The notes below the pieces were generated by a model. The model was not told the DNA's origin, searched no databases, and worked only from the letters and a program-made list of their open reading frames with translations. Shown piece by piece: positions 1 through 64,000 of a stretch of DNA of 64,000 nt. The position numbers and the translations under genes were made by a program. Source of the DNA: Kiritimatiellia bacterium (GTDB taxonomy: Bacteria; Verrucomicrobiota; Kiritimatiellia; UBA8416; YA12-FULL-48-11); the NCBI GenBank assembly GCA_028716365.1, contig JAQUPZ010000001.1, forward strand, positions 839,393-903,392, written 5' to 3'. The first letter of the stretch is position 1; every line of letters begins with the position of its first letter.

Positions 1-2
1 TG

Positions 3-911
3 CAACTCAATGACACACACGCGGATGCCGACGCTGGTAAGGAGGCATATGAGAAGGCTAACGAAAAAGTCCGTTGGCTCATCGCGGCCGCTGCGTCGGG
101 GCAATATTTCGAGCGGCCAGACTTTGTGATTGGGATTGGCGACCTTATCCATGGAGAGCGCATCGGGAACCTTGGAACCGACCTGCGGCTTTTTTCTGAG
201 ATGCTTAAACCGTTGTGTGTTCCTTTCTATCCGGTTGTTGGCAACCACGAGGTTATACAACAAGAAGGAAACCCGAAGTATGAGCAGGCCTATCGCGAGG
301 TATTTGGAAACGACAGGTTAAATTATACATTCAGACATGGCGGATTGCTCTTCATCGTGCTTAACAACAGCGGGGCGTGTTGCGTTGGACCAGCCATCGT
401 CAAGGCGCGAAACGACTGGCTCCACAACGAATTGGAATTAGCACATGATGTCCCGAAGATTATCCTCTGCCATGTTCCGCTCATTCCTCTGCGTGAGGAA
501 GCGGTGCTGGCCAAGAGCTTCGGGTTTAAAAGTTACATGGATCGCGATGGTGATACGTTAAAAATCGTTGAAGAACACGCCGACTCGGTGATTGCAGTAT
601 TATCGGGTCATTTGCATCTAACAGGCGTCGTACAACGTAATGGAGTATATCATGTTTCCGTCTCAGGTACGGGCAGTTATCCCTGTGATTTTGCCTGTTA
701 CGAGGTGTTTAATGATCGTATTCATGTCCGCGTGCATAGTCTTTCCCGGAAACTCTTAACACCTGGTACCAATATCCATGGCAAACCACGTTACAAAATC
801 GACTATACCGATGCTGATCATCCCACGCACGAATTGTACATCCGTGGTAATCAGGCAGAACGCGACTTCGAAATTCACTTACAGGGAAAAAAACGATTAC
901 CTTCTCTGTAA
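3..911 (+). CDS. Calcineurin-like metallophosphoesterase (5' partial, continues upstream of window)
   Basis: The reading frame is open from the window start. It contains the phosphoesterase motifs (N)DTHAD, GDLIHG, GNHE and GHLH. Confidence 0.7.
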   Translation, partial: QLNDTHADADAGKEAYEKANEKVRWLIAAAASGQYFERPDFVIGIGDLIHGERIGNLGTDLRLFSEMLKPLCVPFYPVVGNHEVIQQEGNPKYEQAYREVFGNDRLNYTFRHGGLLFIVLNNSGACCVGPAIVKARNDWLHNELELAHDVPKIILCHVPLIPLREEAVLAKSFGFKSYMDRDGDTLKIVEEHADSVIAVLSGHLHLTGVVQRNGVYHVSVSGTGSYPCDFACYEVFNDRIHVRVHSLSRKLLTPGTNIHGKPRYKIDYTDADHPTHELYIRGNQAERDFEIHLQGKKRLPSL

Positions 912-949
912 TTGTCAAATCCAGAAGCAGAAAACTATTTGTCTGATGT

Positions 950-3900
950 CTACTGTACTTCTCTGGTGGCTGTCGGACGGCCATTGCCCGGTGTAAGGGC
1001 TATTGATGTTTGAATTGAGTAACCACAGATACAACCCGCGCTGGCCTCGGGCATCAATATCAGGCCACCGGCCGGGATAATATTGATCCAGCAACCGGGA
1101 CGGACCACTCCGGTCAGATCGGTGTATTCACCCGTTTTCAGATCGAACATACGGGCGGAATTGAAACGACTGAATGCGCAGTTGGCCGAAGTTGAGAGAA
1201 CACCACAACTGCCGCTTTTCTGCCACTTCCAGCCGGTAACAGGTTCGCCGGTATGCAGATTACATGCAAAACCTGTGTTGTAAATCACATCACCAACAAT
1301 AGCCGAATGCTGAACTTGTTCTCCATGTGGACCCTGCAGGATATGGTCTGGAACAGGGGTCTGTGTGTTTTGCCATAACTGTTTGCCGGTGGCTGCATCG
1401 AAAGCGGCCAGGTCGTATCGAACCTTTTTAACTTTGTCAAACGGTACATTTTTTGTTCCGGTGATGACCAGTTTTTCCTTGGCGTAACTGAGGAAAATCA
1501 TATTTTGGATGGCCTGCAGTTCGGCTGGTTTCCGCCAGAGAATTTTTCCACTGGATAAACTAAGAGATACCAGATCTGCGCCCTGGCCCAGGAGCATTGG
1601 CAACTTGATTCGTCCGTCGGCGATATTTCTGGTTTCCGGATTGGTACTTTCGACAAAGTAAATGCGGCCGTTACCAATGGCTATTGTGGGGTTAATAATC
1701 ACGCCGCGCTGTGGTGTATATGACCAGAGCTTTTTTTCCGAGTGACGTTTGTAGGCAAACATTGAATCACTGCACACAACAGGCATAAGATCACGCCAGA
1801 TCAGTATTTCTGTGTCGATTGTCTGTTCGCGGAAGGCAGCGCCGGGTTTGGTGATGCTTCCCACAAGCAGGTTGTCAACCATTGCGATATATCCCCATTC
1901 ACCAATACTTCCGTCATCGTTCGCGGGCACGGAGAGAGTCAAACGGTGTTGACCCGTCTGTGCATCGAAGGCGATGCAATCACTGCCAGAAGCGACATAG
2001 AGCTGATCGTCTGCAGCAACCATGTTGCCCGAGTGTTTGAATGCGCCCAATCGAACAGAGTCAGGCACATTACGTTCCCAGAGCAGCGTGCCATTGTAGG
2101 CATCGATGACAACGACATAATTGTCTCCGGAAACAAAAAGCCGGCCGTTTTTATAAAGTGGGCCGACGTTTTTGTCATGCCTGTCCGGCATCCGGCGCGG
2201 GCCCGGCCGGCCAAACCACTGAATGTCAACTTCCCCCTGCGATAGAGCATCGCCGCTACAGGCGGTATTTCCCGGATCGGCGTGAAAATACGACCACTCG
2301 CCCGCACCCGGCAATGGACCGCGGTGTGCAAAACCCACTGTGTTCCCGGCGGTCTTCCCGGTTTTCCAGCCAGGGATCGAATCGAGACCCCAGTCTATCA
2401 GATTTGATACATCAGTTTTCTGAGGTATCATCAGCATGACGGTGCCGTTACATGGCCGTAATACTCTGTAAACTTCGGCAGCCGGAGTTGGTAGTTTTCC
2501 CGTGAACAGGGTTTCTTCCGAAACAATCAGGTTGGCGAAATTTTTCTGGTACGGCAACTTATTAAGGTCACCCTCGTGTATTGAGATACGGGCGCCATAT
2601 AAACCGGCTTCGGCCAGCAGTTTACGGGCAGTTGAAACCTTGGAAGCGTCAGGTTCGATACCGATAATCTGCATTTGAGATTGCCGGGCTATTTCATAAG
2701 CCAGTCGGCCGGTATTCGCTCCCAGCACAAGGCAGTAACCTTTCTTCACGCCGGCAAGTTTCAGAGCCGTTTCGGCTGCCTGAGCGCAAAGTTTTGTCTT
2801 TTCATCCGATGGGTAGGGAGACGGTTTGATAACAACGTCAGGTACGTCAACAACCTGGTCTCTGCGCACTGGCGCCGGATCGGTCTCGAAACAATGGATG
2901 ATTCCCTTATCGGTGCTCACATAAAGGTGATTATCACTGACCGCCAAGCCATAAACCTTGCCTGCAACTGCACCGGTCCAAAGCTGTTTGCCGTCTTCGA
3001 TATTATAAGCAGTGACGCGATCCAATGTGCCGGCGAAAATCGTCTTTCCGGCCAGGATCAATTCGTAACAGTCGGCACATGGGATATCCCATTTTACGTA
3101 ATCTTTACGAAGACCACCCAGGTCGGCAATCCGTTTCTTGTCGTCATTGGTCTTTTCCTTCTTTGCCTGCAAACGGCTCAGTTCGAGGTAGTGTGAGCGA
3201 TCCATTGCATAGAGCCGGTCCTTGGTGAGAATATAATTCATCTGTCCAGAGGTGACTACGCGTAAACCATCAGAGAAAATTATTTTTTCCTGGGATCCCG
3301 GCGTACTGAATTGAATGCCTGCTGATTCACCGGCACCGTGCAATATCATGTCGTCAACGACTACCGCGAAACAACTGCCGGCTTTGCGGTCAACGCCATG
3401 GCCTGGTAGAGGTCCGGCATCCGTGCCATCATCCCGGTTATAGACCTGGGGTACAGTACGGCCGGTTGGCACGAAGAGATACTTGGACGAAGCCAGCATG
3501 TAACCCTGTGATGAAATCTTGATCTTCTGTTTCCAAAGTTCTTTCCCATTTACAGCATCAACTGCACAAAGATAATTATCCTGAGTGGGAAATAAACCGG
3601 CACAGAAGTAGACGACGCCGCCATCAACGACGACACCACAGCGGACAGGCCAGAGTGAAATCATCCGGCCATTGCCCGGCAGGCGACGGTCTTCCGGACC
3701 ACCGCGGTACTTCCAGATTAACTGGCCGTCATTTGCGTTAAGGCAATAGAGGTAACCATCGTCGGAACCGGCATAGACTTTACCGGCGACCACTGTTGGA
3801 GCCAACCGTACTGGTCCTTCCGTGGTAAACGACCAGCGCTTTTCGCCCGTCGCGGCATCGAGACAGTAGATTGTATCGTCAGTTGAAGAACCATAATAAA

Positions 3901-4207
3901 CCGATCCGCCGGTTATTACTGCGTGAAATGTCCGGTCGTAGGTTGTTGTCGGTCCGAGTCCGTAAATGCGGTGCCAGACATCCTGTGTAGCGGGTAACTC
4001 GGGCCAGGCTGGACTGGGGGCGTGTGTACTGCGGTGTTTCCAGACCTCGATCAAAGGCAGTTTCAGTTCGTCGGTTACGGTACCGCTGCGCCGTTCGTCA
4101 CCTCGATAAGTTGGCCAATCGGCCGGGGCGAGAATTGGCTGCGAAAATGTCAGGATCGTGAGAAAGATTGTTGTAATTAAAAAATGTAATCGGGTGTGAG
4201 TAGCCAT
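950..4207 (-). CDS. Secreted PQQ-repeat (BamB-like) beta-propeller protein with an embedded SAM-methyltransferase-like domain
   Basis: It has an N-terminal signal peptide. PQQ-type repeats (e.g. GxVYxGSxDGxLYCLdaxtGxxxW) occur in both the N- and C-terminal halves. The middle region (approx nt 2400-2850) has a degenerate MTase motif I (CLVLGANTGRLA...IIGIEPD). Confidence 0.6.
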   Translation of the reverse strand: MATHTRLHFLITTIFLTILTFSQPILAPADWPTYRGDERRSGTVTDELKLPLIEVWKHRSTHAPSPAWPELPATQDVWHRIYGLGPTTTYDRTFHAVITGGSVYYGSSTDDTIYCLDAATGEKRWSFTTEGPVRLAPTVVAGKVYAGSDDGYLYCLNANDGQLIWKYRGGPEDRRLPGNGRMISLWPVRCGVVVDGGVVYFCAGLFPTQDNYLCAVDAVNGKELWKQKIKISSQGYMLASSKYLFVPTGRTVPQVYNRDDGTDAGPLPGHGVDRKAGSCFAVVVDDMILHGAGESAGIQFSTPGSQEKIIFSDGLRVVTSGQMNYILTKDRLYAMDRSHYLELSRLQAKKEKTNDDKKRIADLGGLRKDYVKWDIPCADCYELILAGKTIFAGTLDRVTAYNIEDGKQLWTGAVAGKVYGLAVSDNHLYVSTDKGIIHCFETDPAPVRRDQVVDVPDVVIKPSPYPSDEKTKLCAQAAETALKLAGVKKGYCLVLGANTGRLAYEIARQSQMQIIGIEPDASKVSTARKLLAEAGLYGARISIHEGDLNKLPYQKNFANLIVSEETLFTGKLPTPAAEVYRVLRPCNGTVMLMIPQKTDVSNLIDWGLDSIPGWKTGKTAGNTVGFAHRGPLPGAGEWSYFHADPGNTACSGDALSQGEVDIQWFGRPGPRRMPDRHDKNVGPLYKNGRLFVSGDNYVVVIDAYNGTLLWERNVPDSVRLGAFKHSGNMVAADDQLYVASGSDCIAFDAQTGQHRLTLSVPANDDGSIGEWGYIAMVDNLLVGSITKPGAAFREQTIDTEILIWRDLMPVVCSDSMFAYKRHSEKKLWSYTPQRGVIINPTIAIGNGRIYFVESTNPETRNIADGRIKLPMLLGQGADLVSLSLSSGKILWRKPAELQAIQNMIFLSYAKEKLVITGTKNVPFDKVKKVRYDLAAFDAATGKQLWQNTQTPVPDHILQGPHGEQVQHSAIVGDVIYNTGFACNLHTGEPVTGWKWQKSGSCGVLSTSANCAFSRFNSARMFDLKTGEYTDLTGVVRPGCWINIIPAGGLILMPEASAGCICGYSIQTSIALTPGNGRPTATREVQ

Positions 4208-4263
4208 TTTTTACTCCTCCTTGTTGTCGATATTCGACTGCCCGGACGAATGATAACCAGTTG

Positions 4264-5130
4264 TCAGTTATTGTCAGGGGTTTCGACGATCTGGGCTGAT
4301 TCGCGAATTTTATCAACTGCGCGGCCAATTTCGTCGTTTTTACGCTGGTCTTGAATATTCTTCCTTATATCTTTCTTAACCTTTTCAAATCCTATTGGCT
4401 GGGCGGGACGTTTTTCATGGACCTTTGCAATGTGATAGCCGAACTCGGTTCGGAACACATCACTTACCTGGCCTGGTTCGAGTGAGAAGACGACCTTGTC
4501 AAAGGATTCCACCATGGCGCCACGCGGGAACCAGCCGAGGTCCCCTCCGTTGTCGTTACAACTTGAATACTGCCTGGCAATCCGGGCGAAGTCTGCATCT
4601 TTGGTTACCTGTTCGCGAATGTTCATCATTTCGGCATGGAACATGCCGAAGTCCTCGTCACGCGACGGTTGGCGGAGAATATGCGAGGCGTGGACCATTT
4701 CGGCTGACTGAAAATCACTCTTATGTTCTTCGTAATATGCAAGGCATTCTTCATCAGTTGGCGCGGGGACGTCCTTGCAGATTTGCTTGAAGTATTTATC
4801 CAGCCTGACGCTGTCTGCGATTCCAGCCTTTATTTTTTTAACTTCGTCTTCAGGCATATTCGCCGCGGTTTCCTCATTGCCGTATTGCTTTATGAGGTTG
4901 GAGAATTCACGGTCGATCTCTGTCTGCGCAATGGTTGGGAATACCTTCCTGGCCTCCTGTGCAAGCAGGATCCGTTCGATTGCATTTTCCCGGGCATCGT
5001 TGGCAATTTGTGTTTCGCGATTCTGCATTTCATCTGGCGACATGTGTTCGCGATAGCGCTGTTGCAGCATCGTCAGTTCCTGATCGATCAATGCTTTTTC
5101 CAGTTTTTCCCCGTTAATAGTAATACTCAT
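4264..5130 (-). CDS. PpiC/parvulin-type peptidyl-prolyl cis-trans isomerase
   Basis: The C-terminal parvulin domain is present (ASHIL...GGDLGWFPRGAMVESFDKVVF...FGYHIAKV). I place the start at the internal ATG at 5130 because the upstream part of the ORF looks non-coding (AT-rich, odd composition). Confidence 0.65.
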   Translation of the reverse strand: MSITINGEKLEKALIDQELTMLQQRYREHMSPDEMQNRETQIANDARENAIERILLAQEARKVFPTIAQTEIDREFSNLIKQYGNEETAANMPEDEVKKIKAGIADSVRLDKYFKQICKDVPAPTDEECLAYYEEHKSDFQSAEMVHASHILRQPSRDEDFGMFHAEMMNIREQVTKDADFARIARQYSSCNDNGGDLGWFPRGAMVESFDKVVFSLEPGQVSDVFRTEFGYHIAKVHEKRPAQPIGFEKVKKDIRKNIQDQRKNDEIGRAVDKIRESAQIVETPDNN

Positions 5131-5315
5131 AGATATCTTTCTTTTATTGTTACAGGTGTGAAATTTGCGCGAAAAACGGTTGCAATACAAGACGAAATAA
5201 AAAATGACATAGTTGTAAACCTTGGTCATGTGAAGTATGTGACAAACTACTTGGCAATTGTTAAGTAACAGTCTATTTTTAACATGAATATCGCAGGAAT
5301 ACTTGGAGATATCCT

Positions 5316-6353
5316 ATGACGGAAAATCAGTGGAAGCAGTTGGTCAGGGTTGTTCAGGGAGAAGCTGTAAAACCATTGCCTGTCGGGTTCATAATTGACA
5401 GCCCGTGGCTGCCTGGCTGGTCGGGTATTTCAATTGTTGATTATTTTGCTTCTGAACAGATGTGGTTTGAAGCCAATCTCAAGGCCGTCAGGCGTTTTCC
5501 CGATGTTATTTTCCTGCCCGGGTTCTGGTCGGAATATGGCATGTGTACAGAGCCATCGGCATTTGGTTCGAAATGTGTATTTCACGAAAATGATCTTCCA
5601 TTTGCCGACAAAATAATCGAAACACCGCAACAGATGACATCACTCAGGAAACCTGATGTGAAGACGGACGGTTTACTTCCTTTTGCCCTGAAGCGGCTCC
5701 AGCACGCCCGAAAGGCAATTGAGAAAGAAGGACATGCAATCAAGTTTGCGGTGGCAAGGGGACCGCTGAATATTGCTTCGTTTTTGATGGGCGCGACTGA
5801 ATTCATGATCGCATTGAAAGAATCGCCGCAGGAAAGTCATGCCATGCTTAATACGATCACTGATTTTCTGTGTGACTGGATAAAGCTTCAAAAGGAAACT
5901 ATTCCATCGATTGAGGGTGTGTTCCTGCTGGATGATCTGGCAGGATTTCTGGGTGAGGAAGATTTCGTTGAATTTGCCACACCTTACCTGAAGAAATCAT
6001 TCAGTGCGGTTGATTCGAAAGTAAGGTTCTTTCATAACGATGCAGGCGGCTTGGTATGTGCGCCGCATCTTGCCGGTATTGGCGTTAACCTTTTTAATTT
6101 CAGTTTCCAGCATGGGATGAAAGAGATGCTTGATAAAACCGGCGGAAAGGTTTGCCTGCTGGGCAACATTCCGCCGCGTGACGTGCTGGCCAGCGGAAAG
6201 CCTGATGATGTGCGCAAGGGAGTCAAGGCGATGTTTGAAGGTGTTTCAGACCCGCGCAGAATCATTGCCTCATGCGGTGGCGGCATGTCGCAGAACACGC
6301 CGACGGAGAACATAGAGACATTTGTTGAAGCTGTCAGATTGTTGTCATTCTAA
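5316..6353 (+). CDS. Uroporphyrinogen-decarboxylase (URO-D)-like family protein
   Basis: The size is 345 aa and a GGAG SD lies upstream. Overall resemblance is to the URO-D/MtaA-like TIM-barrel family (weak, by eye). Confidence 0.4.
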   Translation: MTENQWKQLVRVVQGEAVKPLPVGFIIDSPWLPGWSGISIVDYFASEQMWFEANLKAVRRFPDVIFLPGFWSEYGMCTEPSAFGSKCVFHENDLPFADKIIETPQQMTSLRKPDVKTDGLLPFALKRLQHARKAIEKEGHAIKFAVARGPLNIASFLMGATEFMIALKESPQESHAMLNTITDFLCDWIKLQKETIPSIEGVFLLDDLAGFLGEEDFVEFATPYLKKSFSAVDSKVRFFHNDAGGLVCAPHLAGIGVNLFNFSFQHGMKEMLDKTGGKVCLLGNIPPRDVLASGKPDDVRKGVKAMFEGVSDPRRIIASCGGGMSQNTPTENIETFVEAVRLLSF

Positions 6354-6415
6354 AAGTCTGTCCGGTTGCTTCCTGAGATGACGTGGAAGATGACGACAAG
6401 CAACAATAAGGAGTT

Positions 6416-6706
6416 GTGATGATGAATGTGGATCAAAAGTCTTTGAAAAGAAAGGATAGAAACTTTGTAATAGTTTCTGCGATAGTGCTGATTGGGTTAA
6501 GCATCTGGAGTGAGGTTACACCAAAGATTTATTATCTTTCGAATAGATCGGTGATTATAGGAATAATAATGGCTCTCATATCTCCATTTGTAGTTCTCTG
6601 GTTTCAGAAATTATGGAATACGGTGGTTCCTGATATTACAGGTTGGCGAGCGATTACCTTTGTTGAAGCGCTAGGGCTGATTGCCCTGGCCTTGATTCTG
6701 GTTTAA
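6416..6706 (+). CDS. Small hypothetical membrane protein (2-3 TM)
   Basis: It is a 96-aa ORF with hydrophobic helices and an AGGAG SD upstream, in an AT-rich region. Confidence 0.3.
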   Translation: MMMNVDQKSLKRKDRNFVIVSAIVLIGLSIWSEVTPKIYYLSNRSVIIGIIMALISPFVVLWFQKLWNTVVPDITGWRAITFVEALGLIALALILV

Positions 6707-6966
6707 AGCAGTTAATCCTAATATAATATTTATATCAGACTTGAGTATAAATGACAAAGGCTTAATGTGTTGATATGAAAGGTGGGGTAAGTACAACGGC
6801 ATTATCGCCTATTCTCATTCGAAGATCAGTTACTTTTGCAACGTAACGGTCGATCGTTCATTTCCCATATGTGCCATTTCCGGACAAAAGGTTCAATTAT
6901 TTCTGTTTTATGTTTATCAGTCATAAATTTGTGATAATGTTCATATCCGTTTGGAGAGAGGTGCAT

Positions 6967-9477
6967 ATGAAACTTCGACTTATCCTGCTTGCTATAATAA
7001 TTCAGGTTTTTCCTTTGTATGCAGAACAAGTATTCGATGAGTTTGCAGAGCTGAAGAATGAAATTGTGTCCAGCAAAAACTGGGACAATGGAAGACTGTG
7101 GCGCGAAACCTTGCGGAAAGAAGCATTGATAATGGAAAACGACAGGACTCCCGTGGACATTGTCTGGCGCCGGACACTTGCCCTGTTGGCTGATATCAAA
7201 GCAATGAAGAATGTACCTGACCTTTCAGGTGAAACTGCGGCACTCCAGGCGCTTAAACAGGAGGTGGATGATCTTTACAGACAGAAAGATGTGCCAGAGA
7301 AAACTCAGCTCGCAATTTTCGAGAAAATCACGGCAATCAGGCGAAAGATAGCATTTAAAAACCCCATTCTCGATTTCGACAGGATCATTTTCCTGAAACA
7401 TAACAAGCAGGCAAAAGGTTCTATTCACATGATCGATCAGTACCTTGGTTTTAATGCTGAGAAAAAAGGCGGTGTTTATGTACTGGAGAAAGCTTTCAGT
7501 GATGCTCCGATATTGAAAAGTCTGACGAAAGATTTTCCGGTTGAAAAGGGAAGACTGAAAGGGCGCAGGCTTGAAGACAATGGATCATTTATTTCCCTTG
7601 AACTTGATTATGACGCCAGAACAATACTGTTTGGTTTTACCGAAGCCGAGGAAATTTCCAGGAATCGGGACTACAATACGCAGATGTATACCGAGGAAGA
7701 ATTACTTAAACGCATGCCGGGATACAAGACCTACTACTTCTGTCCTGAAACTACTTATCATGTTTTCAAGGCCAATGTCGATGGTTCGAATCTGCAGCAA
7801 TTGACGGATGGCAAATGGAATGAGTTTGACCCGGTCTTCCTGCCAAACGGCAGAATTGTTTTTGTGTCGGAGCGTGCGGAAGGTGCATGCCGGTGCGGTG
7901 CGAGACCTTTACCGTCTGCCACGCTGTTCTCGATGATGCCTGACGGCAGTGATATCATTCAGCTGAGCTGGCATGATACCAATGAATGGCATCCGAGCGT
8001 GGATAATAACGGCATGATTGTTTATACCCGGTGGGATTACGTGGACCGGGATTCCGATATTGCCCATCACATCTGGCATTGTTTTCCTGACGGCCGCGAT
8101 CCGAGGTCCCTGCATGGTAATTACCCTGAAATCCGTGAATTAAGGCCGTGGATGGAAATGTCCATTCGCGCCATTCCTGATTCGTCAAAATATGTAGCGG
8201 TTACTTCCCAGCATCATGGGCAGGCTTATGGGTCATTAATAATGATTGATTTACGGGAAAAGGATGATCGCAGTACTGCTCAATTGAAGAGAATTACCCC
8301 GGAAGCGCCTTTTGCTGAATCCGAATCTCTGCCCGGTGTTCCTTATAAAAAGGGGAAGAGGACAATAGCCGGCGAACGGTATGGTGCTCCGTGGCCTTTA
8401 AGTGACGATTATTACTTGTGTGTTTATGATCCGAAATGCTCCAAGTACGGGATTTATCTGGTAGACAGTTTTGGGAATCGGGAAATGATTTATTATGACC
8501 CGGCGACTTCATGCCTGGACCCGATACCTCTGAAACCACGAAATCGACCTCCAGCAATTCCAGTCAAGACAATACAGGCCAAGGTTGACCAGCCTGCAGG
8601 TAATGTGGATCTGTCGACGGGGAAGATTGCGGTAATGAATATTTATGAGAGCGAATTTGAATGGCCGAAGGATATAAAAATCAGGGAATTACGTATTGTA
8701 AATATTTTTCCGAAAGACAATTCAATCGCAGATGATCCGAATGTCGGAAAGGCCCGGCAATCGCTTTGTCGCGGGGTACTTGGGACCGTACCCGTTGGAG
8801 AGGATGGTAGTGTATATCTCGAGGTGCCTACAGGAGCAGGTATTTATTTCCAGGCGCTGGATGAAAATGGAATGGCAGTACAAACGATGCGTTCAGACAC
8901 GTATGTGCACCCCGGCGAAACCCTGACCTGTATTGGTTGCCACGAGTCTAAATATAATATCATGAGTAATAAGGAGCGGCAGATTCCCATGGCACTGAAA
9001 CGCCAGCCATCGAAACTTAAATCGGAATGTGAAGGTTCTTATCCATTGACATTTTCCAGATTGGTCCAGCCGGTTCTAAATAAACATTGCGTTACCTGCC
9101 ATGACCAGAAGAAAAAGGCGCCGAATCTTCATGGTGATGTTTTCACTTCTCATGGATGGTCACAGGCGTTTATGTCGCTTCAAAAATATGGCTGGGGAAG
9201 AAGCGGCGGGAATGGGATAATTTTCAGCGAAGGACGGCAGTATTCAATCCCAGGGCAGGACTGTGCAAGAGTTTCAAAGCTCTATGACCTGCTGAAGCGC
9301 GGGCATAACGACGTAAAGCTTTCACCAGAAGAACTGCGACGCATTACCCTGTGGATAGACTGCAACAGCAATTTCTACGGTGCATATCATGATATTGAGA
9401 AACAGGCAAAGGCTGAAATAGTAAAACCAAAATTCGGCGTACCTGACTGGACAGAGTTTGAAAAAATAGTGCGCTAA
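6967..9477 (+). CDS. Secreted PD40/TolB-like beta-propeller di-heme (2x CXXCH) protein, HzsA-like family, paralog 1
   Basis: A signal peptide follows the ATG at 6967, which has a good SD. It carries CIGCH and CVTCH motifs. Motifs shared with the three paralogs include TRWDYVDR, YLVDxFGN, DPIPLKPRNRPP, TVPVGEDGS, YFQALD..MRSDT and WIDCN...Y. Confidence 0.75.
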   Translation: MKLRLILLAIIIQVFPLYAEQVFDEFAELKNEIVSSKNWDNGRLWRETLRKEALIMENDRTPVDIVWRRTLALLADIKAMKNVPDLSGETAALQALKQEVDDLYRQKDVPEKTQLAIFEKITAIRRKIAFKNPILDFDRIIFLKHNKQAKGSIHMIDQYLGFNAEKKGGVYVLEKAFSDAPILKSLTKDFPVEKGRLKGRRLEDNGSFISLELDYDARTILFGFTEAEEISRNRDYNTQMYTEEELLKRMPGYKTYYFCPETTYHVFKANVDGSNLQQLTDGKWNEFDPVFLPNGRIVFVSERAEGACRCGARPLPSATLFSMMPDGSDIIQLSWHDTNEWHPSVDNNGMIVYTRWDYVDRDSDIAHHIWHCFPDGRDPRSLHGNYPEIRELRPWMEMSIRAIPDSSKYVAVTSQHHGQAYGSLIMIDLREKDDRSTAQLKRITPEAPFAESESLPGVPYKKGKRTIAGERYGAPWPLSDDYYLCVYDPKCSKYGIYLVDSFGNREMIYYDPATSCLDPIPLKPRNRPPAIPVKTIQAKVDQPAGNVDLSTGKIAVMNIYESEFEWPKDIKIRELRIVNIFPKDNSIADDPNVGKARQSLCRGVLGTVPVGEDGSVYLEVPTGAGIYFQALDENGMAVQTMRSDTYVHPGETLTCIGCHESKYNIMSNKERQIPMALKRQPSKLKSECEGSYPLTFSRLVQPVLNKHCVTCHDQKKKAPNLHGDVFTSHGWSQAFMSLQKYGWGRSGGNGIIFSEGRQYSIPGQDCARVSKLYDLLKRGHNDVKLSPEELRRITLWIDCNSNFYGAYHDIEKQAKAEIVKPKFGVPDWTEFEKIVR

Positions 9478-9490
9478 TGAAAGGGTAATA

Positions 9491-10492
9491 ATGAAAAAAG
9501 GCATAGGTACCGGTTGTTTCTTCATTTCGACAATATTGGTCTGTTTGAATCTATTAGCTGCCGAATCTACTGAGCAATCCCAGCCAATTCAGACCGGTAA
9601 AGGGCATCATTTTGTATGCACGGATTATTCGCAGGGTAAGGTGTTCATTGTTTCTCCAGAAGGAAAGGCTGAATGGGAATACCCGGCAAAGAGTTGTAAT
9701 GATATCTGGGTACTTCCTAACGGGAACCTGCTTTTCAATACCGGGAATGGTGTACAGGAGGTAACGCGCGACAAGAAAGTGGTGTTTAACTACATCGGTT
9801 CACCGGTCAAGAAGACCATCAAACAGAAGGACGGGACAACAAAGGATGTCGAAAGTCCTTCAGAAATCTACGCCTGCCAGCGTCTTGCCAACGGCAACAC
9901 ATTTGTCGGTGAATGCAATTCCGGTCGTCTTCTTGAAATTGAACCATCGGGAAAGATCGTGAAAGAAATAAGAATGCTTCCCGAGGGGAAGGATGGCGGC
10001 CATGCATATATAAGGAATGCCCGCGTTTTGGCAAATGGCAACTACCTTGTTTCTCATTATGGCGAACAGGTGGTGAAAGAATATGATCCGCAGGGAAAGA
10101 TTGTCAGGGAAATTCCGGCTGTTGGAGGACCGCACAGCGCCATCAGACTGCCGAACGGTAACACGCTTATCGCATGCGGTGACAGAAAAGACGGTTCGAG
10201 GGTATTTGAAGTTGATAAGGAAGGCAAAACCGTCTGGGAAGTCAAGGGTGACGAATTACCAGGGATCAGTCTGAAGTTCATGGCCGGTCTTCAGAGATTA
10301 CCGAATGGAAATACAGTTATGTCCAATTGGCTGGGACACGGACAGTTTGGCAAGTCACCGCACGTCATTGAGGTCACGCCGGACAAGAAAGTTGTCTGGA
10401 CTTTTGCCGATCACAAGACCATGAGGACCGTTTCCAGCTTGCAGATGTTGGATGTCCCCGGCGACGTGACGAAAGGTGAGATAATTCACTGA
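9491..10492 (+). CDS. Secreted six-bladed beta-propeller repeat protein (hypothetical)
   Basis: It has a signal peptide and five repeats of an (V/R)LxNGNxL motif spaced about 50 aa apart. Confidence 0.5.
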   Translation: MKKGIGTGCFFISTILVCLNLLAAESTEQSQPIQTGKGHHFVCTDYSQGKVFIVSPEGKAEWEYPAKSCNDIWVLPNGNLLFNTGNGVQEVTRDKKVVFNYIGSPVKKTIKQKDGTTKDVESPSEIYACQRLANGNTFVGECNSGRLLEIEPSGKIVKEIRMLPEGKDGGHAYIRNARVLANGNYLVSHYGEQVVKEYDPQGKIVREIPAVGGPHSAIRLPNGNTLIACGDRKDGSRVFEVDKEGKTVWEVKGDELPGISLKFMAGLQRLPNGNTVMSNWLGHGQFGKSPHVIEVTPDKKVVWTFADHKTMRTVSSLQMLDVPGDVTKGEIIH

Positions 10493-10521
10493 CCTTTATT
10501 CTTGTATTTCAGGGGGTATAA

Positions 10522-13500
10522 ATGAAGAAGATAATGTTATTGGCGTGTTTGTTTATTACCGCTGGAATTTTGAATGCGAAGGAAGAAGGCCTTGTACTTG
10601 GTAAAAAAGGCGAGATTTACAAGGCTGGACCAAACAGGACCCTTGACCTCAAGGATGAGGTTACGCTTGAAGCCTGGATCAAGGCTGATCCCATGGAGCA
10701 GGGAGGCGGACGTATAATGGACAAATCAGTCCGCGGTACTTCTGAGGGTTACATGCTGGATACATTTCCCGGCAACTCGCTTCGTTTCCTAAATCTAAAC
10801 GGCGCGTGCTGCTTTAAGGCAAATCTTTCTGCCGATAAATGGACTCATGTTGCCGGGGTTTACAGTGCCTCGAAAAAAATAATGAAGCTCTACATGGATG
10901 GCAAGGAAGTTGCCAGTAAAGGTGGGGAATTTCCCACCATGTCGCGCACACTTGTTCCACTCTGTATCGGAGCCAACCCTGAAGGTGGAGATCGTTTCCT
11001 TGGTCGCATCAGGCGTGCGGCAGTTTACGGCAGGGCACTGCCAGCAGAGGAAATCGCAAAACGCGCCGTAGAATCCGTAAAATTAGAAGGCGTAATCGGT
11101 GAATGGATTTTCGATGAAAAACCAGGTGATAAAATTACACCGGTTGCCGGTATGCTTGCGTTGTTGACCGGATCGGCTCCGATGGGAGAATTTACGGGTG
11201 AGGCGAAGCCGCCAAGTGAACCCTGGTGCCTCTGGTATAATCGTCCTGCGGCAAAATGGTGTGAGGCACTTCCTGTCGGTAATGGCAAGCTTGGTGCAAT
11301 GGTATTTGGCGGCGCCATGTCCGAACACATCCAGTTCAATGAAGGCACGATCTGGACCGGTTCACCTCATTCTTATGTTCATGAAGGCGCCGTGAAATTT
11401 CTGCCTGAAATACGCAAACTTCTGCAGGAAAGCAGGGGATTTGAAGCCGAGGCTTTGAAGTTAAAGGCTGAAGCTGCAAAACTGGAAGCCGAGGGCAAAC
11501 AGCAGGAAGCCAGGGAAAAATCCAAACTGGCAAATGAACAGCAGAAACAGGCCCGGGCAAAACAGAAGGAAGCCGAGGACCTTGCCGGCAGGGAATTCAT
11601 GAGCGTTCCACTTCGCCAGAAGGCTTATCAACCCTGCGGCGATCTGTTCATTGACTTTCCTGACCATGCGAAGGTTTCCGATTACAGGCGCATGCTCAAT
11701 CTTGATACTGCTGTTGTCGAAACAACCTATAAAGTTGACGGAGTCACTTTCCGGCGCGAAGTTTTTGCTTCGCATCCCGATAATGCAATCATCGTACGGT
11801 TGACGGCGGACAAACCTGGCAGAATTGAGTGCCTCGCGAGGATGGCCAGCGCGCACAAAGACCATGCGGTTAAAAATGACGGAACAGCAGGTATTACTTT
11901 AACAGGGCGGGTTGAACCGGATGGAGTTTGTTTTGAGGCTCGAGCCCGGCTTGTTGTTGAAGGCGGCAAAGTTACAGCCGGAGAGGATGGAATTGATATT
12001 AACGGGGCGGATGCGGTGACAATCAGGCTGGTTGCCGCTTCGAACGTGAAAAATTTCAGGGATATTTCGACTGATCCAAAATCCAGCTGTGACGAAACTT
12101 TGAAAGTATCCGATGGAAAATCATTTGACCAAATCAAACAGGTACATGTTGCAGACCATCAGTCTCTTTTCCGCCGCGTTTCCCTTGATCTTGGTCGTAC
12201 GGATGCGGTGAATGATCCTACGGACAAACGTGTGATTGAATTTGCCAATCGCAATGATGCGCATCTTGCAGCGCTTGTATTTCAGTATGGTCGTTACCTG
12301 ATGATCGCGTGCGGCAGGTCCGGCAGTCAGCCGGCCACTTTGCAGGGTATCTGGAATGACCTGCTGAGTCCGCCCTGGGACAGTAAAATGACCTGTAATA
12401 TCAATACTGAAATGAACTACTGGCCTGTTGAAGTTGCCAACCTGTCGGAATGTCATACTTCGCTGTTTGATGCGCTGGATGATCTTGTAATATCAGGCCG
12501 CGAAACTGCAAAGGTACATTACAACGCGCGCGGTTGGGTTGTTCATCATAATTTTGACATGTGGCGCGGTTCCGCTCCGATCAATGCATCCAACCACGGA
12601 ATCTGGGTGACGGGTAGTGGCTGGATGGCCACGCATTTGTGGGAACATTTTCTGTTTACCCGTGACATGGATTTCCTGAGAAACAGGGCATATCCGATTC
12701 TGAAAGAAGCGGCATTGTTCTATGCTGATTTTCTTTACGAAGATGAGAAGACAAAGTGGCTTATAAGCGGTCCGTCCAATTCACCTGAACAGGGTGGGCT
12801 TGTCATGGGGCCGACAATGGACCACCAGATAATCCGTTCGCTCTTCGGTCATGTTATCGAAGCGGCGCGTCTTCTTGGTGTGGATGCAGATCTTGCCGCA
12901 AAATTGGAGGACATGCGCAAACGTATTGCGCCAAACCTGGTGGGGAAGCACGGTCAGCTTCAGGAATGGCTTGAAGACAAGGATGATCCGAAAAACCAGC
13001 ACAGACATGTTTCGCACCTGTGGGGTGTGTATCCCGGTTATGATGTCAACTGGCAGACGCCGAAGTTCTTTGATGCGGCAAAACAATCGTTGATTTACCG
13101 CGGTGACCAGGCGACCGGCTGGTCAATGGGATGGAAGATCAATCTCTGGGCGCGGTTCCTTGACGGCGATCATGCTTATATAATTCTACGTAACCTGCTC
13201 GGTCCGCCAGGGCGCGGTGGCGGCGGTTTGTATCCGAACCTGTTCGATGCGCATCCGCCGTTCCAGATTGATGGCAATTTTGGTGCCTGTGCGGGAATAG
13301 CCGAGATGATGGTTCAAAGCCACATGCGGGATGGTGACCAGCATATCGTACATCTTCTTCCTGCTCTGCCCGGTGTTTGGCCCAATGGCTCGGTGAAAGG
13401 TCTGAAGGCGCGCGGCGGATTTGAAGTGGATATCAAATGGAAAGATGGCAAATTGGCAAAAGCCGAAATCAAGTCGCTGCTGGGTAATCCCTGTAAGGTC

Positions 13501-13560
13501 AGGTATGGCGATAAAATCCGCGAGGTTAATATCAAAAAAGGCAAGACCTTCCATTGGTAA
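10522..13560 (+). CDS. Glycoside hydrolase family 95 (alpha-L-fucosidase-like) with N-terminal LamG/concanavalin-like domain
   Basis: It has a signal peptide and GH95 hallmarks ([46 protein letters not shown]). The N-terminal 200 aa look like a LamG domain. Confidence 0.8.
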
Positions 13561-13696
13561 GTATTAATAACCCGGCAATTTATTTTTTCAATTTATGAAT
13601 CTCTAGCAAAATCGTTCTGACATTTTTTGCCGTTGACAGTTGTCATATTGGGGCGTCACAATCCTCCAGCAAAGTCAGATTAGAGGTCTAATTCTA

Positions 13697-15073
13697 ATGA
13701 TGTCCGGGAAAACGATTATTTGTGGATTATTGTTTGTCTGTTTTGCCGCTGAGATTGCTTATGGTCAGCCCAAGGACGATGGTTATCGCGGTATCTGGTA
13801 TTATAATCAGCCATCAAAAGACGAGTATCACTACAAATACAGTGGCGGGTTTGCAACCTATCCACAACAGATGTCACCCTATGCCTATTACGCAAAAGAG
13901 GTTAACAAAACCTTTTTCTGTTATGGCGGACGACCGGGCGGTACAAATGTTCTGCTCCATATGGTCAGTTTTTACGACCATGCCACCGGTCAGGTTCCGC
14001 GTCCGACAATACTGTTGAACAAAAAAACCGACGATGCCCATGATAATCCTACCATCATGCTCGACGACGCCGGTTATGTATGGATTTTTTCCGCATCCCA
14101 CGGTACCGCGCGCCCGTCGTGGATCCACCGCAGTAAAAAGCCTTATTCGGTGGATGAATTTGAACAGATCATTGAAACCAATTTTTCGTATACTCATCCT
14201 TGGTGGATACCCGGGAAAGGTTTTCTTTTTCTCCATACCCGCTACAAGGCCGGCCGGGGACTGTTCTGGATGATCAGTACGGACGGCGTGAAATGGGAAG
14301 AACCGCAAAGCCTTGCGCACATCGAGATGGGCGATTACCAGGTCGCCTGGCGTTGTGGCACACGGCTGGCCAGCGTGTTTGATTATCATCCGAAACCAGT
14401 CGGTCTTAACGAACGTTCGAACATCTACTATGTTGAAACTGCCGATTACGGTAAAACATGGCGTACTGTTGCAGGTGAACTGCTGAAGTTGCCGCTGACC
14501 GAAGCAAAAAACCCGGCGCTGGTTTTGGATTCGCGTTCTGAAAGGAAGGTTGTGTATAACAAGGACGTTAACTTTGACGCTGATGGACGGCCTGTAATTC
14601 TTTACATGACGAGTACGGGATACGAATCAGGTCCGAAGAACGGTCTGCGTTATTGGTACACAATGCGTTGGACCGGCAGAGAATGGGTATGCCGGCCGTT
14701 TACAACGAGTGATCATAACTACGATCACGGCTCACTTTACATCGAACCCGACGGTACGTGGCGGATTATCGCTCCGACTGAACCCGGTCCTCAGCCGTGG
14801 ACCACTGGCGGAGAGATGGTGCTTTGGACCAGCCGCGACCAGGGCACAACATGGATAAAAGTAAAACAACTTACCCGTAACAGCCGCTTTAACCACACCT
14901 ACGCCCGGCGTCCCGTCAATGCTCATCCTGGCTTCTATGCCTTCTGGGCCGACGGTAACACGCTGGGAAAGTCCGATTCCTGTCTCTACTTTACAAACAA
15001 AGACGGTGACCATGTCTGGCGATTACCGACGGTAATGAGCGGCGAGTTTGAAAAGCCGGAAGTGGCCTGGTAG
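13697..15073 (+). CDS. Secreted BNR-repeat sialidase-like beta-propeller protein
   Basis: A signal peptide is present. BNR motifs occur (SRDQGTTW, ADYGKTW, STDGVKW). Confidence 0.55.
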   Translation: MMSGKTIICGLLFVCFAAEIAYGQPKDDGYRGIWYYNQPSKDEYHYKYSGGFATYPQQMSPYAYYAKEVNKTFFCYGGRPGGTNVLLHMVSFYDHATGQVPRPTILLNKKTDDAHDNPTIMLDDAGYVWIFSASHGTARPSWIHRSKKPYSVDEFEQIIETNFSYTHPWWIPGKGFLFLHTRYKAGRGLFWMISTDGVKWEEPQSLAHIEMGDYQVAWRCGTRLASVFDYHPKPVGLNERSNIYYVETADYGKTWRTVAGELLKLPLTEAKNPALVLDSRSERKVVYNKDVNFDADGRPVILYMTSTGYESGPKNGLRYWYTMRWTGREWVCRPFTTSDHNYDHGSLYIEPDGTWRIIAPTEPGPQPWTTGGEMVLWTSRDQGTTWIKVKQLTRNSRFNHTYARRPVNAHPGFYAFWADGNTLGKSDSCLYFTNKDGDHVWRLPTVMSGEFEKPEVAW

Positions 15074-15084
15074 GACTCTTCAAG

Positions 15085-17592
15085 ATGTTGAAGCAAATAG
15101 GGACAATATTATTCGCGATTGTTCTGTGTGCGTTTTCGATTCATGCCGCGGATACAACGAATGCGGCAGCAGTACCGAACTTTGACAGCCTGCGGATGGT
15201 GATTCAGGACCTGGGTTCGACATTTCCCCTTGAGTATGAAGGCGTGACATTGAGTAATGAATTCAAGGGGCTTGAAAGTGAATACCGGCATATTCAGAAT
15301 CAGGCAGATCGAGATGCTTTCGCGCAGAAGTACGAGGCATTTTCACGCAGGGTTTTACTGTCGAACCCGTTGTTAATAAAAAATCCGGTGCTGTTTGTGG
15401 TACGACGCCAGTACAAACCGGACCATCACAATACCGAAACCATGTTCCAGACCGGCGAAATAAATACGAAAAGTTTCCAGGGTGGCGGGGCATTGAAGGT
15501 CATCGATTTTAAAAAAGGCGGTGATGTCAGAACTTTGCTTGCTGTTGAAAAAGGTGTGATTCGCGATCCGGATGTGCATTTTGACGGCAGGAAAATTCTC
15601 TTCTCAATGCGAAAAGATATCGACGATAATTATCACATCTACGAAATAAACTCCGATGGTACTGGTTTGAGACAGATTACATCGGCGAAAGGCGTGTTCG
15701 ATATTGATCCGATTTATCTGCCTGACGAAAGCATTGTTTTCTCTTCATCCCGTGAACCGAAGTTTTGCATGTGTAACAGACATATCATGGGAAATCTATT
15801 CAGGATGGATTCCGATGGTGCCAACATTCACCAGATCAGCAAGAACACGCTGCATGACGGGCATGGCTGGCTGATGTCTGACGGAAGAATCATGTATGAC
15901 AGGTGGGAATACGTCGACAGGAACTTTGGCGATGCGCAGGGATTATGGACCGTGAATCCAGACGGGACACAGCACCTGATTTACTGGAAAAACAATACAG
16001 GCAGTCCGGGTGTGGCGCTTGATGGTCACGATATTCCGGAAACCCAGCAGCTGTTATGTGTTTTTTCGTCATGTCACGATCGTCCATGGGGAGCGCTGGC
16101 TCTGGTTGACAGAAGGCTGGGGTTGGATGGACGTCCGCCGGTTGTGCGTACATGGCCAGCTGATGCCGTTAATCTGATAAATGTCAATGGTAGCTTTGAT
16201 GCTTTTCGAAAAGTTAAATTAAAATTTGAAGATCCGTATCCTCTGAGCAGTAAGTATTTCATATGTTCCCGGATGACTGGAAAAGGCGAAGAGATGGGGC
16301 TTTACCTGGTTGATATTTTCGGCAACGAAATCCTTCTGCATGTTGAGGAACCGGCCTGTTTTGATCCGGTCCCGCTGGCGCCGCGTCACCGCCCGCCGGT
16401 CATTCCTTCGAAAAGGGATTACGAAAACAAGGAAGGCGTCCTTTTTGTACAAAACGTTTATCTCGGCACACACATGGAAGGAGTAAAACCCGATACAGTC
16501 AAGTTTCTCCGTGTAATCGAGTCGGGTGAAAAGAGATCATGGAGCCATCCATGCTGGTTTGGTCAGGGCGCGGAAGCGCCTGGTATGAACTGGCATGATT
16601 TTGGTAACAAGAAAATCCTTGGAACAGTTCCGGTGGAGGATGACGGGTCAGCATGTTTTTCCGTACCCAGCGACAGGTTTATTTTTTTCCAACTGTTGGA
16701 TAAAAATTACATGATGATCCAGTCGATGCGCAGCGGAATGGTTGTACAGTCCGGCGAGAGAACGGGTTGTATCGGATGTCACGATGAACGCCGCAGTGCG
16801 CCGCCACTGGCAAAGGCCGACACATTAAAGGCATTGAAAAGGGAACCAAGCAGATTGGAAGGATGGAACGGACCGCCTCGGTTCTTTAATTACATAACTG
16901 AGGTCCAGCCTGTTTTTGACAAGCATTGCGTCAGTTGCCATGATTTTGATAAGCCGGATGGAAAAGTCCTCAACCTGTCCCGTGACCGTGGAATGATTTT
17001 TAATGTTTCGTACCATGAATTATGGACCAAAAAACAGATCAAGGTTGTGGGTGCTGGTCCGGCGGAAATCCAGCAGGCATATTCCTGGGGATCACATGCA
17101 AGTCGATTAGTGGGAGTACTTGCCAAGGAACATGGAGAAGTGAAGTTAACCAGAGAAGAAAAAGACCGGATTATTACATGGGTTGATCTCAATGCACCGT
17201 ATTATCCGGAATTTGATACAAATTTTCCCAACAATCTTTATGGTCGTGCCCCGCTTAGTGGCCAGCAGGTAAAGCGTTTGTTTGAACTTACAGGTGTAAA
17301 TTGTGATGAAAGAAAACATGCCATGGATGTCTGTTTCGACAGACCAGAGGTCAGCCCCTGTCTTGACAAGTTTTCAGACAGAAATGATCCTGTTTATAAA
17401 GAGGCCCTGGCAATCATTGCGGAAGGAAAGAAAATCCTGACAGAAAATCCTTCCGCAGAAATGGCGAATTTCAAGCCCTGTGAGGATCATCAGAAACGAC
17501 AGGATAAATATACAGTACGTCTGGCAATCGAACAGCGTAACCGCGAAGCAATCCGCACCGGGAAAAAGTTGTACGACAAAGATATCAATTAG
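15085..17592 (+). CDS. Secreted PD40 beta-propeller di-heme (2x CXXCH) protein, HzsA-like family, paralog 2
   Basis: A signal peptide is present. It carries CIGCH and CVSCH. The family motifs are conserved (RWEYVDRNFGD, YLVDIFGNE, DPVPLAPRHRPP, TVPVEDDGSA, FFQLLDKNYMMIQSMRS, WVDLNAPYY). Confidence 0.8.
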   Translation: MLKQIGTILFAIVLCAFSIHAADTTNAAAVPNFDSLRMVIQDLGSTFPLEYEGVTLSNEFKGLESEYRHIQNQADRDAFAQKYEAFSRRVLLSNPLLIKNPVLFVVRRQYKPDHHNTETMFQTGEINTKSFQGGGALKVIDFKKGGDVRTLLAVEKGVIRDPDVHFDGRKILFSMRKDIDDNYHIYEINSDGTGLRQITSAKGVFDIDPIYLPDESIVFSSSREPKFCMCNRHIMGNLFRMDSDGANIHQISKNTLHDGHGWLMSDGRIMYDRWEYVDRNFGDAQGLWTVNPDGTQHLIYWKNNTGSPGVALDGHDIPETQQLLCVFSSCHDRPWGALALVDRRLGLDGRPPVVRTWPADAVNLINVNGSFDAFRKVKLKFEDPYPLSSKYFICSRMTGKGEEMGLYLVDIFGNEILLHVEEPACFDPVPLAPRHRPPVIPSKRDYENKEGVLFVQNVYLGTHMEGVKPDTVKFLRVIESGEKRSWSHPCWFGQGAEAPGMNWHDFGNKKILGTVPVEDDGSACFSVPSDRFIFFQLLDKNYMMIQSMRSGMVVQSGERTGCIGCHDERRSAPPLAKADTLKALKREPSRLEGWNGPPRFFNYITEVQPVFDKHCVSCHDFDKPDGKVLNLSRDRGMIFNVSYHELWTKKQIKVVGAGPAEIQQAYSWGSHASRLVGVLAKEHGEVKLTREEKDRIITWVDLNAPYYPEFDTNFPNNLYGRAPLSGQQVKRLFELTGVNCDERKHAMDVCFDRPEVSPCLDKFSDRNDPVYKEALAIIAEGKKILTENPSAEMANFKPCEDHQKRQDKYTVRLAIEQRNREAIRTGKKLYDKDIN

Positions 17593-17789
17593 CCCTCTTC
17601 TTGGTTCTGGCTAATTATAACGACAAATTGTACTAAACAATTGAGTGTTTTATTTATGCATATTATCCTGGTAATGTCGCTTAATTTCGTTTCACCGCTG
17701 CTTGATACTGGTAGAAACTTAACGTGAGGATGCCTTTGTCATCCTCAAAAAACATTTGTCCGGATAATACTGTTATGCGAGGAGATAAA

Positions 17790-19313
17790 ATGGCAGATAG
17801 CAATCTCTTGTTTCGAAGACAGTTCTTGCTGACGCCTGATGCCTGTTCATCTCTCAGTCATTGGCAGCATATACACGTTGGGATTTTTCATATATATGCA
17901 CACCCTGACGTACAACTTTCTACCGTAACATCAGCAGATACAAATGTAACTCTCTCGCTCGTGGGATACATCATCGATCCCAATTTCCCGGAGCGATCAA
18001 ATACAGATGTATTAAACACGATTGCCAGCCTCGGCGATTCAGTTGAAAATATTAGCGACTATCTGTGTGCCCTTTCCGGTCGTTTTGTTTTAATACTAAC
18101 AACCGCAAAGGAAACATTACTGTTTCATGATCCATGCGGATTGCGAACTGTATACTATACAAAATATGAAGGCAAAGTATTCGTTGGTTCGCAGCCGTAT
18201 ATCTTCAAACAGGTTATGCCTCTAAAGGATGGAGAACTCTTCTCGTCCTTTTTCAGATCATCATACGCAAAGCGTAATATTGAATATTGGATACCCAGCG
18301 GGTGCTCACTTTTTGAGGAAGTACACCATTTAATCCCTAATCACTATCTACGCCTTTCAACGCTTGAACAGATAAGGTATTGGCCTAAAAGGATATTGCT
18401 CCAGAAGCGTGTGGATGAAGTCATAACTGATGCCTCTGATCTTTTAAAGAAACTGATGATTGCTGCAAACAACAGATTTAAGCTCGCTCTACCGGTTACA
18501 GCAGGATGGGACTCAAGAATACTTCTTAGTGCTTCAAAGAGTATTTCCAGGGAAATCTACTTTTATACATTGCAATATCGCAACCTTAATTCCAGGTCAA
18601 GCGACATCAAAATTCCGGCAGAGCTATTACGATCTCTTGGCTTACGTCACAATCTTATAGATTGTCGTAAAACTATTTCTGATGAATTTATCGAAATATA
18701 CCGGCGGAATTCGCCGCTTGCGCACATAGAGGACTGGGGAAAAATAGCATACGGAATGATTGATAAGTATCCACAAGACAGGGTAGCCATTAAAGGGAAC
18801 TGTTCCGAAATTGCGAGGTCTTTTTATTATAAATACGGTTTTCATCGACCGATTATTTCTCCTGATCAGATCGTTGCACTTGTGAATGGCTGGCAGACGA
18901 TACCGTTTGTACGCGATCAGATTTTTACCTGGTATAATCAAGCCATTGAAGTGGCTGCTGAAACAAACATGGATATTCTTGATCTATTCTACTGGGAACA
19001 CCGAATGGGCAGTTGGCAGGCACAGAGTCAGCTTGAATGGGATATAGTCCAAGAGGCATATACTCCATTCAATCACAGAGGACTTCTCGAACTCATGCTT
19101 GGTGTTTCTACGAATTTACGAAGTGCTCCCAATTACAGCTTGTACAAAATGATGTTCAAACTTCTTTGGCCGGAAGTCATGAAACAGCCCATTAACCCTA
19201 CAACAACAATGAACAGGCTGAGGAAAATCTTAAAGCACGGTATTTATGAAATAGCGAGGAGAGTCTACGCATATGCTGTCCGGAAAAACGGAAACAATGG
19301 GAAATGGCAATAA
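17790..19313 (+). CDS. Asparagine-synthetase (AsnB)/lasso-cyclase-like amidotransferase homolog, divergent, no N-terminal Cys nucleophile
   Basis: A GAGGAG SD lies 5 nt upstream. An AsnB glutaminase-domain-like stretch is present (GRFVLIL...LFHDPCGLRTVYY). A degenerate PP-loop (LPVTAGWDSR) replaces the usual SGGLDS. GC is low (about 43%) relative to the neighbouring genes. Confidence 0.5.
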   Translation: MADSNLLFRRQFLLTPDACSSLSHWQHIHVGIFHIYAHPDVQLSTVTSADTNVTLSLVGYIIDPNFPERSNTDVLNTIASLGDSVENISDYLCALSGRFVLILTTAKETLLFHDPCGLRTVYYTKYEGKVFVGSQPYIFKQVMPLKDGELFSSFFRSSYAKRNIEYWIPSGCSLFEEVHHLIPNHYLRLSTLEQIRYWPKRILLQKRVDEVITDASDLLKKLMIAANNRFKLALPVTAGWDSRILLSASKSISREIYFYTLQYRNLNSRSSDIKIPAELLRSLGLRHNLIDCRKTISDEFIEIYRRNSPLAHIEDWGKIAYGMIDKYPQDRVAIKGNCSEIARSFYYKYGFHRPIISPDQIVALVNGWQTIPFVRDQIFTWYNQAIEVAAETNMDILDLFYWEHRMGSWQAQSQLEWDIVQEAYTPFNHRGLLELMLGVSTNLRSAPNYSLYKMMFKLLWPEVMKQPINPTTTMNRLRKILKHGIYEIARRVYAYAVRKNGNNGKWQ

Positions 19314-19440
19314 GAAGGGTTTGTTCAAAAAAAGCATGGAATATAACTTTTCCGGAGATTCTTTCTGCTTTTCTATAATGCTTTGAAGAAGCTCCAATAA
19401 AATCTTGCTGCCAATCGTAACAGTGTTAGCATTTTGATAA

Positions 19441-19508
19441 TTAACCGGGACAAGAGCGCTGGAACCGGTGTTTCAGAATTGCTCCCCAAAAAAGCAATTT
19501 CTTGTAAC
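19441..19508 (+). promoter_or_regulatory. Conserved 68-bp leader element, copy 1 (contains palindrome AATTGCT-N9-AGCAATT at 19476-19498)
   Basis: It is about 94% identical to 22170..22237. It ends 20 nt before the ATG of the 19529 gene. An SD (AGGAG) follows it. Confidence 0.6.
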
Positions 19509-19528
19509 TTAACTTTAGGAGTCGTGAC

Positions 19529-21223
19529 ATGTTTCAGCAGCGATTCATTTGTGTGTGTATGATTTTCACCGTCTTGATTCCCATCGCAGTGTCCGCCGAT
19601 TTGAAAGTGTGGACACTCGCCCAAACGGAGCGTGTTCTCCGTGATACGTTACCGGGCGAGGGACTACCGGTCCATATCGCGGCAGCGAAGAATGAGTGGG
19701 AGAGTTTTCAAATTATCGTCCGTTCGGACAAGCCGGTAGGGGGGATCACCATCGAGGCTGGCAAACTCAGGGGGCCATGGTTTTCACACATTCGGGCAAG
19801 AGATGCCCGCCTCTTCCGACAGCACCAGATGGAACTCACAGTTCCCACGTACAGAAACAGTAGTTTCAAAGAGGGGTGGTATCCCGACGCCCTGATCCCG
19901 TTTTTTCATCCGGTCACCGGCGAGGCCTTGTTGAATGCGCGGCTCAAGGCCGTACCGTTCAACCTGCCCGCCAATGAAACGCATGGTTTCTGGGTAGATA
20001 TTTATGTCCCCAAAAACGCCAAAGCCGGCAAATACAAAGGAACGTATGTACTGCGAAGCTCTGTCAAGACGGTCAAAATTCCGGTCGCGCTGACGGTATG
20101 GGATTTCACGCTGCCGCGTGTGGCAACGATCAAGACCTCTCTTGGCTGGCCTCCGGATAGAATGCGCAGCTATTACAAGCAGCGGGCAAAAGACGGCAAG
20201 GAAGAAGAACCAAAAGACTGGGATGCCATCGAGACACAGTGCGCGGAGATGATGACGCAACACCACATCAATTGCTGGCCGCCCGTCCCCTGGATGACGC
20301 CCAAGGCGCAGTCGGATGGCTCGTTCAAGATTCCTTCAGAGAACATCGAGGCATATAGAAAGTTCGTTGATCAGTATCAGGTCAACGCTCTTCAGACGCC
20401 ACATCCCGGAAGTGTTGTCAAGGACCCGGATGCAGATAAGGAAAAATTACATGCCTGGCTCAAGGCATGGACCGACGCCGCGAAGGAACTGGATCGTACG
20501 AACATTGTCTTTTACACCTATCTCAGGGATGAACCAAACGACGAGGAAGCCTACAAGTATGTCCAGAAATGGGGACGGGCGATCTGCCCCGTGAAGTCGG
20601 CGCTCAAGGTGATGGTTGTTGAGCAGACGTGGACACAGGATGAGAAGTGGGGTGATCTCTATGGCGCCGTTGACATCTGGTGCCCGCTGTTCTCATTATT
20701 CAAGCCGGAAAGCGCGGCAAAACGCCAGGCGCTCGGTGAAACCATTTGGACCTATACTGCCCTCTGCCAGCGTGATCCGACACCCTGGTGGCACATTGAT
20801 TTTCCGCTCCTGAACTATCGCGTGTCGTCTTGGATCGCATGGCGCTATCGAATGCGCGGTATCCTCTACTGGGGTGGCATGTCGTACTGGCGGGGTGTGG
20901 ACGATCCGTGGACTGACCCGAAGACGCTTGATCGTCGCAAAAACGGCAAAGGTCCCAACTACAACGGCGAGGGCAGTCTTCTCTATCCGGCCCGTGCAGT
21001 CGGCTATGAGGGCGTTGCGCCCAGCCTGCGATTGAAGGCCCTGCGCGATTCATTCGAAGATTACGAGTATCTCTCCATCCTGGAGCGTGCCGGTCTGGCC
21101 GATCAAGCACAGGAGATTATCATGCCCCTCGCTGGTTCATGGTTTAAATGGGATAGTGATCCCGCGGCCTATGAAAAGGCACGGGCCAAGCTGGCCGAGA
21201 TGATCGTGAAGGCGAAAAAATGA
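19529..21223 (+). CDS. Secreted hypothetical protein (possibly DUF4091/GH123-like glycoside hydrolase)
   Basis: A signal peptide is present. The gene is high GC (about 58%). The family assignment is only a weak recollection. Confidence 0.45.
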   Translation: MFQQRFICVCMIFTVLIPIAVSADLKVWTLAQTERVLRDTLPGEGLPVHIAAAKNEWESFQIIVRSDKPVGGITIEAGKLRGPWFSHIRARDARLFRQHQMELTVPTYRNSSFKEGWYPDALIPFFHPVTGEALLNARLKAVPFNLPANETHGFWVDIYVPKNAKAGKYKGTYVLRSSVKTVKIPVALTVWDFTLPRVATIKTSLGWPPDRMRSYYKQRAKDGKEEEPKDWDAIETQCAEMMTQHHINCWPPVPWMTPKAQSDGSFKIPSENIEAYRKFVDQYQVNALQTPHPGSVVKDPDADKEKLHAWLKAWTDAAKELDRTNIVFYTYLRDEPNDEEAYKYVQKWGRAICPVKSALKVMVVEQTWTQDEKWGDLYGAVDIWCPLFSLFKPESAAKRQALGETIWTYTALCQRDPTPWWHIDFPLLNYRVSSWIAWRYRMRGILYWGGMSYWRGVDDPWTDPKTLDRRKNGKGPNYNGEGSLLYPARAVGYEGVAPSLRLKALRDSFEDYEYLSILERAGLADQAQEIIMPLAGSWFKWDSDPAAYEKARAKLAEMIVKAKK

Positions 21224-21731
21224 TATTGATCCCTTCTAACCCTGACTAAGAATGTCACGCTGGGAAATAGAATTTTGTCCTGATTTTGCCTAATCACTAT
21301 TTACGACTGATTAGCCCGGATATTTCTCAGAGCGGCCAAAGAAGCCGTAACCAAAGAGAGAAGTGGTGTGCATTTTGCAGGGAAGCCGATAAGCGTCTTT
21401 TGCACGCCGACTTTGTTGCTGCAAGCGGTGCAGATGCATATCTAGCCCCGCTTGCAGACGCCGTGTCGGCATCACAAAATCCACTTACCGTTTCCCTGTC
21501 CCCATGGATCCCCAAAATGCACACCACGGCCTGTCATCCGTATCCGTCGACCGACGGATACGGAACTTAAGAAATTTTCTCAGGAAAAGAAAAAAATACC
21601 GGATAATAGTATGAGTAAGAGATTGGCTCATGCATAAGCGCTTTTGCGACAATCACTTTACCGCACCGTAAAAGTTTCGACTGCGTGCTATTGCACTTTG
21701 CTCAAGATGACCCTTCGTCGCGTCGAAAGGT

Positions 21732-21827
21732 AAATCCTGCCTTCGTCCCGAGTTCCTCAGACCGAGAGGATCAAGTCCGTCGAAGAACGGACACGCCGAA
21801 GCCCTTCGGGCGGATATTGCAGGATTT
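21732..21827. ncRNA. Candidate structured RNA element: 9-bp closing stem (AAATCCTGC/GCAGGATTT) enclosing about 78 nt with three internal hairpins
   Basis: Inverted repeats are visible in the sequence. One hairpin has a UUCG-type loop (GCCC-TTCG-GGC). It lies in a 1-kb non-coding gap. Confidence 0.3.
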
Positions 21828-22169
21828 TGATACTATTACCCGTCAACATTTTCCTGTTTTGAGAAGATTTTCTGCCGCGATAAAGATTGTCTCTTGATTC
21901 CGGATCAATCCGCCGATCGGCGGATTGTGTAAACCGTGTCACGAATTTCTATTCTTCGGTGAAATATTTGATGTCAGATGCCGTTGCAGCACGGCAAAAG
22001 GATCGGCGCTGTATATGCATACGCGCCGCATCCTTTCAACACAGCTGCAACGAGCAGATCACATCACAAGATTTCACCGGAAATTCGTAACACTCTTTAA
22101 CTCTAAACAGCGGCGAAATCTGAAATAACTGCTTGTAGCAAGGCATAACCGTGATAGGATTTCCTTAAC

Positions 22170-22237
22170 TAACCGGGACAAGAGCGCTGGAATCGGTGTT
22201 TCAGAATTGCTCCCCAATAAAGCAATTTCTTATAAAC
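22170..22237 (+). promoter_or_regulatory. Conserved 68-bp leader element, copy 2
   Basis: It is near-identical to 19441..19508 and contains the same AATTGCT-N9-AGCAATT palindrome. It ends 18 nt before the ATG at 22256. Confidence 0.6.
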
Positions 22238-22255
22238 TCAACTGACAATACAATC

Positions 22256-23377
22256 ATGAACCAAATCCTTTGTCTCCGTCATAGTCGTACCCGTTCTGGC
22301 AGCTTTGTGCTGTGGGCGGCCATCGCATTCCTCGTAACAACATTGGCATCGGCTCCGCTTTTCGCGGCAGAGGGGCCGCTGGCGTTTTCCGTCGATAAGA
22401 AGACGCAGAGCTACACGATCTCCGAGCAGGGGAAACCGGTTTTGACCTATCGATTTGGCGAAGTTCCGCTTCCGGCAGGGGTCACGGCGCATCATTTTTC
22501 CAAGGGCAACACACCGTATAACGGTGCCTACTTTACCGACGGAAGCCAATTCGGCGGCGCACGGAGCGACTACATTTATCCGCTCTACGGTTTCAACGGT
22601 GAGACACTCACCGCCGACTACCCCAAAGATCATATGCATCACCGAAGTCTCTGGTGGAGCTGGTGCGAGGTTCGCATGAACGACAAGATCGGCGATATTT
22701 GGGCCGTATGCAAAATCCGCGCCTACCCGGTCGAAATCACCAAAATGGAAGCCAGTGCCGATTCCGCCTTTCTCCAGGCGGTGAACATCTGGAGGTATGA
22801 CGATAATCCGGCTGATATCGTGCAAGAGATCGTGACGATTCGTGCCTTCAAGACCGAAGGGATGCCGGGAGCGAGGAGCCGCGCGGTCGATGTTGATGTC
22901 AGGCTCGAGGCGTTGGTCGACGGCGTGGCCATTACCGGCCGCCAGAAAGTCGACTACGGCGGTTACGGCGGAATGACGGTCCGGATGAATCCGGACGTGA
23001 AAGAGTTTTCGATCCGCGCCGTTCATCCGAACCCGGACAAGTGGCGCGGCGACGATCTGAAGATTGTGGAACGGGTGACCGATCCGGCAAAGTTCGGCAA
23101 TGCCGCCTGGATGGCGCTTTACGGCAAGTACCCGGCCGCCGGGATCGAAACTCCCGGCTTCACGACCGTCATGATGTTTGAGTCAAAGGCTACGCCGCTC
23201 TTCCCCAACAATTTCCGCTATTATGGCTCGACCTGCATTTCATTGGCCTTTCCCGCGAAGACGATTGTCCCGCTCGCAAAGGGCAAGCCGCTCGACTACA
23301 AAACCCGCTTTGTGATTTGCGAGGGGAAAACGACCATTGATCGGGAAAAAGCGCTGTGGCATGCGTATCAGCACTAG
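22256..23377 (+). CDS. Secreted DUF6807 (PmoA-like) family protein
   Basis: A signal peptide is present. The family motif HMHHRSLWWS is present. I place the start at 22256 because the upstream GTG-initiated ORF runs through the conserved leader, which is non-coding in copy 1. Confidence 0.6.
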   Translation: MNQILCLRHSRTRSGSFVLWAAIAFLVTTLASAPLFAAEGPLAFSVDKKTQSYTISEQGKPVLTYRFGEVPLPAGVTAHHFSKGNTPYNGAYFTDGSQFGGARSDYIYPLYGFNGETLTADYPKDHMHHRSLWWSWCEVRMNDKIGDIWAVCKIRAYPVEITKMEASADSAFLQAVNIWRYDDNPADIVQEIVTIRAFKTEGMPGARSRAVDVDVRLEALVDGVAITGRQKVDYGGYGGMTVRMNPDVKEFSIRAVHPNPDKWRGDDLKIVERVTDPAKFGNAAWMALYGKYPAAGIETPGFTTVMMFESKATPLFPNNFRYYGSTCISLAFPAKTIVPLAKGKPLDYKTRFVICEGKTTIDREKALWHAYQH

Positions 23378-23600
23378 TGGTCCGTGGAGTTATCGTGCCG
23401 TCTGGGCGGACTTACGCAACGCGACGTGGATTGGCATTACGTATGCTGAATGGGTCAGCCAGGCAATAGGGTATTGACGCGTGGAGTGTTGATGCAATAG
23501 ATTGCGGACATGGCAACGCAAACATGGTTATGGTTTATGCCAATGTTAAAAATCAATTTCTTATAACATTTAATATGCCATTGGGAGTTTAATCTGTATC

Positions 23601-25136
23601 ATGAACAGGATCTTTTGTACCCGCTATTTTCGAGGTCGATCTGACAGCATCATTTTGTGGATAGCCATAGTATTTCTTGTGACAATATTGGCACCGGCCG
23701 AGCTGTACGCCGGCCGCAACTTGATTCGCCGGGAGAACAAAAAAGCAGGTACGTCGGATTGGCAATTGACATATGTTCGTCTCGACAAGGCAGATCGTAC
23801 TGGTACCCGTTCTCCCGGTATTGAAGGCTACTGCTCGCGACAATCGGTTGCCGCCGGGGAATCGATCGAATTCTTTGTCAGCACTGAGCCGGCGTGCAAC
23901 TTCACCCTGGAGATCTTTCGGATGGGCTACTACGGAGGTTTGGGTGCCCGGCTGATGAAAACGTTGGGGCCTTTGACCGGCAAGACGCAGGCCCTGCCGC
24001 CGGTCGGTCCCCGGCGAATCCGCGAGTGCCGCTGGGAGTCCAGCGCCAAGTTGCTGATCCCGGCCGATTGGCCAAGCGGCGTCTACTTGGGTCGGCTGTC
24101 CCGAGTGCCAAATCCCGACGGTACGATGCCCTGGCAGAGCTACGTGGTGTTCATTGTTAAGGATGACCGTCCAGCCGACATTCTCTTACAGTGTCCCGAC
24201 AACACTTGGCAAGCCTACAACCGTTGGCCCGACGAATATTCGCTGTACATCGACCCGGGGAACAAATTTGCCTGGTGTAACACCAACGTCGATGTCAGCT
24301 TCAACCGGCCCTACGGCAAATACGTGCAGATTTACGAGAACCCGCAGTCCGTCGGTTCAGGCGAATTCCTGTGCTTTGAGTTTCCATTGTGTTATTGGCT
24401 GGAACAAAACGGATATGATGTCAGTTATTGCTCCAACAGCGACATGCTCACACCGGACCGCGCAGCAAAGTGCAAGGCCTTTATCAGCGTGGGACACGAC
24501 GAATACTGGGATCTGCGCCAGTATGAGAGCGTACTGAAGATTTCGCGCAGCGGTACCTGCGTGTTGTTCCTGTCGGGTAACTCCATTTGCTATGTGACGC
24601 CGTTCCGCCCGGGGCCCGATGGTTGTCCCAATCGGATTATTTCCCGCAAAGGCCCATATCAGGGGCTGACCATGGGTGCGGAACCGCCAACGAACAAGTT
24701 TGAATACGTGGGACCGGATGAAGGTCTATTGCTCGGTGCCCGCAATATCCTGCCTGTTAACGGCGGAGGCGACTGGGTCTGTACCAAACCGGAACACTGG
24801 ATATTTGCCGGCACGGGGATGAAAAAAGGCGACAGGATTCGCGGACTGGTAGGCTGGGAATTCCATGGCGATCCCCCGCCAATCAAGGGCTTGGAGGTGG
24901 TGGCCGAGGGCATTGCTTTGCACGGTGGTACGCGTCCCGTTCCATACCAGGCCACGATCTACCCCACTGAGAAAGGTGGTTTTGTTTTCAACGCCTCGAC
25001 CATCTTCTGGTCCACGGGCTTGAGTACTCCGCCAGGGCACATGCCACTGTGGAGCCATAACACGCGGCCCAACGGTCCAGACCCGCGAGTACAGCAGATC
25101 ACACACAACCTGCTGCGGCGTGCCATTAAGCGGTAG
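23601..25136 (+). CDS. Secreted hypothetical protein, possibly N,N-dimethylformamidase large-subunit-like (DmfA2-type) domain
   Basis: Its N-terminal 40 aa are homologous to the N-terminus of the 22256 protein. A TWQAYN motif is present. The family call is weak. Confidence 0.4.
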   Translation: MNRIFCTRYFRGRSDSIILWIAIVFLVTILAPAELYAGRNLIRRENKKAGTSDWQLTYVRLDKADRTGTRSPGIEGYCSRQSVAAGESIEFFVSTEPACNFTLEIFRMGYYGGLGARLMKTLGPLTGKTQALPPVGPRRIRECRWESSAKLLIPADWPSGVYLGRLSRVPNPDGTMPWQSYVVFIVKDDRPADILLQCPDNTWQAYNRWPDEYSLYIDPGNKFAWCNTNVDVSFNRPYGKYVQIYENPQSVGSGEFLCFEFPLCYWLEQNGYDVSYCSNSDMLTPDRAAKCKAFISVGHDEYWDLRQYESVLKISRSGTCVLFLSGNSICYVTPFRPGPDGCPNRIISRKGPYQGLTMGAEPPTNKFEYVGPDEGLLLGARNILPVNGGGDWVCTKPEHWIFAGTGMKKGDRIRGLVGWEFHGDPPPIKGLEVVAEGIALHGGTRPVPYQATIYPTEKGGFVFNASTIFWSTGLSTPPGHMPLWSHNTRPNGPDPRVQQITHNLLRRAIKR

Positions 25137-25191
25137 CCCACCTGGTTAAGAAGTTTGATATTTCCGAAACTACAGGAAGGATAAACTCAAA

Positions 25192-28149
25192 ATGAAAACA
25201 AACAGGATTAAGAAAGAAAAATGCTTTTTTCCCGTCAGGGCACTTATTACAGCCATGATAATCATTTTGCCACTGTTGTTCCTTCCGAAGGATGTTTCCG
25301 CCATGGCGGCGAAGATGAAGTCAGCTGGGAACGTAATTATCGAATGCGACACCTTTTCCTATGAATTTACGGCCAAGGGCAGGAACGTCCGTTTTGTCGA
25401 CAAGGCTTCCGGAAAAAATTATCTCAAAAGCGGGGATTCGTACTGCGCGTATGCGAAAAAGGATGGAAAAACTTTTTATCCGTCCACCGTTTCCCTCCGT
25501 GACGGCGTCCTCGCGATTCAATTTGCGGGAACAGGCCTTTCGTCTGAGGTTAAAGTGCTGAAACAGAAGGAACGGGTTCTTTACGAAGTTCAAAAAGTCA
25601 CTGGAGACCCGGAGTCACTGACATTTCTGAATATTCCTCTTAACCTTGAAGGAATGCCCTGGGAACCATTTGCGGCCTGTTCGCTCAAGCTGAACCTGTT
25701 TACGCATGTGCACCAGCTTCCCGCTCTGCAAACCGAACTTTGGGCTACTTGCTACAAAAGATTCGGACTAAACGGGGCAAAGGCGGCATTTATCGGGGTT
25801 CCTCAAAAGCAAATTCTTCCGGTCATACGCGACGTCCTGACGAAAGCCGCCCCGGCTATCCCGTTCGGCGACCAGGGTGGCGCCTGGGCTCTTTCCTCAA
25901 AGGAAGGGTATGGCTCCTACCTCATGAATTTCGGAAGCCTGACTGAGGAAACCGTCGACCAATGGATCGAAAACTGCAAACGTGTCGGATTCAATCAGGT
26001 CGACAACCACGGCGGCAGTTCGTCGTTCTTTCTGTTCGGTAGTTTTGAAATGGATAAGAAAAAATTTCCGGAAGGATGGAAGTCGTTCAAGAAGATTGTG
26101 GATAAACTCCACGCGGCAGGCATCTCTTCAATCCTGCACACCTATGCGTGCTATATCGGGCCGTCGTCGAAATACGTAACACCCATTCCACATGCCGGGC
26201 TGGATACTGTCACGACGTTTACGCTTGCCGGACCGCTTTCCGAAACGGCAAACGAGGTTGTGGTCCGCGAATCGACGGCTAACCGCTCTCTGGACGTCGG
26301 ATACAGGGTTACAAACAACCGGACATTGAGGATAGGTGATGAAATCATCAAATACGAAGGGGTCACGTCCGAAGCACCGTTTAAATTCACCGGCTGCAAG
26401 CGCGGATTCCATGGGACGAAAGTCTCGGAACATAAAGCCGGTGTGAAAGCCTCTGTTCTCAAAACGTTCTGGGGCGGCCTGTACGTCCCGAACCCGGATT
26501 CCCCTCTCTTCGACGAAATTGCGAAAAACACTGCCGATGTCATTAACGAATGCGGATTTGACGGAATATATCTCGATGCCATTGAAGGTATACGTGACAT
26601 GTGGGGAGAAGAAAATTACTGGTATTACGGCGACCGTTTCGTTTTTGAAATCGCAAAGCATCTCAAGAAACCGATAGGAATGGAATATGCAGGAATGATG
26701 CACGGCTGGTGGTTTTACCGCTCACGATACCAGGCTTGGGATTCCGCGGCCCGCGGTTACAAGCGGTTTATTGATATTCATATCGCCGCCATGAAAGCCA
26801 ATTCAGAATATCAGCACGGATGCTGGAGCGGAAACCTGCCGCTGATCGAAAAATATGCTCCCCTGGAAAATTATCCGCTTTTTCTTCCCCTCCAGTTCGG
26901 ATGGTGGTCCTTCCATACCTGGCAAGGTCCAAAAACGGAACCGACCTATTATGACGATATGGAGTACGTCTGCTGCAAAATGATCGGTAATAACGCCGGA
27001 TTGTCCCTGAACCGCGATATCGGTGAGTCAACGCTCCGGGCCCATCCCGTCTACCGGGACTTCCTTGCAATGATCAAGCAGTATGAGGAACTGCGGCACC
27101 AGAATTACTTCGACGAATCCGTACGCGCCAAATTGCGGCAGGTCGGGAAAGAGTTTACCCTCTTCCGTGAAGCGGGTGGCAAATGGAATTTCAAGCCGAT
27201 TTTCTACAGGAAACACAAGGTCTGCGGCCTGGCCCATCCGTCTGCGCAATGGAACGTCGAAAATGAATTTGCGGACCAACCGGTCAAATTGCGCCTTGAA
27301 TCCCTGGTTTCCGTTGCCCGGGATTCGGATCAGGTTCTCCTTCTCGATTCAAAAGACACAGAAGAGTTTCGTCTGGTCAAAGCGGCGGATGGGGTTACCT
27401 GTTCCGTAAAACCGGATAAACTCACAGTACCTGCCACGGGTGAAACTGCTGTCGAATTGACCGGACGAAGTACCGGAGCATCCCCCCGAGAGGGCTCCTG
27501 GGTCTCCATGGGTAAAACGTTTGAACCGTCCCTCAACTTGGGAAACAAACAGGCAATCGGCGTCTGGATTTGTGGTGACGGTAGCGGTGCGCTCCTTAAT
27601 TTCCGTGTCTCGACACGCCTCCCGCACTGGGGAATGAGCAACCATTACGTCCTGCTGGATTTTACCGGTTGGAAATACTTCGAACTCGTGGAATCGGAAT
27701 CGACGCGGAGCAGCGATTATATCTGGCCGAAATCCGGTGGCTATTTCGTATACGATCATTACCGCGGAAAGGCAACCTACGGAAGTATCAGTTCCTTTGA
27801 ACTCTGGTTCAACAACCTTCCGGCGAATAAAACCGTCAACTGCAAACTCGGTCCGGTCCGGGCGCTGAACATCGCCATGAAGAAAATCGAAAATCCGACC
27901 GTTACAATCAATGGTTCGAAACTCACTTTCCCGGTTACGATGGAATCCGGCATGTACCTGGAACTGAAATCGAAGGACAACTGCAAGCTTTACGACAAGG
28001 ACGGCAAAGTTGTTTGCGAAGTCGTACCGAAGGGAGAAATTCCCACCCTGAAGAGCGGCGGGAACAATGTTTTGTTCCATTGCGAAAACCCCGGTAAAGA
28101 GGACCCCAGGGTACAGGTCACCCTTATCGGTGAGGGTAAACCCCTGTAG
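25192..28149 (+). CDS. Large secreted hypothetical protein (985 aa), possible glycan-active TIM-barrel enzyme
   Basis: A signal peptide is present. I see no diagnostic family motif. A GFDGIYLDAIEG stretch suggests a hydrolase-like barrel. Confidence 0.4.
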   Translation: MKTNRIKKEKCFFPVRALITAMIIILPLLFLPKDVSAMAAKMKSAGNVIIECDTFSYEFTAKGRNVRFVDKASGKNYLKSGDSYCAYAKKDGKTFYPSTVSLRDGVLAIQFAGTGLSSEVKVLKQKERVLYEVQKVTGDPESLTFLNIPLNLEGMPWEPFAACSLKLNLFTHVHQLPALQTELWATCYKRFGLNGAKAAFIGVPQKQILPVIRDVLTKAAPAIPFGDQGGAWALSSKEGYGSYLMNFGSLTEETVDQWIENCKRVGFNQVDNHGGSSSFFLFGSFEMDKKKFPEGWKSFKKIVDKLHAAGISSILHTYACYIGPSSKYVTPIPHAGLDTVTTFTLAGPLSETANEVVVRESTANRSLDVGYRVTNNRTLRIGDEIIKYEGVTSEAPFKFTGCKRGFHGTKVSEHKAGVKASVLKTFWGGLYVPNPDSPLFDEIAKNTADVINECGFDGIYLDAIEGIRDMWGEENYWYYGDRFVFEIAKHLKKPIGMEYAGMMHGWWFYRSRYQAWDSAARGYKRFIDIHIAAMKANSEYQHGCWSGNLPLIEKYAPLENYPLFLPLQFGWWSFHTWQGPKTEPTYYDDMEYVCCKMIGNNAGLSLNRDIGESTLRAHPVYRDFLAMIKQYEELRHQNYFDESVRAKLRQVGKEFTLFREAGGKWNFKPIFYRKHKVCGLAHPSAQWNVENEFADQPVKLRLESLVSVARDSDQVLLLDSKDTEEFRLVKAADGVTCSVKPDKLTVPATGETAVELTGRSTGASPREGSWVSMGKTFEPSLNLGNKQAIGVWICGDGSGALLNFRVSTRLPHWGMSNHYVLLDFTGWKYFELVESESTRSSDYIWPKSGGYFVYDHYRGKATYGSISSFELWFNNLPANKTVNCKLGPVRALNIAMKKIENPTVTINGSKLTFPVTMESGMYLELKSKDNCKLYDKDGKVVCEVVPKGEIPTLKSGGNNVLFHCENPGKEDPRVQVTLIGEGKPL

Positions 28150-28167
28150 TTGTAAAAATAATAGATG

Positions 28168-30249
28168 TTATTTGTTATTAACCGTAATGCCCGGGAAGTC
28201 GTCGGTACGGAATGGGTATGCCGGTAAACCTTCCTTGTTGTAAAGGTTACACGTGGGGTTGGCTGTCCAGGCATAACGTACTGCCACAGGTTTCTGAACT
28301 TTGTCTGATGAGACAACCACTATATTACCATCTATTTTTGCATCTGCCCATTCCCATTTGTGGTCTTCGCCGCAGATTGTAAAGCCCTGGAGCTGACTAT
28401 TGGGACTGTATTTGATCAGCGGCAGTTCTTTCGGTTCAGCGCTCTTTGGTTTGAAGGTTGCCGGAAGTTCCTGTGCAACGAGCCCATTTGCATGACTGAA
28501 CTTTATGATGATTTTCCCACCATCGATTTTCATAGATTCATAAACCGGTCCATAATATTCCAGGTTCTTTTCGCCGTGAATGTTGGCGAAAGCTATGAGA
28601 GCCAGGCGTCTTCCTACTTCCTGTTTGTCCCTCGGATGAATGTCTGCAGCTTCACCAATATCTATCAGGTTGGCCTGTCCGGTGTTTGGAAGAGCGAGGG
28701 CCATTGTTTGTGCTTCGCGGAGTTCAGCCCAGTTATTATCTTCAGGAACATCCACTTTGTTCATGAAGTTAGCCAATTGGCAGAAATAAAAAGGAAAATC
28801 ACCCAAGCCCCATCGTGTACGCCAGTCTGTGATCATGACCTGGAAAAGTTTCCTGTATTGGTATGCACGGCCGGCATTACTTTCGCCCTGGTACCAGAGT
28901 GCGCCGGTGAATGCATAAGGTATTATTGGATTGATCATGCCATTAAAAAGACCGGCCGCGGTATGTGGAAGGTCTCTTTTGGGCGGTGGGATAGGTCTCT
29001 GGTCAGCACCCTGGGGCAGGGGCTGGAATTCAGTTTCAGCTTTGCAGAGCCATTCACCATCCAAAGGAAGAGATTCATTTTGATTAAATGCAAGGCGGAT
29101 TGCCTTGGGATCACCCGAAATACCACAGTAACCGTTGGATGCATGAATGCGTACTGTTACCGTTGCTTTTCCCGGTTGAACAATTTTGTTGGGAACAGGG
29201 AAAAAGAACTGGTTACGACCGGGTTCTGTGTTGACATCGACTGCCCCGACTTTGGTTCCGTTGAAATAAGCAGTTACAAAGTCGCTGATTCTTGGAAATT
29301 CCACTATCAATCTGCGGCCTTTCCAGTCTGCGGGAATTTCGACCTCTTTACGCAACCATATTATTCCTCCACTTTTGAAACCTGCTTTTACGATCAGGCC
29401 GGGTACAGTCATTTTCTTCCAGTCAGCTGTGTTTGCAGATACATCTGCAAATGCATTACTTAAACCGGCCGTACATGTGTCTTTCCTCCCGTATTTCTCT
29501 TCCCATGCAGTCAAGTCAGTCTTGAACTTTGCAAAATTCTGCGGGTAACTGATGAAATCAGAAATCTGTTTCTCCATGGGCTCCTTGAGTTCTGCAACGG
29601 CCATCAACGCCTCCTTGCTTGTCCATGCTTCGGCTGGTGTGCCACCCCAGGAAGTATTGAGGAAAGCAACAGGGATTTTCAGTTTCTTCTGGATTTCGCG
29701 TGCAAAGAAATAACCAACAGCCGTGAAACCACCTGTTGTGTTTGTATTGGCAGCATCCCATTTGCCCTTGCAATCGGCTTCTGGCTCCAGCGAAGGCCGA
29801 CGATCAACGGCAAACTGGCGGATCAGAGGATTTGGCGATTTCCCAATTTCTTCCCTGGCATCCTTGCATCCATTGACAGTCATCGCCATGTTTGACTGCC
29901 CGGAACAGATCCAGATATCACCGATAAGAATATTTTTAATTTCCAATTTTTGATTTCCGATTGAAGAAGTAATGGTCATAACCTGCGGCTCGGATGAGGC
30001 TTTCATGGCATCGAGTCTGACCATCCACTTTCCGTCACTTCCGGCTTTTGTGGTTTTCTTCTGGCCGGCAAATTCCACCGTAACTGCAGCATCGGCATCA
30101 GTCCATCCCCAGACAGGAACCGATTTGTCGCGCTGGAGGATCATGTCGTCCTTGAAAATACCAGGCATTTTCAGTTCGGCGAAAAGTACGGCGGGTAACA
30201 TTGTTACGGCAATGCAAATAACGAACCACAGATTCTTCCTGATCCTCAT
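28168..30249 (-). CDS. Sialate O-acetylesterase family (SASA, SGNH-like) carbohydrate esterase
   Basis: A signal peptide is present. The GQSNM catalytic motif (ICSGQSNMA) is present. The size is about 690 aa. Confidence 0.75.
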   Translation of the reverse strand: MRIRKNLWFVICIAVTMLPAVLFAELKMPGIFKDDMILQRDKSVPVWGWTDADAAVTVEFAGQKKTTKAGSDGKWMVRLDAMKASSEPQVMTITSSIGNQKLEIKNILIGDIWICSGQSNMAMTVNGCKDAREEIGKSPNPLIRQFAVDRRPSLEPEADCKGKWDAANTNTTGGFTAVGYFFAREIQKKLKIPVAFLNTSWGGTPAEAWTSKEALMAVAELKEPMEKQISDFISYPQNFAKFKTDLTAWEEKYGRKDTCTAGLSNAFADVSANTADWKKMTVPGLIVKAGFKSGGIIWLRKEVEIPADWKGRRLIVEFPRISDFVTAYFNGTKVGAVDVNTEPGRNQFFFPVPNKIVQPGKATVTVRIHASNGYCGISGDPKAIRLAFNQNESLPLDGEWLCKAETEFQPLPQGADQRPIPPPKRDLPHTAAGLFNGMINPIIPYAFTGALWYQGESNAGRAYQYRKLFQVMITDWRTRWGLGDFPFYFCQLANFMNKVDVPEDNNWAELREAQTMALALPNTGQANLIDIGEAADIHPRDKQEVGRRLALIAFANIHGEKNLEYYGPVYESMKIDGGKIIIKFSHANGLVAQELPATFKPKSAEPKELPLIKYSPNSQLQGFTICGEDHKWEWADAKIDGNIVVVSSDKVQKPVAVRYAWTANPTCNLYNKEGLPAYPFRTDDFPGITVNNK

Positions 30250-30488
30250 GAAGTGAATCCTTTCTTAGGTGTTGAAAAACATGAATCAGAACAATACGAA
30301 TTGTATCGTATTTTGTCATCACAAAACTGGTTTGTTCCCAGGTTCAACACGGTCTGGCTGATGAGAGAAGGGACTCCATTTCCACGTTGCATTCTCGATC
30401 TGATTCGATATTATCTGCCACAGAATAACCGGTATTTGTACGTCCTGTTAAATAAACCCAAAGAGAAAGCGGGGAGGAAGAATTCAAA

Positions 30489-31475
30489 ATGAAGAGACAT
30501 GTTCCATCGTCATTCCGGAAAAAAATGATAGCAGCAGTTTTCGGGCTTTTATTGTTATTGGTGTTTGCAGTACGGGAAGCTGGCGCTGAGGTCAAGGTTA
30601 CCGAGACGGGTGACAAGGTAAAAGTTGAAATCAACGGCAAACTGTTTACAGAATATAATTATAAAGAAGTACAGCGTCCTTTCTTTTATCCGCTTATAGG
30701 ACCGACCGATTGTAACGTAACCAGAAATTTCCCCATGAAGGAAGTTCCAGATGAAGAAAGGGACCATCCGCATCACAAATCACTCTGGTTTACCCATGGT
30801 AATGTCAGCGGGACAAATTTCTGGGCCGACAGCACAGGAAAAGTGATTCATGGGAAAGTAGTTCATGACAAGTTCCTCGAGATATCGTCTGGTAAAGACG
30901 TTGGTGTTATTAAAAGCCAGAACAATTGGGTGGCACCTGACGGGAAAATCGTGTGTTCCGATACCCGAACTCACAGGTTTTATAACAGGGCTGGATGTTG
31001 TGTCATGGATTTCGAGGTAACTATTCATGCTTCCAATGGTGAAATAGTGTTTCACGACACCAAGGAGGGCTCGATGGCGATACGCATGGCACCAACCATG
31101 GCAGTGAAAGGTAAGGTAGCCAAGGGGCATATTGTTAACAGCCTTGGTGATCGCGATGCTGCGGCCTGGGGTAAAAAGGCGGAATGGTGTGATTATTACG
31201 GTCCGCTGGAAGGACAGGTTGTTGGTGTGGCGATGTTTGATCATCCTTCCAATCCGCGGCATCCCACGTGGTGGCATGTGCGTGACTACGGTCTGTTTGC
31301 TGCGAATCCATTCGGTCAGCATGATTTTGAAAAGAAACCTGCCGGTGTCGGCAATCTGAAAATAGCCGCCGGTGAAAACGTGACCTTCCGTTATCGTGTT
31401 TATATTCATAAGGGTGACGAAAAGGCAGGCCAGGTAGACGCGCAATACCGTGAGTACATTAAAGAAGTGAAATAG
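30489..31475 (+). CDS. Secreted DUF6807 (PmoA-like) family protein, second paralog
   Basis: A signal peptide is present. The motif HPHHKSLWFTHG matches HHRSLWW in the 22256 protein. Confidence 0.6.
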   Translation: MKRHVPSSFRKKMIAAVFGLLLLLVFAVREAGAEVKVTETGDKVKVEINGKLFTEYNYKEVQRPFFYPLIGPTDCNVTRNFPMKEVPDEERDHPHHKSLWFTHGNVSGTNFWADSTGKVIHGKVVHDKFLEISSGKDVGVIKSQNNWVAPDGKIVCSDTRTHRFYNRAGCCVMDFEVTIHASNGEIVFHDTKEGSMAIRMAPTMAVKGKVAKGHIVNSLGDRDAAAWGKKAEWCDYYGPLEGQVVGVAMFDHPSNPRHPTWWHVRDYGLFAANPFGQHDFEKKPAGVGNLKIAAGENVTFRYRVYIHKGDEKAGQVDAQYREYIKEVK

Positions 31476-31544
31476 TATTAAATTCTGCCTGTTACGGTGT
31501 TTAACGATTGTCCTAATTGTAAAGAACCTCACTCTTCCTGGGAG

Positions 31545-33317
31545 ATGATAGTGATCAGAAAATTCATCTGGGATGTGGTATTAGTGTTTGTAATTTCCAT
31601 TCCTTATACTTTGGTCGCCGCTGACAATGTAACGGTGAAATGGGCAAAAGGTAAACAACCTGCGACAGAAGCTTTTCCGGAAATGCGCAAATTGTGGGAC
31701 CGGGAGCCGCCGGCGCCTTCAAAACCGGCAGATGAAAGAACAGAAAAACTGTTCCGGGTAGCTGAAAAAAACGGACGTAGCGCTGCAGAAGGACTTTACC
31801 GGTGTCGAAAATATGTAGATGGGTGGATAATATATGCCGATCCGGAAACTGGTCTCATTCCTCGAGGTCTTGGAAAAGGTAAATGGCTGCATGGTGTCAA
31901 CACATCTGATGTATGGAACGGGCGGGATGCGGGTGCAGACAATTATGCCTTTATGGTTCTTACCTGTGCCATTACTGACCGCACGATGTTTGAGGGACGG
32001 ATGCTTGATATCCTCAAGGCGGAAATCAAGTATTGCAGTCGTGTTGACCGGCTGGGTGACAATTATTGCTTCTCAACCCGGAAGTTTGTTACGGACCAGC
32101 CGATTCTTGATGAAATCATATTCGATAATGCCGAATATGTTAAGGACGGATTGATTCCTCTGACTGAGTGGCTGGGTAAAAGTCCCTGGTCTGACCGGGC
32201 GGTGGCCCTTATCGAGGACATCTGGAAAAATGCATCTGTTGACACGCCTTTCGGAAAGATTCCCACACTGAACTTTGAGGTCAACGGTGACCTTCTTCAG
32301 GCGTGTTCGCGATTCTACTGGTTCACTGGTGAAAGAAAATTCCTGGACTGGGCCATTCGCCTGGGTGATTACTATTTGCTTGGCGATCATCATCCGACCC
32401 GTAACATGAAGGAACTCCGTTTGCGTGACCACGGTTGTGAAGTGATCAACGGCCTGACCGAACTCTATGCGGCATTGAAGCACGCACAGCCTGAGAAAGC
32501 GGAGACATACCGGAAGCCAATTCACGACATGTTTGACAGGATTCTTGCCGTTGGTCGTAATGAACACGGTATGCTTTATAACTCTTTCAATCCCCAGACT
32601 GGTGAACACGGCAAGGGAATTTGTGATACCTGGGGCTATAACTACGATGGGTTCTATACTGTGTATCTCCTGGACAAGACCGAAACATATCGCGATGCAG
32701 TACGGCAGGCGATGGGTAATCTTCAGGCTCATTACACAAACTATTTATGGGAAGGTCAGAGTTCGGACGGTTATGCTGATTCAGTTGAAAGCGGGATCAA
32801 CCTTTATAACCGCGAACCAATTGCTTCTACGGCTGGCTGGATAGATAGCGAAATCAGAGTAATGTGGGCCAAGCAGCATGACGATGGGGTCATTGAAGGC
32901 TGGCATGGTGATGGTAATTTTGCCCGTACGACGGTCATGTACGTATTATGGAAAACGCAGGGAATTCGTGTTGAACCATGGCGTCCGGATGTAAGGATTG
33001 GAACGGTACGTGAAGGTGATACTCTGTTCATAAGTCTTGCTGTTGACCAGCCGTGGTCTGGTAAAGTTGTTTTTGACCAGCCGCGCCATAAGGTTAATCT
33101 GCACATGCCTATTGATTATCCACGAATCAACCAGTTTCCCGAATGGTTTACTGTTGAGGATAGTACCCGTTACGAGGTGAAAAACCTTGCCGATAGCAAA
33201 CCTGAAGAACATGATGGGAAGGAAATGTCCTCAGGTATTCCGGTAACAGTTCCGGCTAACACAGAGTTGAGGTTAACAGTAAAGAAGAAATTGAAAGACG
33301 GTTTGGGAAATACCTGA
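31545..33317 (+). CDS. Secreted hypothetical protein, possibly (alpha/alpha)6-barrel glycoside hydrolase/lyase-like
   Basis: A signal peptide follows the ATG at 31545. The fold guess is weak. Confidence 0.35.
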   Translation: MIVIRKFIWDVVLVFVISIPYTLVAADNVTVKWAKGKQPATEAFPEMRKLWDREPPAPSKPADERTEKLFRVAEKNGRSAAEGLYRCRKYVDGWIIYADPETGLIPRGLGKGKWLHGVNTSDVWNGRDAGADNYAFMVLTCAITDRTMFEGRMLDILKAEIKYCSRVDRLGDNYCFSTRKFVTDQPILDEIIFDNAEYVKDGLIPLTEWLGKSPWSDRAVALIEDIWKNASVDTPFGKIPTLNFEVNGDLLQACSRFYWFTGERKFLDWAIRLGDYYLLGDHHPTRNMKELRLRDHGCEVINGLTELYAALKHAQPEKAETYRKPIHDMFDRILAVGRNEHGMLYNSFNPQTGEHGKGICDTWGYNYDGFYTVYLLDKTETYRDAVRQAMGNLQAHYTNYLWEGQSSDGYADSVESGINLYNREPIASTAGWIDSEIRVMWAKQHDDGVIEGWHGDGNFARTTVMYVLWKTQGIRVEPWRPDVRIGTVREGDTLFISLAVDQPWSGKVVFDQPRHKVNLHMPIDYPRINQFPEWFTVEDSTRYEVKNLADSKPEEHDGKEMSSGIPVTVPANTELRLTVKKKLKDGLGNT

Positions 33318-33345
33318 ATGATTATTTGAGAAAGGATAATTTAAG

Positions 33346-33981
33346 ATGAATACAGTTCTTGAGAAAATCGGAGTAATGAAACTGGTTCCTGCCGTGATAC
33401 TTCAAAAGGCGGAAGATGCATCACCTCTGGCGGATGCGCTGGTAAAGGGCGGCTTGCCCTGCGCAGAAATAACTTTTCGTACAGCGGCTGCAGCCGAAGC
33501 GATAAACATCATGGCAAAGCGCGGTGATTTGCTGGTCGGTGCCGGAACGGTACTGAGTGTTGATCAGGTTAAACAGGCGGTGGACAACGGTGCGACATAT
33601 ATTGTTGCGCCGGGTTTTAGCGAAAAAGTTGTTGGTTACTGCGTTTCGGAAAACATTACAATAATTCCCGGGGTATCGACAGCGACAGAAATTACATCAG
33701 CTCTTGAAGCAGGACTCGATGTGGTGAAGTTCTTTCCCGCAGATGCGTGTGGAGGATTGAAAGCGCTGAAGGCGTTAAGCGGGCCATTCCCTATGATGAA
33801 ATTTATTCCCACAGGCGGAATAGATTCGGTAAATATGATTGAGTATTTGAAGTTTCCAAAAGTAATGGCATGTGGTGGTTCGTGGATGGTCAAGTCCGAT
33901 CTGATAAAGGAAAAGAAATTTGACGAAATCCAGCGGATCACCCATCAGGCCGTAACGATTGCCGGGACAATAAAGCATTAA
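33346..33981 (+). CDS. eda: 2-dehydro-3-deoxyphosphogluconate (KDPG) aldolase
   Basis: Eda-family conservation is clear (VPVIL...GLPCAEITFRT...GAGTVL...YIVAPG...IPGVSTATEI...VKFFPA). A good SD lies upstream. Confidence 0.8.
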   Translation: MNTVLEKIGVMKLVPAVILQKAEDASPLADALVKGGLPCAEITFRTAAAAEAINIMAKRGDLLVGAGTVLSVDQVKQAVDNGATYIVAPGFSEKVVGYCVSENITIIPGVSTATEITSALEAGLDVVKFFPADACGGLKALKALSGPFPMMKFIPTGGIDSVNMIEYLKFPKVMACGGSWMVKSDLIKEKKFDEIQRITHQAVTIAGTIKH

Positions 33982-34010
33982 TGATAAATGCAGGACGGCG
34001 GGACATACAA

Positions 34011-35324
34011 ATGATAGAGAAAAAGACATGTATAGTGGTAATTTTCTTTGCACTACTGATTGTCGTACCGTCAGTACGTGCGGATTGGCCTGAAATTCGC
34101 GGCCCTTTTGGGGATGGACATGTTTCGGCGCCGGGTAACACAAAACCAATTGGTCTTCCGCTTCGCTGGGGTGAAAATGAGAACGTTAAATGGAAGACGG
34201 AGATTCCTCACCGCGGCTGGTCCACACCTGTTGTGCTTGGTAACCAGATATGGCTGACAACGGCCACGACAAATGGCAATGATTTCTTTGCGATCTGCGT
34301 CGATGCCGATACCGGAAAGATCGTCTTCAATCAAAAGTTGTTTCACTGCGACAATCCGGAACCGCTTGCTAATAATGTGAATTGTTATGCAGCGCCGTCG
34401 CCGGCGATTGAACAGGGGCGGGTTTATGTACATTTTGGCAGTTATGGTACGGCCTGTCTTGACACATCCAATGCCGGGATTATCTGGCAGCGTAATGATC
34501 TTCCGTGTCGTCATTATCGCGGACCCGGTTCATCGATAATTCTTTTTGAAGACCTTCTGATGCTTACGATGGATGGCGTCGATGTTCAATACATTGTTGC
34601 GCTTGACAAGAAGACCGGTAAAACAGTCTGGAAAACTGATCGCACGGCCATCTGGAATGACCTGGGCCCTGACGGTAAACCTTTTAGAGAGGGCGATTGC
34701 CGCAAGGCCTACAGTATCCCGCTGATTGTGAATGTTGGCGGAAAATACCAGATGTTCACGCCCAGTGCGAAGGCCATGTATGCGTATGAACCAAAGACCG
34801 GTGTGGAATTGTGGAAGGTACGGCATATTTGTTATTCTTCCGTGGCGCGGCCACTTTTCAGTAAAGGACTTGTTATGATGGCTACAGGCATGCCGAAGTT
34901 GGAAATGCTGGCCATCAAGGTTGATGGACAGGGAGATGTGACCGATTCGCATGTGGTCTGGAGGATTGGCAAGGCTGTCGGGCGGATACCGTCACCGATA
35001 CTCGTTGATGATCTGCTTTATTTGATCAGCGATGATGGCACTGTCACATGTCTTGAGGTTGCGACAGGACAACAAGTCTGGCAGGAACGTATCCGCAGTA
35101 ATTATTACTCTTCGCCAATTTATGGTGATGGACGTATTTATTTTTTCAGTAATCTGGGTAAGACAACAGTACTCAAGGCGGGGCGAACTTACGGGGTTTT
35201 GGCAACGAACACGCTTGAAAACGGTTTCATGGCATCGCCGGCGGTATTGGGCAAGTCGCTTATCTTGAGAACCAAGACACATCTCTATCGTATCGAGGAA
35301 TCTGCAACTTCATCAGGTAAATAA
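34011..35324 (+). CDS. Secreted PQQ-repeat (BamB-like) beta-propeller protein
   Basis: A signal peptide follows the ATG at 34011. PQQ-type repeats are present. Confidence 0.6.
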   Translation: MIEKKTCIVVIFFALLIVVPSVRADWPEIRGPFGDGHVSAPGNTKPIGLPLRWGENENVKWKTEIPHRGWSTPVVLGNQIWLTTATTNGNDFFAICVDADTGKIVFNQKLFHCDNPEPLANNVNCYAAPSPAIEQGRVYVHFGSYGTACLDTSNAGIIWQRNDLPCRHYRGPGSSIILFEDLLMLTMDGVDVQYIVALDKKTGKTVWKTDRTAIWNDLGPDGKPFREGDCRKAYSIPLIVNVGGKYQMFTPSAKAMYAYEPKTGVELWKVRHICYSSVARPLFSKGLVMMATGMPKLEMLAIKVDGQGDVTDSHVVWRIGKAVGRIPSPILVDDLLYLISDDGTVTCLEVATGQQVWQERIRSNYYSSPIYGDGRIYFFSNLGKTTVLKAGRTYGVLATNTLENGFMASPAVLGKSLILRTKTHLYRIEESATSSGK

Positions 35325-35437
35325 CAGACTTTTCTGCTTATTGAGATGTCTATTGACTTTTTGTCTGAAATTTCTGCAAATACCCGGAATCAATTCATAA
35401 TTTTCAGAAAACATCAATTAATGGAAGGAAGAAAAAA

Positions 35438-36172
35438 ATGAAGTTCAACCGTGGTCTGGTCAGTATTGTTGCGTCTATTGGTCTTCTGCATGGTATTTGC
35501 GTTGCACAGACAAATTCGCTCGCCACAACGTCGGTGGGCAAGGAAAATGAAGCGTGGTGGAAAAAAAGACATGAGGCCAAGGTTGAACTGGCGAAGCAGG
35601 GCAATGTGGATCTTCTTTGGATAGGTGATTCAATAACTCACGGATTTGAAGGCGGTGGCAAGGCCATGTGGGAAAAGTATTACGCACCGCGCCATGCACT
35701 GAATATTGGCTTCAGTGCCGACAGAACGGAACATGTACTGTGGCGGCTGGATAATGGCGAAATAGATGGGATTTCTCCGAAGCTGGCCATCATAATGCTT
35801 GGCACAAACAATACCGGTCACCGCAAGGACAAACCCGAGGAAATAGCGGAAGGCATAAAACTTATTTGTGAAAAACTGCGGACAAAACTGCCGAACATGA
35901 AGGTCCTTGTTCTCGGAATCTTTCCCCGCGGCGAAAAATCGACTGATTTTGGCAGGATGAATAATGATGAGGCGAATAAACTGATTGCCAAACTGGTGGA
36001 CGACAAGAATATTTTCTTCCTGAATATCAATGACAAGTTTCTTGGACCTGATGGTGTTCTTTCAAAGGAAATCATGCCGGATTTCCTGCATCCCAATCCC
36101 AAGGGTTACCAGATTTGGGCAGAAACGATTGAACCTACCGTAGCGAAGCTGATGGGTGAAGAGAAGAAATAG
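35438..36172 (+). CDS. SGNH/GDSL hydrolase (esterase/acetylesterase)
   Basis: A signal peptide is present. The GDSIT block I ([11 protein letters not shown]) and block III (GTNN) are present. Confidence 0.75.
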
Positions 36173-36389
36173 CTGTTTCACTCAAGAACAAACAGTATTT
36201 CAGTTACGAAAAAGGCCAAAGTTTGCGGGACCGTGACTTTGTGGGCCGTTTTCATTCGTTTTTTTCCGCATATTCTAGTGTCATAATCCGTTTTAAATAC
36301 AATATCTTATTAGAGTTCCATGCCCGGTTATAGAACCGACTAAAACCGGGTTTCCACTTGAAACAACAGAAAGGCAGGTATGTAAAACC

Positions 36390-37817
36390 ATGTATCGGAA
36401 AACAAGAATTAATCGTCGCAGTTTTATCAAGGGACTTTGTGCCGCTGGTGGCTGTGCCCTGGTATCTCCGCTTATCCTGCCGTCACGCGGTTTTAGTGCC
36501 GATGTTGTATCTCCGGGCAACAAGCTCAATATTGCCGTTATTGGTGCAGGTATACGCAGTCGTACCGCGCTCATCCCTGAAGTTCTGCGACAGGGCGATA
36601 ACATCACGGTCCTCTGTGATGTGGATGTGGCCCAGATCGACTTGATGAGGAAACACATCTCCCAAAAAGTTGAAAATGTTGGTGCGGCATCAATGGCGAA
36701 AGTGAAAATATATGATGACTATCGTAAACTGCTGGAATCGGAAAAATCGCTTGATGCAGTTATTATTGCCCCAGGTGCCCGATGGCATGCGCCGCTTTCG
36801 GCGGTGTTTATGAAAGCCGGGAAACATGTCTATTGCGAAAAACCGCTTGTACACAAATTGACCGAGGCACGCGAGCTGGAGGAGCTGGCTCGTACAAGTA
36901 AGGTTGTCACACAGACTGGTACGCAGGGTGGAAGTACAAAAACATTCCGTCGCTCCCTGGAAATAATACAGGCTGGAGTACTGGGCCAGGTCCGCGAGGT
37001 TCATATGTGGTGTTGCATGTTTCCCATGTACCCGCCGAGCCATGATCGGCCTGCAGGAGAGGACCCGGTACCTGAAGGCTTTAACTGGGATTTCTGGCTG
37101 GGGCCTGCGCCGTACCGCCCGTTCAAGAAAGATGTCTATCATCCCGGCAGTCTAAAATACCTGCCATGGCTTGAATTCAGTGACGGCATGCTGGCCGGCT
37201 TTGGTTCACACACGTTCTACCTGCCTATCCGGGCTTTGAATCTCGACGCTCCGGTCCGTGTTGAAGCGGATAACAATGAGCCGATCAGGGAAACCTATAC
37301 TTCCGCCGGCAGGTTCCGGTTTGATTTTGCTGCACGTGGCAAGCTGGATCCTGTGACGCTCTGGTGGACAGACGGTAACAGATATCCGCCTGAAGAAGTT
37401 ACCGCGAGCCTGAAAATCCTTTACCGTCAAGTTCCGAAAGTGGGTTGTCTATTTCTCGGCGAGAAAGGTGAAATGTATACCGGCGGCTGGGGTGGCGAAG
37501 GCTTGCTGAAAATGAAAGGCAATGATAAATGGCGCGGCGTGCTCGATCACGAGGCGGGCAAGCCTGTGCCGCAGACCCTGCCTCGAGTGGAAGGCGATAA
37601 CCACATGCGGGAATGGCTGCAGGCATGTAAGGGAGGGGCACCAACATTCAGCAGTATCGAAGTTGGTGCGAAATGCACTGAAGTTTTTATGCCCGGTATC
37701 CTGTCGCTAAGGCTTGCCAAGCCCATCGAATGGGACGGTGTGAATCTGAAGGCCAAAAATGCGCCTGAAGCTGATCAGCTGATTCAGAAGAATTACAGGA
37801 TGAAGTGGCTGAGCTAA
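36390..37817 (+). CDS. Tat-exported Gfo/Idh/MocA family oxidoreductase
   Basis: A twin-arginine motif (RRSFIKG) is present. A Rossmann motif (IAVIGAGIRSR) and the Gfo/Idh/MocA C-terminal domain are present. Confidence 0.8.
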   Translation: MYRKTRINRRSFIKGLCAAGGCALVSPLILPSRGFSADVVSPGNKLNIAVIGAGIRSRTALIPEVLRQGDNITVLCDVDVAQIDLMRKHISQKVENVGAASMAKVKIYDDYRKLLESEKSLDAVIIAPGARWHAPLSAVFMKAGKHVYCEKPLVHKLTEARELEELARTSKVVTQTGTQGGSTKTFRRSLEIIQAGVLGQVREVHMWCCMFPMYPPSHDRPAGEDPVPEGFNWDFWLGPAPYRPFKKDVYHPGSLKYLPWLEFSDGMLAGFGSHTFYLPIRALNLDAPVRVEADNNEPIRETYTSAGRFRFDFAARGKLDPVTLWWTDGNRYPPEEVTASLKILYRQVPKVGCLFLGEKGEMYTGGWGGEGLLKMKGNDKWRGVLDHEAGKPVPQTLPRVEGDNHMREWLQACKGGAPTFSSIEVGAKCTEVFMPGILSLRLAKPIEWDGVNLKAKNAPEADQLIQKNYRMKWLS

Positions 37818-37880
37818 TGGCGTCAGGTTTGTCGTGTTGCTGGAGTGAATGACAGAATAATATAACGATTCAGGAGTTGA

Positions 37881-39998
37881 ATGATGATTAAGATGTTCAA
37901 TATCAAGCATATGATGGTCCTGTGTGTGGTGGTGTTTCTTGTTTTCCCTGTCTTGAGTCCGTCAGAGGCGATGGCTAAAGACAAGAAAGTTGTTCTGCTG
38001 GCTGGTGTAAAAAGCCATAAGCCCGGAGAACATGAATATGAGAAGACCATGATGCTGTTCATGCATTGCCTGGATACCGCACCGAATGTTAAGAGAGTGA
38101 GTACGGAAGTCCATGTCAACGGCTGGCCGCAGGATGAGAAAATACTGGATGATGCTGATACGATTGTCATTTTCTGTGATGGTGGCAGTAAGGGGCTCCA
38201 GCATCCACTTCTAAAGGATGGCCACATGGCAGTTCTGGAGAAGCAGATGAAACGGGGTTGCGGCCTCGTTGTCATACATTGGGCTTTGAATCTACCGTCA
38301 AAGATTGGCAACGAAACATTTCTTCGATGGATTGGCGGGTTTAAAGACTACGAGAATCCGCCGCGCCCGATCGGTGAACAACTGAAAGTTCAGGACTGGT
38401 CCAAACAGGCGAAACATCCGATCTGCCGCGGCTTGAAACCATTCGAGATGCCAAAGGACGAGTATAAAACCCCTGAACGTTTTCTGTCGGATCAGCCGGG
38501 ATTTATCCCGATCCTGCCGTTCCCCGGTGAACCTGGTTCACCTCTTTGGGCCTGGGCCTGGGAACGTGAGGACGGCGGTCGCGGATTTGGTTTCATAGGT
38601 GGACACCTCCATGAGATATGGAACATCGAAGACCTGCGGAAGACCATGCTTAATGCTATTCTATGGACAGCCAAAGCAGCGGTTCCTGATGATGGTGTAA
38701 TATCGATGCTTCCAGTAGTTGCCAAAACTCCTCCAGAACCTGTTTTTATTCCAATAAAGATCGATGGCCCCATGAACAATCCGGCTATCGGGAGTTACTG
38801 GTACGGCCCGTTTAATGAATCTTGCTCCCTGGTGGATGTCAACGGTGATGGCGAAGTTGATATTACCTGTGGTGTCAATTGGTATGAAGCACCTAAATGG
38901 AAAAAGCATGCCTGTTATTTTGAGGGCGCAGAACAACGTAACTTTCTATATGGTCATTGCGATGAAACAGCCATGGACGTAAACAGGGACGGATTGGTCG
39001 ATGTGGTCAATTCGGGATACCAGCCGGGTATAGCCGGTGTGTTGTGGCACGAAAACCCCGGCAAAGGTGGCGGCAAGTGGAAGGTACACCGTGTTCATGC
39101 CTCGCCATTCATGGAAGGTGTGGTTCAGGTCGATATCAATGGTGACGGCCAAAAAGATTTATTGATGAATCATTTCCGCAGATACGGTGGGGCGGAAGGC
39201 GAAGGATCTGTTGCTCACATGGAGGCAATTGGCTGGTTGGAATCAATCGACAAGGAACCATGGCTTGTCACTCATGTCATTGCACCTGAATCGGAAGACC
39301 ACGGCATTGGTGCGGGTGATATTAGTGGTGATGGTCGCGTGGATGTAGTTACCAAGCACGGTTGGTACGAGGCGCCGTCCAATCCCTCTTCAGGCAACTG
39401 GCAGTTTCATAAGGACTTCGAACTGCCGTTCAGGGCCTCGTTACCCATGGTGGTTATTGACGTTAATGGTGACAAGTTGAATGACATTATTGTCGGCAAT
39501 GGTCACGGGTACGGTTTGTTCTGGCTGGAGCAGCGTGTTGATTCTCAGGGGAAACGTGAATTCCTGCAGCATGCGATAGAGGAACATTATGGCAATTTTC
39601 ATACCGTTACATTGGCCGATCTGAACGGCGACGGCAAGCTGGACCTGGTTGCCGGCAAGAGGCTGCTTGGTCACGATGGCCGTGATGGCGGCGAGTGGGA
39701 TCCACTGTTTCTTTTCTGGTACGATATTCAGGGGGGTAAATTTGAACGGCACCTGATTTCGTTCAATAATCTCCAGTATTATCCTGGTCTTGAGAATTTT
39801 AACGAGCCTCCACAATATGCGCCCGGGACGGGTATGAGGATCACCGTTGGTGATGTCACTGGTGACGGCAAACCCGACATTGTTGTGGCCGGTCGTGGCG
39901 GATTGTATGCCTTCATCAATCGCGGTATGACGCCTAAAACGAAATCCGAAAATCCCAAGGTTCCGCTGATCGGCGATAAAATTCCGGACCTGAAGTGA
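37881..39998 (+). CDS. Secreted ThuA-like (class I GATase-like) domain fused to FG-GAP/VCBS-repeat beta-propeller
   Basis: A signal peptide is present. The N-terminus has ThuA-like blocks (KKVVLLAG...DADTIVIFCDGG). The C-terminus has six or more D(V/I/L)NGDGxxD repeats. Confidence 0.65.
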   Translation: MMIKMFNIKHMMVLCVVVFLVFPVLSPSEAMAKDKKVVLLAGVKSHKPGEHEYEKTMMLFMHCLDTAPNVKRVSTEVHVNGWPQDEKILDDADTIVIFCDGGSKGLQHPLLKDGHMAVLEKQMKRGCGLVVIHWALNLPSKIGNETFLRWIGGFKDYENPPRPIGEQLKVQDWSKQAKHPICRGLKPFEMPKDEYKTPERFLSDQPGFIPILPFPGEPGSPLWAWAWEREDGGRGFGFIGGHLHEIWNIEDLRKTMLNAILWTAKAAVPDDGVISMLPVVAKTPPEPVFIPIKIDGPMNNPAIGSYWYGPFNESCSLVDVNGDGEVDITCGVNWYEAPKWKKHACYFEGAEQRNFLYGHCDETAMDVNRDGLVDVVNSGYQPGIAGVLWHENPGKGGGKWKVHRVHASPFMEGVVQVDINGDGQKDLLMNHFRRYGGAEGEGSVAHMEAIGWLESIDKEPWLVTHVIAPESEDHGIGAGDISGDGRVDVVTKHGWYEAPSNPSSGNWQFHKDFELPFRASLPMVVIDVNGDKLNDIIVGNGHGYGLFWLEQRVDSQGKREFLQHAIEEHYGNFHTVTLADLNGDGKLDLVAGKRLLGHDGRDGGEWDPLFLFWYDIQGGKFERHLISFNNLQYYPGLENFNEPPQYAPGTGMRITVGDVTGDGKPDIVVAGRGGLYAFINRGMTPKTKSENPKVPLIGDKIPDLK

Positions 39999-40028
39999 GC
40001 ATTTACAACTATAGGAGAAAAAACTGCA

Positions 40029-40808
40029 ATGAGACCCGTAAATATGATCCGGTACTTTCTAACCGTACTGATTGTTGTGGTCCTCGTGTCGATTGACTTG
40101 GGGATATCTGCTCCGGCTTTATCCGGTAAAGCTAAAATACTGGTTCTTACCGGTAACGAGTATCCCGGGCATAAATGGCGTGAAACTGCTCCATTAATTG
40201 CTAAGTTTCTTGCGACTGATTCACGGCTGACGGCTGAGGTCAATAATGACCCGCAGTTTCTTGCTTCTCCACAGTTACACGAGTATGACGCAATCGTACT
40301 CAACTATCTTAACTGGAAGTGCCCTGATCCCGGTGAAAAGGCCCGCGCGAACTTAAAGAAATTTGTAGAAGGTGGAAAAGGGCTTGTGATTGTGCATAAT
40401 GCGTGTGCTGCTTTCGGGGAATGGCCAGAGTTCAAGGAAATTGCCGGTCGCGCATGGAACCCGAATCGTGTACACGGCCATGATCCTAATGGATCGTTTC
40501 AGGTCGAAATTACAAATGTAGATCATCCGATCACGAAGGGAATGAAGTCATTTGTGACAACGGATGAACTGTACACCTGCCTTTTGACCAATGGTCCTCC
40601 GGTCGAGGTTCTGGCCAAGGCCATGTCGAAAGTCGAAAAGAAGGATCATCCGATGGTCATTGTAAATCATTACGGGAAAGGGCGCGTGTTTCTCTGCGTT
40701 TTGGGGCATGACGTGGCGGCTCTCAGCGTTGAAGCTGTACAGGAACTTTATCGACGCGGGACTGCCTGGACTGCTAGATTGTCGCCTGATAATGGAGAGG
40801 TATATTGA
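40029..40808 (+). CDS. Secreted ThuA family protein
   Basis: A signal peptide is present. ThuA-like blocks are present (KILVLTGNEYPGHKW, YDAIVLNY, GKGLVIVHNA). Confidence 0.65.
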   Translation: MRPVNMIRYFLTVLIVVVLVSIDLGISAPALSGKAKILVLTGNEYPGHKWRETAPLIAKFLATDSRLTAEVNNDPQFLASPQLHEYDAIVLNYLNWKCPDPGEKARANLKKFVEGGKGLVIVHNACAAFGEWPEFKEIAGRAWNPNRVHGHDPNGSFQVEITNVDHPITKGMKSFVTTDELYTCLLTNGPPVEVLAKAMSKVEKKDHPMVIVNHYGKGRVFLCVLGHDVAALSVEAVQELYRRGTAWTARLSPDNGEVY

Positions 40809-41364
40809 GGTGGAAGAGAAAGAACTCATAATCAAGTCCCAGCAGGGCGATATTGATGCCTTTTCCGGACTGGTCAAACTGTATCAGGGAAATATTCGCG
40901 CGTGTCTTGCTGTACGCCTTACTAATACCTTTGAAGCTGACGATCTGGCCCAGGAGACGTTCATTGTGGCTTTCCGTAAGATAAATGACTTTGATTCTAC
41001 CCGTCCATTTGGCCCATGGCTGAGATCGATAGCGTTCAACCTGCTCCGCAATTTCTGGCACAAGCATAAAGCGGAACCCGTTGGCCATTCAGAGGAACTT
41101 GCCCTGCTGGTGGACGAGCACATTGCCCTGAATTATTCGGAGCGGAATGAACTGAATGCACTTAATACCCTGCGTGAATGCATGAAGAAACTCGACGAGT
41201 CGATGCGCAGGCTCGTTGAATTGCGTTACCATGAGAATCTCCCGCTGGCTGATCTTATGAAGAAGCTGAATATAAATCATTCCACTCTGACCATGCGCCT
41301 TCACCGTGTAAGGTTTTCGCTGAAGCAGTGCGTGGAGACCAATCTCGAAGGTGTTTCTTCATGA
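40792..41364 (+). CDS. ECF-type RNA polymerase sigma-70 factor
   Basis: Sigma region 2 (DDLAQETFIVAF) and region 4 (LRYHENLPLADLMKKLN) are present. The gene overlaps the next gene by ATGA. Confidence 0.8.
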   Translation: MERYIEVEEKELIIKSQQGDIDAFSGLVKLYQGNIRACLAVRLTNTFEADDLAQETFIVAFRKINDFDSTRPFGPWLRSIAFNLLRNFWHKHKAEPVGHSEELALLVDEHIALNYSERNELNALNTLRECMKKLDESMRRLVELRYHENLPLADLMKKLNINHSTLTMRLHRVRFSLKQCVETNLEGVSS

Positions 41365-42956
41365 ATGAAAATCACGAAAAAATGATAGCTGAATTCATGA
41401 GCGGTGAAGGCTCCGGCAGGGAACTGCTTGAGCTGTGCCGTAAGGACAAGGCCCTTCTGAATGAGCTGGCTGAACTGACCGTGATGGAAAGACTGTTATC
41501 TCACCAGGCACAGGATTCGAGTTCCGAGCTTTTTGCCGCGGAAGTCAGAGCTATCCTGTCGCGCGGGGAAGAATCTGATTCTTTCGTGTTCGGGGTTCGG
41601 GACAGGCTTGCAAAAGAAAACCAAACGTTACCGGTAAGCAGGCTTTTCTGGTTGCCAAATATGTTGAAGCTGGCCGCGGCTGCGCTGATTGTTTTTTCAA
41701 TGTCCTATTGGATATATGTAAACCGCCCTGTTGCAGTCCTGGCAAATTCTGCTGCTGCCGACTGGACCGACAAAACCATAGGAATTGAGCAGGTATTCAA
41801 GCGCGGCATAGTTGATCTCAAAGCGGGTTGTGCGGAACTTAAGTTCCGGAATAATGTGATAGTTCTCCTCGAAGGGCCAGCCAGGCTCAGGATCAAATCG
41901 GCCGATCACGTGGTTTTGTATCAAGGCAACCTTGTGGCTGACGTACCGAAAAATGCAATCGGGTTTCGGGTGGACACGCCCACTTCCGAGGTGATTGATC
42001 TTGGCACAGTGTTTGGAGTTTCGGTTGACCAGAAGGGTGTTTCAGAGATTCATGTGATCAAGGGTAAAGTCAAGGCCAGGAAGAATGGAAATCAGTCCTT
42101 TGTTGATTTGACGGAGAACGAAGCCCGGTCTTTCAGCAGGGATGAGAATTTGGCCAGGATTATTGAGAGCAATATGGACAAGTTTCTAAGGGTGTTACCC
42201 GGTAAATCCGGGCGTAATCCGGCATATCTGCACTGGTCTTTCGATGAAGGACAGGGAACAGAGGCCGGTGAGAACCATGTCGGAAACAATACAACAAACT
42301 ATCCGGCACGTCTTAAGTCGCTCAAGGAAGATGGTGAAATTCCTGAATGGAACAATGGTCAGTTCGGCAACGCGCTTTATTTCAATGGAAGTACTGCATA
42401 TGCGGTCACCGATTATCCCGGCATAGGTGCAAATCATCCGCGAACGGTGGCGTTTTGGGTTAAAGTTCCCAAGCCTGATTCAATGACGCCTGTCTACGGA
42501 TTGGTAAGCTGGGGATCCATGGCGGATATTGGAAGCGCGTGGCAAATCTCCATCAATCCGACTGAAAAGGAAGGACCTCTGGGACGGTTAAGAATGGGTA
42601 CAAAACAAGCACAGGCAATCGGTACTACAGATCTTCGCGATAATCGCTGGCACCATATTGCCGTCGTGATGTATGGCGGAGAAACGGCTGATGTTTCAAC
42701 CCATATTTTGCTGTACATTGATGGCAAACTTGAAAAAACTTCCAGGAAATCCATTCACCGTATTTTTACGGATATCGAGAGCGGACTTGCGGTAACTGTC
42801 ATGTTCGGACGGGATATGGGGCATCCTCTTGATGACAGTAAGTTTTCGTATAACCTGTTCAAGGGCTGGCTGGATGAAGTCTATATTTTTGAAGCGGCTC
42901 TTTCACGTGAGCAGGTGGAATCGCTCATGAAAAATAACAGGGTGCCATCGGGGTGA
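41361..42956 (+). CDS. FecR-type anti-sigma factor with C-terminal LamG/concanavalin-like domain
   Basis: The start ATG overlaps the sigma stop (ATGA). It has an N-terminal anti-sigma region, one TM helix, a FecR domain (GFRVDTPTSEVIDLGTVFGVSVD) and a C-terminal LamG-like domain. Confidence 0.75.
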   Translation: MNENHEKMIAEFMSGEGSGRELLELCRKDKALLNELAELTVMERLLSHQAQDSSSELFAAEVRAILSRGEESDSFVFGVRDRLAKENQTLPVSRLFWLPNMLKLAAAALIVFSMSYWIYVNRPVAVLANSAAADWTDKTIGIEQVFKRGIVDLKAGCAELKFRNNVIVLLEGPARLRIKSADHVVLYQGNLVADVPKNAIGFRVDTPTSEVIDLGTVFGVSVDQKGVSEIHVIKGKVKARKNGNQSFVDLTENEARSFSRDENLARIIESNMDKFLRVLPGKSGRNPAYLHWSFDEGQGTEAGENHVGNNTTNYPARLKSLKEDGEIPEWNNGQFGNALYFNGSTAYAVTDYPGIGANHPRTVAFWVKVPKPDSMTPVYGLVSWGSMADIGSAWQISINPTEKEGPLGRLRMGTKQAQAIGTTDLRDNRWHHIAVVMYGGETADVSTHILLYIDGKLEKTSRKSIHRIFTDIESGLAVTVMFGRDMGHPLDDSKFSYNLFKGWLDEVYIFEAALSREQVESLMKNNRVPSG

Positions 42957-43048
42957 TTAGGAAGATACGCTGTTGACAGCGCACACTACAGAAGAAGATT
43001 ATCTGTAGAGTCGGCTGTCCACAGCCGAGAAAAAAGAGGGATAATACA

Positions 43049-45418
43049 ATGAAGAAATGTAGAACATTGCTGTTTATGATGGTTCTGGTTTGTTTGTCTG
43101 TTTATGGCGCTGATAAAAAAGATAGTAAAATTCAAATCAGCGGGATTTATCCGCACCTTGCGGCGTTCAGTACCAATGGAGAAGTCGGGATTGGCGCAGT
43201 TGTTCCGTGGGCCGGCAAATTGTGGACAATGACATATCCGCCGCATCATCCTGAAGGCGGCAGTGACAAACTGTATGAAATCGATGGTAATCTGAACATG
43301 ACCATCCGGCGCGAAAGCGTTGGCGGTACCCATGCCGGAAGGATGATACACAAGGAAAGTAACCAGCTGATAATGGGTCCGTATTTTATTGATGCATCAG
43401 GCAAGGTCCGCGCTGCTAATATTCATAAACTGCGCGGACGATTGACGGCCGTGGCGCGGCATCTGACCGATCCGGCCAACAAGGTGTATATCTATGACAT
43501 GGAAGGTGCAGTTTATGAGGTTGACGTCCACAGTCTTGCACCAAAGAAACTTTTTGACAGACCTGTACCCGGCTGGCATGGCAAGGGGGGATATACAGGA
43601 CAGGGCCGGCTGGTTATCGCCAATAACGGTGAAAGCCCTGCGGATAAAAAGAAATATACATACCTTGTCGGTGATGAAGCCAAGGAGCCGGAAGAAGCGG
43701 GAATACTGGCAGAGTGGGAAGGAAAGGATTGGAGGATAGTCGAAAGGCGCCAGTTCACGGATGTGACAGGGCCGGGTGGTATCTACGGTTCACCTGATGA
43801 CAAGAGTCCATTATGGAGTATCGGATGGGACAAACGTTCCGTCATCCTGAAACTGCTTGATGGCGGTAAATGGTCAACATTCCGCCTTCCGAAGGCGAGT
43901 CACAGCTATGATCCGAAACATGGCTGGTACACCGAATGGCCGCGTATTCGGGGAGCGGCAACAGGAAGATTGATGATGGACATGCATGGCATGTTTTATA
44001 ACTTTCCAGGCGGATTCTGTTCGTCACAAACAGGCGGGATAAGTCCCATTGCAAGTCATCTCCGTTATATCCCGGATTTCTGCGACTGGAACGGGAAGCT
44101 TGTTCTTGCCTCGGACGATACGTCGATCATGCAGAACCCGATGGCGGGAAAGTCGCAATCCAACCTGTGGTTTGGCCGTTTCGATGATCTGCCAACATTC
44201 GGTCCGCGATCGGGCTGGGGTGGTCCCTGGGTTGGCGATAATGTGAAGGCCGGGCAGGTATCCGATCCTTTCCTTATTAAAGGGTTCCATAATCGTGTGA
44301 TACATATTGCACATACAAGTGATGGCGAAGTTGAGTTCACATTTGAGAATGATAAAGCCGGTGACGGCAAGTGGCTGGAATATCAAAAAATCTCAGTACC
44401 GGCGCGTGGTTACCGGATGCATATTTTCATGAAAGATTTTGATGCCAGCTGGATCCGCGTGAAAGCAGACAAGGATTGTAAAGCCACGGTTTATTTTCAT
44501 TATTCTTCACCGCGTGACACATCCAAAGATGACGAACCGATATTTGAATCTCTCGCGACAATAAATGATTCTTCAGTTGGCTGTGCGGGAATTATTCGTC
44601 CATCCAAGGCCAATAATAATCTTGAGTTTGTTGTATCGACGAAAGGAGAGGATGCCGGCGGTTATGAAGTGAACGAGAAGATGGAAATGATCCCCGGCGG
44701 GGAAAGGGTAATTGCCGCGGTGAAAGAGGTTGCCCAGATCAAGAAAGAACTCGAGGTTGATGATGCATCAGGTATCATGACTCTGAAAGACAAGCGGTAT
44801 CGCATCCCGGTCAGTGATCCAAAATATGGCAAGCCTTTTGAGTTTGGATTGTCACGTTGTATACGGGAGTGTGTTTCCGAACGCTATCTGTTCAATGCCT
44901 GCGGCACTTTTTATGAAATGCCGCGTGACAGTGGATTGCCGTTGATCAAACCTGTTGCGACTCATAACCGGCAGATCATGGATTTCTGTACATGGCGCGG
45001 GCTTATGGTTTTAAGTGGAACAAAAGCCGGTGCCAAGGCGGATGGCCATTATTTTGGTTCTGCCGATGGCAAGGCCGGATTATGGTTTGGATCAATTGAT
45101 GATCTCTGGCGGCTGGGTAAACCGGTCGGTAAAGGCGGACCCTGGAAAAATGCCGATGTACAGGCGAACAAACCATCTGATCCCTACCTCATGACCGGCT
45201 ATGACAGGAAGAAGGTGGAGATAACATCCGACAAAGACGCCAATATAACGCTTGAGGTGGATTTCGATCATCAGAGCGGCTGGCACAAATATCTGACTTT
45301 CAAAGTAAAGCCGGGCAAAACGTCCAAACATGAATTTTCGGAAGGGTTTTCGGCACACTGGATACGTGCAGTCTCCGATACCGACTGTAAGGCCACAGTC
45401 TGGTTAGTTTATGAGTAG
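43049..45418 (+). CDS. Secreted hypothetical protein with an internal tandem duplication of a ~150-aa domain
   Basis: A signal peptide is present. Two repeats both end in WIR(V/A)xxDxDCKATV(Y/W). Confidence 0.6.
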   Translation: MKKCRTLLFMMVLVCLSVYGADKKDSKIQISGIYPHLAAFSTNGEVGIGAVVPWAGKLWTMTYPPHHPEGGSDKLYEIDGNLNMTIRRESVGGTHAGRMIHKESNQLIMGPYFIDASGKVRAANIHKLRGRLTAVARHLTDPANKVYIYDMEGAVYEVDVHSLAPKKLFDRPVPGWHGKGGYTGQGRLVIANNGESPADKKKYTYLVGDEAKEPEEAGILAEWEGKDWRIVERRQFTDVTGPGGIYGSPDDKSPLWSIGWDKRSVILKLLDGGKWSTFRLPKASHSYDPKHGWYTEWPRIRGAATGRLMMDMHGMFYNFPGGFCSSQTGGISPIASHLRYIPDFCDWNGKLVLASDDTSIMQNPMAGKSQSNLWFGRFDDLPTFGPRSGWGGPWVGDNVKAGQVSDPFLIKGFHNRVIHIAHTSDGEVEFTFENDKAGDGKWLEYQKISVPARGYRMHIFMKDFDASWIRVKADKDCKATVYFHYSSPRDTSKDDEPIFESLATINDSSVGCAGIIRPSKANNNLEFVVSTKGEDAGGYEVNEKMEMIPGGERVIAAVKEVAQIKKELEVDDASGIMTLKDKRYRIPVSDPKYGKPFEFGLSRCIRECVSERYLFNACGTFYEMPRDSGLPLIKPVATHNRQIMDFCTWRGLMVLSGTKAGAKADGHYFGSADGKAGLWFGSIDDLWRLGKPVGKGGPWKNADVQANKPSDPYLMTGYDRKKVEITSDKDANITLEVDFDHQSGWHKYLTFKVKPGKTSKHEFSEGFSAHWIRAVSDTDCKATVWLVYE

Positions 45419-45432
45419 GAAGGAGAAACAGT

Positions 45433-46005
45433 ATGAGTAAATTTGTTGCTGGTATGGTTTGGGTGGTTTTCCTTTGCCTTTCCTGTGCCTGGGCAGGTGA
45501 CAATACCGAAATGAAAATTCAGAATCTTGTTGCCGTGTCCGGAAAAGTCTATGTCAGTGGTGTTGGTAATTTTAAAGCTGGAATGAAGCAGTATATTGAT
45601 AGGGACTACATCTTTGACTACATACCGGCTTTTCTTCAGGGTGCCACTCATATTCTAACTGCCGGCAATGACAAGTTCATTGACGAAGAAAAACCATGTT
45701 TAAGCTTCGAAGTAAATATTCCTGTCTCCGTTTACATTGTTTATGGCGACAAACTGCGTGTTATTCCCTCATGGCTGAAGGAATTTGAGGATACGCGATG
45801 GAAAGTAACGCGAAAAGACTCCAATGCCACTACTTTGAAGGGTATTTTTACGCTTTTCCGGAAAGATTTTTCTGCTGGAAAAATTACTCTGAATGGGAAC
45901 CTGTCGAAGGCAATGGCAAATGACCCGGAATTCAAGAAGATGAAGGGTGGTACCTTTTGCATGTATACTGTTGTCGTTGTCCCTAAAAGCAGCCGTCAGG
46001 AGTAG
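45433..46005 (+). CDS. Small secreted hypothetical protein
   Basis: A signal peptide is present (cleavage after AWA). A good SD (GGAGGAG-like) lies upstream. Confidence 0.5.
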   Translation: MSKFVAGMVWVVFLCLSCAWAGDNTEMKIQNLVAVSGKVYVSGVGNFKAGMKQYIDRDYIFDYIPAFLQGATHILTAGNDKFIDEEKPCLSFEVNIPVSVYIVYGDKLRVIPSWLKEFEDTRWKVTRKDSNATTLKGIFTLFRKDFSAGKITLNGNLSKAMANDPEFKKMKGGTFCMYTVVVVPKSSRQE

Positions 46006-46077
46006 TGTGGTTTAGTTGCTGAAGTTTTGTTCATCATGATTGATATACAGTTTCGAAATGAGTAAAGAGGAGAAAAA

Positions 46078-47928
46078 ATGAACCGAAGAGATTTTCTTAA
46101 AAGTGTTGGTTTGGCTGTTGTTGCACTTCCTCAGATTGGCATTTCTGCGTCAGGATCAACATCAGTTCTGATAGAAGCTGAAAGTTTTCAGGATCCGGGC
46201 GGGTGGGGGCTGGATCAGCAGTTCATGGACCAGATGGGTTCTCCTTATTTATTGGCTCATGGACTTGGAAATCCCGTCAAGGATGCTGTGACGACGGTCA
46301 AATTTCCTGAAACTGGTGAATACAAGGTATGGGTGCGGACAAAAGACTGGGTAGGCCAGTGGAAAACACCTGACACACCAGAAGTTTTAAAAGCAAAAGG
46401 TACCCCGGGCGAATTCCAGATAATTGTTAATGGCAAAACGCTTCCTGCAATATTTGGTAATGAAGGTGCGGAATGGCACTGGCAGGATGGCGGAAAAATT
46501 ACAATCAGCGGGAAAAAAGCGTCACTGGCATTACATGACCTTACGGGTTTTGATGGCCGGTGTGAAGCAATACTGTTTACGACGGACGAAAAACTTGTAC
46601 CGCCGAATACCGGAAAGGAGATGGCGGAGTTTCGCAGGCAGCTTCTTGGCCTGCCTGGCAAACCTCAGAATGCGGGAAAGTTTGATCTTGTCGTTGTAGG
46701 TGGCGGAATTGCGGGAACCTGTGCGGCGCTTTCCGCAGCAAGACTCGGCCTGACTGTCGCGCTTATCCAGGATCGTCCCGTTCTCGGAGGCAATAACAGT
46801 TCTGAAGTTCGCGTCTGGTTGAGCGGTGAGGTCAATAAAGAGCCGTATCCAAGGATTGGTGACATTGTAAAAGAACTTGACCAGAAAAGAAGGGGACATC
46901 CCGGCACGGGGGATATGTACGAGGATGAAAAGAAACTTTCGCTTGTTAAATCAGAAAAGAAAATAAAACTGTTTATTGATTTCAGGGCAAATGAGGTCCA
47001 GGTGGATTCCGGCGGAATCAAGACCGTGGTTGCACAGAACACGCGGACCGGCCGCAAAATGAGTTTTAAAGGGAAATTTTTTGCGGACTGTACGGGCGAT
47101 GCGATAATAGGTGTCCTTGCCGGTGCTGATCATGAGACCAGGATGAAGGATCACATGGGGCCAAGCAACTTATGGAATGCAAAAGACACAGGCAGTCCTG
47201 TGACTTTCCCGCGATGTCCCTGGGCGCTGGACCTGAGTACGAAACCTTTCCCGGGTCGCGGTCAAGGTTCGGCCCAGTGGTCAAAAAAAGGTGTTGATAG
47301 TCTGGGTCGATGGTTCTGGGAAACGGGATTCGACTGGGACCCTATTAAGGACAGGGAAAAAATGCGTGACTGGAACATGCGGGCGATGTTCGGGGCCTGG
47401 GATGCGTTGAAGAATGTTGATAAACTCTATCCGAACCATGTTCTCGAATGGTCGGCATACATTTCCGGTCCGCGTGAGTCACGCCAGATTCTTGGTGATG
47501 TTATTCTGAACAGGGAAGACCTTGTCAACAGCAGGAAATGGGATGATGGTTGTTTTCCATGTACCTGGAGCATTGATCTTCACACGCCGCATCTTGCATA
47601 CCAGAAAGGGTTTGAAGGGAATGAATTCATCTCACAGTGTACCGGTGATAAGTTCCCGCGTCCCTACTGGGCACCGTACCGGTGTCTTTACAGCCGCAAT
47701 ATCCCAAATCTTTTCATGGCAGGTCGCGATATCAGCGTGACACATGACGCTCTCGGTGTTGTCCGTGTAATGCGTACCTGCGGCGCAATGGGTGAAATTG
47801 TCGGCATGGCTGCTTCACTGTGCAAAAAACACAGCGCAACACCTCGTGATGTTTACCAGAAATACCTGGAAGAATTGAAACAACTCATGGCAAAAGGGAC
47901 GGGTAAGGTGGAACCTGCGAAACCATAA
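46078..47928 (+). CDS. Tat-exported FAD-dependent oxidoreductase (PF12831-like) with N-terminal beta-sandwich domain
   Basis: A twin-arginine motif (RRDFLKS) is present. The FAD motif DLVVVGGGIAGTCAALSAARLG is present. Confidence 0.7.
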   Translation: MNRRDFLKSVGLAVVALPQIGISASGSTSVLIEAESFQDPGGWGLDQQFMDQMGSPYLLAHGLGNPVKDAVTTVKFPETGEYKVWVRTKDWVGQWKTPDTPEVLKAKGTPGEFQIIVNGKTLPAIFGNEGAEWHWQDGGKITISGKKASLALHDLTGFDGRCEAILFTTDEKLVPPNTGKEMAEFRRQLLGLPGKPQNAGKFDLVVVGGGIAGTCAALSAARLGLTVALIQDRPVLGGNNSSEVRVWLSGEVNKEPYPRIGDIVKELDQKRRGHPGTGDMYEDEKKLSLVKSEKKIKLFIDFRANEVQVDSGGIKTVVAQNTRTGRKMSFKGKFFADCTGDAIIGVLAGADHETRMKDHMGPSNLWNAKDTGSPVTFPRCPWALDLSTKPFPGRGQGSAQWSKKGVDSLGRWFWETGFDWDPIKDREKMRDWNMRAMFGAWDALKNVDKLYPNHVLEWSAYISGPRESRQILGDVILNREDLVNSRKWDDGCFPCTWSIDLHTPHLAYQKGFEGNEFISQCTGDKFPRPYWAPYRCLYSRNIPNLFMAGRDISVTHDALGVVRVMRTCGAMGEIVGMAASLCKKHSATPRDVYQKYLEELKQLMAKGTGKVEPAKP

Positions 47929-48029
47929 GCCGGTAAATTGGGCAAAGAACAGAACTGATTACGAGTTGTATTTTTCGAAATAGATGCCAGTCTATGTAAA
48001 AAAGTGCATTCTTTCACCGAGGTGATATT

Positions 48030-50609
48030 ATGCTGGCATTCAGAATGAGTATTTTGATTTTCTGCTTTTTCTTTCCCGTTCTGCGTTTGTGTGCCGCTAT
48101 TCAAGGTCTGCCGGCAAAACCCTGGGACGATCTCCCGACAGACCGGCCTAGAACGCAACAGATTGTTGTTACCACCAGTCCAAAACAATACGAGATTGTG
48201 ATGGACTCAACCGTGGACGGAGTCATGACCAGGATGCCCGTCGGATATTCCGCCTTCCATCAGGGCTGGCAGCCAAACCGTTTCGTCCGGCTTGAAAACA
48301 TAGGTGACACCGATGTCATCAACCCCTGGCTCACAATCAATGGCAAACGCAAGTGGCGCTCTCTTCAGGAACTGACCAGGGAAGCCACAGGCAGTTATCA
48401 AACGGATGCGGACAAGGCGCGTGCTGTCTATGAATTTACACGTCAGCACCGTTTCCATGCATGTACTTGGGATAGAGAAGTTGACGATGCTGTTAAGGTC
48501 TTCAACGTTTACGGCTACACGCTTTGCGGTGATGATGCTCAGGTGATCGCAGACCTGTGGAAAGCAGCAGGTCTTCAAACGCGCCGCGGCTACCCGGTTG
48601 GACATTGTGTCTCTGAAGTGTTTTATGACGGTGATTTCCATTTGATGGATGGAGATGAACACGGTATCTACCTGAAACGGGATAACCAGACTGTAGCGTC
48701 CGAAGCGGAAGTGGTGCATGACCACGATTTGATGAAGCGGACACACACTTACGGCATACTGTCCGGCGACAGTCCGCAGACAGATGAATTTTCTGCATCG
48801 CTTTTCGGATACGAGGGGAAACGCGAAGGTTCAAATGGCGGTTATACCAGGCATGTCATGGCTTTCACGCTGCGGCCGGGCGAATCTATTGAGTGGAGGT
48901 GGGACCACATCGGCAAGCAGTATAGCGCGGGTACGGTAACGGCGGATGGTAAATGGCATAAGGATGGGGAAGGAGACTTGGCCATCTGGGGTGATATCTT
49001 CTATTCCAAAATGCGCAATGGCAGGACGGTCTATCAACCGGATCTGACAAAAGATATTGCCCGGCGCGGTATGATGGATGCTGTTGGCCTTGCGGTGCCG
49101 GGCTTGACCGGTCTGACTCCTGTAACAGCCGGTAAAGTGGCATCCGCCACCTGGCAGGTTGCCACAGCGTATGTGACCGTTGGCGGCAAAGTCACTACCC
49201 GGTTCAAACGGGCAGGCATCGCGGACAAGATTTCTGTAAGTCTCTCCCGTGACGGAAAAGACTGGCAAACTGTTTGGGAAGCGAAGGACCAGACGGGAGT
49301 GTTTCCTGTCGAGCTTGTCCTGGATGATCGTCTTTCTCCGCGTGCGAAGCCGCAATACGCCTATCGCGTCCGGATTGATATGACTGCAGCCGTGAATCCC
49401 GCTGATGTTGTCCTGGAAAAAATATTATTCGAGACGGATTTGCAGATGGCGGCACTGGGTCTGCCGGAATTGGAGGTTGGAAAGAACAGCGTTGAATACA
49501 CAGACGAAACACCGGGCCTCCGAAAAGTCAGCATTACGCATAACTGGCTCGAACGTACTGCATGGCAGCCGCCGGCGGCGCCGGTTCCAGAATTACCTGC
49601 TGACGGTGCCACTGTCGACGGTACACAGGTATCCCTGCGCTGGCAGCCGGCAGGGCATCCTGCAGGGACGGCAATTTCCGATTACCGCGTACAGGTCAGC
49701 GCATTTGCCGACATGCGCTGGGTACTCTCGCCCAACTTCGACAAGATCGTATCGAAAACTGCTTCCAAAGAAAAAACCGGGTGGGCTGTGCCTTTCATTG
49801 GATTATTGAACCCTGCTGTTCCCTACTACTGGCGGGTTTGTGCAAAAGATGCCAATGGTGTGTGGGGTCCGTGGAGCAAGGTGTCAAGTTTCTTGTGTGA
49901 TGCGCCGGGTGTTCCGATTCTTGTCAGGGCAATAGCGGACCAGGTTGGTCACACTGTTACATTGACATGGGAGCCGAGTCCCGGGGGTACAACCCCAGTC
50001 GAATATAGGGTTTATGCCAGTGATGAAAAAGGATTCTCCATCAGTGATGTTGAATACAAAGTGCGTATGGGCCGGGGATTTTGCAGGGACATGGCCGAAT
50101 ACAAGGCCAGGGAAAAGGTGAATGAATATATTGCGACTCCCGCAAATTTCCTTGCCGCAACGAAAGAACGGACAATGATTGTCGCGGGACCGGACCTGAC
50201 TGTACAAAATGCAAACAAGTGTTTCTACCGTGTGGTTGCCGTTGATAAGAGCGGATTACGCAGTGGCGCTTCCGAATATGCCGAGGCGCCTCATCCTTTT
50301 ATCTACACAAAGCCGGTCACCCGTCTTGTCAAGGGTCAGGCGTTCGATTACCAACCCCGCGTCTTGCGCTCCATTGGAGACTTGCGATGCAAGGATGGAT
50401 ACAATGCCGCTTTCTGGAACCGTGAGATATTGACATTCTCTCTCGCCAGGGCGCCAGTCTGGATGACAGTGGACTCACAGACTGGACATATTTCCAGTAC
50501 TCCGCCGCAAAATGCCGCGGGCAGTCACGAAGTTGTACTCAAGATCGTCAATGACAAGGGTAGCACCGCTGAGCAATCCTTTGTTCTTGATGTGACTCCA
50601 GCTAGGTGA
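48030..50609 (+). CDS. Secreted transglutaminase-like cysteine-protease-fold protein with C-terminal FN3/Ig-like (He_PIG-type) domains
   Basis: A signal peptide is present. A Cys...His...Asp core is present (GYTLCGDDAQ...GHCVSEVFYDGDFHLMD). The C-terminal repeats are beta-sandwich-like. Confidence 0.6.
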   Translation: MLAFRMSILIFCFFFPVLRLCAAIQGLPAKPWDDLPTDRPRTQQIVVTTSPKQYEIVMDSTVDGVMTRMPVGYSAFHQGWQPNRFVRLENIGDTDVINPWLTINGKRKWRSLQELTREATGSYQTDADKARAVYEFTRQHRFHACTWDREVDDAVKVFNVYGYTLCGDDAQVIADLWKAAGLQTRRGYPVGHCVSEVFYDGDFHLMDGDEHGIYLKRDNQTVASEAEVVHDHDLMKRTHTYGILSGDSPQTDEFSASLFGYEGKREGSNGGYTRHVMAFTLRPGESIEWRWDHIGKQYSAGTVTADGKWHKDGEGDLAIWGDIFYSKMRNGRTVYQPDLTKDIARRGMMDAVGLAVPGLTGLTPVTAGKVASATWQVATAYVTVGGKVTTRFKRAGIADKISVSLSRDGKDWQTVWEAKDQTGVFPVELVLDDRLSPRAKPQYAYRVRIDMTAAVNPADVVLEKILFETDLQMAALGLPELEVGKNSVEYTDETPGLRKVSITHNWLERTAWQPPAAPVPELPADGATVDGTQVSLRWQPAGHPAGTAISDYRVQVSAFADMRWVLSPNFDKIVSKTASKEKTGWAVPFIGLLNPAVPYYWRVCAKDANGVWGPWSKVSSFLCDAPGVPILVRAIADQVGHTVTLTWEPSPGGTTPVEYRVYASDEKGFSISDVEYKVRMGRGFCRDMAEYKAREKVNEYIATPANFLAATKERTMIVAGPDLTVQNANKCFYRVVAVDKSGLRSGASEYAEAPHPFIYTKPVTRLVKGQAFDYQPRVLRSIGDLRCKDGYNAAFWNREILTFSLARAPVWMTVDSQTGHISSTPPQNAAGSHEVVLKIVNDKGSTAEQSFVLDVTPAR

Positions 50610-50779
50610 GAAAGTTTTATTGACGGAATGCAGGTCTTGATTCCCTCGAACCTACCGTAAAGACCGGGATATGGAAAAGGTATAGAATCTTTTCTGAAAG
50701 TATCGTTGGACTGACGGTCATTTTCACCGTTTCGAGTCCGCCGAGGACGAAGAATACGGTGCAAAAACTTGTTTGAAAA

Positions 50780-51220
50780 TCAGTTGTTTTTCTTTGATGC
50801 CATAACTTTATATATTCCAGCGATGGATATGAGAAGTCCGGCGATGCATGTTCCGTAGAACGCTGGAGATCCCGGTTCAATGGGCCACTGGCCGCCAACT
50901 TGACCTGCGCGATTGATGTATGGTTGCCCTCCTGACGAACCGAAGAAAACGCCACCAACTGCAAAACACGCAAGAACAACTCCGATAACAATCATGACGA
51001 TACCGAAAGACTTACCAGGATTCTGATTCTTCTTTGGGTCAACTCCTAGCCACATCATCAATTCCTTTATTTCTTCTGATTTCCAACTTATAGATAACCC
51101 GCACGCATCCCAGAGGGCAGTGTCGGATTCATCTATGATGCAGTCTATTTTAGACGGGTTCCTATTTATGGCAAGCATCAAACAGGGTGAATTTGACGGC
51201 TTTGATAAGAATGAGATCAA
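50780..51220 (-). CDS. Small hypothetical membrane protein (start uncertain, TTG/ATG)
   Basis: Two hydrophobic helices lie in the C-terminal half. It sits in a lower-GC 0.8-kb gap. The true start may be the internal Met (MMWLG...). Confidence 0.3.
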   Translation of the reverse strand: MISFLSKPSNSPCLMLAINRNPSKIDCIIDESDTALWDACGLSISWKSEEIKELMMWLGVDPKKNQNPGKSFGIVMIVIGVVLACFAVGGVFFGSSGGQPYINRAGQVGGQWPIEPGSPAFYGTCIAGLLISIAGIYKVMASKKNN

Positions 51221-51399
51221 CTTCCTTTTTACGTTGAAGATTTGGTAGGGCGGCGAGTCCCTTCGCCGCCGTCCGGAAAGAAGATGGCGCTCAACGGAGT
51301 GAACGCCCTACCTTTAGAAGATAGAGAAATCTGGCATTTCGCAGACATTCTGTCTTATATTGCCAATCTAAATAGCGTCATTGAATAGGAGATTTAAAC

Positions 51400-52269
51400 A
51401 TGAATTTAATTAAAAGGCAGTTATCCATAACCAACCAAACCATAATCCTGTTCCTGTTGATTCTCAGTCTCACGTTTTCCAATACAGCGCAGGCGTTCAA
51501 GGTGTATGTGTTTACCGATATGGAAGGATGCAGTGGGATCACAGGCAGTGAACAGATCGGCGGGACGCGTAAGGATGAGGGAAAGAAATTCATGGCTGAG
51601 GACATGAATGCTTGTATCGCCGGATGTTTTGCGGCTGGTGCTACAGAGGTTGTGGTTCGGGACGGACATGGGGGCGGTACGAATGTAAATGCGAAGTTGA
51701 TTGATTCGCGCGCCAAGCTGGTCCAGGGCCCTACGCCGGGTGTGCGATTCAAGGATTTTGATGGGGCTGATGCACTTATCCTGCTGGGATATCATGCAAT
51801 GGCATTGACACCAGGAGGGGTCCTTGCACACTCCTATTCTTCGGCATCAATCCAGGGGATGTGGTTGAATGGACGAGAAGTGGGAGAGATCGGTGTGGAT
51901 GCGGCGATTGCGGCGGAACATAAAGTCCCAGTGGTGATGGTTTCGGGCGATGACAAGGTGTGTGCGGAGGCGAAGGCGTGGATTCCGGGTGTGATTACCT
52001 GTGAGGTGAAGAAAGGGACAGGTCCCCAGAGTGCGGATATTGTGCCGGTGGAAGAAGCTCATCGTCTGATTAAGCAGAAAACCGAAGAGGCACTTGCCAG
52101 GCGCAAGGACATAAAGATGATTAAAGTGAAGTATCCGGCAACGCTGCGGTGGGATTATCTTCCCAAGGGATCATTGCGTACGCATAATCCGGCATTCAAG
52201 CCGGTTGATAATCCGCGACGGGTTGAAAAGTCTGGCGACTCGGTCGAAAAGTTGCTTTTAGGGAAGTGA
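51400..52269 (+). CDS. M55 family D-aminopeptidase (DppA-like)
   Basis: A signal peptide is present. An M55 N-terminal block is present (KVYVFTDMEGCSGITG). The size is about 290 aa. Confidence 0.6.
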   Translation: MNLIKRQLSITNQTIILFLLILSLTFSNTAQAFKVYVFTDMEGCSGITGSEQIGGTRKDEGKKFMAEDMNACIAGCFAAGATEVVVRDGHGGGTNVNAKLIDSRAKLVQGPTPGVRFKDFDGADALILLGYHAMALTPGGVLAHSYSSASIQGMWLNGREVGEIGVDAAIAAEHKVPVVMVSGDDKVCAEAKAWIPGVITCEVKKGTGPQSADIVPVEEAHRLIKQKTEEALARRKDIKMIKVKYPATLRWDYLPKGSLRTHNPAFKPVDNPRRVEKSGDSVEKLLLGK

Positions 52270-52329
52270 AGTTTTCAAACCTAAAAGCGTCGCGAATTGG
52301 TCAAAACAGATCACGTGTGAACTTACCCC

Positions 52330-52510
52330 GTCTCCTTCGTTACTGAAGTCCTCGGATACCGAGAGTATCCCTTGGACTTCAGATGCCTTGGAGCCATGAC
52401 AAGTTGACGCGTTCCTGTTTTAGTCCGACGTCCGTCGGCTGACGGACGATGGGCAACACCAATTCGCGCCACGTTTACCCCGCCATGCCGAACGCATGGC
52501 GGAATAAGAG
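52330..52510. terminator. Cluster of GC-rich perfect stem-loops in convergent intergenic region
   Basis: Three stem-loops are visible: GAAGTCC...GGACTTC (52346-52380), CGTCCGTC-ggct-GACGGACG (52429-52448) and CCGCCATGC-cgaac-GCATGGCGG (52480-52502). No clean U-run follows any of them. Confidence 0.4.
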
Positions 52511-52565
52511 TAGGAGTACATAGCTGTTTATTCTCCTGACGAAAGCGAGTTTGTATTCTATTGTT

Positions 52566-55295
52566 TCAGTGTTTCATTGAGACCAGATCGCGGCGTGGAT
52601 TTTCCCAGGCCTTATTGACAGCGGTTTCGATGAGTTGAAGAATGCTTTTATAGTCTGAATCATCCTGGTTTTTGTAAACCGATTGTCCACATTTGTCCGT
52701 ACCACCCATATTTTTAGCAAGAGGTGCTTTTAGAAACAGGCTTTTTGCAGGGTTGTAAATATCGATCCAGTCCAGGCGCGAGATTTCAGAGGGTTTGTGG
52801 CATGTAACACAGCGCTTTTCATGTACAGCAGCGATCTGTTTTGCCAGTTCCATGTCGGCGGCAAGATCGTAAGCTGGTTGTTTGGGCCTCTTGTTAACAA
52901 AATGGTCATGATATGGCGCATTGGAATCTATCCACATTGTCAGTCGCAACCTGTCTTCAGCACTTAGCTTTACACGTTTGGCATGGGGTTCTTTGTTGAG
53001 CACATCAATGAGTTTGCTTTTATGTGAGCCATAGGCCAGCGGCGGCGTAACGGTTGCATCCTGCTTGCGTGCTGGTGAACACGAGACAAGGTCGTTGGCC
53101 ATGATGGTTGCATAGGCGCGGTTGTAGCCGTAGCCCGGTACTGCCAGGTCAAAGGATGTCAGGCCGCCGCAGAAATTCAAACCACCGGCTGGTTTCAATC
53201 CGCCATGACACCGCACGCAGTGCCAGTCGAGTACCGGCTGGACATCGCGCAGGAAATTGACTGTCCGGTCGCCCCATGGCGGAGGAATTAGATCAGATGG
53301 GGGTCGTTGCGCAGCAAGCGGAACAGGAGCGAGGCGCGGTACGATATTACGCGTTTCGTGGCAGCCGGCGCAGGAACGGCGTTCACCGGGTTGGAAGCTG
53401 ATGAAACTGCGCATACGGCGGAGTTCCATATGGTTCTGATCGAGCAATTGAAAATATACTGCCGTGTCCATCGGCACGCGGAAGTGCGCGCTGCCGTCGC
53501 GTTCGACAGGCACATCGCCGAGAATACGCACGGGTGTCCAGTTATCGAGAATACGCTTTTCACCGCTCGGTTTCTGACAGTTGTGGTCTTCGACATATCG
53601 CTGGCCACCGTGCTGGTTGTCGTATGGCCAGCCAACCGGCTCGGCGATGCGGAGATAGCGAATACGTTCCGGGGCTATGCCGTTACAGCCAAAACTCGCG
53701 TCACTGACAACACACGTTGCGTATGGTACATTCAAGTCCACGAGTTCAGGCAGTACGGGTGGACGCGGCCGGGCACGCAGAGGGATCGGTATAAAACACG
53801 AAATGTCCGGATCACGATAGAGCAGTTCCTTCGTGCCGAAAACATCAATGAGATACAGTGCATAACCTTTTGGATCAACTTCGCTCGCCAGTCCTGTCTT
53901 GCCGGTGCCATAACTGTAGGAAACAAGAAAAGTTTTTGCTGAGAGCGGCCACGGATACATGTAAAAGCCGCCCCGGTCGAACGCGCCACCTTCCTGCACT
54001 GGTACGCCGTCCATGCCGCCTTCGGGTGGTTTTACGCCGGGAGTAACGATGCCGATACCGCGTGGTTCGTTAATGCCGGGCGCGGTGTCAATGATTACCA
54101 CCGGCCCGGCAGCAAGTGTGTGGTGTCCGGTGGCGATGGCGACGAGTTTACGAATACTGGGAATTGAACGGACCTCTTCCAGTGCCCACGGGTTGGTAAA
54201 ATGCTGTTTGAATATCGCATCTGCGCCGGTACCGTCGGGCCGGATAAACCACAGCGACTGGATAAACGCGAAACTGCGTTCGTGATATTCCCAGCGAGTG
54301 TAGCCGATGGTACCATCATCAAGCGTGTGCGGCAGGTAGTCACCGTCTTTGTTGACACTGAGCCTACGGATACCACTGCCATCGGGTCGCATGACATAAA
54401 GATTACAACTGGTTTCATCCTTGTCGTATTCATTGCACTGGAGCGACGTACCACAACGTTCAGAGACGAATACGATGTCACCGTTGGGCGCATAGGTCGG
54501 GTCGAGATCACTCCACTCTCCGCTGGTAATCTGTCGTAGCCGGCTGCCATCCGTGCCAACCTCGAAGATGTGAATGGGCTCTTCCGAGCGCCGCAAGTCA
54601 TAATTTGTCCGGCGATCAAGCCAGCCTTCCGGTGGTTCATTACTTTTTGCCTTTGCGTAACCAAATACTATGCGACTGCCATCCCACCAGAGATCCATGC
54701 CGTGGACATGTCCCGGTCCCAATGTGCCCTTAAGAATATTTTTAGTTTGTGGCTTATTTTCCGGTCCAGTCATGGAGAGAATGCACAAATCTCCTCCGGG
54801 CCGGGAAACCCATGGCATGTGGTTCAGGCAGACATCAGGATAAGTCTGCTGCCCGAAACGTTTCACGAACAGGAGGCGATCGAAATTTAGCAATGGATTT
54901 CGGAAGGCAAGCCGGCGAAACGTCCAGCGGACATTAAGATAAAGCGCCTTCTGTGCATCGATAGAAGCAGTATTAGAAGATTGTGATGCTGCAACGCTGA
55001 ACTCTTGATCGTTAAACTCCTGTTCAAACGAAGTTGTATCAATACCCTGCTTTTTGAGATCAGCTGCCAGTAAACGTCCCCGTTCGATAAAATAATGAAT
55101 AGGTTTTTCGAATTCCGATTTCTGCTGTGCCACTCCAGTGGTATTGGTTTGTATTGAAGTAATTGGATCCCAGGCTTTGGCTTGCTTCAACCAGTCGTCT
55201 TCTATCTGGTCACGCATTGATGTTGCTGCCTGATTGATCCCGGCGGCGAACAGCATGCTGATGAGGAACAAGACATTTACTTTACATTTATTCAT
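52566..55295 (-). CDS. Secreted PD40 beta-propeller multi-heme (3x CXXCH) protein, HzsA-like family, paralog 3
   Basis: A signal peptide is present. CAGCH, CVRCH and CVTCH are present. Family motifs are conserved (TRWEYHERS, YLIDVFGTKELLY, IPIPLRARPRPP, DVPVERDGSAHF, YFQLLDQNHMELRRMRS, WIDSNAPYH). Confidence 0.8.
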   Translation of the reverse strand: MNKCKVNVLFLISMLFAAGINQAATSMRDQIEDDWLKQAKAWDPITSIQTNTTGVAQQKSEFEKPIHYFIERGRLLAADLKKQGIDTTSFEQEFNDQEFSVAASQSSNTASIDAQKALYLNVRWTFRRLAFRNPLLNFDRLLFVKRFGQQTYPDVCLNHMPWVSRPGGDLCILSMTGPENKPQTKNILKGTLGPGHVHGMDLWWDGSRIVFGYAKAKSNEPPEGWLDRRTNYDLRRSEEPIHIFEVGTDGSRLRQITSGEWSDLDPTYAPNGDIVFVSERCGTSLQCNEYDKDETSCNLYVMRPDGSGIRRLSVNKDGDYLPHTLDDGTIGYTRWEYHERSFAFIQSLWFIRPDGTGADAIFKQHFTNPWALEEVRSIPSIRKLVAIATGHHTLAAGPVVIIDTAPGINEPRGIGIVTPGVKPPEGGMDGVPVQEGGAFDRGGFYMYPWPLSAKTFLVSYSYGTGKTGLASEVDPKGYALYLIDVFGTKELLYRDPDISCFIPIPLRARPRPPVLPELVDLNVPYATCVVSDASFGCNGIAPERIRYLRIAEPVGWPYDNQHGGQRYVEDHNCQKPSGEKRILDNWTPVRILGDVPVERDGSAHFRVPMDTAVYFQLLDQNHMELRRMRSFISFQPGERRSCAGCHETRNIVPRLAPVPLAAQRPPSDLIPPPWGDRTVNFLRDVQPVLDWHCVRCHGGLKPAGGLNFCGGLTSFDLAVPGYGYNRAYATIMANDLVSCSPARKQDATVTPPLAYGSHKSKLIDVLNKEPHAKRVKLSAEDRLRLTMWIDSNAPYHDHFVNKRPKQPAYDLAADMELAKQIAAVHEKRCVTCHKPSEISRLDWIDIYNPAKSLFLKAPLAKNMGGTDKCGQSVYKNQDDSDYKSILQLIETAVNKAWENPRRDLVSMKH

Positions 55296-55304
55296 GTCAA
55301 ACTT

Positions 55305-58300
55305 TTAGTCTTCTTCCACAATTATACGGAATCCAACGTTGTAAACCCGTTGAAACTGACGGTAAGGCAGGCGGAAGCTTGAGGTACATCGGAATGGCCG
55401 GTCATACCATGAACCGCCGCGGACAACGCGTTCGGTGCCGGCAGGAACATCTTCAACCTGGTTCCGTCCATCATCATCTTTATATGGATAAGGTTTGTAA
55501 GTAGATCTGGTCCATTCCCAGGCGTTGCCATGCATATCGTGAAGACCCCATGGATTTGGTTTATATTTGCCGACTAATTCTGTCACAAAACCTCCGTCAT
55601 TAAACCTGGTGTCATGTGGTATCCAGTCATCATATTTGCCTGGATTTTTATATGCGGCAGCCTTCCAGTCCTGTGTATATGGATTACCCGCGAAATAGGA
55701 CAACATCTTATCGCCGAGATTGGCGAACAGCGAAAAATCGGTGTTGATATCACCGTACCAGAATTGGGAGGACGTACCCGCGCGACAGGCCCATTCCCAT
55801 TGTGCTTCTGTTGGTAGAGTTACTTTCTTGCCTGTTTTCCGGGAAAGCCATTTACAAAAAGCCATAGCTTCTTCCCATGATATGCGTATTGCAGGTTGAT
55901 CCGGCTGGTCCTGATCATAACCGGTGATCCCGAACTGATAGCCATGCCGGTCTTCATTCCGGCTTTCGTGTTTTGGATTGAACTGCAGGTACATGGCATT
56001 TGAGATCTCAACTTTGCTCATCCAAAATCCCTTCTTGATTTTTACCAGCGTTGCGGGACTCTCGTCAAAATGACCGGCAGTACTGCCCATAATAAATTCA
56101 CCTGCAGGTATCCACACGAGATTTGCAAAGGCCGGGTTTTCATTTAGAAGGTAAACAGTTCTACCTGGATTTTTTTCCGTCTTTTTGCACCAGACTTCTT
56201 TCCTGTCCACATCAAACAGGGAAACCGTAACGCCGGCCAGGCGTTCCATGGCGCAATCTGTTCGATTCCATATGACTAAACGTTCAATGGTTGTAACAGC
56301 GCCGAGGTCAACTTCCCACCATTCGTTTTCTCCATTGCCGGTATGGGCTAGGGAATTTTTCGCATATTCACCATCTGTATTTCCATCAACAGCACGGCTT
56401 GCCGAACAAACCCCGTAAGTGCTGGACTGTGTTGCCTTTTTCCCGACGGCAATGTTCTGTCCGCCGGCAAAAACCTGTACTTCTGCAAAATTCATCCAGC
56501 GGTTGGGGCCGGCAGTTATACGGACATAGCGGCATTGAATCGGGGTTTGTTTTTTGTCTGCCAGTGACAAATTCAGAATTCCGGAAGTACCTGATGGAAC
56601 AGTCTCTTTTTGTTTGGTTACAGCGACTGCCGTATCGAAAGGCCAACCGGAAGCGTTTTCGGTTGTTAACTGTTGCCTGCCCGAGCCGATGCTCGGTGTC
56701 GGCCAGGGATTTTTGATTTCGGATGGCTTGACTGGTGTGGAATCATATTCTGGCGTTTCAGGAATTTCTTCGTAGTTGGGGAAAGGACCCATAGATACGT
56801 ATTTCCTTCGAAACTCCTGTGCACGACCCACCACGGTTTTAACGTGAGGTTGTTTGTCGAACGGAGGGATCTCGCCCCAGGTGCCATAATAGGGAGCATT
56901 CATGTCTGTCCACGCTGTCAACCGTTCCCATGATTCTGCATCGATCTGGACACCATGATGACCTTTTCGAAGAATCTGGCCGAGTTCTGTGGAACTGAAA
57001 TGGAAATCCATGGAAGAAAACATCCGGCGATCACCTTCAATACCGGCCCGGCGTACAAATCGCTGGAGTTCAAAATAAGTTTTGGTGAATTTGCCGCCGC
57101 CGCCCCAGTGTCCGGACTGCTGGGTTTGCCAGTCTGTCAACATTTCGTCGCCTTTAAAGTTTGGTATTGGGTTGCCGTCATTTGTCTTGAGATCTTTAGA
57201 ACCGTGACATCCTGTGCAGTACCTGTTCAAGACGGGTTGAACTTCCCGCATAAAACTGAACCCGCGTGTTGGTCCATACCACGATTTGATTGTGGAAGGT
57301 TTGTTTCTAGCCGCTGACGAAGAATGGGTGATCGGGGCCTCAATTGGTGATTCATGACAGCCAATGCAGGAGACATTTTCGCCCGGCATGGCAGTGAGCC
57401 ATGAACGCATCAACTGAAGGGCCTGGCCTTTTTCGTCAAGCGGCTGAATTGCCAGCGGCGTGTTTGCCGGGATGATGAAATATGCGGAGCCGTCAGGTTC
57501 AACCGGGACTGTTCCGATTATGCGCTTGATGTCCCAGGGACCATCGAAGCCGAGAGTTCCGTAAAGCCCGCCCATTCCGCGGTGAGAGAAATAGTATTCA
57601 TATATTCTGAGTCGTTTGACTGTTCCGCGCGCCACGCCTTCAAGGCCGGGACCGGCATGGATATCGATTATATGAGCAGTAGCGGTGTCAATGGCGAGAT
57701 TGATACGCGGCGGTATGGTGATAGGTTCTGTAGTTTTCTGAACAGCAATCGGTTGTAAAAGGGCGGAACCTTCAATTTCTTTGATGAGCGTCAGGTTGTC
57801 GAAAGTGTCTGCCAGATAGATACCCCAGAGACCATCGGATTGCAGCATTATTGATACGATATGGTATTTCTCGCTTAGCGGAAATGGAGTCAGGAATTGC
57901 GGCCAGACACCATTTACAAGGGTGTCTCTGACCAGCGGTTCTGTGTGTTTACCGTAGCCGGGGATTTCCTGGACTATTCCATCTCCATCACGCTGGCCCT
58001 GTGCCGGATCGAGAATTAACAGTCTACCGGCCCGTGCAACACCATGATGGCCTGATGCTATTCCTATTATATGCCGTGGGTTGCCGGGGAGGGGACGGGC
58101 ATAAAAGAAGGAACCAGGGAAGAATGATCCGCTCCGGGAATAAGCGCGCTGATCGGTTCCATCAGGGTTCATGTGGAAAATCATGCGCGAATTGGCATGG
58201 GCGGCATCCGTGTATTCCCAGCGCTGGTATAGAATGCGACCGTTGGGAAGCACAACAGGACTCCAGTCGTGCTCCTGTTCGAATGTCAACTGGCGGATTG

Positions 58301-59474
58301 TGCCGGAACGCGTATCGAGGCGGTAGAAGTTGGCTATATGTGAACTACCAAAAACACATGGTACGCCAAGAAAAGTGGCGGTGGAACTGAAGAGAATATC
58401 TCCTCCCGGAAGATAACAGCCTTCATAATTATCAACATCATTGTCGATATTTGGCGTGACCTGGCGCAGGTTTTTTCCATCGAGTCCGATCTCAAACACC
58501 TGGTAGCAGCCGTTTGTACCTATTGAAGAAAAGAGAAGCCGGTCGGCATTGAAATGAAGACAAAGGTCACCTGCAAATCCACCATCGCCCGGTTTATAAA
58601 GTGTGGTTAATTTTGCTTCAGGATCCTTCAGGGACATGGACATAATTTCATTGTCGTAACCTTTTTTGGGTAATGAACTATTACCCTGCCAGTTTTGCGG
58701 CAGGCCCGGATGGCCTGAGAGTCCGCGACGGACTAAAATTATTTTATCAAATTCCAGAAGTGGATTAGCGAGCAGGGCAGAACGTACAGCGTTAGCCAGC
58801 TTGTCTGCTTCTGCAAGTGCCTCTGGTTCTGATTCCTTTAATGACTGTAATAGGACATCACGTTTCTGTTTGAATTCATCTAGGCTCTTCAGATGGGGCG
58901 TTGCATTGTATTTATCCGGCCATGTCTTCGCCATGTCGAAAATGGCGCGACCAACTGCCTCGATGTTTATGGATTCGATGCGGCGGATGGTGTCGCTGAA
59001 TTGCATGGATTTCCTGTAAATCTCCCGTACCTGCATCAGTTGGGTTAGGGATGTTGTGGATTCAGCTATTGTTGTTGCTTCCTTTGTTAAGGTTGCGTTG
59101 CAGGCACGGACATAACGCCGGGCCAGTTCACGGAAATCACCCGGTTTCCAGTCGGCGGACCAGACCGTGGTTATCTCGGTTTTGTATAACCGGTCTTTCA
59201 GCATTTCGGGGAAATCACGTTTCAACATGTTGGAAAGCTGTTCGCGTGCATTACGAAGTTGAGTTTGTGCTTTTATATCATCGGCCTTGACTGGAGCCTG
59301 GCTGGCAAGCGCTTCCCGGGCGGCACGCATCGTTTCCAGCCAGGTATCTTTTTTTTCGTACCAGGATGGGTCTTTGGCGAGGGCAGGGGTTGACGTCATC
59401 ATGATAATGGTTATTGCAATGAGAAAAGCCATGATGTCCTTTAATCTCTGGAGAGTAATTCTGCCGTATTTCAT
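55305..59474 (-). CDS. Secreted HzsA-like PD40 beta-propeller di-heme protein (paralog 4) fused to an F5/8 discoidin domain and a C-terminal FGE-sulfatase (SUMF1-like) domain
   Basis: A signal peptide is present. CIGCH and CTGCH are present, with the family motifs. The discoidin-like block is at approx nt 56234-56684. The FGE-like block is at approx 55305-56180 (LPTEAQWEWACRAG, NPWGLHDMHGNAWEWT, RGGSWYDRPFRC, GFRII). The start codon overlaps the IclR stop (ATGA). Confidence 0.75.
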   Translation of the reverse strand: MKYGRITLQRLKDIMAFLIAITIIMMTSTPALAKDPSWYEKKDTWLETMRAAREALASQAPVKADDIKAQTQLRNAREQLSNMLKRDFPEMLKDRLYKTEITTVWSADWKPGDFRELARRYVRACNATLTKEATTIAESTTSLTQLMQVREIYRKSMQFSDTIRRIESINIEAVGRAIFDMAKTWPDKYNATPHLKSLDEFKQKRDVLLQSLKESEPEALAEADKLANAVRSALLANPLLEFDKIILVRRGLSGHPGLPQNWQGNSSLPKKGYDNEIMSMSLKDPEAKLTTLYKPGDGGFAGDLCLHFNADRLLFSSIGTNGCYQVFEIGLDGKNLRQVTPNIDNDVDNYEGCYLPGGDILFSSTATFLGVPCVFGSSHIANFYRLDTRSGTIRQLTFEQEHDWSPVVLPNGRILYQRWEYTDAAHANSRMIFHMNPDGTDQRAYSRSGSFFPGSFFYARPLPGNPRHIIGIASGHHGVARAGRLLILDPAQGQRDGDGIVQEIPGYGKHTEPLVRDTLVNGVWPQFLTPFPLSEKYHIVSIMLQSDGLWGIYLADTFDNLTLIKEIEGSALLQPIAVQKTTEPITIPPRINLAIDTATAHIIDIHAGPGLEGVARGTVKRLRIYEYYFSHRGMGGLYGTLGFDGPWDIKRIIGTVPVEPDGSAYFIIPANTPLAIQPLDEKGQALQLMRSWLTAMPGENVSCIGCHESPIEAPITHSSSAARNKPSTIKSWYGPTRGFSFMREVQPVLNRYCTGCHGSKDLKTNDGNPIPNFKGDEMLTDWQTQQSGHWGGGGKFTKTYFELQRFVRRAGIEGDRRMFSSMDFHFSSTELGQILRKGHHGVQIDAESWERLTAWTDMNAPYYGTWGEIPPFDKQPHVKTVVGRAQEFRRKYVSMGPFPNYEEIPETPEYDSTPVKPSEIKNPWPTPSIGSGRQQLTTENASGWPFDTAVAVTKQKETVPSGTSGILNLSLADKKQTPIQCRYVRITAGPNRWMNFAEVQVFAGGQNIAVGKKATQSSTYGVCSASRAVDGNTDGEYAKNSLAHTGNGENEWWEVDLGAVTTIERLVIWNRTDCAMERLAGVTVSLFDVDRKEVWCKKTEKNPGRTVYLLNENPAFANLVWIPAGEFIMGSTAGHFDESPATLVKIKKGFWMSKVEISNAMYLQFNPKHESRNEDRHGYQFGITGYDQDQPDQPAIRISWEEAMAFCKWLSRKTGKKVTLPTEAQWEWACRAGTSSQFWYGDINTDFSLFANLGDKMLSYFAGNPYTQDWKAAAYKNPGKYDDWIPHDTRFNDGGFVTELVGKYKPNPWGLHDMHGNAWEWTRSTYKPYPYKDDDGRNQVEDVPAGTERVVRGGSWYDRPFRCTSSFRLPYRQFQRVYNVGFRIIVEED

Positions 59475-60313
59475 GATGCCATCTCCATTTTTTCGTTTTG
59501 ACTGTCGTTATGGTTCAACCCGTAGCCTAACCTTCTGGAGATTTCGGCGGTATACTTTTTCATGAGCGTGCCGATGCGGGGAAAAGCGGAGATGGGCATC
59601 CGTTCTGCTGGACCTGTTGTCGTTATGGCCGCGACTGGATACCCCTGGTAATTTAGCACAGGCGTGGCAACACAATGCACTCCGTGCAGCGCTTCGGCAC
59701 GGTCGACAGCGTAACCGTTACAACGTGCCATTGCCAGTTCGTTTATGAAATCTTTACGACAGGTGATTGTCGTGGCGGTCATGCGTTTGAACGAAATTCC
59801 TTTAATAATGTCTTCTCGTTCTTTTGCCGGAAGAAATGCGAAAATAATTTTCGTGGAGGCAGAGGCGTAGATGACGGGTTGACGCGTGCCGGGATCGCAT
59901 ACAAAACGAAATGGATGAAGTCCCTGGACCTGTTCCAGAACGATACCTTCGCCGCGGTCAAAAATACTGATAACGACGGTTTCTGTGATCATGTCCCGGA
60001 GACGGCGCATAACATCCAGGGAGGACTCCATCAAAGTACGGTCCTGGGCAGAGCCGTAAGCGAAGGTGACCATTTTCCTGCTCAGCAGGTAACGAAGGGA
60101 GTCGGTGTCACGTGTTATATATTCGTGTACGCTTAAGGTGTTGAGAATTCGATATACCGTGTTTTTAGGAAAGTGGAGTTCTCGTGCGATTTCGCTGAGG
60201 GTAAGTCCCTGAGGATGAAGGCGAAGATGGTCGAGAATGGTCAGTGTGCGATGAAGTATCGGTACTCCGGTCCCTCCTTTTCCCGCGGGAGATTTCTTTG
60301 TGGCTGGTTTCAT
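59471..60313 (-). CDS. IclR family transcriptional regulator
   Basis: An N-terminal wHTH is present (LTLSEIARELHFPKNTVYRILNTL) with an IclR effector domain. A strong SD (AGGTGG) lies 4 nt before the ATG at 60313. Confidence 0.8.
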   Translation of the reverse strand: MKPATKKSPAGKGGTGVPILHRTLTILDHLRLHPQGLTLSEIARELHFPKNTVYRILNTLSVHEYITRDTDSLRYLLSRKMVTFAYGSAQDRTLMESSLDVMRRLRDMITETVVISIFDRGEGIVLEQVQGLHPFRFVCDPGTRQPVIYASASTKIIFAFLPAKEREDIIKGISFKRMTATTITCRKDFINELAMARCNGYAVDRAEALHGVHCVATPVLNYQGYPVAAITTTGPAERMPISAFPRIGTLMKKYTAEISRRLGYGLNHNDSQNEKMEMAS

Positions 60314-60396
60314 AGGTCCACCTTGTTCCTTAGATGGTCTAATGTTCCTGTATTGGTACGATAATTCTGGTGCCAGGTCAACCAAAATTATTGAAT

Positions 60397-60428
60397 AAAA
60401 AAAGGGCCCTCGATTGAGGGCCCTTGTT
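60397..60428 (-). terminator. Rho-independent terminator of the permease gene
   Basis: The stem is GGGCCCTC-gatt-GAGGGCCC. On the minus strand it is followed by a 7-nt U-run. It lies 23 nt downstream of the minus-strand stop codon at 60446. Confidence 0.7.
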
Positions 60429-60445
60429 ACTGACAGTTTCTGATG

Positions 60446-61795
60446 TCAATGTCCGCCGCGGGTTGGATCCACATGCATGGATTCCGCCTTGCTGAACTTG
60501 GGCCAGAAGTAACCATAGAAGGAAACAAATGCAAAGCAACCCAGCGGTACGATGAATGCACGTGACATGTCGTACAAGTCGCCAACATGCCCCATCAGTT
60601 TAGGGAGAATTGCACCCCCCATGATTGCCATTACAATATAAGATGAAGCTTTCTTTGCTCTTGCACCGAGCCCGTAAATCCCGAGAGCAAAAATCGTCGG
60701 GAACATGATGGACATGAAGAAATAGCTGAGGAATACACAAACTACAGAGATCCATCCAAGCTTCAGGAACACGAGAAGGCAGGCCATGACGTTCATGAGA
60801 CCGTAAAGGCCAAGGACCTTGTGAGCTGAGAATGTTCTAAGAATGGCAGCGCCGGAGAAGCGGCCTATAAGGAAGCATACAAAACCTACAGAGGCCAGCT
60901 TTGCAGCGCCCTGGTCGGTCAGCCTGACGGCTCCTCCTGCTGTGCCTGGTTCAAGCCAGCTTTTCAAAAAACCGGAAGTCCAGGATTCAGGTAATGGAGG
61001 TACCTGTGAAGTCATGTAATTGATGAAGAAACTGAATATACCGGCCTGGGCAGCAACATACAGGAATTGTGCAATTACGGCCAATACGAAGTGAGGATGA
61101 GTCCAGATTGAATGTGAAACGTTCGGAGCAGAATCATCCAGGTGGTAAGTATCCTCTGTTTTGATGTCGGGAACGTTGGCAAAATAAAATATTATTGCCA
61201 GAACAAGCACAACTACGCCTACAGCTGCGTATGGTATCCAAAGTGTTGCAGACCCGGTGCTTTGACCGCTTGAGTCTTTTCCATAGAAGAACGCGGCACC
61301 AGCGATTGGGCCAAAAATCCAGCCGATACCGTTACAGGACTGTGCGAGGTTGATACGAGTTGCCGCGTAACGCTTGTCGCCCAGCACGGTGGTATACGGA
61401 TTGGCGATCGTTTCAAGGAAAGTGAGACCAGCGGCGATGACGCAAACTCCCAACAGGAAGGCCCAGAAGGAAGCGATTTTAGTCGCGGGGATAAACCAGA
61501 ATCCGCCGACGGCCACCATAAGGAGTCCGGCAATAATACCGCCTTTGTAACCCAGTTTGGTTGCCAGCCAGCCTGCTGGAATTGCCATGAGAAAATATCC
61601 AAGATAATGTGCGAACTGTACCCATGCAGATTGGGCAAGTGAAAGCTTAAGTTCCGTCTGGAAATGCTTATCCATCACGTCGATCATACCGTTGCAGAAT
61701 CCCCAGAGGAGGAACAACGAGCTTACAAGGATGAATGTGACCACTACGTTCCTTCCGTCATCCGTTACGAACATGCTCTTTTTTTCTGTACTCAT
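60446..61795 (-). CDS. fucP: MFS sugar:H+ symporter, FucP/glucose-galactose (GGP) family
   Basis: A 12-TM profile is present. A FucP-family N-terminal block is present (LLWGFCNGMIDVMDKHFQ). Confidence 0.7.
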   Translation of the reverse strand: MSTEKKSMFVTDDGRNVVVTFILVSSLFLLWGFCNGMIDVMDKHFQTELKLSLAQSAWVQFAHYLGYFLMAIPAGWLATKLGYKGGIIAGLLMVAVGGFWFIPATKIASFWAFLLGVCVIAAGLTFLETIANPYTTVLGDKRYAATRINLAQSCNGIGWIFGPIAGAAFFYGKDSSGQSTGSATLWIPYAAVGVVVLVLAIIFYFANVPDIKTEDTYHLDDSAPNVSHSIWTHPHFVLAVIAQFLYVAAQAGIFSFFINYMTSQVPPLPESWTSGFLKSWLEPGTAGGAVRLTDQGAAKLASVGFVCFLIGRFSGAAILRTFSAHKVLGLYGLMNVMACLLVFLKLGWISVVCVFLSYFFMSIMFPTIFALGIYGLGARAKKASSYIVMAIMGGAILPKLMGHVGDLYDMSRAFIVPLGCFAFVSFYGYFWPKFSKAESMHVDPTRGGH

Positions 61796-61963
61796 ATTGG
61801 GTTGTACTCCTAATGATTTCGAAACGATTTCTCAGCACTGCTATTTGCTGGATCGCCCTTTCAGTCCAAGCCACACAATTTCGCGTTTTTGTATTATATT
61901 CACTGTGATTGCACAAGCCCCAATTATTGTTTAGGGATTCCGGGCTTTTAAACTATTCAGCTT

Positions 61964-61992
61964 GTTGACGTAAAAGGACAAGTAAAGTATAA
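61964..61992 (+). promoter_or_regulatory. Putative sigma70-like promoter (TTGACG-17-TATAAG)
   Basis: The -35 element is at 61964-61969. The -10 element is at 61987-61992 with a 17-nt spacer. It lies about 58 nt upstream of the ATG at 62051, in a divergent intergenic region. Confidence 0.35.
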
Positions 61993-62050
61993 GCGGGAAA
62001 TCAAGACGGTAAAATGGTGAGAAAAGACGGGATATTCGGGAGGATAAACT

Positions 62051-63043
62051 ATGAAGAAATGGCTGTTAACGTTAGGATTTGGATTATGTATTGCTGTTCC
62101 TGTTATTGCGCAGAAAGTACCTACAGGCAACCCGAAAGATTTCAAGGTCAAGACATGCCTTCATTCAGTAAGTTACATGGGAATCTGGCGCGGTCAGGCA
62201 AAACTTACTGTCGATGAATTCCTTGTTAAAGCCAAGGAACTTGGTTACGACGGTATAATGCTCGTTGCAAAACGTCCGCATGTATCAGTGCTCGATTATG
62301 ACAGCGAAGCCCGGCGAAAATTAAAGGCCAGAATTAATGAATTGGGACTCGAACTTGTTTGCCTTGCAGGGTATTGCGATTTTACAGCGGGTATTGACAA
62401 GGTAGGTGTACCGAATGTTGAAATCCAGGCAGCCTACGTCGGTGAAGTGGCGAAACTTGCAAAAGACCTTGGTACCAGCATGGTACGAATATTTACCGGA
62501 TACGAGCGTCCTGGTATTCCTTACGATAAACAGTATGAGGCAGTACTTGAAGGTTTGAAACTTGCCGGCAAAGAAGCGGCGAAGTATGGCGTTACGCTTG
62601 CCGTACAGAATCACCATGACATTGGCCTGCATCACAATGCCATGTACTGGCTCTTGAAAGAAGTAAACCTGCCGAATGTTATGGCTGCCTGGGATGCATG
62701 GTCTCCAACCCTGGAAGGTTTGAGCGCCGAAGAAATCCGGCAATCTGTCTTCAAGATGAAGCCATATATAGTACATACAACGACAGCCGACTATATACGT
62801 ATCCCACGGTATAAGTATGATAATCATTTGACCAATTATCTCCTCCAGGATGCCGTTTTACGGGCTGTGCCAATGGGGGAAGGTATTGTTGATTACAAAA
62901 ATTTTATCAATGCCCTGAAGGAAATTGGTTACCAGGGTTATATAACCTACGAAATGTGCGAAGTACTTGATGGTGGTGGTTCGGTTGAGAATCTTGACAA
63001 GGCTGCCAGAAAGTTTCTGGAATACGTTCAGCAATTCAAATGA
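62051..63043 (+). CDS. Sugar phosphate isomerase/epimerase (xylose-isomerase-like TIM barrel), with signal peptide
   Basis: A signal peptide is present. An AP-endonuclease-2/xylose-isomerase-like TIM barrel is indicated (GYDGIML...VTLAVQNHHDIGL...TYEMCE). Confidence 0.65.
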   Translation: MKKWLLTLGFGLCIAVPVIAQKVPTGNPKDFKVKTCLHSVSYMGIWRGQAKLTVDEFLVKAKELGYDGIMLVAKRPHVSVLDYDSEARRKLKARINELGLELVCLAGYCDFTAGIDKVGVPNVEIQAAYVGEVAKLAKDLGTSMVRIFTGYERPGIPYDKQYEAVLEGLKLAGKEAAKYGVTLAVQNHHDIGLHHNAMYWLLKEVNLPNVMAAWDAWSPTLEGLSAEEIRQSVFKMKPYIVHTTTADYIRIPRYKYDNHLTNYLLQDAVLRAVPMGEGIVDYKNFINALKEIGYQGYITYEMCEVLDGGGSVENLDKAARKFLEYVQQFK

Positions 63044-63106
63044 TCGGGACATCGTTTAATTAGTGGGTTAATCCCGCTATTTGTACATAAGGAAACGAGG
63101 TGAAAA

Positions 63107-64000
63107 ATGCCTGATTTAAATCGTCGTGATTTTCTGAAGTCCGCTGGTTTTGGTACTGTTGCTTTTGCATTGCCGACATGGTTGAGGGCTGGAGAAACCA
63201 GGAAAAATCTACCAAATATAATTTATATCCTTTGTGATGACCTGGGTTATGGAGATGTGAAATGTCTGAACCCAGACGGTAAGATTGCTACGCCAAACAT
63301 GGACAAGCTTGCCGCGGGTGGAATGATTTTTACAGATGCGCATTCCGGTTCATCAGTTTGTACTCCGACGCGATATGGGGTGATGACCGGACGTTATTGC
63401 TGGCGGACGCGATTGCAAACCCACGTGCTTGGCGGATATTCTTCACGACTGATAACGCCCGGAAGAATGACAGTGGCTTCGCTTCTGAAGCAGAATGGTT
63501 ATGACACGGCCTGTTTCGGTAAATGGCATCTTGGCATGGACTGGGCAAGGACCACTGATGAACCGCTTCCTGATGAAATAAAGAATGCCACCAATGTCGA
63601 CTTCAGCAAGCCGGCTGTTGGTGGTCCGGTGGATTGCGGTTTTGATTATTATTATGGTATTTCCGCTTCACTCGACATGCCGCCTTTTGTTTTCATCGAG
63701 AACAATAAGACGGTGAGTATTCCCACGGAAATAACGAAAGAAGGCGGATACAGGGAAGGTTTGACGGCAAAAGGCTTCAAGGCTGTGGAAGTTCTTCCGA
63801 CTATCACTAGAAAGACTGTTGAGTATATTGACCGGATTTCGAAAAAGGCCAAGGATGGTACTCCTTTCTTTATATATATGCCTCTGAATTCTCCGCATGC
63901 ACCAATAGTTCCTGCCAGTGAATGGCAGGACAAAAGCGGGCTGAACAAATATGGCGATTTTGTGATGCAGACTGACTGGACTGTTGGTGAGGTAATGAAA
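63107..64000 (+). CDS. Tat-exported Cys-type sulfatase (3' partial, runs off window end)
   Basis: A twin-arginine motif (RRDFLKS) is present. The sulfatase signature SVCTPTRYGVMTGRY (C-x-P-x-R FGly motif) is present with LCDDLGYGD. The ORF track does not list it because there is no stop in the window. Confidence 0.85.
   Translation, partial: MPDLNRRDFLKSAGFGTVAFALPTWLRAGETRKNLPNIIYILCDDLGYGDVKCLNPDGKIATPNMDKLAAGGMIFTDAHSGSSVCTPTRYGVMTGRYCWRTRLQTHVLGGYSSRLITPGRMTVASLLKQNGYDTACFGKWHLGMDWARTTDEPLPDEIKNATNVDFSKPAVGGPVDCGFDYYYGISASLDMPPFVFIENNKTVSIPTEITKEGGYREGLTAKGFKAVEVLPTITRKTVEYIDRISKKAKDGTPFFIYMPLNSPHAPIVPASEWQDKSGLNKYGDFVMQTDWTVGEVMK

What the first reader, a model, noticed from the sequence alone, without database searches (positions are those of the whole stretch)
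52566..64000. Di-heme beta-propeller protein fused to discoidin and FGE-like domains, coupled to an IclR regulator next to a Cys-type sulfatase
The 1389-aa protein (55305..59474, -) joins three parts: an HzsA-like PD40 propeller with two CXXCH hemes, an F5/8 discoidin domain, and a C-terminal SUMF1/FGE-sulfatase-fold domain. Its start codon overlaps the stop of an IclR regulator gene (ATGA at 59471-59474). A second multi-heme paralog follows it. A Tat-exported Cys-type sulfatase (CTPTR) lies about 3.6 kb away on the opposite strand, after a FucP-family permease and a sugar-phosphate isomerase. I do not recall a heme-c/FGE-fold fusion as a described architecture. The whole protein carries a Sec signal peptide, so the FGE-like domain would be periplasmic. 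A canonical FGE acts in the cytoplasm before Tat export. Only one of the two catalytic FGE cysteines is evident (RPFRC). The domain may therefore be a redox-coupled or binding variant rather than a classical maturase.
Basis: partly seen in the sequence, partly recalled or inferred. Interest (0 to 1): 0.72.

Follow-up and report, generated by a model that had tools for sequence, protein, structure and literature searches.

The report
Heme protein with FGE-like tail
The 1389-residue exported protein really does join a hydrazine-synthase-alpha-like two-heme module, a discoidin domain and an FGE-fold domain. It belongs to a large, already catalogued but uncharacterised family of PVC-group bacteria, its FGE-like domain lacks the catalytic cysteines, and it has no conserved link to sulfatases.

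Summary
Observation confirmed. ORF 55305..59474(-) has Pfam HZS_alpha (1e-32), F5/8-type-C and FGE-sulfatase (1.6e-44), and two CXXCH motifs. Its ATG overlaps the iclR stop (ATGA). A 3-CXXCH paralog follows after 9 nt. FucP, a TIM-barrel protein and a Tat/CTPTR sulfatase lie upstream.

Interpretation only partly holds. The architecture is common: all 120 best database hits carry PF18582+PF03781. Nearly all of the best 80 species-genome loci span both modules (594 confirmed candidates). They come from Verrucomicrobiota, Planctomycetota, Kiritimatiellia, Hydrogenedentota and Lentisphaerota. The protein is 100% identical to an NCBI record named "SUMF1/EgtB/PvdO family nonheme iron enzyme".

Sulfatase synteny is absent (7/81 loci; FucP and TIM barrel 0/81). 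IclR lies directly upstream only in four close relatives. The lone loop Cys (RPFRC) is Cys in only 27/78 homologs, and the Cys336 position is Asp in 73/78. A classical Cu/Cys FGE is therefore excluded.

The N module matches HZS-alpha along its whole length (Foldseek 5e-27) but lacks the Tyr ligand and a beta-gamma partner. The window holds four HzsA-related paralogs among glycoside hydrolases.

Best reading: a self-contained periplasmic heme-c oxidoreductase of glycan catabolism, with a PvdO/PorK-like non-maturase FGE-fold domain. Function is untested.

The parts
59471..60313 (-). IclR-family transcriptional regulator. It is 280 aa from the ATG at 60313 (the ORF can be extended to a TTG at 60385). 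Its stop overlaps the start of the fusion gene (ATGA).
   Evidence: Pfam HTH_IclR 1.3e-14 and IclR_C 6.5e-31. NCBIfam hits are all below equivalog cut-offs. Overlap read. The 280-aa gene call comes from the NCBI record. An ortholog lies directly upstream of the fusion in L002, L003, L004 and L032.
55305..59474 (-). Fusion protein of 1389 aa: signal peptide, variable helical N-region, HzsA-like module (propeller, middle domain, di-heme c), discoidin domain, Cys-less FGE-fold domain.
   Evidence: It is 100% identical to an NCBI Kiritimatiellae MAG protein.
59376..59474 (-). Residues 1-33: Sec-type signal peptide (n-region with K/R, hydrophobic core, PALA/KD).
   Evidence: Read from the translation. 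No predictor was run.
57735..58757 (-). Residues ~240-580: TolB/PD40-type beta-propeller of the HzsA-like module. Family-invariant residues are R418, E420, Y421, H426, R430, H476 and H477. W419 is near-invariant (>=90%).
   Evidence: AF2 model has pLDDT 81.6 and pTM 0.85. Foldseek gives HZS-alpha 5c2v_A at 5e-27 and TolB at about 1e-12.
57351..57626 (-). Residues 617-708: HZS_alpha middle domain.
   Evidence: Pfam PF18582, 1.2e-32.
57354..57368 (-). Heme-binding motif 1, C703-I-G-C706-H707. It aligns to the heme alpha-I motif of hydrazine synthase alpha.
   Evidence: Invariant in 43/43 sequences. Aligned to CSGCH of 5c2v_A. The residue at +4, which is Tyr591 in HZS, is Ile here and Asn/Asp/Ser in the family.
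57204..57218 (-). Heme-binding motif 2, C753-T-G-C756-H757. It aligns to the heme alpha-II motif.
   Evidence: Invariant in 43/43 sequences. Aligned to CAMCH of 5c2v_A.
56154..56435 (-). Residues 1014-1107: F5/8 type C (discoidin, NedA-like galactose-binding) domain.
   Evidence: Pfam PF22633 2.3e-14 and PF00754 1.9e-8. In other family members CBM6, NPCBM or DUF4960 sits at the N-terminus, or a Mala_s_1-like domain at the C-terminus.
55320..56123 (-). Residues 1118-1385: FGE-sulfatase-fold domain without the catalytic Cys pair.
   Evidence: Pfam PF03781 1.6e-44. Profile search against PDB: PorK 2e-35, PvdO 2e-34, human FGE 1.6e-31. AF2 model has pLDDT 73.8. Foldseek top hit is PvdO at 2.4e-15, then human FGE.
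55386..55409 (-). Residues 1356-1363, W-Y-D-R-P-F-R-C. This loop occupies the place of the FGE Cys336...Cys341 copper site.
   Evidence: D1358 is conserved in 73/78, R1359 in 75/78 and P1360 in 76/78. C1363 is Cys in only 27/78. phmmer alignment to human FGE is. The loop is poorly modelled.
52566..55295 (-). HzsA-related paralog of 909 aa with a signal peptide and three CXXCH motifs (642, 693, 829). It lies 9 nt downstream of the fusion.
   Evidence: Homologs are 61-84% identical, from Verrucomicrobia, Lentisphaerae, Sumerlaeota and Pirellulaceae. NCBI names them 'HzsA-related protein' or 'discoidin domain-containing protein'.
60402..60425 (-). Terminator-like hairpin (10-bp stem, 7 G-C pairs, T-run) between fucP and iclR. 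It marks iclR-fusion-paralog as a transcription unit of its own.
   Evidence: sequence.
60446..61795 (-). FucP-type MFS permease. It is a neighbour and is not conserved with the fusion.
   Evidence: TIGR00885 scores 292.8 bits, above its cut-off. It is found in 0/81 related loci.
62051..63043 (+). Exported xylose-isomerase-like TIM-barrel protein. It is a neighbour and is not conserved with the fusion.
   Evidence: PF01261 7.9e-32. It is found in 0/81 related loci.
63107..64000 (+). Tat-signal, Cys-type (CTPTR) S1 sulfatase, cut by the window end. It is a neighbour and is not conserved with the fusion.
   Evidence: PF00884 1e-31. The motifs are shown. Sulfatase homologs lie within 10 kb in 7/81 related loci.
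6871..9477 (+). Third HzsA-related paralog (868 aa by the mechanical ORF call; two CXXCH motifs). A Mala_s_1-like/ASST-like propeller gene follows directly.
15085..17592 (+). Fourth HzsA-related paralog (835 aa, two CXXCH motifs), in the same + strand gene run as GH95, BNR_4 and GH123.

Best explanation
The protein is one member of a large family of exported, stand-alone redox proteins of the PVC group and allied phyla. I read it as an accessory oxidoreductase of complex-glycan catabolism, not as a sulfatase maturase.

**Proposed mechanism**
1. Sec export, followed by periplasmic attachment of two c-type hemes (inferred from the signal peptide and the invariant CXXCH motifs).
2. The HzsA-like module is the redox engine. 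It is a TolB-type propeller, a middle domain and a di-heme domain.
   - Heme 2 relays electrons. Heme 1 sits against a propeller face lined with family-invariant polar residues (R418, E420, Y421, H426, H476/H477).
   - The roles of the two hemes are inferred from HZS-alpha. The conservation is shown.
3. The discoidin domain tethers the protein to a galactose- or fucose-type glycan (inferred from the domain family and from the interchangeable CBM-type modules in relatives).
4. The C-terminal FGE-fold domain keeps the fold and, as judged against the human FGE sequence recalled from memory, its two structural Ca2+ sites. It has no copper-binding Cys pair.
   - It cannot make formylglycine by the known mechanism.
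   - It most likely works like periplasmic PvdO. It would be a cofactor-poor substrate-binding or dehydrogenase domain that needs an electron partner, here supplied in cis by the hemes.
5. The upstream IclR regulator controls iclR-fusion-paralog as one transcription unit (inferred from the ATGA overlap, the 9-nt gap and the upstream terminator-like hairpin).

The substrate is unknown.
For: **Architecture and family**
- The domain hits are significant.
- Both CXXCH motifs are invariant in 43/43 sequences.
- The N module is a full-length structural match to HZS-alpha (Foldseek 5.2e-27 over 800 columns, TM about 0.6) and is collinear with it in sequence.
- All 120 best hits combine PF18582 and PF03781. 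There are 594 confirmed candidate loci in species-representative genomes, and nearly all of the best 80 span both modules. Several genomes carry several copies.

**FGE-fold domain is not an FGE**
- The Cys336 position is Asp in 73/78 sequences. The only loop Cys is present in 27/78.
- The closest solved relatives are the non-FGE periplasmic proteins PorK/GldK and PvdO.
- All NCBIfam equivalog scores are far below their cut-offs.
- The domain is strongly conserved: mean column identity is 55%, and the polar residues H1169, S1171, D1255, H1315 and D1358-R1359-P1360 are near-invariant.
- PvdO precedent: it is needed for a two-electron periplasmic oxidation, is purified without a cofactor and inactive, and may need an electron-transport partner (PMC6206403).

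**Glycan context**
- CBM-type modules (discoidin, CBM6, NPCBM, DUF4960) are swapped among family members.
- The window holds four HzsA-related paralogs. Two of them sit in one same-strand gene run with GH95, BNR_4 and GH123.
- Nearly every protein in the window starts with a signal-peptide-like sequence.
- Relatives sit next to GH95, GH3/PL, GH2 and GH28 genes.

**Stand-alone character**
- No conserved neighbour exists. Upstream there are 111 Pfam families in 104 ORFs; downstream there are 107 in 101. No family exceeds 4 members.

**Operon structure**.
Against: - No experiment exists for any family member. A 2025 survey found no HzsA homolog outside anammox with a confirmed function (PMC12758564).
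- The glycan link rests on domain families and neighbourhood. These genomes are rich in such genes everywhere, so the background is high.
- I could not obtain model coordinates. The position of the FGE-like pocket relative to the hemes, and the position of the invariant propeller residues relative to heme 1, are therefore untested.
- The family-specific loops of the FGE-like domain are modelled with low confidence (residues 67-74, 145-187 and 248-257 of the domain).
- Three paralogs in the window lack the FGE-like domain, so it is not needed for the core activity.
- Resemblance to PvdO is no closer than resemblance to true FGEs or to the structural protein PorK (E-values within about 4 orders of magnitude).
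Confidence: 0.5

Rival explanations
1. Periplasmic, heme-coupled sulfatase maturation. The FGE-like domain would bind the CxPxR motif of exported sulfatases, and the hemes would remove the electrons. This would give an oxygen-independent route to formylglycine in sulfatase-rich anaerobes.
For: - A Cys-type sulfatase lies 3.6 kb away.
- The family occurs in sulfatase-rich phyla.
- Strictly anaerobic Kiritimatiellales carry 11-20 PF03781 genes whose role is called paradoxical (PMC6388578).
- The FGE fold is confirmed.
Against: - The loop has no conserved Cys.
- Sulfatase homologs lie nearby in only 7/81 loci, and no sulfatase family is among the top neighbour families.
- The neighbouring sulfatase has a Tat signal, so by established knowledge of the Tat pathway it folds and would be matured before export.
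- Multiple paralogs per genome carrying different CBM-type modules fit substrate-specific enzymes better than a general maturase.
- The sulfatase is in another transcription unit, on the other strand.
Confidence: 0.07
2. The HzsA-like heme site does all the chemistry. The FGE-fold domain would be only a C-type-lectin-like binding or docking module for a glycan, a protein or the cell envelope, as in PorK/GldK or the Treponema variable protein.
For: - The best profile match is the structural T9SS protein PorK (2e-35).
- TvpA and PorK are among the structural matches.
- HzsA-related paralogs work without this domain. There are three in the window, and a large family elsewhere.
- No known catalytic motif of any FGE-superfamily enzyme is kept.
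Against: - The domain is more conserved than the N module (mean column identity 55% vs 48%).
- Near-invariant charged and polar residues sit in the loops that surround the canonical active-site groove. This is unusual for a mere tether.
- Separate CBM-type modules are already present for binding.
Confidence: 0.25
3. Non-catalytic electron shuttle. The di-heme module would collect electrons from periplasmic sugar dehydrogenases (Tat-exported GFO/IDH/MocA, PQQ-type propellers) and pass them to the respiratory chain or another acceptor.
For: - The most frequent neighbours, though rare, are a GFO_IDH_MocA-like cluster (14/81 loci; its representative carries a Tat-type signal), PQQ_2 propellers and ThuA.
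- The same families are present in the window.
Against: - A 700-residue propeller plus middle domain with many invariant polar residues is far more than a shuttle needs.
- The neighbour associations are weak (at most 14/81).
Confidence: 0.1
4. A true hydrazine-synthase-like nitrogen enzyme acting on NO, hydroxylamine or ammonium.
For: - There is full-length fold and motif collinearity with HZS-alpha.
- It has been suggested that HZS-like enzymes form a broader family with alternative substrates (PMC10732223).
Against: - The window has no beta-gamma (CCP-type) partner. The four HzsA-related proteins are its only CXXCH proteins.
- The Tyr591 heme ligand is not conserved (PMC12758564).
- The NCBIfam hydrazine_alpha score is 48 bits against a cut-off of 800.
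- The hosts are heterotrophic glycan degraders, and the genes sit among glycoside hydrolases.
Confidence: 0.05

Closest known systems
Hydrazine synthase alpha subunit (HzsA, Kuenenia stuttgartiensis, PDB 5C2V chain A)
   Same: - The domain order is the same: TolB-type propeller, HZS_alpha middle domain, then two c-type heme motifs in the same order.
- Foldseek E is 5.2e-27 over about 800 columns. The profile search gives E 7e-18.
   Different: - Identity is only about 17%.
- There is no beta-gamma partner.
- The Tyr591 ligand of heme alpha-I is replaced (Ile here, Asn/Asp/Ser in the family).
- There are extra N-terminal helical, discoidin and FGE-fold parts.
- The host is a heterotrophic Kiritimatiellae bacterium, not an anammox bacterium.
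'HzsA-related protein' / 'HZS_alpha domain-containing protein' (database family without known function)
   Same: - The N module and all three other paralogs in the window belong here.
- The signal peptide, the W-E/D-Y, PDG and HH motifs and the two heme motifs are shared.
   Different: - Only this subfamily carries the C-terminal FGE-fold domain.
- Pairwise identity to the window's other paralogs is 25-29%.
Formylglycine-generating enzyme (human SUMF1, Streptomyces and Thermomonospora FGE)
   Same: - The fold matches (Foldseek about 5e-14).
- The conserved core motifs are present (LPTEAQWEWA, GNAWEWT, RGGSW, GFR).
- Asn/Asp residues at positions that match the two structural Ca2+ sites are conserved. 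This rests on my alignment to the human sequence recalled from memory.
   Different: - The Cu(I)-binding Cys pair is absent.
- The loop is about 3-5 residues shorter (a 3-residue gap in the alignment).
- There is an insertion of about 27 residues in the first Ca-site loop, with the length judged against the recalled human sequence.
- The domain is extracytoplasmic and is fused to a cytochrome.
PvdO (periplasmic pyoverdine-maturation protein, PDB 5HHA)
   Same: - It is the best structural match (2.4e-15), the second-best profile match (2e-34) and the best NCBIfam hit (1e-26).
- It is a periplasmic FGE fold without the catalytic Cys residues.
- It takes part in an oxidation and seems to need an external electron partner (PMC6206403).
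   Different: - PvdO is a stand-alone protein of about 280 aa in pyoverdine gene clusters of pseudomonads.
- The score here is 93.7 bits against a cut-off of 500.
- The loop motifs differ (IRGNDWGEPP vs RGGSWYDRP).
PorK/GldK (type IX secretion ring lipoprotein)
   Same: - It is the best profile match to the FGE-fold domain (2e-35).
- It shares the RGGSW-x-D motif.
   Different: - PorK is a lipoprotein that forms a ring with PorN in Bacteroidota.
- Neither a lipobox nor a T9SS context is seen here.
- The NCBIfam score is 93.5 bits against a cut-off of 350.

Membership tests
Formylglycine-generating enzyme (functional FGE/SUMF1) | FGE-sulfatase (PF03781) fold | tested here: met
   Pfam 1.6e-44. 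Foldseek to human FGE about 5e-14.
Formylglycine-generating enzyme (functional FGE/SUMF1) | Two catalytic, Cu(I)-binding cysteines (human Cys336 and Cys341) | tested here: not met
   The Cys336 position is Asp (73/78). The only Cys in the loop (C1363) is Cys in 26/43 and 27/78 homologs.
Formylglycine-generating enzyme (functional FGE/SUMF1) | Access to unfolded sulfatase substrate, in the compartment where sulfatases fold | tested here: not met
   The domain is exported behind a signal peptide and c-type hemes. The neighbouring sulfatase has a Tat signal. There is no conserved sulfatase synteny.
Formylglycine-generating enzyme (functional FGE/SUMF1) | Cys-to-formylglycine conversion activity | not testable with these tools
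   This needs biochemistry.
Hydrazine synthase alpha subunit | Propeller, HZS_alpha middle domain and two heme c motifs in order | tested here: met
Hydrazine synthase alpha subunit | Tyr ligand (Tyr591) four residues after the heme alpha-I CXXCH histidine | tested here: not met
   The aligned position is Ile711 here and Asn/Asp/Ser/Gly/Ala in the family. Published homolog analyses agree (PMC12758564).
Hydrazine synthase alpha subunit | Co-encoded beta and gamma (propeller plus CCP-type di-heme) subunits | tested here: not met
   The window has no other CXXCH protein. A beta-gamma-like protein is near the fusion in only 8/81 loci.
Hydrazine synthase alpha subunit | NCBIfam equivalog score (NF052339, cut-off 800 bits) | tested here: not met
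   48.4 bits.
HzsA-related / HZS_alpha domain-containing proteins (uncharacterised) | PF18582 above the gathering score, plus signal peptide and CXXCH pair | tested here: met
   112.8 bits against 26.6.
PvdO (dihydropyoverdine dehydrogenase) | NCBIfam equivalog score (NF051459, cut-off 500 bits) | tested here: not met
   93.7 bits.
PvdO (dihydropyoverdine dehydrogenase) | Periplasmic FGE fold lacking the catalytic cysteines | tested here: met
   This is a resemblance in working principle only.
PorK/GldK | NCBIfam equivalog score (TIGR03525, cut-off 350 bits) and lipoprotein signal | tested here: not met
   93.5 bits. The signal peptide has no Cys.
EgtB/OvoA/SenA sulfoxide or selenoxide synthases | N-terminal DinB-like iron-binding domain before the FGE-fold domain, plus the equivalog score | tested here: not met
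   Only the C-terminal FGE-fold part matches. Scores are 39-68 bits against cut-offs of 360-420. No DinB-type domain appears in Pfam.

The most novel reading that the evidence does not exclude
The covalent link of a Cys-less, PvdO-like FGE-fold domain to two c-type hemes may be a 'Rosetta stone'. It would show that this branch of the FGE superfamily consists of periplasmic dehydrogenases that hand electrons to cytochromes c. On this reading the HzsA-FGE family is a new, widespread class of oxygen-independent redox enzymes acting on glycans (or on exported proteins) in PVC bacteria. It would explain why strict anaerobes carry many 'FGE' genes, and it would suggest the missing electron partner of PvdO.
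Probability: 0.2. Interest if true: 0.75.

Novelty: new variant of a known kind. Interest (0 to 1): 0.38.

Why it matters
**Practical consequences**
- Counting PF03781 hits as "FGEs" in PVC genomes overstates their maturation capacity. At least this large subfamily cannot be a classical FGE. This bears on the noted paradox of many FGE genes in strictly anaerobic Kiritimatiellales (PMC6388578).
- HzsA homologs outside anammox are not rare curiosities. They form an expanded family of exported proteins, with four copies in this 64-kb window. They sit among glycoside hydrolases and often carry carbohydrate-binding modules. This points to glycan-related rather than nitrogen-cycle chemistry, and it is relevant to discussions of how hydrazine synthase arose.

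**If the heme/FGE-fold coupling is catalytic**
- The family would be a new type of accessory redox enzyme for polysaccharide breakdown.
- It would be testable by expressing one protein.

As it stands, the family is catalogued, generically named and functionally unknown. It is not a new discovery of sequence space.

Tried and rejected
1. **Conserved operon partners.** I ran tblastn of the window's IclR, FucP, TIM-barrel, sulfatase and M55 proteins against 81 related loci. I also clustered 816 neighbour ORFs all-against-all and ran Pfam censuses of the two nearest ORFs on each side. No conserved partner emerged. The best cluster (GFO_IDH_MocA-like) is in 14/81 loci.
2. **The RPFRC cysteine.** The phmmer alignment places it at human Cys341. 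By motif context (R-C-[TA]-[SA]) it could instead be the structural Cys346 that pairs with Cys235 (C1230 here). Co-variation does not support a conserved disulfide, because C1230 is Cys in 68/78 but C1363 in only 27/78. It is not conserved either way. I could not measure distances because model coordinates are not returned.
I repeated it with database proteins.
4. **Literature.** No paper in the library combines FGE, hydrazine synthase and cytochrome c. A search for FGE-sulfatase plus cytochrome c in Planctomycetes found nothing relevant.
5. **A conserved IclR operator.** Short palindromes exist upstream of iclR in the window and in L002-L004, but their sequences differ. Only a repeated GGAAC word is shared. 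I did not pursue this.
6. **Gene-fusion artefact (frameshift or misassembly)** is rejected. The same architecture recurs in all 120 top hits, drawn from independent assemblies.
7. **My first impression that the CBM-type module is always "in the middle"** was wrong. In other members it is N-terminal or C-terminal.
8. **Representative-library search with the FGE-like domain alone**. It showed the size of the superfamily (158,786 clusters). Its top hits are dominated by multi-repeat giants and by fragments. One genuine stand-alone exported copy was found (P0264).

Full report
**1. What is in the sequence**

ORF 55305..59474 on the minus strand encodes 1389 residues.

Pfam finds three domains, all far above their gathering scores:
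- HZS_alpha at residues 617-708 (1.2e-32).
- An F5/8 type C (NedA-like) discoidin domain at 1014-1107 (2.3e-14).
- FGE-sulfatase at 1118-1385 (1.6e-44).

Two CXXCH motifs lie at residues 703 and 753.

The neighbouring genes are:

| Coordinates | Strand | Product | Evidence |
|---|---|---|---|
| 59471..60313 | - | IclR regulator; its TGA stop overlaps the fusion's ATG (ATGA) | |
| 52566..55295 | - | 909-aa paralog starting 9 nt after the fusion's stop, with HZS_alpha and three CXXCH | |
| 60402..60425 | - | Terminator-like hairpin (10-bp stem, 7 G-C pairs, T-run) between fucP and iclR | |
| 60446..61795 | - | FucP-type permease, above the TIGR00885 cut-off | |
| 62051..63043 | + | Exported xylose-isomerase-like TIM-barrel protein | |
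| 63107..64000 | + | Truncated sulfatase with an RRDFLK Tat motif and CTPTR | |

The hairpin suggests that iclR-fusion-paralog forms a transcription unit of its own. The TIM barrel and the sulfatase are on the other strand.

The protein is 100% identical to an NCBI protein of a Kiritimatiellae MAG (GCA_028706615.1) named "SUMF1/EgtB/PvdO family nonheme iron enzyme".

**2. The N-terminal module**

An AlphaFold2 model of residues 235-960 has pLDDT 81.6 and pTM 0.85.
- Its best PDB match is hydrazine synthase alpha (5c2v_A). Foldseek gives E 5.2e-27, about 800 aligned columns and TM about 0.6.
- TolB propellers follow at about 1e-12.
- Sequence and profile searches give the same single PDB hit, with propeller, middle domain, heme motif 1 and heme motif 2 in the same order.

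The module is a full-length but distant HzsA homolog. It is not a hydrazine synthase, for four reasons:
- The NCBIfam equivalog score is 48 bits against a cut-off of 800.
- The tyrosine that ligates heme alpha-I in HZS (four residues after the CXXCH histidine) aligns to Ile here and to Asn, Asp or Ser in the family.
- The window has no beta-gamma partner.
- The literature states that non-anammox HzsA homologs are numerous, lack this Tyr/Zn site and have no experimentally confirmed function (PMC12758564; PMC10732223).

Family-invariant residues include both CXXCH motifs and a set of polar propeller residues: R418, E420, Y421, H426, R430, H476/H477 and C373. W419 is near-invariant. This argues for an enzyme-like site, not a plain electron carrier.

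**3. The C-terminal domain**

The fold is FGE-like.
- The AF2 model has pLDDT 73.8.
- Foldseek's best hit is PvdO at 2.4e-15, followed by human FGE at about 5e-14.
- A family profile hits PorK/GldK (2e-35) and PvdO (2e-34) slightly better than true FGEs (1.6e-31).

Residues that I align, from the human sequence recalled from memory, with the two structural Ca2+ sites are conserved. These are N1252 and D1293 for the first site, and D1313, G1316 and E1320 for the second.

The copper-binding Cys pair that defines functional FGEs is missing.
- The Cys336 position is Asp (73/78).
- The single cysteine of "RPFRC" is Cys in only 26/43 close homologs and 27/78 species-representative homologs. Otherwise it is Ala, Ser or Gly.
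- Instead, W-x-D-R-P, H1169, S1171, D1255 and H1315 are near-invariant.
- An insertion of about 27 residues (length judged against the recalled human sequence) sits in the first Ca-site loop.
- These family-specific loops are exactly the parts modelled with low confidence.

All NCBIfam equivalog matches (PvdO, GldK, SenA, EgtB, OvoA) are far below their cut-offs. The domain is a member of the FGE-fold superfamily but not of any characterised family in it.

**4. How common is the architecture, and what travels with it**

All 120 best hits in the 5.8-billion-protein collection carry PF18582 and PF03781 together. 2850 candidates scored E <= 1e-5.

- The two search patterns target the N module and the FGE domain separately, so some candidates may hold only one module.
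- Nearly all of the best 80 span both modules.
- They come from Verrucomicrobiota, Planctomycetota (Pirellulaceae, Planctomycetaceae, Phycisphaerae, Tepidisphaerales, Thermoguttaceae), Hydrogenedentota, Kiritimatiellia and Victivallales.
- A few MAGs are labelled Armatimonadota, Acidobacteriota, Nitrospiraceae or Bacteroidota.
- Several genomes have three or more copies.

Sources name these proteins [quoted passage not shown] or "SUMF1/EgtB/PvdO family nonheme iron enzyme".

Synteny in 81 related loci:

| Neighbour | Loci with a homolog |
|---|---|
| IclR, directly upstream | 4 (L002, L003, L004, L032) |
| IclR, farther away | 2 |
| Sulfatase within 10 kb | 7 |
| FucP | 0 |
| TIM barrel | 0 |
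| M55 peptidase | 0 |
| Second HzsA-related gene nearby | about 10 |

- Clustering all neighbour ORFs gave no cluster in more than 14 loci. The largest is GFO_IDH_MocA-like, and its representative carries a Tat-type signal.
- Pfam censuses of the two nearest ORFs found 111 families in 104 upstream ORFs and 107 families in 101 downstream ORFs. No family exceeded 4 members, and no sulfatase family was among the top 25.

The gene is essentially a stand-alone unit.

**5. Context that does carry information**

Accessory modules differ among family members:
- An internal discoidin domain in this protein and its closest relatives.
- N-terminal CBM6, NPCBM or DUF4960 in other members.
- A C-terminal Mala_s_1-like propeller in still others.
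- The FGE-less paralog family mostly carries an N-terminal discoidin domain.

The 64-kb window contains four HzsA-related genes, which are its only CXXCH proteins.
- Two of them sit in a + strand run: HzsA-like, Mala_s_1/ASST-like, GH95, BNR_4, HzsA-like, unknown, GH123 (6871-21223).
- The rest of the window encodes exported proteins typical of PVC glycan degraders. These include GFO_IDH_MocA, ThuA/FG-GAP, DUF6807, a SASA esterase, PQQ-type propellers, KDPG aldolase and an ECF sigma/FecR pair.
- Relatives of the fusion sit next to GH95, GH3/polysaccharide lyase, GH2 and GH28 genes.

This supports a role in complex-glycan catabolism. The support is weak because such genes are abundant throughout these genomes.

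**6. Mechanism**

| Shown | Inferred |
|---|---|
| Signal-peptide-like N-terminus | Export and heme attachment |
| Two invariant heme c motifs | Heme 2 as relay; heme 1 as reactive site facing the conserved propeller pocket |
| HzsA fold | Glycan tethering by the discoidin domain |
| Conserved propeller residues | A PvdO-like role for the FGE-fold domain |
| Swappable CBM-type modules | Control by the IclR regulator |
| FGE fold without the Cys pair | |
| Operon layout | |

PvdO is the nearest working analogy (PMC6206403).
- It is a periplasmic FGE-fold protein without the catalytic Cys residues.
- It is required for a two-electron oxidation.
- When purified it has no cofactor and is inactive.
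- It was suggested to need an electron-transport partner.

In the present family such a domain is tied covalently to two c-type hemes. This is an inference, not a test. The alternative, that the domain only binds something, is nearly as likely.

Sulfatase maturation is unlikely for four reasons. There is no conserved Cys and no synteny. The adjacent sulfatase is a Tat substrate. Many paralogs carry different CBM-type modules.

**7. Comparison and verdict**

The protein works partly like HzsA (fold, hemes) and perhaps like PvdO. It is a member of neither, nor of the functional FGEs, because defining features of each were tested and not met (see the membership table). It is a member of the uncharacterised HzsA-related / HZS_alpha-domain family.

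No paper in the searchable library describes the heme-c/FGE-fold fusion. The databases hold thousands of copies.

I rate it a new variant of known kinds. It is of moderate interest as an uncharacterised, widespread family. It also cautions against counting PF03781 hits as FGEs (PMC6388578). It is not the sulfatase-coupled oddity that was proposed.

Noticed in passing
window 6871-21223 (+): Same-strand gene run: HzsA-related (868 aa), Mala_s_1-like/arylsulfotransferase-like propeller, GH95 with a Laminin_G_3 domain, BNR_4, HzsA-related (835 aa), unknown 529-aa protein, GH123. It places two more HzsA-related di-heme proteins in line with exo-glycosidases.
   Followed up: partly
window 9491-10492 (+); P0042 and P0247: The Mala_s_1-like domain (PF22701, with weak ASST hits) is a separate gene right after an HzsA paralog in the window. 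In some homologs it is fused to the C-terminus of the HzsA-FGE protein. This fusion-versus-neighbour pattern suggests a functional link.
   Followed up: partly
window 52566-55295 (-): The listed best homologs of the 909-aa paralog are 61-84% identical across Verrucomicrobia, Lentisphaerae, Sumerlaeota and Pirellulaceae. They are much more similar to it than the fusion's relatives are to the fusion. Most homologs carry an N-terminal discoidin domain that this copy lacks. It also has a third CXXCH at residue 829.
   Followed up: partly
window 950-4207 (-) and 33981-35324 (+): A 1085-aa PQQ_2-propeller plus methyltransferase protein and a 447-aa PQQ_2-propeller protein. Homologs of both recur near HzsA-FGE genes in other genomes (7 and 8 of 81 loci). 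This is the weak but top-ranked neighbour signal, together with GFO_IDH_MocA.
   Followed up: partly
window 60314-60401 (-); L002 9100-9170; L003 9080-9145; L004 9120-9180: Upstream of iclR each ortholog has a TTGAC-type -35-like box. It is followed by a short palindrome whose sequence differs between orthologs (TTAGA-cca-TCTAA here, GGGAAcgcgaTTTCCC in L002/L003) and by a repeated GGAAC word just before the start codon. This may be an operator or a ribosome-binding region.
   Followed up: no
window 25192-28149, 31497-33317, 43049-45418, 45433-46005, 17724-19313 (+): Five sizeable ORFs (985, 606, 789, 190 and 529 aa) have no significant Pfam family. Most have signal-peptide-like N-termini.
   Followed up: no
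window 37881-39998 and 40029-40808 (+): A ThuA plus FG-GAP repeat protein and a second ThuA protein. FG-GAP (CRTAC1-type) proteins are reported next to HzsA homologs in other bacteria (PMC12758564). Here they lie about 15 kb from the fusion.
   Followed up: no
L010, L014, L019, L053: Some genomes carry two HzsA-FGE genes in tandem or within 10 kb. Several MAGs have three separate loci, for example CAYWNA01 and CAZURK01. This indicates paralog expansion.
   Followed up: no
P0264 (343 aa): A stand-alone exported copy of the same FGE-fold subtype. It has a signal peptide, 64% identity, WYDRPFRC and the long insertion, but no HzsA module. This shows that the domain can exist on its own.
   Followed up: partly
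top hits P0241-P0254: Giant proteins (1400-4400 aa) with 8-20 tandem FGE-sulfatase-fold repeats top the representative search by summed score. They form an unrelated but striking repeat architecture of this fold.
   Followed up: no
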